Below, piece by piece: positions 1-64,000 of a DNA stretch of 64,000 nt (positions are counted from its first letter, which is position 1; each line of letters begins with the position of its first letter). The notes under the pieces were generated by a model. It made no database searches and was not told where the DNA came from. It saw only the letters and a program-made list of their open reading frames with translations. The stretch comes from Owenia fusiformis (taxonomy: Eukaryota). Location: assembly GCA_903813345.2 (NCBI GenBank), contig CAIIXF020000001.1:3782001-3846000 (forward strand), given 5' to 3'. Both the position numbers and the translations under genes were made by a program.

Positions 1-490
1 ATCAAGGGCGATGTTTATGGGTCTAGGTCATCTCAAGGTCAAAGATCAATATCTAAATATTTGGCGTTTTAACGACTTTAGGGGCTGATGCGACCCTTAG
101 TGACCCATGATTGGGTCACCTAAGGACAAGGTCATTCCAAGGACAAACGTCAATATTTAGGTTTTTTGGCATTTGAAGACCCTGGGGCTGCAACCCTTGG
201 AAACGCATGATTTGGTGACCTGAAGTCAAGATCAAGGTCTATGGGTCAAGGTCATCTCAAGGTCAAAGGTCAGTATCTATGTATTTGGTGTTTCAAGGAC
301 CTTGAAGGATACTGTGACCCTTGTCATCTCAAGGTCAAGGGTAAATATCTAGATATTTGGCCTTTCAAGGCCTTTGGATAAGTTCACCTCAATACAAGAA
401 TCAGTCTAGGTCAAACACTCAATAAACAGGTATTTAGCATTTTATGGGGGCTGTTGCCATGTGGGGCTGTTGTGACCCTTGGTGACTTGG
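1..490. repeat. Degenerate AAGGTCAA/TGACC-rich tandem repeat, probably the internal array of a non-autonomous element
   Basis: Recurrent ggtcatctcaaggtcaaagg..tatttgg..gacccttg units at roughly 110-120 bp spacing. Confidence 0.6.
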
Positions 491-956
491 ATGGGTAGAT
501 TGCTAGAAACCCTTTGCATTCGTTTGACTTCGCTTCTCAAAAGAGAGCTTCGTCTTTACTCTTTCAGTTTCCAATAAATCTTTGAACTCAAACAGCGAAT
601 CAGAGATCGTTGTCAGATACAGAGAACTTTCTATATATGGTCATTTTCTCTGACATAATCGCATATTTATTGTGCACGCATTAAGCACTTGTTCTTCAAG
701 CTCGCTGATTGGTTGAGAATAGGTTAGTGTGGTAGGTGTGAAATGATTTAAGACCAGTGCTATCACATGCATCAATCGTGGGGGCTGCTAAACTGTAATA
801 TAGTCTATACTAGACAGAGGGTAGTTTTTAACTAGACTCTGCGTGCAGGGTAATTGCTTGTGTATATTAAAATGGAATTACTGCCTTCCTCATTAACGAG
901 GGGTCAGAAAAAACTCCTTTGATCAGCAACAGAAATATCTGTAACCATGCCATTAC

Positions 957-3900
957 CTAATTTCTTTGCCAATGCAGTCCAATCCTGGCCCTCAGATCCA
1001 CCATTTAACATCTTAGCAGCTCCTTTCACCCATGATGGCAGTTCAGGTCCTTTCGCTTCAATGTTCCCATCAGCCTCCTTTATAACTGTGTCGGGAATAA
1101 TTGGTCCTTCAGTCACTGAAATACATATGAAAGAAATATGTATAGACATATGATGTTATTAATCAGTTTCAAGTAATCAGGCAGTAGAAGTGGAATCTAT
1201 AATCAAGACACATAATCATAACCAGTTCATAAATCACACATTTCAATATCATTGTGAAGATAAATATGAGCTGCATCAATATTTCACTCCTTTCTGCCTA
1301 GTTTGAGATTGCATTTCTAAAGACTCAAGGTTTAATTACTGATAACATGTGGTTTTGAAAGATAATGGGACGTTGTTGAAGTAAACAATTATCTTGTTTA
1401 ATAGACCATCCATTTCAAATCAATCCATCAAGTAGTTGGATTGGAAGACAAGACAAAGCAGACAAGAATTTGGGAAGAAAAATCCAAAATGGCCACTTTA
1501 AAATCCACGCAACATACCAGTTTGCCCGGAAATACATTGTTAAATTATTACTTCCCTGTGTTAATGACCTCCAATCATAAGGTTCTATCTTCTATACTCT
1601 GTGTATGGACAGGCAAAGGAATAATCATCATTTTATAGCAACCAAAGAATCCTTAAACTTACCAATCGGAGAAGGTTCTGGAAACAATTTTCTATATGGT
1701 GCCGTCTTGATTCGCTTGTAATCGCAACATACAATCTTGTTTGCCAAACATTCATCCAGGTCCAAGAAATGTATACAGGAGATATCAGAGCATGAAATGC
1801 GTTTATGTTTGGTGCACTTCTTGTCACAGGTGCATTCTATGCAGGCTTTGTAAGATATCCTCCTCATCCACATTTCTTTCAGCTCAAAGAGAACACTATC
1901 TAGGAAATTTCGCACCTGTAAAATTCACCCAGAGGTCAATTACTCTAAAAATCATAAAGGTATGGATCCATCAAAAGTCAATTATTTTATTTTATTTAAA
2001 ATTGCTCCTTAAATCTGAAAATAGACAATATTCGTAACTGGCTTGTTGAGTTCATCCACAGTGTCTACCTCTTTTCATGTCATTTGATCATTCAAGCAAC
2101 TGATTTCATAGGCATATATACAATACATGGAATGTCCAATATGAAGAAATGTGATAACCAAAGATAACAAGGCATTAACATGACAAGATGTCACCACCTA
2201 ATTGCTCACAATATTATTAGTTCAATCTTAAGTCAGATTTGAATTTCTGAGATGATGATTTTGAACAAAAAATTGGTCAATTTGAAGCAAGTTTTTAACC
2301 CTGAGAAGGTCATTGAAGGTGAAATCTCAAATCTCAAGTCAGATTGAACTTCTGAGAACTTGTAGATGAATTTGAAAAAATGGTCAATTTGAAGCAAGTT
2401 GAAAAAAGACCTTTTTGACCTTGAGAAGGTCATTGAATGTCAAATCTATAGTCAGATTTGAACTTTTGAGAACTTCTAGATGATATTGAAAAAAATAGTC
2501 AATTTGAAGCAAGTCGAAAAAAAGACCTTTTTGACCTTTTTTGACCTTGAAAAGGTCAATGAAGGTAGAATCTCAAATCTAAAGTCAGATTTTAACATCT
2601 GATAACTTATAGATGATTTTGAAAAAAAAATTGGTCAATTTGAAGCAAGTTGAAAGAAGATGTTTTTTACCTTTTATACCTTTTTTAAATATATCTTAAA
2701 ATAAATCTTAAATATAAAGTCAGATTTGAACTTCTGAAAACTTGTAGATGATTGTGAAAAAAACTGAAGTCAGTCTTAACAGTATTTGTTAAATTATTGG
2801 AAGTCTTAAGAATTTGTTACAGATGCCACCCGCCGACTGCCAACCACCAACCGCCGTCACAAAAAAATAGAGAGTATAACAATATGTCACCACTTTTTGG
2901 TGGTGATATAAAAGTGAAAAAAATCAGACCAACTTAAAAGAACTCACCCTAGCACAGACTGCAGGTTCTGGTGGAGGGAAATGTCCCCCATTATCTGAAA
3001 CCTCATCAGCGTCACGCAAATCAGCAACTCGCAAAATTGTTACCTGGTAAAAAATGAAAGGACACATGAGATTCTTGATTTTGAAGTACACATAGATTAA
3101 ATCAAAACATGATTTTACCTTATTTACTCAAAGAAAAGCTAGATACAGTTTCTACATCAGTTAATCTCTTACCTTCATTCTGGCAAACTTCATTGGTTGC
3201 ATTTCTAGTACAAAGTCATGTTCAGGATCTATGAAGAACCTTGCCAGTCTGTGGTAAATCTTGGGCTCATATCCTCCACTTTCCTGTGACCATCTTACAG
3301 CACGACATAACATTCGGTGGAATAGACCATCTAAAATATGAAAAACGATATTTGTCATGTTTGATTTTTCTCAAAATATTGATATTCATTGCAGAGAAAG
3401 TGCTGTCAGATTTACCTGACAAGAGGCAAACGCGGTCACTATAAAATATTAACTACAAAATACCAGTCATCCAATGTATTCAATCGGGTCTATCATGTTT
3501 TTTGAACTGTGAGCCAGAAAGGCAAGTACCATAACCTGAACTGACCTGACTGTGATTAACATTACAAACCTGGCAGGAATCCATTAAAATCTAAGTAGAA
3601 CTCTACATCTTGCTTTCCTAGTATATACAGTGGCTCGGATTTGTCAAGTTTCTTCAGTCGAGATGGTACATAGTATGTCTTACTATGTATCTGAGATTCA
3701 TCTTTATTAGCCTGAAATGAAAGAAAAATCAAATTCAATGATGTACTCTTTCAGAAAATTAACTGGTGAATTTTTCCTAACAAGATTATTCAAACCAGGA
3801 GTTTAGGACCATTGGATGATTAACACCAGAGCTATTACATCTGATATGTTTGATATGGTGTTCAGCATCATTGAAGATTCTGCGCATGGATTTCATTTTA

Positions 3901-6900
3901 ATCAAATGCATCAACTAGGAATAGCAACTCAATTAATCTGTAAATAAAAATTGTTCAATTATTATTATTGATTATTGTTCAGTTTATTGCAAAGTCCCTC
4001 ATAAGACGGCCATTTTGAATGTTCCAAGACAGATATCATAACAATGATACGATAATTGGAATCTACTGTAAAATTCTTTTATACAACTATAAAAAAGCTA
4101 ATTACTTCATAGAACACAGAGAAATAATGAAAATCCCCATTCTCCTGGTTGACTCCCATAGACGTTTTCATAAAACATTTCTACAATTTTCAAAGTGGCA
4201 ACCATTTTTAAGAAAACATTTTTTGTGTAAAGCCATTTACCAAAATAAATCTTTTGACAGAAAAAGTGCATAGTAGTGGAGTCATTTCCAAAATGGATAG
4301 ACAGATACAGGGCTCCACTATATCCCTAACAGACTCTGTATTTTATCCCTATTGAACACAGTACTCCCTTACTATCAACTATTCAAACTTTTAACTTACA
4401 TTTTTAGGAGGAAGACGCTCACATATCAGATCAAATTTCTCCATAAGTCCAAGTAGGGCAGCTTTCTGGTCTGCCACATCTGACCATATGTCATCCACTA
4501 GGACACTCTCTAGAACACCAAACTCCTCTAGCTTCTGACAAGCCTCCAAGTGCTCTACCCACTGCAATGTTAGGCATTCAATAGATTATTGTCACACGAA
4601 ACCAAGCAGGCATTGTCACATTTTATCAATTGAACCAGAATCATTGGAAAGATAGTATTACCATAGGGTAATTTGTAAAACTATACTATATTGTATAAGC
4701 TATTTGGGTATTTCTGGTCAGATTTGCCTGGTTTTAGACTAGCCAAGCATTGGTGTATGTTAGATATTTTATTTTGTAGTCACTAATGGTTTTCTCAAAG
4801 TACCAATTCTGTAGAGTCTATTCTCTCTTTTAGTTTTACCATGCAATTTGAATAAAATTCACTGCTAAGTAGATTTCTAAAGTGATCTAACCTGATGTTC
4901 CATTGGTTTGACAGTAATCACTTTCCTGAACATATTCACGAGCCATTGTGGTTTCAGAATAACTGTGTTACGTAACGTGTTGTCAAGAGCGCCGCAACTA
5001 TTACCATAGTATATTATCTGGCCTAGATCGTGATAGAATTCTAACAGTGTCTTCAGTTCTTGGTCCGTAGTAATACCTTCCTCCTGGGCCACTTCCCCAA
5101 TCTAAAGACAATATATAGAAGAACAATAGTTAATGGGTTATTGCAGATAGAAATAATTTTTAAATGAAGATGGTGGAGCAATGCATCATTTCACCACCAT
5201 TGCCATCTTTATACCGGCTTAAAACATATAAGTACACTGTATATAGGAAACTGAACTATTCAAAATAGAACAAGAATAATCAAAACATGTATGGGATCAA
5301 ATTTTAATACAGCTTTCACATGGTATATAATGGTATGTCTAATTCAATTCATCAATATTCATACCTGATCAAGAGAGACAAAATATGTTCCCTCCTCCAC
5401 CAGTTTTGCTACAGCCTGTTCAAAGCGCAGCCATTTGTTGGGGATCTGTTCGCCCATATATGGTTGCTTGCTAGCTATGTCCTCAAGATGGCATCGCAAT
5501 TCTAACACCTACAGTTATAATTTTATTGTTATCTGAGAGGAAAGTGGAAGATAAAAATGGACACAGTGAGTGTTCAGTTGGCTCACATAGTGATTCCTAT
5601 ATACTAAATGTAAATCCTTTTCTACAAGTAAGTCTTTTGAGTTTCATTATTTTTTGTCTTATTTTGGTGACCATTTTAAAAAAATAGTTCAAGTTGCAAA
5701 GGTAATTTTTAGTATTTTTAGTTTTGTTTAGGTTGTATCTGAAATGAGCTTACCTGTGAATCTTCAGTGTCTAGACTGTTCTCTACTGAGTAACATGTGC
5801 CGATTATATGACACTGGTGAGGTTTATTCTCAAACACTTCCTGTATACGACGGAATTTATGATCAATCTAAAAATAATGACAAAAAAAAAATGTAGAAGA
5901 AAATTTAAAACTGTTAATAACAATATTTTGTATTGCTGTACTCTGGCTTTTTTAATATTACAATTATGCTAATAATAGATTTCTTCAATTATCACTTTTA
6001 CGGTGAATATAATGAAGGACTGCTTCTTCCATATAATGCCTTCTATTTAGCATAGTTACCACTTTGTGTCATTAATTAATCAACATGATAGGCTAGAAAT
6101 ATATCTTTGAAAAATGTAAGATTCCGGAAAAGGGAACAATTTTGGAATGGTTCGGAACAGAGTGACTGCCTATGTTAGATAACTTTAAAATCTATGAGTC
6201 GCATTTAAAAACAAAAACCATTTGGCCATTTTATTTAAAAAGAATCTAGAACTTCTTTCAGTGCAAAAATTGAAACAAAAATGCTGTAATGTGACTATTT
6301 GGCCAAAAGCTGTGAAAAGGTAAGATTTCTTTGTTGAGGAACTGAACAGAAATGTTGTTTTATGTTCCACATTCCAACTAGAGAGCCTATTTGTGCAGGT
6401 CAAACCAAAATCAGGTATTCATTAGACCTCTAGTAAAAATGTTAGCTTTCAAGAAGACTCTAGATTAAATATCAAACATTCAAAATTTGAAGATCTAGGA
6501 CCTCTTGCCAATCACTACATGTAAATCAAAGGTATCTTGTAATTTATTTTAGATTAGATTTTTTTTAACACTCACTAATTTTTTCCTGATTTCTGGGTCA
6601 GGATCAAGACTGTTTCTGTGCGTGCCAACTATAAATATAGGTGGCGATAAGGTAGTATTATCAATGCTGTTTCGTGTATTCTGTGCGGCATGCGCATGTA
6701 TGGAACACACCCAATGCTCAATGTAGTCTAAGTTAGTCAGTTCAGAGACATCCCATTCAATCTGAAATGACAAGAATAAGGCTACATCATAAAAATGTTA
6801 ACATGGTTACAAAACAATATTCATTGAAGCAGGTTTTTTCTAGGTGTGATCACTTCCAAGCCACGATTGACCATTCATTAGTGATAGTACCTCAATGAAA

Positions 6901-9900
6901 TCATGTACGTTTTAAACCATTGTCAGTATCTACAAAATTTTAAAGAAAATAAATAAAGACCACAGTGCAGTCTTATAATAATGCATTACATACGATGATT
7001 ACAAATGTCATCAAAATAACAAAATTCAACGAGGTGAAACTACTTCCACAAAGCCTCAAAACTTTTCCATCCCTCTGTTTGTCAAAATTTTGTGAACAAA
7101 ACCTGGCTTACCGAAATGTAATCTCCACTTAAAGTTGATATTTTACACAGTACTTAGTTTCTTACCTCCTGACTATTTTCTGATTTGGCTCTTGGTTTAG
7201 CTAATTCATCTAGGTCATTGCAGAGATTAAACACTATAATATAAACCGCCCTAGATGATAGAAACACTTGATGGGTCGTATAGTACACAGCTTGGCCGGC
7301 AAAATCCCATATATTTAATTTAATATTATGACTAGGGTTACGTGAACTAGCACTGCTTGGAGCAGATGCAGAGTTTTTTCTTGGGTTATTCTCTCGTTCT
7401 TTCCACATCTGTTGCACCAGAGTAACTACTCCCTCTGGCATCTCCTTTAACAGTTCATTACTAGGAATGTCATCTGAATGCAATGGAACATTGTGGCTTA
7501 TGCTCTCCTTTTTCTCTAATTTTCTCTGTAATAAATAAACATGTTTTACATAAAAGCTGCAAGAATGGTTGAGAATCAATTAAAAGACTCATGTAGATTT
7601 TAAGGCTTTCTTAAAGTTACAAAACAGACAGATTTCTCCGTTATGAAGGTCTGGGATTAAGGATGTAAATTACCCCTATAACACTGTATAAAATGGATCA
7701 ACATTGATTCAGATGGACATATGGACGAAAAACTCAGTGATTTACAATAATGTTGACATTGAATAGCTTTTTCCTCTAGCTTCATTTAAGACAGGATTGA
7801 ATTTTGAGGGTAGTTGAACCCTCAGATCTTTTGTTGTATACTTGTTGTACCTTAGTTGTTGCACTGGTACGTCCACTGTGGCTACTCCTAGACTCCCTCC
7901 TCCCTGTATTGTGCTGTACTTCACCCTGGGCTTTCAAATGCTGTTTTTCCTTCTCTCTCTCCTTTTTCTTGTACAGCAGTTCCTGTACTATGTTTGTGGC
8001 TATAGCTCTGTGGTACTCCTCTTCCAGAGCTTCAGCAGTACCTACAATATATTGATCAAATACCAATAGGGCGTGGCTAATGGCTATAGCTCTGTGGTAC
8101 TCCTCCTCCAGAGCTTCAGCAGTACCAATAAATATATTGTTCAAATACCAATAGGACATGGCTAGAACTCTGTGGTACTCCTCGTCTTCTTATGCATTGC
8201 AGACTAAGCTTTACATATCAAACCATAATATATAGAGTATTTGACTGAGAAAAGTGGTGTTTGATAAATGAATTGAAACCTTTGTTAGAATTGAATTATA
8301 CAATTGATTTTTTGCTTACCATTCCCTTCTGTGAGGACATCTTGGGGACTTGTTTCTTTAGACTCGGTGTCACCAGGGGTATTAATAGCAATCTGCCATT
8401 TAGAACGATCACGCAGGTTGAAACTACAGGACGATGACAAGTCAATGCCGTCTGTTCTCTCCTCTAATACATTGTATCTGAAATTATACCAAAAGGTGTA
8501 TAAACTCTAATTGAAATGAACTAATACATAGGGGCTCAGAGAGGTAAAATGGTTATTAGATTTCCAATGATATGTGATGTAATTTTAATTCTCAAGTTCT
8601 TATGAAAATTCATTCTGTCTGTTTTATATATTTCAATTGTACGGTCATGTTATAACTAAACAAAACTATAACAAATAAGATATGGGCTCAACAATATTGA
8701 ACCCTTGTACAGAATATCAATATGGGTTAATAGATACAAGGCAATATAATGATGATTGTGAAGTATGTTGTTACCAATAAAAGACTTTACAGACAAGGTG
8801 TTAGTACAAAAATCCAAAAGAACACCTTAAAATTTACCCCGCATAATTTACATATCCCTGAGAATTTCAAGTTTCATGTAATCTCTCAAACTATCCCTGG
8901 AAAACTATAACAATATGTATTTTGGACCCTCATCACCCCTCTGTCAAATTGATCACAATATATTTCACAGGGTTTGTGATAAAGATGATTATGTTAATGT
9001 ACAGACCACCATATTATATCAAATGTCACAGCATTGATTTTTTCATACATTTTTGATATAACAACCAGATAGTTAGTCGTACAGTATTATGCGTAAGTAA
9101 TGTGACAGTGTTTACATTTCTTATGAACAAACCTTTTAGCATTGAAGTATGCTACTAGATGTGTATACACAAACAGATATAAATAATAGAGATATAACAT
9201 TGATTTATTAAAAGGTCTATAGATTTACCAAGTAATTAGAGTAGGTCAGCTTAACCTCTTGCTTACTAGAGCACATTGCTTCATAATATCTCCATTGATA
9301 TGTCAGAATTAGTATTTTTACAAATAATATGTATGTATCAGAAACAAGTCAAATTCTTTACTTCAGAGAATATTTTTAATTTATTGAGACTTTCGACTAA
9401 TATCCCTTAGTCTTTTTCAAAATATAACAGCATTTTGAAAAAGAGTAAGGGATATTAGTCGAAAGTCTCAATAAATTAAAAATATTCTCTGAAGTAAAGA
9501 ATTTGACTTGTTTCTGATATATTAACCAGAGAGATGAACTTACATAGAAATATGTATGTAATAAGTGAAACATAAAACGCCTCAAACTTACTTTTGCCCA
9601 GTTAAGGCTTTTTTCAAACTGGTTTTGCCGACACGGTCTTGTCCTACAATCATCAGCCTCGTTTTGAAATTTGGTTGCGTGCCACTCTCGCAAGCTGTAT
9701 GGTAGGCATGGAGGGCATCGGGTCCACGAGCAAGGATTTCAACAGGGGCTTCCTCTTCAAATGAAATAAATGATGATTAAAATGACATGCATTGTAAAAC
9801 AAAAAAAATGCAACCCAAAGAAATCGCTATATCTTGAAAAATACTGGTTCAGTTATGTTCATATTTTCAGGAAATAAAGAAGAGACTGTGTATGTATAGC

Positions 9901-10873
9901 TCCTGTAAATGTTTAGTTGTAAAACATGATGCCTTGGACACACAAATTTATATTTCAAATAAAATACATAAAATCATATCATAACAAAGCAATAACATGC
10001 AAAATGTCACCACCTGCCATTTGTTACAGATGGCGAATGCGGGAATCCGGGATATATAAAATCAAAATTACACTGGACTAAATCATAACTTTTGAATATA
10101 ATTTGATACTTAATAGTTATGAGCACAGCCATTGAATATCTCTTATTTTCTAGTCATGTGTAGAACATCATAAACCAATCAGAGAGTGAGAAATAAATAT
10201 GATGGTGATATAATAAAAGGGGTTAATCTTTCAATTCGACTTTTTGCAATTTTAAGAGTAAAATAATCAAGGTAAAAATGTCACCATCTGGTAAGTGAAT
10301 GTTCTATGGTCAACTGCTACATATGTAACAAAAATGTAGGGAGACCTTACTGGAGGCCAGCAAAATTAGAATATGAATTTGTGAGATCTTACCTGCCGGG
10401 ACGAATCTAGCAAAGCTAGTATTGCCGTAAACATCAAAGAGAAGCCAAAGGGGATTGTTTGTAGGAATGTGATTGAGGAATAATCCTTTATGTGCATTAT
10501 TGATGAAGTAATGCATCTGACCATTGGAGTCGACGTAAAATGTAATTCTGTTCCCCGCTTCAGCATAATGTTCGCTTAATGCGCGTGCCCAGTTACCCTT
10601 CTGATTGGTCAGTTCTGGACATGCATAGCGGGGAAGTTCCTTTGTTGAGAGTTTGGACGGATCATTGGTGGTTACACCTAATCTTATGGCACCACTCCAT
10701 TCTATAACATGGCCCACTTCAATACATATCTTTTTACCAATTTTAATTGGTTCGGAGCTGAATGCAATTCCATTGCAAAAGTCTCCAACTCGAGTTGCAG
10801 TGCTTGTATTTTCAGACAATACAATAGCTGAGCCATGACATTTATGGAAATGCATGGTAGTCATGGATACCAT
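957..10873 (-). CDS. Roco-family GTPase: Neuralized (NHR) domain + Roc + COR + Cys/His-rich segment + start of a death domain; 3' partial (continues past position 1)
   Basis: 15 coding exons joined in frame by GT-AG introns: 10873-10393, 9754-9592, 8477-8320, 8041-7851, 7525-7166, 6761-6576, 5867-5754, 5508-5365, 5101-4892, 4561-4400, 3711-3570, 3330-3173, 3043-2948, 1915-1663, 1115-957 (~992 aa). NHR motifs FHKCHG..FCNGIAFS..WSGAIRLGVT..LWLLFDVYG. P-loop RLMIVGQDRVGKTS, switch T in ERTDGID, G3 IWDFAGQAVYYTTHQ, G4 IVGTHRN. COR motifs IPTKWL, LEFYHDLGQIIY, VILKPQWL, LMEKFDL. Death-domain-like DWTALAKKLG. Confidence 0.9.
2166..2911 (+). mobile_element. Helentron/HINE-like non-autonomous element, family A, with internal ~120-130 bp tandem units
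   Basis: Starts aacaaggcattaacatgacaa.atgtcaccacc and ends in the hairpin tgtcaccactttttggtggtga. The same ends occur at 58351 and 60634. Confidence 0.75.
9336..9519. repeat. Near-perfect 184-bp palindrome (74-bp perfect arms plus inner stem)
   Basis: 9336-9409 is the exact reverse complement of 9446-9519. The spacer contains a further ctttttcaaaat/attttgaaaaag stem. Confidence 0.9.
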
Positions 10874-11619
10874 GACTCATGAGAATTTCCCCATCGTAAA
10901 CCAATGAGGACCTCTATCTTTGAAGGGCCACATCACAACCTGGAAAAATATGAAATTAATATTAAACTGATCACAATGGTATAGTCTTGGGTATGATATA
11001 CTCTGGACAGACAGATAGTGGGCTTTGTTATACCACCACTTTGTTGAGATAATAAAGGCATACTTATACAATCTCTATTCAAATTTTTGGAGGTGTGATC
11101 CAAATCAGAAAATTGGAAAATGGACACATTTATTTGAAATTTACATTAGATGGTTATGTTAGCATGATCAATACGAGAGTATCTACAAGCTTAAATTGCA
11201 TAGCATGTGAGAAATATTGGAAACCTAGAAACAATGACAAGTGGAAATTCAATAGATGATGAATTTACTAAATATACTGTATTATACAAGATTTTACTTA
11301 ACCCAGGGTCCTCACCTTGAATTTTTATTGAACACATTTTCAATGAAATGACCAAATATTTCATGTTACTACATCACCAAATAACAAGCTATAATTTGAT
11401 CAAATCTAAAAGCTAAAGATTGAATCTTTTTTGTGAGTCAATCAAACCTACCCCCCCCCCTCCATACACCCATCACCCACCCTCAGCTTATACTAATTAA
11501 GAAAAACAATGATTTCTTGAACAAGATTATATATAGTGTAAAATTATAGAGTAAAAACCTCTCAAATCCACCACTGTGACCGCCCAAGTGTTTGGATCAG
11601 CAGGTCAACGCAGGTTAAA

Positions 11620-11860
11620 GTTCGCATTTTTGAATTTAAAGGATAGGTATCGATATGGTGAACTGAATTCAACAATGTTTTTCTCTTAAACCAATTATTG
11701 AAAACATTCTGTAAAAAACAAAGTCCGTTTTATGACCATTAAATTGACGATGTGTAAAATTTTCAGAATGTTTTGATGACTGGTTTAAGAGAAACGCGTG
11801 TTCAAAAAGTTACCATATCGATACCACTCCTTTGCAATCACGACAACTGCGACATGTAAA
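11620..11860. mobile_element. Degenerate palindromic MITE-like element
   Basis: ggtatcgatatggt..tttctcttaaacca..aaaacattctg pairs with cagaatgtttt..tggtttaagagaaa..accatatcgatacc. Confidence 0.55.
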
Positions 11861-11929
11861 ATGTGGTGATCTAACATTTGCTATATTTGTGCATTCTATT
11901 CTTAAGAGTCTAAGCCTAGGTGTATATAG

Positions 11930-12704
11930 TAGGTGTCAAATGGTTTGAGATTTCACGGTTTGATTCAGCGAATGTATTTTGTAGTTCGTTTCGATTCTGA
12001 CTGCAGTTCTAACAACAAGCTCTGTGAAATGAGCGAACAAATATGAAATTGATCTATGAATCAGACAACATACTGAGTTTTTCACAGTGTTTTATTGTGA
12101 TTTAAAGTGAACGATCATAACTCTTTACTATATCTCGTATCTGTCTAATGTTTGTTGATCTGCTTGCTCAATGTTCTTGTTTTTTCAACAGATAAAATAA
12201 CTTTTTAGCAAACTTTGTAAAGTACTTCACTAAATGAATCCATATTTTCTTCAGAAATATAAGTTTATCCATTTTGTCAGAGGAAAACATGGACCAAGGG
12301 AAACTTTATACCGATACGAGAATATACAAAGTTCACAAATTCAATATATTTGGTATTCGGCTTCATACCATACCGAATTAACTTCTGGGTCAATATGCCG
12401 ACGAATTATCAACATTATCTGATTATAATGTTTTTGAGATTTGCCACCTATATCAGACTAACATCCTAAATAAAAATATCAGGTATGGTCCGCTAATTGT
12501 ATGATGAATAACGATCCCAGACGATGTTTTGTTCGATTGGTATTATATGAAAGTTTGAAATTGGGTTTAAATCTGAGTTCACATTTTTATTTTTCTGATA
12601 TTGTGAAAAAATTTCACAGTGGTTTTCAAGATTGTGTGTGAGCTAACCGTTGTAGGGGTTCGAACCGCAGTAACCGCGGGCCACAGTTAACCGTCTGACT
12701 CCTA
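11930..12704. mobile_element. hAT-like MITE
   Basis: TIR taggtgtcaaatggtt / aaccgtctgactccta; 8-bp TSD gtatatag / gtatctag; subterminal aaccg motifs. Confidence 0.7.
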
Positions 12705-13712
12705 GTATCTAGGCAATTACATTTTGGAAGGAACACTCTTATTCATTTTGAAAAACCATTGCTTTTCTCTTAGTCCAGCACTATAGTCTCAGATTGAAGT
12801 AAAAAACTTTAAGTTCAAATTCAGAATTTCTGTTATTTCAAGGTATACTGTAACATGCAACCGACAAGATGGTTGAAAAAAACATTTTCTCAGGGTTTAA
12901 AGTCGATTTCATGGTTTAAAACCTTCTCTGGTGATTCTATTTTCGAACTATGCATGGAAGTCCATTCAAAGTCGCCTATTGAACCTTGAAAGCAATGTTT
13001 AGACTGAGGATTGAAAGGTCTTCACGACAACTTTCCACTCATCTTTTTACGACAGACTGGAAGTGAATTTTCGAGTCGAGTAAATGGTGATAAATTAATG
13101 TTCATTTTTATGAAGCAGGGAAGTCAAAACATTACTTATAGGAATCATAGTACGCATTAGAAGATCATTTGGAAGCATTTAAAATCGAATCTACGGCAAA
13201 ATCTGAATAATTGAAATATTCACACACGGACGTCACAGAACGCACTTTTATAATCAATGATTTTATCAATCAAAAAGTATTTCTATGAATTTATCCGATA
13301 TCTGCTGAAATATGGTATGTATAATTGTATTGATTGTTAAAATACAAAATAAGTACAAGGGTAAAGAATATGTAAAAGTCGTTTGATCTTGTCCCAGTAG
13401 TTATTTTTATCGACTAAAATTCCTTTCATTGATAATGACATTCAGTGGCCTGTAAAGAAGATCAAGTAAGAAGCTCAAGAAAACCGAACCTTTCTCATCT
13501 GCTCTTTTCTCTTTTTCAAGTTGTACTCCGAAAAAATCTACAGCATATTTTACATATGTAGCCCTGTGTTTACACTTACAGTTTTACACAGTCTAAATAA
13601 ATTCCATCCTTGATGGTAAAAGGTATAGACTGTGGACCCTGTACATCGTTGAATAACATGTTTGAGATAAGTCATAAATTGTTCTTATAAAAAACAAATA
13701 AATGGAGCTTAC

Positions 13713-14032
13713 CTTGTCGATTTTTATTGAAATATAATGATTTGAAACTGTCACTGAAAAATCAATTTCTATAGTTTTTAGAAACCAATTACCTTTGCGC
13801 AGTTCAATTGCGCATGAGCATTCATTTTTCATCTTCCAATATTCAAAATATGTGTCCTACATAAAAAAAATGTAACAGAATAATCAAATTGTGCTATAAT
13901 AATGGCTTATTTAGTATATTTGGTATAGTAATTCTTTAAAACAACGATTACTTATTGAGTGAAAACCAAATACTACCACCGGAAGATGGAAGAATTGTGG
14001 GAATACTTTACCGGTCGCCATCTTTGTTAAAA
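13713..14032. promoter_or_regulatory. ATP5F1D promoter, probably bidirectional with a non-coding first exon of the Roco gene
   Basis: ETS-like CCGGAAG (~13979), YY1-like GCCATCTT (~14017) and NRF1-like TGCGCATG (~13809). Minus-strand donor AAG|GTAAGC at 13713/13712 could splice to the Roco acceptor at 10939. Confidence 0.45.
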
Positions 14033-17000
14033 ATGTCCCTGCTCAGAAATATTAGAACTTTCCCTGTTTTAGTGCGACAGTGCACTCGTATGGCTACGGC
14101 TGTTCAGCAGCAGAAGCGTGGCTATGCTGAGATGGCTTTCACATTTGCCTCACCAAATGAGGTAGGTCTAATATTAACTTTTAGTCCGAGGCAAATAAGT
14201 CTCTGTCTGACTCTGGTCACTTGTGTTGGTGTGGTGGGAAGCAACTTACTTTTTCACTTATTGAGATACATTTTAAATTAACAAAGTTCAAATTTTCAGC
14301 CCAACAAATCCTCGCATCCAATCAGATCATATAGTCCTATTCAAAAACTTCCCATTCGTTCCACAGTGAACATACAAACTTCCTTCATATTATAGTTCGA
14401 AGGGGTGTAACGTCAACACCATTTTGGGGTAACTTAGACATTTGGGGTAACTTCGACACATTGTTCATTTGCTCTAATTTCAGATCTAGTGGGAAGCCAG
14501 GTTTTTTTCTTGCATGGATCGAGATCTTGCGAGATTTTAATTTTTCCAGAAATCAAGCATGGCGGACCACGGAAATTCCACTACCAAGATTTTCGACATC
14601 TAAAAAGTCACTCGACTTTTTTGCAAAAAACCTTCCAAAAAGTAACAGTCGCATGAATTCACATTGTCGTACTTACAAAATGATCCACCGCCTAACTTAT
14701 GCACCATCGAACTCGGTAATATTGTACACGTAACTATTAATTACCGTATATTCCCATAGAAAACTGGACTTGCTTTTCAACATTTCAAGCGAAAATTCTC
14801 TACGGAGCTTTTGTTTTTCTGACGTAATTTCGGTGACGTGATAGGTTCAGTTCATCTTGTTTCGAAAGGGGTGTCATCTATCTAGAATATTTATTTTCAT
14901 CTTGTCCAGTCCTATATACAACCTGCCCTTATCCTTTTCGCTTGTAAAACCGCGTAGTAATGTTGAAATTATGGAATAGATTCTCTGGGAGTGGCGTTAA
15001 CCTTTTGGAAATTGTGACTGCAAAATAGTGACAAGTTAACCTTTTGGAAAGGTCACTGAACAGAATATATATCATTTTCTATTTCTAGGAATGTATTCAA
15101 AGGAAGAGGTGCATTTATTGGCATATACCTATGGTCAAAATGAATTTCTTAGGTGTAACATGAAGAATAGAATGTCATATAACTCTTTGAAAAATATTAA
15201 AGTGCTCGGGCACACATAGGCTGAGATAGGGGCCATTTAGTTCAGTAATGTTGTATTGACTTACATGGGGCTGTGCATCATTGACTTAACATGAGGATAT
15301 CAGCAGATACCAATAGAGGCCATTGGTCTCCATTGATTATCACAAAAATACCCAAAATACACTATGACCTGAATCGATTGCAAACTTAATAACTTCACAA
15401 TATGACACAAATGGTTTATCTCATCAAATGTGCAAATATGAAGTTTGCAATCGATTCAGGTCATACTTAAAATTAAAAGATTGTGCATTTTTTCATCATA
15501 TTTTCCACTTTTTTCTTATGGGGAGATCCCAATGGAGAGTGCATATGGTCCTTTATCTCAATACTCCATTTGCGATAATCTGGAAGTTATCAGCTGCTTC
15601 TTTGAATGAAAAGACCATGATGCAATATTATATTCGAAAATACATTCATATTATACATGAATGACGTTTGTATCTTAGATTGATTGTGGTTTGGCTAATA
15701 AAATGTGTGGTCTTTTATACTTTGATGCTTCTCTGCCAAGTTATTTTAAAAATAAAAAAATAATGGCCTAAACTTCTTAATTATAAGAGACCACTGGTTT
15801 ATTCCACATGAAACTAATTATGTATCTGAAATATACAAATGTTATTCATATACAATATGAATATATTTTTCCATATAATATTGCACTGTTATCTTTTTAT
15901 TCTTATTGATGATAATAAAACAATGTAATGGACTACTGTATTCAACAGCTAAGCACTGCATCATGTTAAGAAATTCAAAAAATATGTTTGCGTTCTGGCC
16001 CGCCATATGTATGTTAAATCATATAAATTGTTAGAATAATGATGAAAATGTTTGTTTTAGGTTTTCTACAACAGTGCCAATGTGAAGCAAGTAGATGTCC
16101 CCTCATTCAGTGGTAGCTTTGGTATCCTTCCTGAACATGTTCCTACCTTAGCAGTTCTCAAACCAGGAGTAGTCACTGTCACAGAGGAAGATGGATCAGT
16201 CAACAGAATATTTGGTTAGTGTCCTCATTCATTTTATTTTGTAATCTTACACTGTGCTTTCATTTGACTTAACCTGCTACTGGACTTAATTGTAAAATAT
16301 ATGTTTAAGTTGTTAAATATTATAATTATTGTGCAACTTTCTACTGTAAATTCTGTTCCTTTTAAAAAATATTTGGTTCCAAAGACCAGTATACAACAGT
16401 GCTAATTTTTTGTTCCTTTCAATTCTTAGTGGTAATATTGGTTATTTCTTATTCCAGTAAGCAGTGGATCAGTAACAATAAACGATGACTCCTCTGTGCA
16501 GATCTTAGCGGAAGAGGCAGCACCTATTAGCAATCTAGATGTCGCGGTAAGATATAATGCTTTCAATGACAATTCTTTTAAACCAAGTTTGGGAGAAATA
16601 GGGAACTTGTCTCTCTGGGTAATAACTCATAAATTCTGTTAACCTTATGTTGGTTATATTTTATACACATAGCCCCTTGACCCTATGAGAGTACTGCACA
16701 AATCATTATTTTCAAAATGACTGACTGTTTTAATTTTTTTCATGTTCTTGATTTAGTTTATGATCATATATACATTTTTGAACAATCATTGTCTTTTTAT
16801 TGCATCATTGTGTGCTATACAATATAGCCTGTACTGAGATCAAGTATTCTCTATGAATGTTAAGGCCTCCATTTTTTCATCCCAATATCTTGTCCATAAA
16901 GTCTTGTACACACATTTCAAGCCAAATAAATTGATCTGAAATTTTAAGGAATTCTTCTTGGAATGAATGTTTTGAACTGCTCAGTGTTTTGTCTTTTTGA

Positions 17001-17366
17001 TTAAATGTTAAGGTGGCCATTTTTGACTCTCAGTCAGTTGTATACATTTATTTTCCAAAAGTAATGGAGAAATTTTATCGTTATATACAGTAATGTAAAT
17101 ACTTGGAAGTCTGAAGACACATTGACAATTAGACAAAATTAGTAGCTTGAACTTATGGTGTTAATTACCAGTATGGATCCCAATATAATTGTAAACATAT
17201 TGACTGCTTTTGTTTTGATTTTAATGTAATGTTCTGTTTGCAGGCTGCAAGGGAAGGATTAAATAAAGCCACACAAGAACTGGCATCTGCACAAACAGAA
17301 GAAGCCAAAGCTGAGGCCCAGATAGCAGTAGATACATTTGAAGCTCTTGGCAAGGCACTAGAATAA
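14033..17366 (+). CDS. ATP5F1D: Mitochondrial ATP synthase F1 subunit delta
   Basis: Exons 14033-14161, 16061-16214, 16458-16546, 17244-17366 give 164 aa. Arg-rich presequence, then MAFTFASP, VKQVDVPSFSGSFGILPEHVPTLAVLKPGVVTV, FVSSGSVTINDDSSVQILAEEA, AKAEAQIAV. AATAAA at 17699-17704. Confidence 0.97.
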
Positions 17367-17949
17367 CAAGCATGGACTTAGGATAATTTATAATATATTA
17401 TTTTGTGTGACATTCAACATTTTGAAGACTGAATAATTGCCAAATCTCATATTGTTCTATCAATACACTGACATAGAATTAAGGGAAATACTCTAGTTGC
17501 CGTGGATACAGTTATTGTTAAAGTTGGTATTCAGGGCAATATAGAGTTCATATTGATTGTGTCCTTTTAAACTGTTTTCTCTTAGATGGCATATTACAGA
17601 CCAACTTGCCGCCTTTATTATGATTGCTGATCGATTACACACAATATTGCATATAAAAGAATAATAGTGTTTTATGTAGAGTAAATACATCAAAAGCCAA
17701 TAAAAATGTACAGTTGTTGAAATATAATGTATCTTTCTGCTTTGTATACACACGTTTCTACAGGTGCAGTTTGTTTTTAAAGTTAGCCAGTCGTTTAATC
17801 ACAAAATTGCTTAACTGCTAGAAATCAGCAACTCCAGTAGCAAATCCAAAAAAATGTTATTTTCATGGATCTGTATATGTCACCATCTACTCTACCCTTG
17901 ATTAGATTGGCAGATTTTAAGAGATTGTATCTCAAAATTTCAAAACACG

Positions 17950-18611
17950 TGTATTTGGGTGACCATTTAGGAGTTCCAAAGGCACAAGTGACAAAGACAA
18001 TACAATATTTGAGATTTAGTATAGTATAATGGTCTTAAGGCAGCCATTTTGAATTTTCTGAAGCATGAATCAGAAAAACAACACCGTAATTGTGATCTAC
18101 TTTAAAATTCCTTCAATTTGAGTATAATATAGCCATACTTTGAAGAGATCAGAAAATTATTGCTAAATCCCTTTTAAGTGGGCATTTTGAATTTTATGAG
18201 GCCTGAATCAGAAAAATGATACAATAATTCCAATATATTCTAAATTGCCTTATACTTCAACACATCTCAAAATTAACAAAAATTCCTGTTTTACCGACCC
18301 CCTATTACACAGCCCCTGGGGGTCAGGCTGAAAAACATAATATTTGTGAAAAAGATAGATGTTGTGAATATACTACCAAAATTTCAAATAATAATTTTCA
18401 TTACTTTGGTTAAAAATGAAAAACTTAAGATTTTCGCAAATAATTCCCGCAATTTCTAAAGAGGTGGCCATCTTGAAATTTTTTTGTGTAAAACTATTTA
18501 GCAATATACATCTTTCCACCGAATATGTCCACTAGTATTTGAGTTATCTTCAGGATGGACGGATGGAGGGCTTCACTAAAACCCTACTGAACTTCATTCA
18601 TTGGGATAATT
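17950..18611 (-). mobile_element. Degenerate HINE-like element, family B (microsatellite-bearing), reverse orientation
   Basis: ttgagttat..ggatggacggatgga..gaacttcattcattgggataa is the reverse complement of the 5' end of the element at 32998. Left boundary approximate. Confidence 0.5.
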
Positions 18612-19305
18612 ACCAATACAAGAAAGCCCCCTATGACTCTTGGTTAAAAAGCTTGCCTATTTTTGAAATAGCTCCTTTTTTGTTGAAGGAAATTCACTTG
18701 TTGAGCATTTAGTAGCTTTATGAATATTTTTTATAAAAACTGTGACTTGAGATTTTAGGCCATCTTTCACAATCTGGGTTTGCTGATACTGCAGTTCAAC
18801 AATGGAAAGAGTTGGAATATCCTTGCACCCAAGGCATTCAGTAATTAGGACTCAAAAAGAATATCTATGGACCTTCAGAGAAAATTTCCTTTTTATACAA
18901 GAATTGGAATATCCTTGCACCAAGAATGTCATAAAAATCACTTATTGCAATCATTTTTTAAAACATCAATGTATATGAATCTTCTTGAATGTTTGGAACA
19001 CTGGGCATTTAGTTATAGGCCTAAGCCAAAAGGCATTCAGTAATTAGGACTCGAAAAGAATATCTATGGACCTTCAGAGAAAATTTCCTTTTTATACAAC
19101 CTTTTCAAATGAATATTGGACACACATGGGTCTATTGGCATGAAACTGTAGTGTACTTAAATTTTACAAAAAAATTTAAAATTAAAAAGGTGTTGTCTGA
19201 CATGGATAATGTAGGGCATATTGTGTCCAGAATGAAGTGCTTTCCAATGATAAATAGCATATATCAGTGTTTTGTCATTCTATGTTGTGGATTGGGAGGG
19301 TGATA

Positions 19306-19650
19306 TATAAGGGTTATGTACTGGGAGGTTTTGGATATGGGGTTTATCCAGAGGGAGATATGCATATCTACCTGAGGGACCGAATGTAGATGTGCATATC
19401 TCACAAGGGATGAACCCAATATCCAAACCGACCGTACATAACTGCTTTATCCTATACCAAGTAGAGTTTTCTAAATTTCTTTCAATTTTTTTCAATTCTT
19501 TTCACATTTTTTTTCTTTTTTCATTTGTTTATTCACATTTTTTCTTTTATGAGATATGGAGGTTCAGGATATGGAAACCTCAAAATCAGGATACGGGATA
19601 TATCTTACCAACTTATCTCCCTAAAACTTTACTTGGCATAGGATAAGTCA
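19306..19650. repeat. Palindrome-containing interspersed repeat
   Basis: gttatgtac..ttggatat..gagatatgcatatctac pairs with gtagatgtgcatatctc..atatccaaa..gtacataac (19306-19450). Similar architecture at 30754-30912 and about 52990-53140. Confidence 0.5.
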
Positions 19651-21271
19651 TTTTACACCGTGTGGTGGAGCTGTACAGAGTTTCTTGAATACATCTGATA
19701 ACATGGTGGAGCTGCCAGCTGATTGACTACTCAGCCACCTTGACGTGCTTACATGATACAAATTTATAAAGTAACAAAATTAAATATTTCTTAGAATAGA
19801 ACTTTATTCATCAGTTAATATAACTGAAAATGTACACATTTTACTTGTACCTTGAATTTGTTCACCTGTACAACAGGTTCCTCATCTTGCAGAATTTCAA
19901 TCAGATCATTTATTTCTCATCAATAAAAATACCAAAACTTGTTACGTTCACTTAAGTTATGAACTATAATAGGACCTCACAGAGAAATGATGATCATGTG
20001 ACAATTATCAGCTGAGATAAGAGAACAAAAAGTTTATATTGGAACTCAACAATTTTGCAATGAATCTTATTCATTTTAAAATTGTGTTTTCAAAAAGTAA
20101 ATTACTGAATGATACCAATTGCGATAACCACCTTGTATAAACAAAGTTGTATAAACAGAGTTGCACATAGATTCATGATTGTTAAAAATTTGATTTGGCA
20201 ATTTGTACAATCCAAACAGTTTTTGACAAAACAAACAATGGAAATCAAAATGGCTGCCAGAAAACATGATAGCTGCCAAAAGTTAATCAGCTCAAGAACT
20301 TGTGGTACAATAATGATCATGCTGCCATCATGATTATTATATCTCGCTGGTGGTACAATGGCTGCCACAAAACAAGATGGCTGCCTATCTAGCAAAGATC
20401 AACACTTTTAAATTCATTGAGTAATTGGCAGACAGGTAAATTCTACTCTTTACGACACTTAAGGTTTTGAGTATTACATTATTTTTATAACTTGGAGTAA
20501 TATTGTCTCATTCTCTTAAGATTTAAATCTTGTGTAGAGGCAGTGGGTAGGAAAACAATGCATTAAAATATGCAAATCACTTAATTATCTTTTAAAATTG
20601 CAAATATTAACCAAATTGAAGTTTATAATCTCAATGTCCTGAAGCATCAGTTATTTCAGTGACATAGGTCATGGGGAGCCCAGGTTTTGAAACACAGTTT
20701 CTGACAAATATTTCACTTACCAACTAGTAAATCCTGAGGATATCATTATTATTAAATTGTAAGGACATTACTTCATAAGATAATATTTATATAACGAGAG
20801 GCACAGCCTTAAACTTCAAAATTAACTTTTTGTTTGATGTCCAATGTTTTTAAAACTCCCTCGATCAATTCATTTTGGTACCATATTCAAGTTGTCCCAA
20901 TTTGCATTAGGTACCGAGAGACCTCAAGATTCCATGACAAAGTAAAACCTGTACATAATATGTGATTTGTCTATTTGTCAACAGAGTCATGTCATGTGGT
21001 TATTCTTGCTTGAGTGTATATCTTCCCCTTAAAATCATCGCAATATGTTCACTGTCATTCAAGTTGTGTAAAATTATCATTGTGTGATGGTCGCTTTTCC
21101 TATTCTTTTCACGTAGCCATACACATTATCAACTTCGTGCTTCCTAAGAGGGACAGGTTTTATAAACCCATACCCGAACATGAAAATATTCAAAATACAG
21201 CTACAGGATTTACATTGAATGTATCTTAAGGTCTCTAATGCTTTAATCAGTTCCCTGCAATGTCTAGTGTC

Positions 21272-29691
<8,420 letters not shown>

Positions 29692-29959
29692 GTTGAATTT
29701 GAAATCGAGGCCGCACTCCGAAAAGACTCCTTCGACGAAACTACAGTTGTTTACATATTAAATTTCAATATTACTATATGACACACCGGATTGATACGGT
29801 TGAATGACACACTTGACTTAGTCATTAGGCCAAGCTTTGTATATTAATGAATTAGAAAGTTAGACAACCTAGATTTCAACTTGCTTTTCCAAAACTTTAG
29901 ATGTAAAATATTTCATAAAACTTTTATAACTTCTAAGAGTTCCGAAAATACAGTTCAAC
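29692..29959. promoter_or_regulatory. Bidirectional promoter shared by CARM1 and EXOSC3
   Basis: The two ATGs point away from each other and are only 268 bp apart, so both TSSs very probably lie in or overlap this interval. Confidence 0.8.
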
Positions 29960-32900
29960 ATGGAACATGTGGGAAAGATCTTTATGCCAGGCGATGTTTT
30001 ATCCAATTTACAGGCTTCACAGAAGTCAGGAAAGGTTGTGTTGGGACCAGGTTTGAAGTGCGATAATGATTCAGTATTTGTTAACAAGCCAGGAGTTCTC
30101 AAACATAAGGAACCAAATTTCTACTGGATTGACAGCCATCAAAAAAAGGTGAAGTGAATATTGTTTTGTTTTGATTTACTGCAAAGAAAATCCATCCCCA
30201 TTCTATGTGTACCAATAAACAATATGTTACTTAGGAGAAAAAAATGAACCAACCAACTTTCGCCCTCTAAACTATTTTTAGTCTAAACAGGGGGCAAGGG
30301 ATCAGGAACCTGCGACGCGACTTATGCCTGGCACAACCTAGTTCAACATCGTTAAACTCAATAACGGCGTTATTTATTTTTTAAGAATTTTCTTGGGGCC
30401 GTTATTGAGTTTAACCTCTTTGCTATTCTTTCCATTGATGCAAGTTTTGGATCCACCGAAACCATTTTTCCGCGATAACATGCAACTGATACTTGACAAC
30501 AATATAAAAACACATAACATCAAGCGATTCAACACAATATTATTGTATTAAATGGTCATTTATACGAGTAAAATTAGGTTAAACTTACTAATCTCTAAAA
30601 TGACATTTCCGCATGTCCGTCATTGTGTCTGTTCGTCCCGGGTTAAAATTTAAACTATTGAAACGAAATTGTTGTCAAATAGATTGATAATTATCACGCG
30701 ATTACTCGGGATAAAATAACCATTTTTGAGGATAGCAGGTATCTTTGATTTAAGGAATAAATAATGATAGGCCATTCAATATGGTGAAATTCAGCACGAG
30801 TTGGACAGAATGTTGTACAAAGCACGAACCGAAGGTGAGTGCATTTGTACTAACATTCTGTCCAACGAGTGCTGAATTTCACCATATTGAATGGCCTATC
30901 ATTATTTATTCCGATTCAAACATAAAAATTAGTAAAAGCCGTGTCTGTGGAACGGGCATGAAGGAAGAATACGCATGCTGTCAAGATGCTGAAGAACAGC
31001 TATCCCCAGACAGAGCCCCAGATGTGCAGCTGAGATGTGACGTCACTCAAAACAATGCAAATTGCAGATTGAATAGAGCATGGTCGTGCATCTATGGAGA
31101 ATTAGAGAACGTTCTATATTGGCTATGCTGCATTCTGATTGGTTGAGAAATTCGAATAGAGCACGGTCATGTTTGAATGATTTATATAGCGCTTGTATAC
31201 ACATAAAATAGTTATTAATTGCAAACCTACTGTTTGTTGATGCAGTGTCTTAATGACGGCTAATTCCTGATACGATTTGCAATATCGATGTTACCGGAGC
31301 TGACCGATATTTTCGTAAAATTCCAAACCTGTCTCCAATATTTTCGTAATTATGCATCAATATGGTCTAAAGGAGATACGGGATGGTGTGTATGTATTTA
31401 TAAGGTATGTATGCATGCTTGAATGACATTCTTTATGTAATATTACCATGTTTTCGGAGTTTAATTAGTTCCGCTTGTCGGAACCTGCGGAACGATTAAA
31501 TTAACGCATCAAGGGCAAAATGATCATGGAGGTTAGACCTAGCCGGGGCCATAAGACATGTCAGATATGAAACGAGGCCCAGGCTAGGTCTAATGTTGTT
31601 GGACTAGGCACAACCATCACCATGTTACTACTTTTTTCAAGGCCTGACTGCGTCGCTAACATGCTAAATATAAGAGTTAGCTGACGTTTGGGAGTCTGAC
31701 TTACCTTCTAAAGGTTAGAACCCGAATCTTAATGAAACCATATCACCTTTGTTCCGTCAACCATGGAGCATTTGCCACAACATCCAAGAGGTAAATCATG
31801 GATCGAGAAAATGAATGATTTCCTTGTAAGTTCCGGAAGTTTCAATACGAAAAATTACCGAACATATGTGAAAACCGAATATTTGTTCGTTGTTTTCACG
31901 ATTTACAGGTTCGTTTGTTCTTCAATGTTTTGGTCTAAATTATAAAGCATCACCAACAGGTCTTAGTCTTACTCTATTAATCGACTAATACAGCAGACGG
32001 CTCATATTTCTACGTAGCATTTCATTCAGACCAATAGTGGGAGTGTAGATCACGCAGTTTCGTTCGTTGCGTACTTCACTTGAAATTGGTAATTTTAGAT
32101 ATTGACTACTTCACTTAGCTTGGCGGATGTAGAACATTGCTTAATATTCTTTTAATTTTCACACCAGACATGCTTGGTTGACACGTCAACAAAGTAAAGT
32201 TCAAGGGTCAATGCGTTATTTCGTGATAACTACAACGCCTTCCCGGAAGTCAACATTGATGAAAAATGAAAAAGTCGGAAAAGCATTTACGCTAATTTCT
32301 ATCAAATGCTATGTTTATGCATCATCATCGACGCAACAAAGGTGATATGGTTTCATTAAGATTCGGGTTCTAACCTTTAGAAGGTAAGTCAGACTCCCAA
32401 ACGTCAGCTAACTCTTATATTTAGCATATTAGCGACGCAGTCAGGCCTTGAAAAAAGTAATAGTTGCGTAAGGATCCTACCATGACAGTGGTAGTGTTGT
32501 CGCGATGTGCCATAATCGTACATCGATGCATCGGCAATTTTCAGTAGTAAACATCGATGCACATCGCGATGTACATCGAGAAAAAGTCCGAGAAAAGTGC
32601 ACTGAAATACCGAACGCTAATGCACTAAAATACCGAACATCCGGTACATCCGGGAACTTCTAGTAAGGGTGAAATGAAAGTAAAGTAATTTTTTAGATTA
32701 ATGGTTCATTTCGACTAGCTAAAACAGTTTTAAAGCGAAAGAATATCAGAAAACATTGGAAAATGAAATAATACATGAGAAAGATAAGCGATTTGCGTCA
32801 AAATAAGATAAGAAAGGGTGATTTTTAGCAAATTAATTTTTTTTAAAAACATTGATGTTTTGTTTCAGACATCGATGCATCGCGAGAATCAGCTTTGGCG

Positions 32901-35900
32901 ATGTATATCGCGATGTATCGATTAATCGCGACAACACTAGACAGTGGTAGTGTTATTGTGAAAGCCTGGCGTGACTGTAGCCTTTATATGACATATATTA
33001 TCCCACCGAACGAAGTTCGAGGGGGATATAGAAAAGCTGTCCGTTCGTTCGTTCGTCCATCCGTTCGTCCGTCCATTCGTGTGTCCGGGCAATAACTCAA
33101 ATACCGGTTGACGGATTTCATTAAAAATTTATAGGCTTATGACTTATGGGTGTAGGACCTCTGCTCGAGAAGGAATTTTCAATATGGCCGCTATATTCAA
33201 AATGGTGGCCATTTTTCCGAAAAAATATAATCTTTAATTACTCAAATATTATGGCGGCCATTTTTTAGAAAAAATATAATCTTTGATAACTCAAATACTA
33301 GTGGATGGATTTGGTTCAAATTTTAAAATGCTGTTGCCTGGTTACAAAGGAGCCTTGCTCAAGAAGACAATTTCAAGATGGCCACCATATTTCAAAATGG
33401 CGGCTATTTTTCGTAAAAAACGTTATGTTTGATAACTCAAATACCTGATGCCTAGGGACATAGGAGCTCTGCTCGAGAAGGGATTTTCAAGATGGCAGCT
33501 ATATTTCAAAATGGCTGCCATTTTTCATAAAAGAACGTAACCTTTGATAACTCAAATACCAGTTGATAGATTTAGTTCAAATTTTATATGCTGATGCCGA
33601 GAGAAAAAGAAGTTCTACTCAAGAAGATATTTTCATTTTGTATACTGGTGCATAGAGATAAGGGAGCTCTGCTCAAGAAGAAATTTTCAAGGTGGCTGAT
33701 ATTTATCTAAATCTCTGCCATTTTTCATTAAAAATGTAATCCTTGATAACTCAAGTACCAGTTGACGGATTTGGAATAAATTGTATATGCTGATGCCTTG
33801 GGACATAGGAGCTCTGCTAAAGAAGAAATCTAAAGATGACTAAAGAGTCTTATACGATATTCAAATGGTATTGCATCTTTGACAATATCAATACTTTTCA
33901 ATCATCATACCATTAACTTATGACCTCAGCAAAACATTTATCCACAAGTCGATACTTTGTAAAATACCCAATCCACCGTCTAAACAACAGTTTAAGAACA
34001 ATTATCTTTTCAATACAATATAGAGTCTTATACAATAACAGTACCCAAACGTTGCGGACACACTGAATTAGCTCATTAAAGATTCCTCATATTAATACAT
34101 GTATACTAAAAGTTGCCATACCATGTCTGTCATCCAAAAATGCCTGATAATTTTATTTTTCTGACACTTTCACAGTCATAATTCAATGATCATTATGATG
34201 TAACAGGAATGACAGGAGCACCAAAGGGTACATTTTGGGCCTTTTCCATCGTTATGAAGGGTCACTCTTGAAAAGTACATATTTCGATGGTGTTTGTGAA
34301 AAGTGTATTATGTATTTTGTTTCCACATATTTGTTTACCAATAATATAAACTTCTTTTCCTCTTTCTTTTGCAGGTTATTTGAATGAAATCGGACTACAA
34401 ATTCCTGAATTATAGCAACTTTCATGAATCCTGTCTATTGTTATAGAATTTTTTTATTTTATGCTTTCGCACATTGAATACCCCAGGACTTTATAACATA
34501 AATACACTTTCAACAACTGCAAAAGAACATATTAAAATCTTAAATATATACTAGATCAGAAATTAAAAGACCGCAATGTATTCTTAATATTTGTTGAGAT
34601 ACAACACTTTCCATGGTATTTTGTGTATCTGAAATAATTGTCGGTATATAAATGTCACATAAAGGCGATGGTCGTTGCGGGCTTTCACAATAACATTACC
34701 ACAGTCATGGCAGGATCCTTGTGCAATTTAACAATATAGTGATGGTTGTGTCAGGCATAAGTCTTGCAACAGATAGCATGTGCAAATTTGGCAAAATATA
34801 AGGCCCATTTGTTGACAATTTGGCCTAAAAGGTCCTACAAAATCTGGATCTCTTTCTGCCAGTGAGACCAGCATTTTATACTATATTATTTGTATTATGC
34901 TTCAGATCCACAAATAATATTCCATTTACAGTTCTACCATTGGAAACAATGTTTTATTCTGGAGAAGATGATGAATTGAGATTACCAGACTGTACAGTTT
35001 GGGCAATAAATAATTCATTTTGGATTTGCTGAAGTGAGAATCTTAGTTTATTTTTTCAGGAAAAAATTTGTTATTGAATTGCTATATGGATAGGCGCATG
35101 GTATGGAATATGGGTTAGGTCTTCTGAGAGGGGCGAGCAATGTGTCTATAAAGTGAAACAACTTTACACAAATTCTTGTACATATTTGAAAAATGAACTC
35201 AGTAACTTTGTAAGAAACTGGATGTTACACCTCTGAAGAATGAAAAAATTGGGAAAATTTGTAGTTATAGGACTTAAAGTCAACTCACATCTCTTATCAT
35301 GTCTTATACATATTGCTCCCCCCTCCACCCCCCCCCCCCCCATTCGTCCCATTCTAATTATTTTTTATATCATGTTTGGAAAGTTATTCTATAAAGTCAG
35401 CAATGGCATTAATTTAGTTATGATAACATTACTTACAAGTATTTATTACAGGTCGTATAGACCCTTGTTCCTTGATTTATAGCAAAAACATTGACATATG
35501 CACATTGGTGGCCTTGCACCTTTTTTAATAAATCTCATATCTTAGAAGCCTATCTGTAAAAAAATCCTAGAAGACCTAACAAATTTTACCATACTCTGCA
35601 CCTATTCATTCAGGAATTCAATTGTAAACGAATAAATCTTCCAGATTTTTGCTCCCCCTCCATCTCATTTTCACGATCACCGGGCGTGATGTTGAAAACA
35701 AGAGAATTTTCAAGAGGCCATATACCAGTGGATGAGAGATCAGAAAATTTAAAATATACAAATTTTAGGGGATATGTATCTTGACAATAGTGGAAACTAT
35801 AGGCTTTCAAACCACCATGGTTTGGAAATGGTGATAGAAAATACTCATTTATTTATGAATTGCCCAAACTGTAAGCATACATTACAGATCTTATCTTTTT

Positions 35901-38900
35901 TTCTGATTTAATAAAATTTCTTTGTATATTATGCCCCATTATCTTCTGTTTTTAGTATGTGCCAACAAGAGGGGAACATGTACTTGGGGTAGTGACCAAT
36001 CGCATGGGAGATGTTTATCGTGTTGATATAAGAGGAAGTGAACCAGCCTCACTCTCATTTCTCTCCTTCGAAGGGGCAACAAAAAGAAATAGACCTGACA
36101 TCAAGGTAAAGATTTAGTCCAGATAATAGATTTCATTTTGAAAAATATACATATTATAATATGACATACTCTTTGCAACAGTCTGATTTCGCTTCATCTA
36201 CACTTAGTTTTAATACTAGCCTCTGTATTCCTGGGATTATTACATGTACTTATGGGTAATTCTGGCAACAGAGTATTTGTTATATACTGATATAGAAGAA
36301 TAAATAGTTTGAGCCATATTGCTATAGTCTTCCAACTTTTTTGTGGATTGTATTTGGTGGTTGGTATAATTGGGGCTATATGGACACCCTATACAGGGTG
36401 TCAAAAAACAATGGCACTCCCCCCCCCCTCTATGTATATATTTGTACTTCTCTCATCTGCAGATAGGAGATCTTGTATATGGTAAATTGCTCTGTGCCAA
36501 CAAAGATATTGAGCCTGAGATGGTATGCATCGACAGCACAGGGAGGAGTAACGGAATGGGCGTCATAAGCTGCAATGGTGGCTTCATGTTTACATGTTCG
36601 CTAAACCATATACGCAAGTAAGTATTCACATGTACGAGTGTATAGAGTGCTTGCTTTAATGGTGATACACAAATATGAATTTGGTCAGCTTTTTAAAGGA
36701 CTTTTGTTATCCCGTGAATGAAGTTCTGTATGGACATTGAGAAGCTATCCTTTGTTTGTACAGGTATGTTCATATTCATCCCTCCATCTGTTTGGCTGAT
36801 AACTAATATAACAGTGGTCATGTTTTTGTTAAGTTGAACCTTGATGATTGAAGGCCCATTCATTTACATTGAACACAAATCTTTCCCTGATTTAAATCAA
36901 CAGATTTCAATGGTCCTTTTTCCATATAGAGCTTTGAAATCTCGTTAAAATCTCGTTTTTAAAGAGATTTTGGGAGATCTGCATTTTAACCCTTAAACAC
37001 TGCTACCCACCTAATTACACAGACGTATCGTCGGTGTATCATGGCGGAACTTCCTCCGGGACTAGGTTTCGGTAAGATTTTTTTATTTCCCGATTTACAC
37101 CTACTTATAAGTCACGTTGTGGATAATAATTTGGCTCGAAATTTAAGGAAGATAGTCTAGTTTGAGAATGTGTCGATGGTTTTAGGTTTTATATGTTAAC
37201 AAAGACACAATTCACGTATTTAGTCCCTCGCTTTTCTTACACTGACGAACGACCAATATCAGTGTAATATTGGCAATATTAACTCATTCAATACTGGGGC
37301 AAAAAGCACTATAATACTGACGATATTTTGAAAATTGCCATATATGGTACCTCTGAAATAATATATATTGTATATACATGGGCATACATATATAGTGTTA
37401 TATATCATTTTAAAGCATATGATATACTCTTTCAAAATGAATAGTCTTTTTAAGTCCAATTTTATAAGTTGTCATGGTTACAAGATTCCCAAAAATACAT
37501 TGGGTTTGTGCTTGGACTTGATATCACGTCCTTAGTAGTCAACGTATGTGCTTTATGACGTCATATCAAGTCCTTAGTAGCCGATCGTCAGTGTAAGAAA
37601 AGCGAGGGACTAAATACGTGAATTGTGTCTTTGTTAACATATAAAACCTAAAACCATCGACACATTCTCAAACTAGACTATCTTCCTTAACTTCGAGCAA
37701 AATTATTATCCACAACGTGACTTATAAGTAGGTGTAAATCGGGAAATAAAAAAATCTTACCGAAACTTAGTCCCGGAGGAAGTTCCGCCATGATACACCG
37801 ACGATACGTCTGTGTAATTAGGTGGGTAGCAGTGTTAAAGACGAATTTTTTTTTTAAGTTGATCCAAATGGAATTGTTTCTTAAATCAAAAAATTAAGTT
37901 ACTCTGGCAATACATTTACATGTATTCTAGCCCTACCCTTGCCCTACCAATACCCATGATGCCATCTATTTTCCATTTATATGGAAAAAGTTCAATTGAC
38001 CAACACTGTTTTCGTAATGCATACACATAACATAATAAATAATTAATTTGGTCATTGGCGTCATTTTCGCTCTGTATCTCAAGCTAAGTTGAGAGTGTGT
38101 GTAAATACAGAATATATATTTAAAGTCCCCGTCTAAAGTTTGAAAATATTTTTTTATCATTCATTTACTATTTGTCATGACTTAAAAAGTTATTTTAGAG
38201 ATTTTTGAAAAAAAAAATTTCTTGAGAAAAAAGTTGTGAGCATTTCATTTCTCAAATATTCAAATTTCCCGCCATTTTTCAAAAAAAGTTGAAATTTTTT
38301 AATTATCAAATATTTCTTAATGCATTTCAAAAAAGATTATCTTTTTAATACCAATGCAAAGATTGATCAAAGGACACACTATTTCAAGAATAAAATGCCA
38401 TATTTAATGGGCCACTTCAATGTTTTAGCATATCAAAAATATTTGAAACATTAGTGATGTCACTAAGGTAACAAAAACTTTTTGAAAAAAATTGAAATTT
38501 TTTTTTTTTCGATGTCAATCTTTTCTAAATATGCTAGACTTCAATAATAAACCAATGTTGATTGTCTAAAGGCCCGGTCACACCGCCCGGATGTGCTGGA
38601 GCGTTCCTTGAACGTTGAAAAAATTCATCAACGCTCGTCAACTCGCACAAAATGGGGGAAAAAAACAAAAACACGGGCATTGGATTAGCGGTGCACCGCT
38701 GAAGTCGGCGTTGCTTTAGTGTTGGTTAAGCGGTTGCGAGCGGTAGCTAGCGTTTGTTTAGCGGTAATGCGAGCGTTGGTATAGCGGCGTTCTGCGCATG
38801 AGAGCGTTGCTTCGGCGGGGGTATAAATAGCAGCAGCGTTGGTTTAGCAGCATAACGCGTTTGACTACTGGGAAATTATTTCAAGTGGGAAGTGTTTAAG

Positions 38901-41900
38901 AGTAAAGAACTTTATTGGAATTTGTAACTTTAACAAAAGTCCTTCAAGGATTAAAGAAGAAATGTTTTAAATCTAAAGTGCTTCTATTAATGTAATATGA
39001 CATTAAGAATGAATAACATTACAATTTTCTTTAATAATCTCTCATATCATTTCAAACAAACATATCACAATTTAATCGTTGCATTTCCATTACTTGGAAC
39101 CGATTTACGTTCAAATTGCTTTAACAATGTCAAATAACATTTACAGCAAAGCAATAATCATGACGCATGACAAATTTTTGCATTGCTGTGCGCGCATCAA
39201 CTTTTTGTATAATACCATGACGAGTGCAACATTTTACAAGCTGCGCAGAAAATTCACAGATAATTTATTGAATTGCTTGACGTGAAAACACTAGGTATAT
39301 ACTATATTTGAATAAAGGTCTCAGTAAAAGTCTATTTGTATTAACATTTAATGAAAAACAAAAATCGCATAATTCACCTTTTTAAAATCCAAAATCACAA
39401 ACTTTGAGCGCTTAATTTAGGAATTTACAATGCAAAAAATTGAAATGCCAGACATGAATATATATCAAATGTAAAATGCACAAGTGTCTCCACAGTGTTC
39501 TACACAGTGGTGCATTTCTCCACGTATTTATAGCCAAATTCTGGTCCCACTCCGACACCTCTATACCAACGCCAAAGCAAAGTTCATCGCCGCCATGGAA
39601 CGCTGCGACAACGTCCGACACCGTTCCAACAACCCCATGTACGCTGATAAAACGCTAACAACCGCTCCACCGACGTTTGTGCAACGTTTAATCGCCGCCC
39701 GGGCAACGCTGGCGAAGCAGCGGTGGTCCAGCGTTAAGATTTCTGCGTTGGTCTAGCGGATTCAAGCGTCCACGAACTTGCGTCTAGCGGTGCCAAACTT
39801 TGACTGGGCGTTGGTGGAGCGGTGATAAACTTTGCCAGGGCGTAAAATTGTCCCTTTTTCAACGGTCGCAATATTTTGAGCAGCTCAAAACTTTTGGAGC
39901 GTTAGGATGGCCACTCGAGAAACATCCGCGTTGGCCAAGCGTTTACAGCGTTGCTTTAACGGATGCCAACTTTTGTTAAACGGTGGTGAACGTTTACGAG
40001 CGTTGATGATTTTTTTCAACGTTCAAGGAACGCTCCAGCAACGTTTAGGCGGTGTGACCGGGCCTTAACCAGGTTAAAAGGAAGAATATATTATGTTTAA
40101 GATATCATTGTACCATTGGTTTCTATGAGAACTAAAATTTTGAAATGCATTTTTCTCAGAACCATTTTCATGAACTGGTAAGTTCATTTCTCGCTTATTT
40201 ATGAACTGATTTTCTTAATTTTTTCGGCAAAAAACATTTGAGGATGAATGCTATGCATTGGTATGAATTGTGGCTAACTAAAAGATATTTGTGACCTTTA
40301 AAAGTTAGTTTCAAATAAATTCACAAATTTTGGAACAAAAAGTCTATCAAGAACCACTTTTTGAAATTAAAAAAAAAAGTTTCACATATCACACTTTGAT
40401 AACATTGGGTAAGACTACAATATAAGCCAAAGTGGTTTAAACTTTATACGGGGCCTTTAAGTCACATGGACCAATCAGGTTGCAGGGAATTTCACCATCA
40501 TGGAATAAACTCATTTATTAACTAGAAAACTGGCTGAAGTATAAAAGATGTAATAAGATGCAATCAGCTATTTTATAAAATATGCACCCAGTACTGAAAG
40601 ATCTTGAAGTCTTCAACCATACAATTTTCTCTAGCTTCAGTTATAGGTATCCAATCCAATTTTGAGATGTTACGTTTATATGAAAATGTAAATGGCATAA
40701 AAGGGTGTATATTCATGAAATTAAAAAAAGTTGATTACTGAAATCCAGCTTGAAGTTGGAGAAAAGTTATGGCCTCCTATTAACATTACAGTTACAGAAG
40801 TTTGCTAGTTACAAAGTTTATTAAATAGTTCATTCATGAATATTTACAATAAGGAAATAAATTATGAAAAATCTATATCTTATTCAAATAATAAAATTAG
40901 GAACATATAGTACTTCTTACATTTTACCCTCTTTACGTCTAGTTCTTAAATATAAATTGAACACATACAATTAGCTTGTTAGATTGTTAGAGCATGCCGA
41001 CATCAGTTAGATAACCCTTCAATATCCAGGCCCATAGCCAGGAGGGGGTTCGATGACCCCCCCCCCCACCCCCGGCCACAAAATCTTTCAAAATCATGCA
41101 GTTTTTCATCATTCTGAGCATTTTTTAAGTGATATTGGCCATTTTTGGACCATAATTGACACAAGTGAACCCCCCTGGAATTTTTCAAAAAGTGAACCTC
41201 CCTTGGCAAATCCTGGCTAGGGGCCTGAATATCTGTATTGATCACACTATAGTCTGTTCAATGATTGACTGATATTTACAGTGTTTTTGGTTATCTACAT
41301 GGTGGTTATCTTAGTAGAAACTTCCTTATGTCCATCTGGTCCAAACTTATATATATTGGTATGATTCCCCGCACCAACCAATCTATCAATGTGACATTTT
41401 TTCGATTGGTCAAGACTGAAAAGTTGAAATTGTGAGTCTAAATCTGATGATGGATTAGATAGCTTTTTGAAGCAGACATTTGTACGGCTTTTATCACTTG
41501 GGTCATAGGACAAATAGAGATCTTGATTCAGAAATGAAACCAAATGCACAAGATTTGATGGGGCACCTTCTACCGGCTTTACAACAAAGAACCTTGGGTC
41601 TTCTTCCATACGATGAACATCTTTACGGGGAGGTTTGCCTCTGATCAGTGTGACGGGTGAAGATTCATGCGCTTTGTAACTTTTTTGAAGTTGCAGGAAA
41701 ATCTCCTTAAGGGTGCAAAGCATCATTATCCTTGTAGGACAATGGTTAGGTTCATCCATACCACTGAATGTGTAACATACAAATCGGAAAAACACTTTAT
41801 TTTTGTCATATGTCAACGGAGCCAAACAAATTTTATCCCCATTGAGTTTCAAGTAGTTGCCGGTTTTTATATTTTTCAGTTCAATAGGGATTGCACCATT

Positions 41901-44900
41901 CACTCTCATTATGCCATCTATATAATCAAATGTTAATGCGAAATCTTGAGTTATATCGAGTTCCTCACTGTGGACAGTAACATCACCACTGGATGTGATT
42001 TGAATACTTATTTTAAGTCGTATATACTGCTCAGTGGGTATAGGGATATGATCATTATTATTGACAGTTTCTCTACATAGAAGAATGTCAAGTGTTGTTG
42101 GGTTAATGTTTGTCATTGTATCGATTAAATGGCTGTGGTTCATTTCCTTTAGTGATACTCCCATGAACTCTATCAGCTTGTCGCCCTCTTTCAACCGCAT
42201 CTCATCAGCCAAACCACCACCTAAAACTTCAGTAATTTTATGACTGTACACTTGTTGAGCCTCCATGTTGGTTTCAAGTTTAGCGAGTATGTCCAATGTC
42301 TTGGTTTGTTGATTGTTTGTTGTGTCATTTAGTGAAGGCATTGTTCCATCAGTATATTCTACTTCAGTACAGTTTTGTATGGGATGGTAGAGATGTATAT
42401 TACTCGAATCCATTTTGTTAATTTGGAGGATAGCACCCTTGGTGTAAGTACTGGATCTTGTAGATCTCTGAAACAGATAAGTGTTTCTATTGATACCAGT
42501 TGTCAGATTTGGCTTTTTTGAACAAAGTTCAAGATAGATATCAACAACCCTGACAAACATTGAAATACACAGCAACATTTGGCAACATATCTAAATTGCT
42601 TAGGTTCTTAGAAAAAGAAAGGTGTGTGCTTATTGGAACATGTGTGTGTCTATAAAAGCCATATGAAGGGCCATATGGTATAAATACTGTAGATTGGGTT
42701 CATTTGGCACCTTCTTTAATTTGACGAATTTGGCAAAATAGAAAAAACGCCAATTTACATCTTTACCAAAATTAAGAAAGGATCCCCGGAAATTCCATCT
42801 GGTGTATATTTCCGGATTAGATTTTACAAAATCTGAAAAGAATTAGGGTGATAATCAGAACATGTCACCCCAAATTGGCTCATTGAAGGAATGTGTGTAA
42901 CAATTTGTATTTTGTTCCAGTGTATATGGAAATTGTAGCATCTAGTGTTCGCCAAATTGAAAAGCCGCAAATATGACAAAAATGGCAAAATCACCAAATT
43001 GAGTAGTACCAAATTAACCCAATCTACAGTACATGTTTATATCCTTTAGAGCAATGTGTTATCTTTATCAAAACCATGTCACTCCCCTAAATGCTCTTTA
43101 TCATGCAGAGCTTCTTAACTTGAAATGCACAATCAACAATCAACATGTCCTTGAAGTGTTTACTTTGAATTGACCTCATCCTTCAAAATCGAGCTTCACT
43201 GCTGTACAACATCTATGGAATGAATTATAATATGGCTTGGACCAAGGATGAAGTGACCTGACTTTCAATGAATGAGAGGTCATTATAGCATCCTTCTGCT
43301 ATCAAAATCAATGTGATCTACTTAAATATGATAATGAATCTGCAATACTTACCCAAGAATTTGTTTGTTGTCTGATTTCTCACTGAGTGTTCTCTTTCCT
43401 GATTGTTTGTTGTGCCGATCCTCTATTTTGCTGATCCTCTATTTTCCTGGTTCTCTATTATTATTCTGGCCAACTAGCTGTTCAACTAAAAGTGAAAAGT
43501 GTAGTTAAATCTCAAATCAGAATATGCATGTTATGTAGTCATATATTTATATTCAAATTCAATTCATTCACATGAGTAAATCAATATTGAAGTTTATTTG
43601 ATAAATACCAGTATTTAATGTGTTTTTTTACTGTGCATTCTTAAGAAGCGGGTTGCTCATCTAGAGTTACACAAACCGTCTCAAAGTTCATGTTCACAAG
43701 CTTCTTTGCTCTTAACATGTGATAAGGCTCAAATGACATGAATAGTAAGGTAATTACAATACCAGTATGTATGCTTTTAAGCGATTTGAAGTGTTTTTTT
43801 TGTTTACCTTCTTTTATATTTTTTGCTTGAATTAGATTTAATAAGGGTTAGTGAAGGGCATTTTTCAAAATATTTACACATCTTTCGGAGGATAGGTTGG
43901 TTAAAGTAGTTAAAGAGAGAATCAGAGATAGTGAGCAGCCTAACAAAAAATTGTTTCGATTTTAGAACATATCTGGCTTATGTCATTCCTTTTCATGTCT
44001 ATTTTCTATAAATCCCCAAAGTGCACACTTTATTTCAGGAAAACTAAAGATTGTTGCAATAATGTGTTATTTTTCTATAAGAATGGTTACCATTCTTATT
44101 ATTTGGGATAATTTAAACATTTTTCACCCATTTTTGCACCTTGAATCCATTATAACTTCACCAATTAGTAATATATCGAAGATCTTTTGGGAGATATTGT
44201 ATTTGAGATTGTAAGCAATAGATTAGTAGGTCAATTGGACATGTTGCTTGTAATTTTGTCACCCCTATAGATCTGATTCTGCCTTTAATTAGAAATTTAA
44301 ATCTGTTTCAGACCAACCTATCAAATGTACAGGGTGTTTCATAATGACCATCCCCCCATCCAGAGCCAATCCTAGATCATGTGGCCCCATAATCTATATA
44401 CCATGATAAAGGCTATTCAATTCTGGACTTATGTGCAAAATTTTAGCATGACTGGTCAATGAGAACATAATTTGTAAACTTATGTTGGATAGTCACTTTA
44501 CCCTCAGTTTGTGTGATTTGTGGGTACCATTTCTTATAGATTTAAAGAGAGGGACATATTGCTATATAATCCATTGAATCACTTAGAAGTCTCTTGGTAT
44601 TTCTTTGATATATTTTTATACTTTTGTCTTTCAAATATTACCGGGATATATCCTCAGCATATCCTCAGGCACATGGCTAATTTTGGAAAAAATGTAGCTT
44701 TCAGATCATGCTTAAGGTAAAATGGGTACCTTATGTAGAAGCATGAAGCAAGTTGTTAAGACTGTTGAGCTTACTCAAAGTTATTTAAATAAGTCTAGAA
44801 TTGAACAAGCTTTCATATGATATATAACATATGCTGGTATGCTATTTGGGATTGGCGGTTGATGGGGGGACGGTCATCATGAAACACCCTGTACAATCTA

Positions 44901-47900
44901 ACATACTCCAAAATTTAAATATATACTGTTCATCTGTTAGTTAGTTTGTCCACGCAAAAATTTGGCTGATGCCATAATTTTCAGTATTCAAAAAGCCACT
45001 ATTTTATTATTGATAACTCAGATACTGGTTGGCAGTTTAATATTATCAGGGATGGTGTCCAGTCATCAACTTTCGGTATTTTTTCAACTTGTTTCACATT
45101 GGCAAATGTTTTTTTCAAAATCATCTACAAGTTATAAGAAGTTCAAATTTGACTTCAGATTTGAGATTTGACCTTCAATGACCTTCTCAAGGTCTAAAAA
45201 AGTTTGTTTTTTTCAATTTGCTACAAATTGACCAATTTTTTTCTTCAAATTCCTCTACAAGTTCTCAGAAATTCAAAACTAAGATTGAACTAATAATATT
45301 GTGAGCAACTAGGTGGCAACATTTTCTCATGTTGATACCTTTTCATAGTCTTGCTTTAACCCCTTATGCCCCCCCCCCACCTATACACCATACCGCCACA
45401 ACAAGGGAAGGTGAAGTGAAATGTTTCTGAATATTAAGTACATTTATTCCTGATAAATTAATTAATTTAAAAAAAAGAAAAATAAACAAATAAGAAAATT
45501 TTAAGATGTAAAGATATAAAAAGATTTTAATATGTAGAAATAAATAGATTTTTCCTTTTGGCAAGATCGAAATATTTAACTGTACTTACCATTCAGAATG
45601 TGATCTTTGACTGAAATGAGATATCAGTAAGATTAGCTTTATTTAAAGTGTAGAGAATGTTAAGTGAGTCATGCACTTCCTGTGTATTACTGAAATTTTC
45701 AAATTTTATTAAGTTATTTTTCTCTTCCTGGTCCATTGTCTCTATTTTTCTTTCAAAATTTTTAATCTTCTTCCTGGTTCAAAGTCTTAAAACTAATTTC
45801 TGTCACCCAGCCAGTATGGAAGATGAGAACACTACCCTATTGGTAAATAAAGAAGAGCTTATTTAAATGTGTTTTTAATAACTTCACTTCTTTTAAGTAT
45901 GAGATCTTTTGAAAAAGGCACTTATCAAATCTGAATCTGCATGTGAGAGAGAGCGAGCTAATGAGTGTGTCACAGAGCCTGATTTAGAACTACCTGGTTT
46001 ATGACACGCATTATTAGATATTTACAAATTCCAAGCCAGTTCACTTGTCATACTAAAAAAATAATACTCCTACGCATAAATTGGTGGCTGTTAAATTTTG
46101 AATAAACTTCCCTGATTCTAAAAATAGGATTTGCATTCCAAGGGAAAAGGGAACTCTAAAATTAGCAGGTGTGACAAATATATGCATTTATAAGGTAAAT
46201 AAAATTGTCAAATATATCATGTGCTTGGATTACAAAGTTGTAGGATGCTTCATATGCCTTGCTTGCTGTGGCTACAATTGAATGAATTTTCCTGTACAAT
46301 AAAGCTAAATTGCAGAAAATTTTGATTGGCTCATTACTAGAAAATTAGGATGTTAGATCAAGGGGAATCTATATTAAATGGATGACTACAATTTCCATTT
46401 GTTAACATTTGATCTTCTGAAGAGGGAGGATTTTTTAAATATTATAGAAGTTTTCAATAGAAAGGTGTGATTCTGTTTTAAAAAACGTCAATATCCCCAG
46501 TAACATAAACCTTATTTTTCATGAGATATGATCAACATATAAACTTCCAGGTCATGATTGAATACATTCATATTAAATGTATGTATGTAATGTACTTTAA
46601 TGACTGTGAGCATTTCTTTGGTTTTCTTCAACAGTGAGGTCATCATAGTTTCAGTACTTGTACTATTAGTCCATATTCATTTACTAAGTTGATTTTCAGT
46701 CATGAAAAATATAAAAACTTCATACCTTTGTAATACAAGATGCTATTCTTTTAGTGTTCAAAGATGTGACACTTTTTGTATTTTGGGATGATTTTCCGTG
46801 GGCGTGGGCTATATTTTGAGTTTGTACGCCCACTCGGGGATTTCTGATCTTGTGGGGGCTGGGGGTATGTGCCCCAGGAATTTTTTCCAAAGACAAACTT
46901 TAAATATTCTATTCTGCTAAAACTTAATGGTTAAATATACAAATACAGAATCATCAATAAATGTGCAAACAAATTAATGCATTTTTAACACATTTTTAAT
47001 TTTTGTACCAGGCTTTCATATTGGTACTCGGTCAACTCGGACCCTAGTTAACTCGGACCCTAGTCAACTTGGACCCTAGTTAACTCGGACCCTAGTCAAC
47101 TCGGACCCAGTTATATTCAAAATAGATCAGAGGCATTTTGCTATATAAGAGGTGAAAGCAATTAACTTGCAAAATATTAAGAATATTGGAACAGTTTAAG
47201 ATATAATTCAATTCATTACTCAAATCTTTAAATAATGATGTTTATGTATATTCCTGATTGGTCAAAATAAATATTTTAAAACCTTTATACTTTTATGCTA
47301 GTTGCCTCATATGTGATCAAAATATTCTTTATAATTAAATAAGAATGATTTTGATTCATTTTATATTGACTTTATTTAGAATTTAGAATTTATCAAAAAC
47401 TTCATACCTTTGTAATACAAGCTGCTATTAATCCTCTTTTAGTGTTCAAAGATGAGACACTTTTTGTATTTTGGGATGATTTTCCGTGGGCTAGGGCTAT
47501 ATTTTGAGTTTGTACGCCCACTCGGGGATTTCTGATCTTGTGGGGTCTGGGGGTATGCGCCCCAGGAATTTTTTCCAAAGACAAACTTTAAATATTCTAT
47601 TCTGCTAAAACTTAATGGTTAAATATACAAATACAGAATCATCAATAAATGTGCAAACAAATTAATGCATTTTTAACACATTTTTAATTTTTGTACCAGG
47701 CTTTCATATTGGTACTCGGTCAACTCGGACCCTAGTTAACTCGGACCCTAGTCAACTTGGACCCTAGTTAACTCGGACCCTAGTCAACTCGGACCCAGTT
47801 ATATTCAAAATAGATCAGAGGCATTTTGCTATATAAGAGGTGAAAGCAATTAACTTGCAAAATATTAAGAATATTGGAACAGTTTAAGATATAATACAAT

Positions 47901-50900
47901 TCATTGCTCAAATCTTTAAATAATGATGTTTACGTATATTTCTGATTGGTCAAAATAAATATTTTAAAACCTTTATACTTTTATGCTAGTTGCCTCATAT
48001 GTGATCAAAATACTCTTTATAATTAAATAAGAATGATTTTGATTCATTTTATATTGACTTTATTTAGAATTGGAACCTATAGTATGTTTAAAAAGAAATT
48101 AATTCAATTTAGCCTGTTTTGTATAATGCTGTTATATTAAGTTTGATTAAGAAACCCAATTAAGAAATCTTGTATCCTCTGATAAGCATTTAATTAGGGT
48201 GTTGAAGTAAACAGAATATATAGCTAGTATTACATTGATTCCAATATACAGTATGGTGAAATGTATAGTGCATTTGTGTTTTAACAAATATTCTTTCTAG
48301 TCTGGCAGAAATATAGGGTTATTTTGACATTCAATCGTTTTCTTCGGATTACAATGTTTTTATTTTAACTTATCAACATGAATATAGGATTGGGACCTCA
48401 AAACCACCGGATGCCGGTGCGGCACCCTTGGGCAACTCTCTACAGAGCAATTCTTATACCCCCCTGATAAAATATACAGGGGGTACTATAAGACACCCTC
48501 ATATCTCAGATACTGATAAATATATTAACTTGAGATTTTCAGGAATTAGTTTTAGTATGATGCTTGACATGTATGACAAAAATCAAGAAAAAATCTAAAT
48601 CCGTTGCTATAGCAACAGCAACAGAACACTATTTGTTACCATAGAGATGCATTATTTTGCTGGTTTTCAACATTTCTTCATATAGTTGATTCTTAAACTA
48701 GTATATAGTATTACACTTGTATATAGGACACTGCATATTTTATTTTTAGTATATACATGTATATCAAATGAAATCTAATGAATTCATACAGTAGTTAGGT
48801 TGGCATATAGTCTAGACTTTGGCATTTAGAACATGCATCATAATAAAATCTAATGTAATTATACAATAGAGAGGTTGGCATAGTCTAGATTTTGGCATAA
48901 TGTCTAACTTTTATAAGCATTTGCTTTCCTCATCTGAGCAATCAGACTACTGGGGGACCCTGTATAGCTTCTGGGGGCCACTGGGGACCATCATATAGAT
49001 TTTAAAGGCACTGTGAATATTTGATTTAACATTGAATTCAATTGGATATTTCTCTAACAGTGAAATTTAATGGCCATGAAACATTTCAGATTGACAACAT
49101 CGTGAATTTTTGTCAGTGAAAATTTGGGCTTACTTATGGGGGCCACTGGGGGCCCTCGTATGGTTTCTGGGGGCCACTGGGGGCCCCTGTATAGCTTCTT
49201 AGGCCACCATATAGCTTTTTTGGGCCACTAGGGGCCCCTGTATAGCTTCTGGGGGCTCCTGTTTAGCTTCTTGGAGACGCTGGGGGCCACCATATAGTTT
49301 TTGGGAGCCACCGTATAGCTTCTGGGGGCCCATGTATAGTTTCTTGGGGCCATTGGGGGCCAACGTACAGCTTCTGGGGGCAACCATATAGTTTCTGGGG
49401 GCTACTGGATGCCATCCTATAGCTTCTGGCAGCTGCTGGGGGCCACCGTATAGCTTCTGGGTACCATCATATAGCTTCTGTGGCCTACCATATAGCTTCT
49501 TGGGGCCACTAGGGGCCCCTGTATAGCTTTTAGGGGCCACTGTAAAGCTTCTTGGAGCCACTGGGACCACCACATAGCTTCTGGGGGCTACTAGGGGCCC
49601 CTGGATATGCTTCTGGGGGCCACCATATAGCTTTCCGGGGCCACCGTATAGCTTTAAGGGGGCACTAGGGGCCACTGATTAGATTCTGGGGGCTACTGGG
49701 GACCCCTGTATAGCTTCTGGGAGTCACCATATAGCTTCTAGGGGCCAGTTGGAGCCCCTGTATAGCTTCCGGGGGCTACCATATAGCTTCTGGGGGTTAC
49801 TATGGGTCCCTGTATAGCTTCTGGGGGCTCCTGTTTAGCTTCTTGGGGACACTGGGGGGCCACCATATAGTTTTTGGGAGCCACCATATAGCTTCTGGGA
49901 GCCCTTGTATAGTTGCTTTGGGCCATTGGGGGCTACTGTATAGCTTCTGGGGGCTACCATATAGCTTCTGGGGGCCACTGGATGTCATCCTATAGCTTCT
50001 GGGGCCTACCATATAGCTTCTTGGGGCCACTAGGGGCCCCTGTATAGCTTTTGGGGGCCACTGTAAAGCTACTTGGAGCCACTGGGGACCACCATATAGC
50101 TTCTGGGAGCTACTAGGGGCCGCTGGATATGCTTCTGGGGGCCACCATATAGTTCTCCGGGGCCACCGTATAGCTTTAAGGGGGCACTAGGGGCCACTGT
50201 ATAGATTCTGGGGGCTACTGGAGGCCCCTGTATAGCTTCTGGAAGTCACCATATAGCTTCTAGGGGCCATTTGGAGCCCCTGTATAGCTTCTGGAAGTCA
50301 CTATATAGCTTCTAGGGGCCATTTGGAGCCCCTGTATAGCTTCTGTGGGCTACCATATAGCTTCTGGGGGCTACTAGGGGTCCCTGTATAGCTTCTGGAG
50401 GCCACCTTATAGCATCTTAGGGCCACTGGGGGCCCTGTATAGCTTCTGGGGCCACTGGGGTCCATGGTATAGCTTCCGGGGGCCACTGGGGGCATTTTTT
50501 ATTTGAACCTTAAAAATTAATCTATTTTTGCCAGATTTGGTGGCTGTCGAGGTGGGGTAAAATTAAATTATAATTTTTTTTTCAAATTCATGTGACTATT
50601 TATCTCTAAAGCAGCACTTTTTTACCTAGGGAGCATAACCTTTTCAAGAAGAGTTATTTTGGACCACCTTTTTAAAGAAAGTGAAATGTAAAAACCTGAT
50701 TATTAAGTGCTGTTACCATAGCAACTGAAATGTTAGATATATTACATAAACCATATGATGAATTATTTCATCTTTACTTCTAATCATGTATTTAACAGAT
50801 ATGTATATACTTCAGATGCTTTAAGAATCAAGAATATGAAGAAAATTATGAAACTCAGCAAAATAATGCATTTCTACGGTAACAAATTGTGTCTATTTCT

Positions 50901-53900
50901 GTTGCTATAGCAACGGATTAAGATTTTTTCTTGATTTTTGTCACATGTGTCAAGCATCATACTAAAACTAATTCCTGAAAATTTCAAGTTAATATATTTA
51001 TTAGTGTCTGAGATATGAGGGTGTCTTATAGTACCCCCTGTATATTTTATCAGGGGGGTATAAGAAATGCTCTGTAGAGAGTTGCCCAAGGGTGCCGCTC
51101 CGGCATCCAATAGTTTTGAGGTCCCAACCCTATGTTCATGCTGATAAGTTAAAAAAAAACATTGTAATCCGAAGAAAACGATTAGCTTTGAAGTTTCTGC
51201 CAGACTATTCCAAATTCATTTTCTAAACATATGCGTAAAATTACTTTCTGTTTGTCGAAAATACATGATTATTTCACAACACCTTTTTATTTCATATTTC
51301 AAAACTTCAAGGCGCATTTAATGGAGATACAATGATTAAATAATTTGGTGATCTTGGTAATAATTGAATGGGTGGGGAATTTGAAATATATTTTGATTTA
51401 ATAAATCAAAGAATTACAAATGCAAATTGCAAAGGGGACATGCCATTAAGAGGCCATTCTCTGACTTAGTCATTTTTTCAAAAGTGTCAAAATAAAAAAA
51501 TTCATGAAAAGTCCTAAAAATATTCTGAATAACAAGTTGAATATATATATTTAATGATGGCACAAGCAAAAGTCTGAAAATTAACATGAAATGAAGGGTT
51601 TTGACAGATGCAAAAGATGGTAGATTTGTGATGAAGAAATAGAGGTTTTTGCAGTAACAACACAATTACCTCAAAGTTATCCGTTATGAGAGGCTGAGGA
51701 CTAAACTTGACATAATTTTCAATCTCAGATTATCAGTAGTATCTAACTTAAGCCGGACAGCCACTCAAAATGTATATGGAGCCCATAAGATTCATTTTTC
51801 TCAATTGAAGTCACTATTTCTGTTTTTAGCTTCAGAGGAAAAGAGGTACATGAACATGCTAAGTTTACCTAGATCACAAGGCTTACCACAAATATAAAGT
51901 ATATAGGAATAGAGTTGATATGTGTGAAAACCTTAAACTTCACATTTTATTGGGGATGGAACTTGTGGACCATGTGTATTTCTAACTTCTTCACATGTGC
52001 ATGGATCTAAAATTGTGGCAGCCATCTTGGATTTGTCATATTATGTGGACATGGTTTTGGTTGTGCTGAATTTGTTTCAAAATAACATTTCTTGTATACC
52101 TTCGATAAGTGAGATAGGCATTTGAAATTAAATACAGATAGTATACTTGACATTTAATGCATTAAACAGTAATACAATTCATTCTTACATAATAAGTGAG
52201 ACCAGACAAAAAGTTGTTATTGTGTTAGTTTAACTGGGCATAAATTACACTCATTGGCCTTGGTTTTCTTAATTGGCTTGGATAAAATGTTGTTCTGTTT
52301 ATTCAGAAAAGGAGTATAGTTAAATATGCAAGTTCACATTCGTTCCATCCTCTTGTAGAAATGAATCTCATATTATTTCATCTCAAATATAGAACACAAA
52401 AATATAATAAAAAACAAGTTTCTATTAATTGCAAAAGTTAGCTTCTATGTCATGACTGAGTTTGGGTTCCGCTTCTAGGGAAAAAAATATCCATCTGGAA
52501 ATATCGTATTGACCATTGCTATATACACTCCATATTTAATCCTCCCAGTAAATAACATTGATATACAGTATACAAGTATATATGACATCGAGGATCTGGT
52601 GTTTGGGTAATGTGAGACATGAGGCCACTTGTCTCTTTGAATCTCATATTCAATATTCTTTCTTTAAACCCTCATATTTATTAATATTTTTGGAGTGGTA
52701 ATTCAATTATGTCTCTATTTTTTATTCGTTATCCCATAGTTGAACTCTGTTCCGCTCTGTTAGGTAACATGAAAACATATTTATGATATTTTGCAAATGC
52801 GTGGAAAAAGTGATATCTGTGGAATACGGAAAATATTTCACAGATATTACCTTTTGGCAGGGATTTGAAAACTACCACCAATATGATGTGTTTTGTACAT
52901 AGTGATTTCATGACATCACGGGGATGAATGAATGAATGGATGTTGTTTTAATATGCTTTGTTTAGTTTTAGAGGTGAACTATGGGAAAAATAGAACATCC
53001 TATGAATTTTCGTGATATTGTGTTAATCCAACTCATTGATATCAATATCTGCGCTAATTCGCTATGCTAACTTGGCAAGATATTGATATCAACTCGGAGA
53101 TAAAGATAAAATCATTTAAAATCATATGATATCCTATACATATCCTTTACTGTGCTACAACTTTCTCATATGTTATATATTTTGGCACAGGCCATCATTT
53201 ATTTTCCTTGAATTCATGCTTTTGTTCCTCGTTTTAGAAATGAGAGGAAATCTTTGATTTTCCTTGTATTTAAGTTGCTTAAATGTTGCCCTGTAATGTT
53301 GATAAAAGTCAATAGTAATCCATTACAGTCACAGTTGAAATGTACCCATTGCTAGCCCAAAACCTACCAAAATAGCATTTGCATTTTGTCAGTATTGCCC
53401 TATGTGCTTTTCCATGAAAATAATTTTAATCGTATCTTTTCTTCAGTATTTCATATATTACATTTTAATATATTTAAATTGGTTAATATTGATATGCTAT
53501 TTACTTAGACAACAATAAATAAAGAATTTTTTGTAAAAACACCAAAAATGGTATATGATCCTTAAATGACTGTTGTGTGAACATCAAAGGTCAAAATTCG
53601 CTGAAATTGTATTTTTATAAAGCACAAATGATTTTTCTTCAATATGATATGCATTATTATCAGATATCTTTGGGGGCTAAAAAGGGCCCTTAATGACACC
53701 CCTCCTTTATCAAACATTGTATTATCATTTGATTTGAAACTTTAATGTTTTACTTTTTTAAGTAATTCATTAAAAATCATTGGCTTTCAATTTAATTAAC
53801 ATGTTTATAACTATAACTTGGTTTGAAGAATTAAAGTCAACAAAGTTTAATTCACATTGAATTTGTAATTTATTGTCAAATACTATTTATTTGTAATATA

Positions 53901-55187
53901 AATTAACCGGTTTCATGTAAAATCAAACTCTTGGTTATTAAATATTTAATCCTACTGGTATATGATTTCACAATTAGGCTGAGTGGTTTATGAGTGAATC
54001 GAAAGTGTCAGAATTTTTTCACAATTTTCAACCATTGTTTGGTCTAACAATTATATATGATTAATGTTTTATAAAAGACTTCTATATTTCTTTTCATTTT
54101 AATGCTCAAACTGAGGAAAAATATATAAAAATACATCGGTCCAAGTTGACTAGGGTCCGAGTTGACTAGGGTCTGAGTTAACTAGGGTCCGAGTTGACTA
54201 GGGTCCGAGTTAACTAGGGTTCGAGTTAACTAGGGTTCGAGTTGACTTAATAAAGCAATGTGGAATCTATGCATGGTATGTTGAATATTTAATAAATTTT
54301 TAATTCATAGCAACATTTGACTGAAAATAAATATTGATTGAGAAGCATAGTCTATAAACATTTTGATTGAGTCTATATAATTAACTTAATAAAAATATGC
54401 TCTCTTGCTCCATAGATACCAGCAATTTCATTATGTTACAATTACAAAATATATTCCATTCACTTCTCTACTTTCGCTTTTGATATCTAATGATTCTTGA
54501 ACTCAAATTGCATGCTCTTTCCCCTTTAATAGAAATTTGGGGTCAGCCCATTTGTACTAAATGAGGACTCAGTACAAATAAGGAATGTTCATACATGGTC
54601 ATATGGTGCAACATGACATTTTTTGACATTTCATATATTTATTTCATAAACCTGGCTCTTAATATAGGATATTTTCATATTATTTTGTAAAAAATGAATG
54701 TCACCTCCAAAAGTATAGTATTGGTCAATATAGTCTCTAACTTTTTCTGGACAGTGTTCATTGGTTGGTGTCTGTAACAAATGGCAGTCGGCATCTGTAA
54801 CAAATGGCAGGTGGTGACATTTTGCATGTTCATGCCTTGTTCAAGCACTTCACTTCATTCCATAGCTGCTATATAGCAGCGAAGCCCGATCTTGAAAGAT
54901 GACACTGCTCTTCATTTCATTTCATTTCGTCTGGTATATATTTATTTAAAATGAACATTTTTTCTAATTTCAGGATTCTGTCCCCACAGTTCAATCTACT
55001 GAAGACACTAGGAAATTCTTTGCCGTTTGAAGTAGCAGTCGGCATGAATGGTCGGATATGGGTGAAGGGAAGATCTATTAAAGAGACAATAGCTATTGTT
55101 AATGGACTAAATAGTGTGGAATATATGGACACTAATGAAATTAAAGTAATGTGTAGAAAATTGTTAGACACTTTGGCAGGTTTCTGA
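29960..55187 (+). CDS. EXOSC3: Exosome complex component RRP40
   Basis: Exons 29960-30148, 35956-36105, 36463-36617, 54974-55187 give 235 aa. Motifs [49 protein letters not shown]. Intron 3 is 18.4 kb. Confidence 0.96.
30339..31606. mobile_element. Non-autonomous TIR element with 9-bp TSD
   Basis: TSD ggcacaacc at 30330-30338 and 31607-31615; TIR tagttcaacatcgtta / taatgttgttggacta; contains a 159-bp palindrome at 30754-30912. Confidence 0.75.
31631..32457. mobile_element. MITE with ~120-bp near-perfect TIRs and TA TSD (Tc1/mariner-type signature)
   Basis: cttttttcaaggcctgactgcgtcgctaa..aaccatatcacctttgtt is mirrored at the right end; TA on both flanks. Confidence 0.85.
32492..32939. mobile_element. 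hAT-like MITE
   Basis: 15-bp TIR tagtgttgtcgcgat / atcgcgacaacacta; perfect 8-bp TSD gacagtgg (32484-32491, 32940-32947); subterminal atcgat repeats. Confidence 0.85.
32998..33835 (+). mobile_element. HINE/DINE-1-like element, family B
   Basis: ttatcccaccgaacgaagttcgaggggggatat hairpin start, (tccg/ttcg)n microsatellite, then several ~130-155 bp units each containing gataactcaaatac and aaaatggcggccat. Confidence 0.7.
36998..37834. mobile_element. MITE with ~250-bp near-perfect TIRs, TTAA-like flanks
   Basis: cactgctacccacctaattacacagacg..actgacga (36998-37248) mirrored at 37585-37834; right flank ttaa, left flank ttaaa. Confidence 0.85.
38124..40456. mobile_element. Kolobok-like non-autonomous element (TTAA TSD) hosting a nested Harbinger-like element
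   Basis: ttaa|agtccccgtctaaagttt ... aaactttatacggggcct|ttaa. Confidence 0.65.
38570..40065. mobile_element. PIF/Harbinger-like non-autonomous element
   Basis: ~70-bp TIR aggcccggtcacaccgcc..gctggagcgttccttgaacgttgaaaaaa; 3-bp TAA TSD; agcgtt/aacgct-rich subterminal regions. Confidence 0.85.
41027..41227. mobile_element. 201-bp MITE with 6-bp TSD immediately 3' of the nested gene's stop codon
   Basis: TIR caggcccatagccagga / tcctggctaggggcctg; TSD aatatc at 41021-41026 and 41228-41233. Confidence 0.8.
41295..42413 (-). CDS. Nested gene: PDZ domain + putative IL-1-like beta-trefoil protein (~372 aa, no signal peptide)
   Basis: Longest ORF in the window. Splice acceptor tttcag lies just before 42467 and the first ATG in the exon is at 42413. 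PDZ core [48 protein letters not shown]-terminal [36 protein letters not shown] resembles IL-1beta KMEKRFVFNK..LEFESAQFPNWYIST..VFL..TDFTM. Gene and PDZ are well supported; the IL-1 fold is a by-eye inference. Confidence 0.75.
   Translation of the reverse strand: MDSSNIHLYHPIQNCTEVEYTDGTMPSLNDTTNNQQTKTLDILAKLETNMEAQQVYSHKITEVLGGGLADEMRLKEGDKLIEFMGVSLKEMNHSHLIDTMTNINPTTLDILLCRETVNNNDHIPIPTEQYIRLKISIQITSSGDVTVHSEELDITQDFALTFDYIDGIMRVNGAIPIELKNIKTGNYLKLNGDKICLAPLTYDKNKVFFRFVCYTFSGMDEPNHCPTRIMMLCTLKEIFLQLQKSYKAHESSPVTLIRGKPPRKDVHRMEEDPRFFVVKPVEGAPSNLVHLVSFLNQDLYLSYDPSDKSRTNVCFKKLSNPSSDLDSQFQLFSLDQSKKCHIDRLVGAGNHTNIYKFGPDGHKEVSTKITTM
42687..43029. mobile_element. MITE with TA TSD
   Basis: ta|ctgtagattgggttcatttgg ... 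ccaaattaacccaatctacag|ta. Confidence 0.75.
44330..44891. mobile_element. Tc1/mariner-type MITE
   Basis: ta|cagggtgtttcataatgaccatccccccatc ... gatggggggacggtcatcatgaaacaccctg|ta. Confidence 0.82.
45060..45345 (-). mobile_element. Partial family A element, reverse orientation
   Basis: Reverse complement of the family A 5' part (aagattgaactaataatattgtgagcaactaggtggcaacat; agatttgaccttcaatgaccttctcaagg). Confidence 0.65.
46713..48071. repeat. Tandem duplication of a ~675-bp segment
   Basis: 46713-47383 and 47395-48071 are nearly identical. Each contains five 16-bp units gtcaactcggacccta. Confidence 0.9.
48298..51207. mobile_element. Academ-like non-autonomous element (TAG..CTA ends, 3-bp TSD) with ~350-bp TIRs
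   Basis: ttc|tagtctggcagaaa ... tttctgccagacta|ttc; long mirrored arms (about 48298-48665 and 50855-51207). Confidence 0.75.
48945..50493. repeat. GC-rich minisatellite (mixed ~21 and ~32 bp units) inside the Academ-like element
   Basis: Dozens of variants of gtatagcttctgggggccacc(a)/actggggg. Confidence 0.9.
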
Positions 55188-55912
55188 TTTGTGGAAATAT
55201 ATTTTTTTAAATAAATCTTTATATAATACACATGTTGTTTGCAATGTTGATCTATATTAAGATATGTAGTTTCCCAGTTTGAGGTTTCAAACATCAGAGT
55301 CAAATGACTAGATGAGTGGCATTTTCACTGCCTGACACTTTATCTTCAGAACATATTCTATTGAGCATAGAAAACAAAATTCTCGGCAAAGTATTCACAA
55401 ATAACATAGATTCCAAAACAATTTATTGAGTAAATCAAAACTTTGAATGAGCAAAGTGCAATATGTGGAAAACATGCATTCATATTTTGGATACAAACCT
55501 GTGTTTCGTGGTTTGGCTAACAAATGATATATTTTGATGCTTGTCTGACAGTTATCTGCGCATAAAACTAATTATCTAAACTATACAAATGCTACTAAAA
55601 TGTTACTAAAATATGAATGCATTTTGGTCCTTTGATCTCCCATACTTCAAAGTCCATGTCCATGCACTTGAGTGGGTGCAAAATTGTATTTCCATAATTT
55701 AGCCTAATTTTTATGATTTTTATGTGGGTGCAAATGGATTCTCAAGAGGGTACAGGCCTGTTATTAAAATCTCAAGTGGGTACATTAACCAATTGTTAAA
55801 TGCTATCTCAGCATGGTAGAGTGACCAATATGGGCTCAACACAATGTCTTTAATATACAGTCACATAAAATGATCAGCGCAATGTATTTATTCTTCACCT
55901 GAAGTGACCAAT

Positions 55913-56700
55913 ATGAGTTGAACACAATATAGTTCATCTACATAGAGTGGATATGAGCTGAATACAATGTACCTCATCTACATAGAGTGCACATGAGCTG
56001 AACACAATGTACCTCATCTACATAGAGTGCACATGAGCTGAACACAATGTACCTCATCTACACAGAGTGGATATGAGCTGAACACAATGTACCTCATCTA
56101 CATAGAGTGGATATGAGCTGAATACAATGTACCTCATGCACACAGAGTGGATATGAGCTGAACACAATGTACCTCATGTACACAGAGTGCATGAAATGAG
56201 CTGAACACAATGTACCTCATCTACACAGAGTGCATGAAATGAGCTGAACACAATGTACCTCATGTACACAGATTGCATGATATGAGCTGAACACAATGTA
56301 CCTCATCTACACAGAGTGCATGAAATGAGCTGAACACAATGTACCTCATGTACACAGAGTGCATGATATGAGCTGAACACAATGTACCTCATCTACACAG
56401 AGTGCATGAAATGAGCTGAACACAATGTACCTCATGTACACAGAGTGCATGATATGAGCTGAACACAATGTACCTCATCTACACAGAGTGCATGAAATGA
56501 GCTGAACACAATGTACCTCATGTACACAGAGTGCATGAAATGAGCTGAACACAATGTACCTCATCTACACAGAGTGCATGAAATGAGCTGAACACAATGT
56601 ACCTCATGTACACAGAGTGCATGATATGAGCTGAACACAATGTACCTCATTTACACAGAATGAGAGCTGAACACAATTTACTTGTATCTCACCTACACAT
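55913..56700. repeat. Minisatellite of 40/43-bp units between the EXOSC3 and ISCA1 3' ends
   Basis: About 19 copies of atgagctgaacacaatgtacctcat(c/g)tacacagagtg..; spacing 40 bp up to 56153, then 43 bp. Confidence 0.93.
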
Positions 56701-57410
56701 AAAGTGAGCAATGTAGGCTTAACACAATACATTTCATCTAGTACACAGAGAGTCACCAATGCGCGACGAAAATAATTTATTTCAATTCTTATTAAAACAA
56801 GACAACATTTTGGGCTAAGTTTTATATTTATTTATTCACTTATCCAAATGATTAACTGCCCTTACACTTATAAACTTTGAACATAATTGCAATTCCTATA
56901 TGTATAAACAAAACAATACAATGGATTGCATCTTAATGCCAATGCACACCAATCAACAGAATTATTCATTAATTTAACCATATGGCAAGCCATGTGCATT
57001 AATTTTGAATTTTCAAAAGTTCTCATTTTGTCATTAACCAAATCATTGTGATTGCATGCTATATATGTTTAAATCATTATATAGTACAAAACATGTTTCT
57101 ACCTATTGTTATTAAGACTTACATACGATACTGTTGGTTTTATTGCCATATTCACTTCCCTCCAAAAGCCAACCCTGACTTACAATGTTTTGTGTTTGAA
57201 ATTTACTTTTCTTCAATGACTGGATATATATGATTTCAATGATTTTTTAAGTAGCCAAGTATAAACAGGCATGCCGTCCAATAGAGGTGTTGGTGTGGCC
57301 AATTCTTTGAAAAGAAGTGTATATGCTTAGCAACAGTCATTTGGTACAATGTATTATATAAATATTTCATCAAGAAGTAAAACTTGTGCATCGTTCATCT
57401 TTCCTGAGTA

Positions 57411-57883
57411 CAGTAAAACCTGAAAAGTGGAACACCTCTCTGAGCGGAACATCTCCAGAAGTGGAACACTTTTAAGATCTGTTACCCTTTAACTAAAATA
57501 AAATAAACCTCCAAAGTGGAACACCATTTTGACGTACCACAGGTTTTTCCCTTACACAGGTTTTACTGTAATTTTAGAGAATATTTCAAAGGATTGTTAC
57601 TTGTGAAAGCGACACAGGTATTACCCAAATATAGAATGAAATATTTGTTTCATTATTTCAATTACTTATAGCCTATGTTTGATGAATACCTGCATCGCTT
57701 TCACAAAATAAATACAGTGAAACCTGTAAGGTGGAACACCTCTAGAATGGGAACATCTCTGTTAGTGGAACACTTTTCAGAGTCCCAAGACCAACTGACT
57801 TAATGTTATAAGTGGAACACCTCCCAAGTGGAACACATTTTAGAGGTACCAAAGGTATTCTTCCACTTAGACAAGTTTTACTG
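57411..57883. mobile_element. Two related Tc1/mariner(pogo)-type MITEs (57411-57568 and 57715-57883)
   Basis: ta|cagtaaaacctg..caggttttactg|ta and ta|cagtgaaacctg..caagttttactg|ta; internal gtggaacac repeats. Confidence 0.8.
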
Positions 57884-58185
57884 TATTCCCCTAGTCATAT
57901 GTCTTCCTTCGCATAACTATATCAACCCCCCCTCCCCCCACTCCTAGACATAATTTATAATTGCTTCAGGAAAATACATTGATATTGTTTGATTGAGCTC
58001 CTGTTCATTTAATAGTTTTAACTTAACCAATGTACTGTTGAAATTACATAAACCAAATGAGCAAATAATAAGAACAAAACAGTTTATGGGTATAGAAATG
58101 ATTTGTAGAATTAATCATGTTTTAACAATCCATTCTTTACGCTCCACTCTCTAGTTCCACTATTTAAGCACAAACTGCATATTTG

Positions 58186-61100
58186 TCATACATTGAAGCT
58201 TTCTCCACATCCACATGTTCCTTTTATATTAGGATTGTTGAAGACAAATTCACTAGATAATAGTCCATCAACATAGTCCATCTCAGTTCCTAGCAATGTT
58301 AATTGTGCTTTAGAGTCTATTAAAATTTTTATTCCTGAAATAAGAAATCAAACAAGGCATTAACATGACAAAATGTCACCACCTAGTTAGGTCATTGAAG
58401 GTCAAATGTCAAATCTAGTCAGATTTGAATTTCTGAGAACACGTAGATGATTTTGAAAATTTTTTTTAGTCAATTTGAAGCAAGTTGAAAAAAGACCTTT
58501 TTGACCTTGAGAAGGTCATTGAAGGTCAAAGGTCAAATCTAAAGTCAGATTTGAACTTCTGAGAACTTGTAAAGTCAAATTTGAACTTCTGAAAAGATGT
58601 AGATGATTTTGAAAAAAAAATTTGGTCAATTTGAAGCAAGTTGAAAACAGACCTTTTTGACCTTTTTTGACCTTGAGAAGGTCATTAAAGGTCAAATGTC
58701 AAATCTAAAGTCAGATTTGAATTTCTGAGAACATGTAGATGATTTTGAAAAAAAAATTAGTCAATTTGAAGCAAGTTGAAAAAAGACCTTTTTGACCTTT
58801 TTTGACCTTGAGAAGGTCATTGAAGGTCAAATGTCAAATCTAAAGTCAAATCTAAAGTCATATTTGAATTTCTGAGAACATGTAGATGATTTTGAAAAAA
58901 AAATTTAGTCAATTTGAAGCAAGTTGAAAAAAGACCTTTTTGACCTTTTTTGACTTTGAGAAGGTCATTGAAGGTCAAATGTCAAATCTGAAGTCAGATT
59001 TGAATTTCTGAGAACACGTAGATGATTTTGAAAATTTTTTTTAGTCAATTTGAAGCAAGTTGAAAACAGACCTTTTTGACCTTAAGAAGGTCATTGAAGG
59101 TCAAATGTCAAATCTTAAGTCAAATCTTAAGTCAGATTTGAATTTCTGAGAACACGTAGATGATTTTGAAAAAAAAATTTAGTCAATTTGAAGCAAGTTG
59201 AAAACAGACCTTTTTGACCTTTTTTGACCTTGAGAAGGTCATTGAAGGTCAAATGTCAAATCTAAAGTCAGATTTGAAGGTCAAATGTCAAATCTAAAGT
59301 CAAATCTTAAGTCAGATTTGAATTTCTGAGAACATGTAGATGATTTTAAAAAAAATTTAGTCAATGTGAAGCAAGTTGAAAAAAGACCTTTTTGACCTTG
59401 AGAAGGTCATTGAAGGTCAAATGTCAAATCTAAAGTCAGATTTGAACTTCTGAGAACATGTAGATGATTTAGAAAAAAATTGAAGTCAGTCTAAACAGTA
59501 TTAGTCAATTTGAAGCAAGTTGAAAACAGACTTTTTGACCTTTTTTGACCTTGAGAAGGTCATTGAAGGTCAAATGTCAAATTTAAAGTCAGATTTGAAG
59601 GTCAAATGTCAAATCTAAAGTCAAATCTAAAGTCAGATTTGAATTTCTGAGAACATGTAGATGATTTTGAAAAAAATTTAGTCAATGTGAAGCAAGTTGA
59701 AAAAAGACCTTTTTGACCTTGAGAAGGTCATTGAAGGTCAAATGTCAAATCTAAAGTCAGATTTGAACTTCTGAGAACATGTAGATGATTTAGAAAAAAA
59801 TTGAAGTCAGTCTAAACAGTATTTGTTAAGTTATAGGAAGTTGTAAGAAATTGTTACAGACGCCGGACGCCAACCTCCAACCTCCAACCACCAACCACCG
59901 CCGTCGCAAAAAAAACGGAGACCATAACAATATGTCACCACTTTTGGTGGTGACATAATAATCAGAGAATTGAATTTCACAGAAAGGATTTGGATGTAGG
60001 AGGATGTACATGTAAATGAAGACAATATGAATGCAGGTGAAAGTATTCCGCTCTTATGAATTCAGAATATATCTCATGACACACCACATGTTAAAGGAGA
60101 AGCTGATTGCATCTTTTATTCAAGTAAAAGTGTACAATTGATAATAAAAACAGGGGTTAACGGCTACTTAAACAAATATTTGGTGAGCAAAAGTAATTTA
60201 ATTTTAAAAATGAAATGGCACTTTTTTAGTTCGCCATGTATATTTTTAATACCAATGAGGACCAATATTAGTATTTCTCTGTCCTATGACAAGTGTCACA
60301 ATATCTCTGTCAGATGATACATCCTAATTAGAATACTTTATTTGGGTCACATGAGAACAAACCTGTTATGAACTTACCATCTTGAATAACTTCCTCATCA
60401 AATTTTCCCTTCTCTGTAGCATAGTCTAAAGTATATGATAATCCATTGCACCCTCTTGTTTTTACACCGATTTTGAAACCGACCTGAAACAATATAAAAA
60501 TTATCTCTAAAAAGCAATTCCATCCATGTCTATGGATTAGCAAATCCTGAACAAAACTATGATGCACCTAAATGCACCCAATAAAATATGATGCACCTAT
60601 ACAATCCTTTTGGACTATACAATGCACAAATTAGACAAGGCATTAACATGACAAAATGTCACCACCTAGTTATGAGTTCAATCTTAAGTCAGATTTGAAT
60701 TTCTGAGAACTTGTAGATGATTTGGTCAATTTGAAGCAAGATGAAAAAAGACCTTCTTGACCTTTTTTGACCTTGAGAAGGTCATTGAAGGTCAAATCTC
60801 AAATCTAAAGTCAGATTTGAACTTCTGATAACTTGTAGATGATTTTGAAAAAATGGTCAATTTGAAGCAAGTTGAAAAAAGCCCTTTTTGACCTTTTTTG
60901 ACCTTGAAAAGGTCATTGAAGGTCAAATCTTAAATATAATGTCAGATTTGAACTTCAGAAAACATGTAGGTGATTTTGAAAAGAATTGAAGTCAGTTAAA
61001 CAGTATTTGTTAAGTTATTGGAAGTTGTAAGAATTTGTTACAGACGCCGATCACCAACTGCCAACCACCAACTGCCGTCAAAAAAACGAAGACCATAACA

Positions 61101-61550
61101 ATATGTCATCACTTTTTGGTGGTGACATAAAAAGAGAAGAACAATTCCTACTTAACGTATTTTGTGTAAGCAACAGCCTCTAAAATTATAAGTTATTTGA
61201 AGAATATGTACATTAACATGTAGGCACAATGGATTTTATCTATTGAACCCCATCATGATAAACCATGAGATCTCATTTCTTCTCAGCCCTGAGATGTTTC
61301 AAGTGAAACAGAAAGATGCTATGAGTATCAGAATGATTGTACCCCTGGAAAGTTGCATATCTTTGTAAAAAGTTTTTATAACAGGCCAATAACCAATATG
61401 ATAAATATATTTTTTTATTTTCTATAGATCGAAAAACAGAAATGAATATTTTTTGGAGGAACAGAGATCATCAAGGCATATAATATATAGGCTTACCGCA
61501 GTTGGCTTTTCCTGTAATAATTCTTTAATTCTTGAAACAGCTGCAGGCGA
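58186..61550 (-). CDS. ISCA1: Iron-sulfur cluster assembly 1 homolog, mitochondrial; 5' partial (first exon not found in window)
   Basis: Exons 61550-61497, 60483-60378, 58334-58186 in frame: SPAAVSRIKELL, KIGVKTRGCNGLSYTLDY, LLGTEMDYV, EFVFNNPNIKGTCGCGESFNV*. Confidence 0.96.
58351..59958 (+). mobile_element. Family A HINE-like element with ~10 tandem ~130-bp units
   Basis: Same termini as 2166-2911. Unit ggtcattgaaggtcaaatgtcaaatctaaagtcagatttg..gacctttttgaccttgagaa occurs about 10 times. Confidence 0.8.
60634..61130 (+). mobile_element. Family A HINE-like element (2 internal units)
   Basis: acaaggcattaacatgacaaaatgtcaccacc start and ggtggtgacataa hairpin end. Confidence 0.78.
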
Positions 61551-61815
61551 CTGAAAAACCAAAAACAATGAGATCACATTAATGAGAAATGAATTCCTGG
61601 AATTCAATCACTTTGACAAATGTTACAAGTTGTGATAAGGTTGACTTTTTTATTGATACTGTCCCCAGGTCTGATTTCGGTGATCGGCTAGTAAAAAAGG
61701 TTTGAGGGTATCATTTTGTTCCAGACACTCTCTAGAGTAAATTATCCTAACTTGAGTAAAAATGTGTGGTAAGTAAATTCGCAATGGGCAGTTAAAGAGG
61801 CGCCAACTATTCATT

Positions 61816-63360
61816 TTAGTGACATTTGGTTACAAACCTGGCTGCTCTTCTCTGTACCTGTTCCAACATATCAATATCTTTTTGTCGGTATGGATCCCAT
61901 GCCGAGCTGGCATACTCTAAATTAGGCCGGACTAGTGACTTGTACGCCTGAGCTTTCACTTTTTCAGGGCATTGATGGAGGTTGCGCCTGAGGAAACCAA
62001 GCACCTTATTGGCTTTGGATACAATAGTTTGAATATGTGTAGTCCAGCGTAAGTTATTAGTGATGTCAATACCTAGGTATGGGATGTGTGTTACCGACTT
62101 AAGGTTTTCCCCTAGCATGGTGTAATTGTGAATGATAGGGGATTTACCTTTGTGAATATTTAGCACATAGCATTTTGATGGATGGAATTTCATTTGCCAT
62201 GTTGATGCCCAGGAGACCAGTTTATCAAGATTCTCCTTTAGTGTTAATGCATCTGGCTTGCTTTCAACTGTCATGAATAAAAGGCTGTCGTCAGCAAATA
62301 GCTTAAGACTGGCTGAGGATGATAGGTTATTGCCCATATAATTGATATAAACAAGGAAACAGAGTGGTCCAAGAACTGTTCCTTGAGGAACTCCTGATTT
62401 TACTGGAGTTTTTGAACTTGATTCGCCATCGAGCACTACCTGTTGTGATCTTCCCACAAGCCAGGATCTGAACCAGTTCAAGTTATTATTGCGAATTCCA
62501 TAATAGTCGAGTTTGAGCAAGAGGCGTTCGTGAGCCACCGTGTCAAACGCTTTGGAAAAGTCTAATACCAACATGTCTGTTTGTTTATGGTTGTCGAGGG
62601 CCCAAGCTATATTCTCTATTGTTTGACAAGTTGGGTTTCACATGAGTGCTTTGACCTGAATCCATGTTGGAAGTTTACTAGAATTTCATAGAGGTCAAAG
62701 TGGGCAATAATATGATGGAATATAATATGTTCCATTATTTTACATGGAACTGACGTCAGAGATACAGGCCTGTAATTCACAGCCTCATCTCTTCGTCCCT
62801 TTTTGTAGATAGCAGTAACATTGGCATGTTTCCAGTCCATAGGCACTAAGCCTTCATCGATGGACTGTTGAAAAATTATTTAAAGGAATGGCGATATGCT
62901 GTCACTGCATTCCTTCAGGACCCTAGTCGGAATAAGATCGGGTCCAGTGGCTTTTGATGGATTTAGGCCAGTTAGCAATTTGTGAATTCCTTTTGTCGAA
63001 ATTTTGATATTTGGCATTTCACGAATTTGACTGGGTACCATTGTCGGTAGAGTAGCATCCTCATCTGTGAATACAGAATTGTATTGGTCATTGAGGATGT
63101 TTGCTTTCTGGCCGGCGTCTGTTATTTCGTCGCCATCTTTGTTACGGAGCACGCTGATACCTGATGCATCTTTGCGTTTAGACTTTATGTAGCTCCAGAA
63201 GCGTTTGGTAATGCCTTTGTGCTGAACATTCTCATTTATGATTTCGCTTTCATCAATGTCGAGCAGATCGTTGATGTAGCGTTGATGTTCTTTACGAATT
63301 TCACTATGGATTAATTTCCATAGTGATTTGTATTTATGCCAATGATGAGGTTCATTTGAA
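61816..63360 (-). mobile_element. Decayed non-LTR retrotransposon (LINE, CR1/L2-like) ORF2 fragment in ISCA1 intron 1
   Basis: Three frameshifted ORFs (62880-63395, 62616-62846, 61816-62574) with KATGPDLIP, WKHANVTAIYKKG, NYRPVSLTS, QHGFR, LDFSKAFDTV, GVPQGTVLGP, LFADDS, YLGI, LVRPNLEYAS. No endonuclease domain, truncated at both ends. Confidence 0.92.
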
Positions 63361-64000
63361 CACAACACAACACCAAAATTTATGAAATTGGTCATATTTT
63401 TCGAAATATTATGTGGTTATTTACACGTCACTAAAGAATACATAGTTCAAAATCAAAATATTTCCACAAATTATTTTTTCAATATTGAATTTATTTTTTC
63501 GAGGTCTCCTCTGCCGAAGGCAGCGCGAAGTAGGAGCGTAGCAACTACTTTGCGGGAGACCTCGAACCATTGATCACGTTTGCTCCTGTAATTATTCACT
63601 TCTTCACCTCTTTAAAATGTGATTTCAATCAGTTGATCAAATCGGACTTTGACCTCAAATTCAAATATTGATATTTATAAGAAAAAATACTGACTCATTA
63701 TTATACTTTAAAAAGTCTTTCAAATAAAGTGAAATGAAGCCAAAATCAGCTAAAATTATGCAATGTCGTAAAATGGCGTTACTGGAATATGATGCAATCA
63801 CCTGTGACGTCAGACACGTATCGCCACATCATTGATCAACAACTAAACAAACAATTAATATAGACTTCACTGATTGGTTTAAATATTCTTTGCATCATTT
63901 GTGACGTCATAAACACGTTACCCAACCAACAACTAAACAAATAACAAATAGGCATATAGGTTCGTTCAGTGCCACGCTCCTGAATCAGTTATACATGTTA

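Follow-up and report, generated by a model that had tools for sequence, protein, structure and literature searches.

A single-exon coding sequence in the 64-kb stretch of DNA that we analysed (the window) encodes a leaderless protein, P0001, in which a degenerate PDZ domain is followed by an IL-1-like beta-trefoil. The open reading frame is that of a real, transcribed gene of the annelid Owenia fusiformis. IL-1 cytokines were long considered vertebrate-only. We regard P0001 as probably of the IL-1anc type (Fontenla-Iglesias et al., Nat Ecol Evol 2026; PMC13736523), which is defined by a PDZ domain joined to an IL-1 trefoil, an (F/L)ES motif and the lack of a signal peptide. The two domains are joined by a short stretch that carries a DxxD/G motif (slashes mark known or candidate scissile bonds), and the explanation of the whole that we tentatively prefer, at a probability of roughly 0.4, is an IL-1anc-type pro-form that would be cut by a caspase after D166. 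The frame offered in a preliminary description of this sequence, a leaderless PDZ domain ahead of an IL-1-like trefoil with a candidate cut at their boundary, agrees with our data and with IL-1anc (PMC13736523); its parallel with the two cuts of pro-IL-1beta finds no support beyond the presence of both dipeptides. Feature coordinates are collected in Table 1.

Table 1. Positions of the P0001 gene, its domains and its motifs in the window
Feature	Position	Strand	Basis or remark
CDS of P0001, single exon, 372 aa + stop	41295..42413	-	ORF, translation, strand-specific RNA reads, high-depth exon contigs
5'UTR intron, GTAAGT..TTTCAG	42468..43352	-	joint 42467 to 43353 in RNA
Non-coding 5' exon without ATG	43353..43486	-	X4 contig piece, ATG scan
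Site 1 (candidate), D22-G23, EYTD/G, context VEYTD/GT	42345..42350	-	sequence; codons GAT GGA
PDZ-like module, residues 42-154	41952..42290	-	Pfam, PDB chains, AF2, Foldseek
Site 2 (candidate), D163-Y-I-D166/G167, DxxD/G motif, context FDYID/GI	41913..41927	-	sequence
Beta-trefoil, IL-1/IL-18-like, about residues 173-335	41409..41897	-	family profile, Atlas features
D272-P-R-F-F block	41586..41600	-	D272, P273, R274 and F276 invariant in 5/5 Owenia sequences
L291-V-S293, position of (F/L)ES of IL-1 beta-strand 9	41535..41543	-	alignment
C-terminal tail, residues 336-372, ends TTM	41298..41408	-	not common to P0002; contains D360-G361

Transcript and start codon

The translation of the minus-strand reading frame begins MDSSN, and the protein collection includes an identical 372-aa entry. 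Strand-specific RNA reads over 41302-42470 were confined to the expected strand (runs X17 and X18), and in run X4 the exon had a depth of about 1300-2400, while the five whole-intron bins stood at 0.8-9 (three bins), 172 and 600. The joint that removes the 5'UTR intron is carried by one X4 contig (depth 2082) and two X18 reads. An upstream ATG at 42578, the start of an annotated 427-aa form (P0024), falls inside this spliced-out intron, and an ATG scan of exon 1 spliced to exon 2 places the first ATG at 42413. Residue numbering from MDSSN is thus supported by the RNA. On this numbering the span 41910-42362 given in the preliminary description is right, covering residues 18-168.

RNA contigs span 41201-42467 with two coverage gaps and show no spliced joint inside the CDS, the introns seen in this gene being confined to the 5'UTR. 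The intronless CDS suggests a retrocopy origin, against which the 5'UTR introns speak. Carriage of the gene as mobile-element cargo was considered and set aside, as no flanking direct repeats were found in 40300-45300. The high-depth stretches on either side of the gene are dispersed repeats. A tblastn search with the family found no second copy in the window. When 64 of the window's 65 ORFs of 75 aa or more were scanned with Pfam (the P0001 ORF was left out; short exons would escape such a scan), the domains returned were Roc, UIM, Neuralized, PRMT/CARM1, RRP40 and RT only, and there were no homologs of IL-1R, TRAF3, GCC2 or ESD.

The N-terminus and the PDZ module

The pro-form would consist of four parts and a private tail: an apparently unstructured segment (residues 1-41), a degenerate PDZ domain with a hairpin (42-154), a stretch of some 20 residues (155-172) and the putative IL-1/IL-18-like trefoil (about 173-335). 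Kyte-Doolittle hydropathy, the one measure applied here, gave no hydrophobic N-terminal or membrane-spanning segment, with maxima of 0.51 for a 15-residue window over the first 75 aa and 0.93 for a 19-residue window over the whole of P0001.

Only the beta-C to alpha-B half of the PDZ domain is matched by sequence. PF00595 matches residues 58-110 at profile positions 27-80 of 81 with an E-value of 2.8e-4 and 21.6 bits, under the 23.2-bit cut-off, and PF13180 gives no match; PDB chains of PDZ domains match P0001 with E-values from 4.8e-6. The Gly-containing carboxylate-binding loop is absent, residues 24-64 being free of Gly. An AF2 model from the single sequence had a mean pLDDT of 32.2, and one from a five-sequence alignment reached 39.3, residues 42-154 alone exceeding 50 (56-75); residues 126-153 of this module form a beta-hairpin extension. 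Residues 1-40 were modelled at pLDDT 24-34, residues 1-41 almost without secondary structure, and residues 155-372 were all below 50 (22-39 over the trefoil). Foldseek comparison of the model with the PDB returned PDZ domains only (E 5e-3 to 0.15, TM by target 0.50-0.59) and no trefoil. The Pfam match and the modelled module both fall between D22 and D166, so the two Asp-Gly sites do bracket the PDZ domain, as had been proposed.

The Owenia family

Detectable homologs come from Owenia fusiformis only, where P0001 has no fewer than three other paralogs: P0002, which carries a PDZ domain, and P0004 and P0023, which do not. A phmmer search of 1.84 billion representatives at E<=0.001 gave 22 matches, of which 18 are generic PDZ proteins, three are Owenia relatives and one is the query. 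Neither this search nor word-index searches with P0001 and with the family profile found family homologs outside Owenia, and no shorter homologs were found among proteins of 30-90 aa. P0004 is homologous to P0001 with E-values of 6.1e-7 (phmmer) and 2e-15 (pairwise), and P0023 is 31% identical overall to P0001 and P0002. Because all homologs are paralogs of one species, conservation within the family is weakly informative. Between the two PDZ-bearing paralogs, P0001 and P0002, 15 of 25 Asp residues (60%) are kept overall, so the retention of both site Asp in this pair says little; near the two sites, identity is 9/15 and 10/15, where 7.5/15 is the average.

A DxxD motif at the PDZ/trefoil boundary

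Site 2 (D166-G167, codons GAT GGC at 41913-41918 of the minus strand) falls within the 155-172 stretch, which separates the final strand of the PDZ module (145-153) from the strand that opens the trefoil (about 175). It precedes the latter by about nine residues, which bears out its earlier placement directly ahead of the trefoil. In P0004, the structural alignments to IL-18/IL-1 begin at residues 43-44, two to three residues before the equivalent A46-G47. The aligned residues are DYID/G in P0001 and P0002, DGID/G in P0023 (aligned gap-free) and ISIA/G in P0004, so that the conservation which the preliminary description had proposed to check is seen in three of the four paralogs and fails in the fourth, where P1 is Ala and P4 is not Asp. 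P0004 nevertheless retains the flanking I, G and I; the joint loss of both Asp with these neighbours in place indicates that the structure can do without the Asp residues, which distant paralogs nonetheless keep.

In P0001, DYID166/G is the sole DxxD motif followed by G, A or S, and P0023 likewise has one only. Of 50,000 shuffled sequences, 23.5% had such a motif at some place and 1.3% had it inside residues 155-172, an interval that was picked after the site had been seen. DxxD motifs as such number 2 in P0001 against 1.87 expected by shuffling, and DG dipeptides 3 against 1.30 expected (20,000 shuffles, P(>=3)=0.13): the counts of both are at chance level. The well-studied caspases are not known to prefer Tyr or Gly at P3 or Ile at P2, which counts against caspase cleavage at D166. 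The P1' residue is Gly at both sites (G23 and G167), small as had been noted. CARD-caspases and GSDME have been reported in Annelida (PMC11508797, available portion). We put cleavage of D166 by a caspase in vivo somewhat short of even odds.

The scheme that we prefer would then run as follows. P0001 would be made without a signal peptide and kept as a cytosolic pro-form; the cut after D166 would come from a protease with specificity for Asp, most likely a caspase accepting DxxD/G; and it would free the trefoil (residues 167-372) from the PDZ part for unconventional release. Its length, 372 minus 166 or 206 aa, is that predicted in the preliminary description. D22/G would not be needed for this scheme.

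Another way to view the boundary is as a structural element in a protein that is of the IL-1anc type and has a caspase site at neither Asp-Gly. The shared I-x-G-I would then be a tight turn or a strand capping the trefoil, the Asp residues would be tolerated surface residues, and P0001 would act uncleaved or be processed elsewhere, or by another protease such as a calpain or cathepsin. We consider this quite plausible. The residues invariant around site 2 are I165, G167 and I168 only, not the Asp, and their invariance fits a structural turn or strand equally well as it fits a cleavage site. The loss of P1 and P4 Asp in P0004, the chance-level counts and the share of Asp kept between the PDZ-bearing paralogs all fit this account. 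The single-sequence AF2 model, at a pLDDT of about 25-30 and therefore a hint only, places D166-G167 at a turn between strands 161-165 and 168-172; in the alignment-based model residues 155-172 stood at 24-47, with D166 below 40, a level at which the model speaks neither for burial nor for exposure of the site. In the published assay, one IL-1anc protein alone was cleaved (PMC13736523, available portion). Against a purely structural role stand the retention of DxID/G at 31% identity as the sole motif of its kind in each protein, the disappearance of both Asp together in P0004, the position of the site exactly at the boundary between pro-piece and trefoil, and the precedent of a DEPD/G cut in that same assay.

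Probable IL-1 character of the trefoil

Symfoil proteins, which are trefoils designed from FGF-1, match the family profile with a whole-sequence E-value of 2.2e-5, through profile positions 42-80 or about residues 173-212 of P0001. Apart from these designed proteins, no sequence-level match to IL-1 or FGF families was found in Pfam or the PDB; the Pfam IL1, IL33 and FGF models gave nothing at E<=10 for P0001, its C-terminal part, P0002, P0004 or P0023. The features of P0001 residues 160-372 in the Atlas point to IL-18 at a weak score of 0.77. Those of P0004 have IL-18, IL-33 and IL-1 clusters as nearest neighbours, IL-18 at 0.88 with 184 of 256 features in common. Atlas scores below 0.9 are leads only; 170 shared features are, according to the tool, typical of true family members. 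The ESM Atlas model of P0004 aligns with IL-18/IL-1 over 154 residues (query residues 43-224) at a TM of 0.56 by query and 0.72 by target. Its four best structural matches, and six of the seven feature matches listed (ranks 1-13), are IL-18, IL-1 or IL-33 clusters; ricin-type trefoils are also among the structural matches, at TM 0.51-0.59. At the (F/L)ES position, P0004, P0023 and P0006 read LES, P0002 reads LAS and P0001 reads LVS, and L291, S293 and F294 are invariant across the Owenia alignment.

It is also conceivable that P0001 is not a cytokine at all, and is instead a lineage-restricted intracellular PDZ scaffold whose trefoil is FGF-, lectin- or actin-binding-like, its likeness to IL-1 being fold convergence or noise. 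The sparse sequence matches, the Atlas scores in the range of leads and the ricin-type trefoils could be read in this way, as could the restriction of homologs to one species, the intronless CDS, which differs from IL-1anc genes (PMC13736523), and the window ORFs of at least 75 aa, in which IL-1R, TRAF3, GCC2 and ESD were not found. We nonetheless judge a non-cytokine role to be unlikely, given the predominance of the IL-1 family among the best structural and listed feature matches, the count of 184 shared features above the tool's 170, and the domain order, the missing signal peptide, LES, and the DPRF block that the family has in common with mollusc and echinoderm IL-1anc (PMC13736523).

The N-terminal Asp-Gly

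Both Asp-Gly sites of the preliminary description, D22-G23 and D166-G167, can be read from the sequence. A third, GPD360/G361, which it did not list, lies in the non-conserved C-terminal tail. Site 1 sits in the polar N-terminus, a segment predicted to lack structure, and its Asp-Gly is kept in both of the paralogs that have the region (EYTD in P0001, TSTD/GTMPS in P0002). P4-P3 differ, the prime side (GTMPS) is better conserved, the stretch TDGTMPS being identical at 7/7 positions, and the alignment shows no counterpart in the PDZ-less paralogs. Site 1 is probably another conserved short motif, or incidental, and we think it decidedly unlikely that D22 is cut.

In pro-IL-1beta, the cut at D27 is a secondary site. 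A double cut at D22 and D166 that excised the PDZ module, in parallel to D27 and D116 of pro-IL-1beta, is very improbable: both dipeptides exist and are kept in P0002, and D22 stands in a flexible-looking segment with a 7/7 match, but beyond the presence of the dipeptides nothing supports the parallel, the exchange of EYT for TST with conservation on the prime side is not a caspase recognition pattern, the PDZ-less paralogs lack the site, no counterpart of IL-1beta D27 is among the cleavage sites named in the available portion of PMC13736523, and every caveat on site 2 applies as well.

Significance

In the available portion of PMC13736523, the ancestral PDZ-plus-trefoil form is shown in cnidarians, molluscs, crustaceans, echinoderms and fishes; annelid screening there covers the Capitella teleta genome only, with no Capitella row in Table S2 and no annelid member. 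The Owenia family, if accepted, fills this annelid gap. Caspase cleavage is reported there for one PDZ-less protein only, so a site in a PDZ-bearing protein would be new. If the caspase switch is real, Owenia would provide the first IL-1 family of annelids and also the first caspase site defined in a PDZ-bearing IL-1anc protein, and caspase-gated IL-1 maturation would reach the spiralians. If site 2 is uncut, P0001 is an ordinary further member of a recently described family. Three paralogs with DxID/G beside one that has neither Asp make a natural experiment on the age of caspase-gated trefoil release. More speculatively, and rather doubtfully, Owenia may have its own expanded IL-1anc set of at least four genes, with and without PDZ, in which DxID/G would be a caspase maturation switch and P0004 a natural non-cleavable variant of constitutive or antagonist-like kind.

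Comparison with known systems

Among solved structures, the family profile matches the FGF-1-derived Symfoil designs alone, and the match is to the first trefoil leaf, GPIxIELKxxxSGxFLKI. All three Symfoil repeats match the same query stretch (individual E 14-21), so a trefoil leaf is shown, not FGF membership. FGF differs from P0001 in that the Pfam FGF model gives no match and the Atlas neighbours are of the IL-1 family.

Pro-IL-18 and pro-IL-1beta resemble P0001 as leaderless pro-forms, and the Atlas search puts the P0004 trefoil closest to IL-18/IL-1. We take D166 to be placed like the caspase-1 cuts YVHD116/A of IL-1beta and LESD36/Y of IL-18, within a few residues of the first trefoil strand on its N-terminal side. 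The vertebrate proteins differ in having an IL-1 propeptide where P0001 has a PDZ module as pro-piece, and no sequence similarity of P0001 to vertebrate IL-1/IL-18 was detectable in Pfam or the PDB. Caspase-1 sites are of the aromatic/aliphatic-x-x-D type, and we therefore count the DxxD type of site 2 as a further difference from the vertebrate pro-cytokines.

Closer likeness is found among IL-1anc proteins. Mussel MtroIL-1.2, scallop PmaxIL-1.1 and the sea-star proteins AplaIL-1.4 and PminIL-1.5 have, like P0001, an N-terminal PDZ domain, a hairpin-like segment and a C-terminal trefoil, and IL-1anc and the Owenia family have in common the lack of a signal peptide, the coexistence of PDZ-bearing and PDZ-less members and lineage-specific expansion (PMC13736523). 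A short motif search with comparison of rows by eye showed that both groups also have a DPRF...(F/L)ES...Y-L block: DPRF occurs in six IL-1anc rows of Table S2 (scallop, mussel and sea stars) shortly ahead of (F/L)ES or a related motif, and MtroIL-1.2 reads DPRFF...YFESL. Several traits set P0001 apart. In IL-1anc genes the trefoil is spread over 3-5 exons, and both it and the PDZ domain have introns of conserved position and phase, whereas the P0001 CDS is intronless; P0001 has LVS for (F/L)ES; and its PDZ domain weakly matches PF00595, not the PF13180 used in PMC13736523. IL-1anc and P0001 gave no phmmer match at E<=0.001. The microsynteny with IL-1R-like, GCC2, ESD and TRAF3 genes, reported for some clades and not all (PMC13736523), is not seen in the window ORFs of at least 75 aa.

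Processing of IL-1anc proteins offers the nearest comparison for site 2. None of three lamprey IL-1anc proteins was cut, two of these PDZ-bearing; no cleavage product is reported for the other sea-urchin proteins in the available text, in which the authors discuss processing by other proteases such as calpain or cathepsin (PMC13736523). By eye, the IL-1anc sequences viewed from scallop, mussel, oyster, brachiopod and sea star in that source have no DxxD/G at the corresponding place. Human caspase-1 and a sea-urchin CARD-caspase both cut SpurIL-1.3, the one protein that gave a cleavage product, at DEPD184/G, and the cut is lost in the D184A mutant (PMC13736523). SpurIL-1.3 differs from P0001 in being PDZ-less ('n' in Table S2), in having its site far upstream, with a retained fragment of 240 aa (185-424), and in that its cleavage is experimental whereas the P0001 site is a candidate read from the sequence. 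It is like P0001 in carrying DxxD/G ahead of the trefoil, where a cut leaves the whole trefoil in the C-terminal fragment.

An annelid protein of probable IL-1anc type

We conclude, with a probability of roughly 80%, that P0001, the product of a minus-strand open reading frame with an N-terminus of MDSSN, is an annelid protein of the type of IL-1anc, the ancestral IL-1 cytokine family described in PMC13736523, as judged from its match in architecture and short motifs to the published members covered by the available part of that paper. A protein identical to P0001 is located on a contig of 62.2 Mb. All relatives of P0001 that were found come from Owenia fusiformis, an annelid. P0002 (335 aa, 49% identity to P0001) has the same two-domain layout and lies on a different chromosome-size contig; P0004 (244 aa) and P0023 (234 aa), which are 56% identical to each other, have a short N-terminal leader and no PDZ domain and lie on the same contig as the window, and P0006 (166 aa) is a truncated form of P0023. 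Beyond these, an exhaustive phmmer search of 1.84 billion representatives (E<=0.001) returned only generic PDZ proteins, and two word-index protein searches gave no further relatives.

Evidence for the N-terminal module comes from a match to PF00595 (PDZ) at residues 58-110, which covers the profile's second half only and falls slightly under the curated cut-off (E 2.8e-4), from matches to solved PDZ domains (E from 4.8e-6), and from an AF2 model built on a 5-sequence alignment (pLDDT 56-75 at residues 42-154), whose Foldseek matches are PDZ domains. Residues 24-64 are devoid of Gly, which means that this PDZ does not have the usual carboxylate-binding loop. The private C-terminal tail of P0001 ends in T-T-M (41298-41306, minus strand), and the end of P0002 differs. 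Class I PDZ-binding C-termini follow the rule S/T-x-hydrophobic, which the TTM end resembles, in a protein whose own PDZ is without the usual Gly-containing binding loop.

For the C-terminal domain, a profile matched the Symfoil proteins, designed trefoils derived from FGF-1 (whole-sequence E 2.2e-5), with all three Symfoil repeats aligning to a single query stretch, GPIxIELKxxxSGxFLKI, which puts the first strand of the trefoil near residue 175. AF2 models over the P0001 trefoil reached a pLDDT of only 22-39. The ESM Atlas model of P0004 has a pTM of 0.62; its nearest clusters by features are IL-18, IL-18-like, IL-33 and IL-1 (0.88; 184/256 shared) and its nearest by structure are IL-18 and IL-1 (TM 0.56 by query and 0.72 by target, with 154 residues aligned, query 43-224), ricin-type trefoils ranking next in the structure search. 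Residues 160-372 of P0001 gave a feature score to IL-18 of 0.77, which is a lead only. Hydropathy indicated no hydrophobic N-terminal or membrane-like segment in any of the five Owenia proteins.

Transcription and genomic setting

The P0001 gene is real, as seen in RNA evidence over 40300-45300 from two stranded runs (X17 and X18) and from contigs of two older runs (X1 and X4). Over 41302-42470, in about 6% of each stranded run, all X17 and X18 reads had their first mate on the plus strand (depth 0.06-3.7, with zero for the other strand), which fits RNA transcribed from the minus strand. X4 contig depth was ~1300-2400 over 41201-42467 and over 43353-43486, and between these exons it was 0.8-9 in three of the five whole-intron bins and 172 and 600 in the remaining two. 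One X4 contig and two X18 reads join 42467 to 43353, and the 5'UTR segment skipped in this way has the minus-strand sequence GTAAGT...TTTCAG. Since an ATG scan found none in the upstream exon, the spliced RNA has its first ATG at 42413; P0024, the annotated form of 427 aa, uses as its start an ATG that lies in the spliced-out intron. In X1, one contig connects 41227 with 44331, probably via the dispersed repeats on either side of the gene.

With the S1 exon of an RRP40/EXOSC3-like gene on one side and its KH exon on the other, the P0001 gene is nested antisense within an intron of that gene. No second gene copy was found within the window.

Features of the window (a slash marks the bond before Gly)
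Feature	Position	Strand	Remarks
Roc GTPase	7157-7579	-	exon, as are the next two; the three may be parts of one gene (7157-10876)
Ubiquitin-interaction motif	7785-8189	-	
Neuralized/NHR	10313-10876	-	E 3e-43
CARM1/PRMT4-like arginine methyltransferase exons	23328-28628	-	CARM1 N-terminal, PRMT5-like and PRMT_C matches
Rrp40_N, RRP40_S1 and KH_6 exons	29930-30154, 36370-36618, 54903-55184	+	exosome component RRP40/EXOSC3-like gene, Pfam scan
Dispersed high-copy repeats, both sides of IL-1-like gene	40300-40466, 40968-41301, 43974-44307, 45143-45300		depth very high in each of the four runs (contig depth 10^4-10^5), many loose read ends
IL-1-like gene	41295-43609	-	
P0001 open reading frame	41295-42413	-	372 aa
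Site 2, D166-G167	41913-41918	-	codons GAT GGC, context FDYID/GI
Site 1, D22-G23	42345-42350	-	codons GAT GGA, context VEYTD/GT
Inverted repeat in 5'UTR intron	42685-42710, 43006-43031		26 nt, 92% complementary, 295 nt apart; looks like a small terminal-inverted-repeat element
Degenerate tandem array, ~1.3 kb	49165-50493		periods 21, 31, 52, 104; 63-94% matches; GC raised, 0.42; yields long spurious minus-strand ORFs of PQKLYGG type
Non-LTR retrotransposon reverse-transcriptase ORFs	61819-63416	-	RVT_1 E 3e-24, split over at least 3 ORFs

Candidate caspase sites

The preliminary description proposed that two caspase-like sites bracket the PDZ module, in parallel with the processing of pro-IL-1beta. 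Both Asp-Gly sites are indeed present, the span 41910-42362 correctly corresponds to residues 18-168, and the arithmetic giving ~206 residues after D166 is sound; a third Asp-Gly, GPD360/G in the C-terminal tail, was absent from that description. Taken as bare dipeptides the sites are unremarkable: P0001 has three DG dipeptides against 1.30 expected from 20,000 shuffles (probability of at least three, 0.13) and two DxxD motifs against 1.87 expected. A DxxD whose next residue is G, A or S turns up somewhere in 23.5% of 50,000 shuffles, and inside the 18-residue inter-domain stretch in 1.3% of 50,000, this interval having been picked after the site was seen.

The N-terminus that holds site 1 is polar and is predicted to be unstructured; the site falls within TDGTMPS, which is identical in P0002. 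Its Asp-Gly is thus kept in P0002, but P4-P3 are not (EYTD versus TSTD), and the PDZ-less paralogs have no region corresponding to it. Asp is kept between P0001 and P0002 at 15 of 25 positions, and local identity is 9/15 around one site and 10/15 around the other, where the mean is 7.5/15; conservation between these two sequences is weak evidence. We consider cleavage at D22 unlikely, and the two-site model, with caspase cuts at both candidates, more improbable still.

The caspase proposal is supported for site 2 only, and there as no more than a candidate, and cleavage at D166 is a tentative reading to which we give somewhat less than an even chance. Site 2 falls within residues 155-172, after the PDZ module's final strand (145-153 in the AF2 model) and before the first trefoil strand, and it is the sole DxxD[GAS] motif in P0001 and likewise in P0023. 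Positions P4-P1' are D-Y-I-D/G in both P0001 and P0002 and D-G-I-D/G in P0023 (gap-free BLASTP alignment, 31% identity), so that DxID/G is conserved in three paralogs; conservation does not extend to P0004, which has I-S-I-A/G, with both Asp lost and I, G and I kept. The pattern has two equally fair readings: the Asp are dispensable for the fold yet kept between distant paralogs, in favour of a functional motif, and true invariance is confined to I165, G167 and I168, in favour of a structural turn. These three paralogs, set against the one without either Asp, provide a built-in test of the cleavage idea. The IL-18/IL-1 structural alignments of P0004 start at residues 43-44, 2-3 residues ahead of the equivalent A46-G47, which puts site 2 at the trefoil's N-terminal edge. 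The cuts in vertebrate IL-1beta and IL-18 fall at about this edge, and the placement of site 2 is similar.

Comparison with the IL-1anc family

The publication of IL-1anc (PMC13736523, September 2026) came after the classical view, in which IL-1 is an innovation of vertebrates. In the available part of that paper, the family is defined by a C-terminal IL-1 trefoil with an (F/L)ES motif in strand 9, by an N-terminal PDZ, which is missing from some members, and by the absence of a signal peptide; it ranges from cnidarians to fishes. The Owenia proteins agree with this architecture, which largely bears out the preliminary description's frame of a PDZ ahead of an IL-1-like trefoil. At the (F/L)ES place, P0004 and P0023 have LES, P0001 has LVS and P0002 has LAS. 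Just upstream is a DPRF block, invariant in the Owenia family and also present in six rows of Table S2 as available: mussel MtroIL-1.2 (DPRFF...YFESL), scallop PmaxIL-1.1 and four sea-star proteins.

Two observations count against simple membership. The published IL-1anc genes, as far as the available text describes them, have several introns of conserved phase, whereas the P0001 coding sequence has none; the gene may be an old retrocopy with later-acquired 5'UTR introns. Moreover, none of the genes linked to IL-1anc in that text was seen in the window, in a Pfam scan of 64 of its 65 ORFs of at least 75 aa.

Capitella teleta is the sole annelid genome on the paper's list, and the protein table, as available, holds no Capitella row. 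Full-text literature yielded no paper uniting annelid, interleukin-1, PDZ and trefoil, and the term 'IL-1anc' was confined there to PMC13736523 and its preprint; an annelid protein of this type appears not to be in print.

According to the same available part of PMC13736523, one IL-1anc protein is cleaved, the sea-urchin SpurIL-1.3, which has no PDZ domain and is cut at DEPD184/G by human caspase-1 and a sea-urchin CARD-caspase, with D184A blocking the cut; none of three lamprey proteins was cut, and no product is reported there for other sea-urchin proteins. P0002 has a second DxxD/G, DEPD217/G (residues 214-218), inside its trefoil (FSGMDEPDG), where P0001 has DEPN, and its tetrapeptide is the same as that of the SpurIL-1.3 cleavage site.
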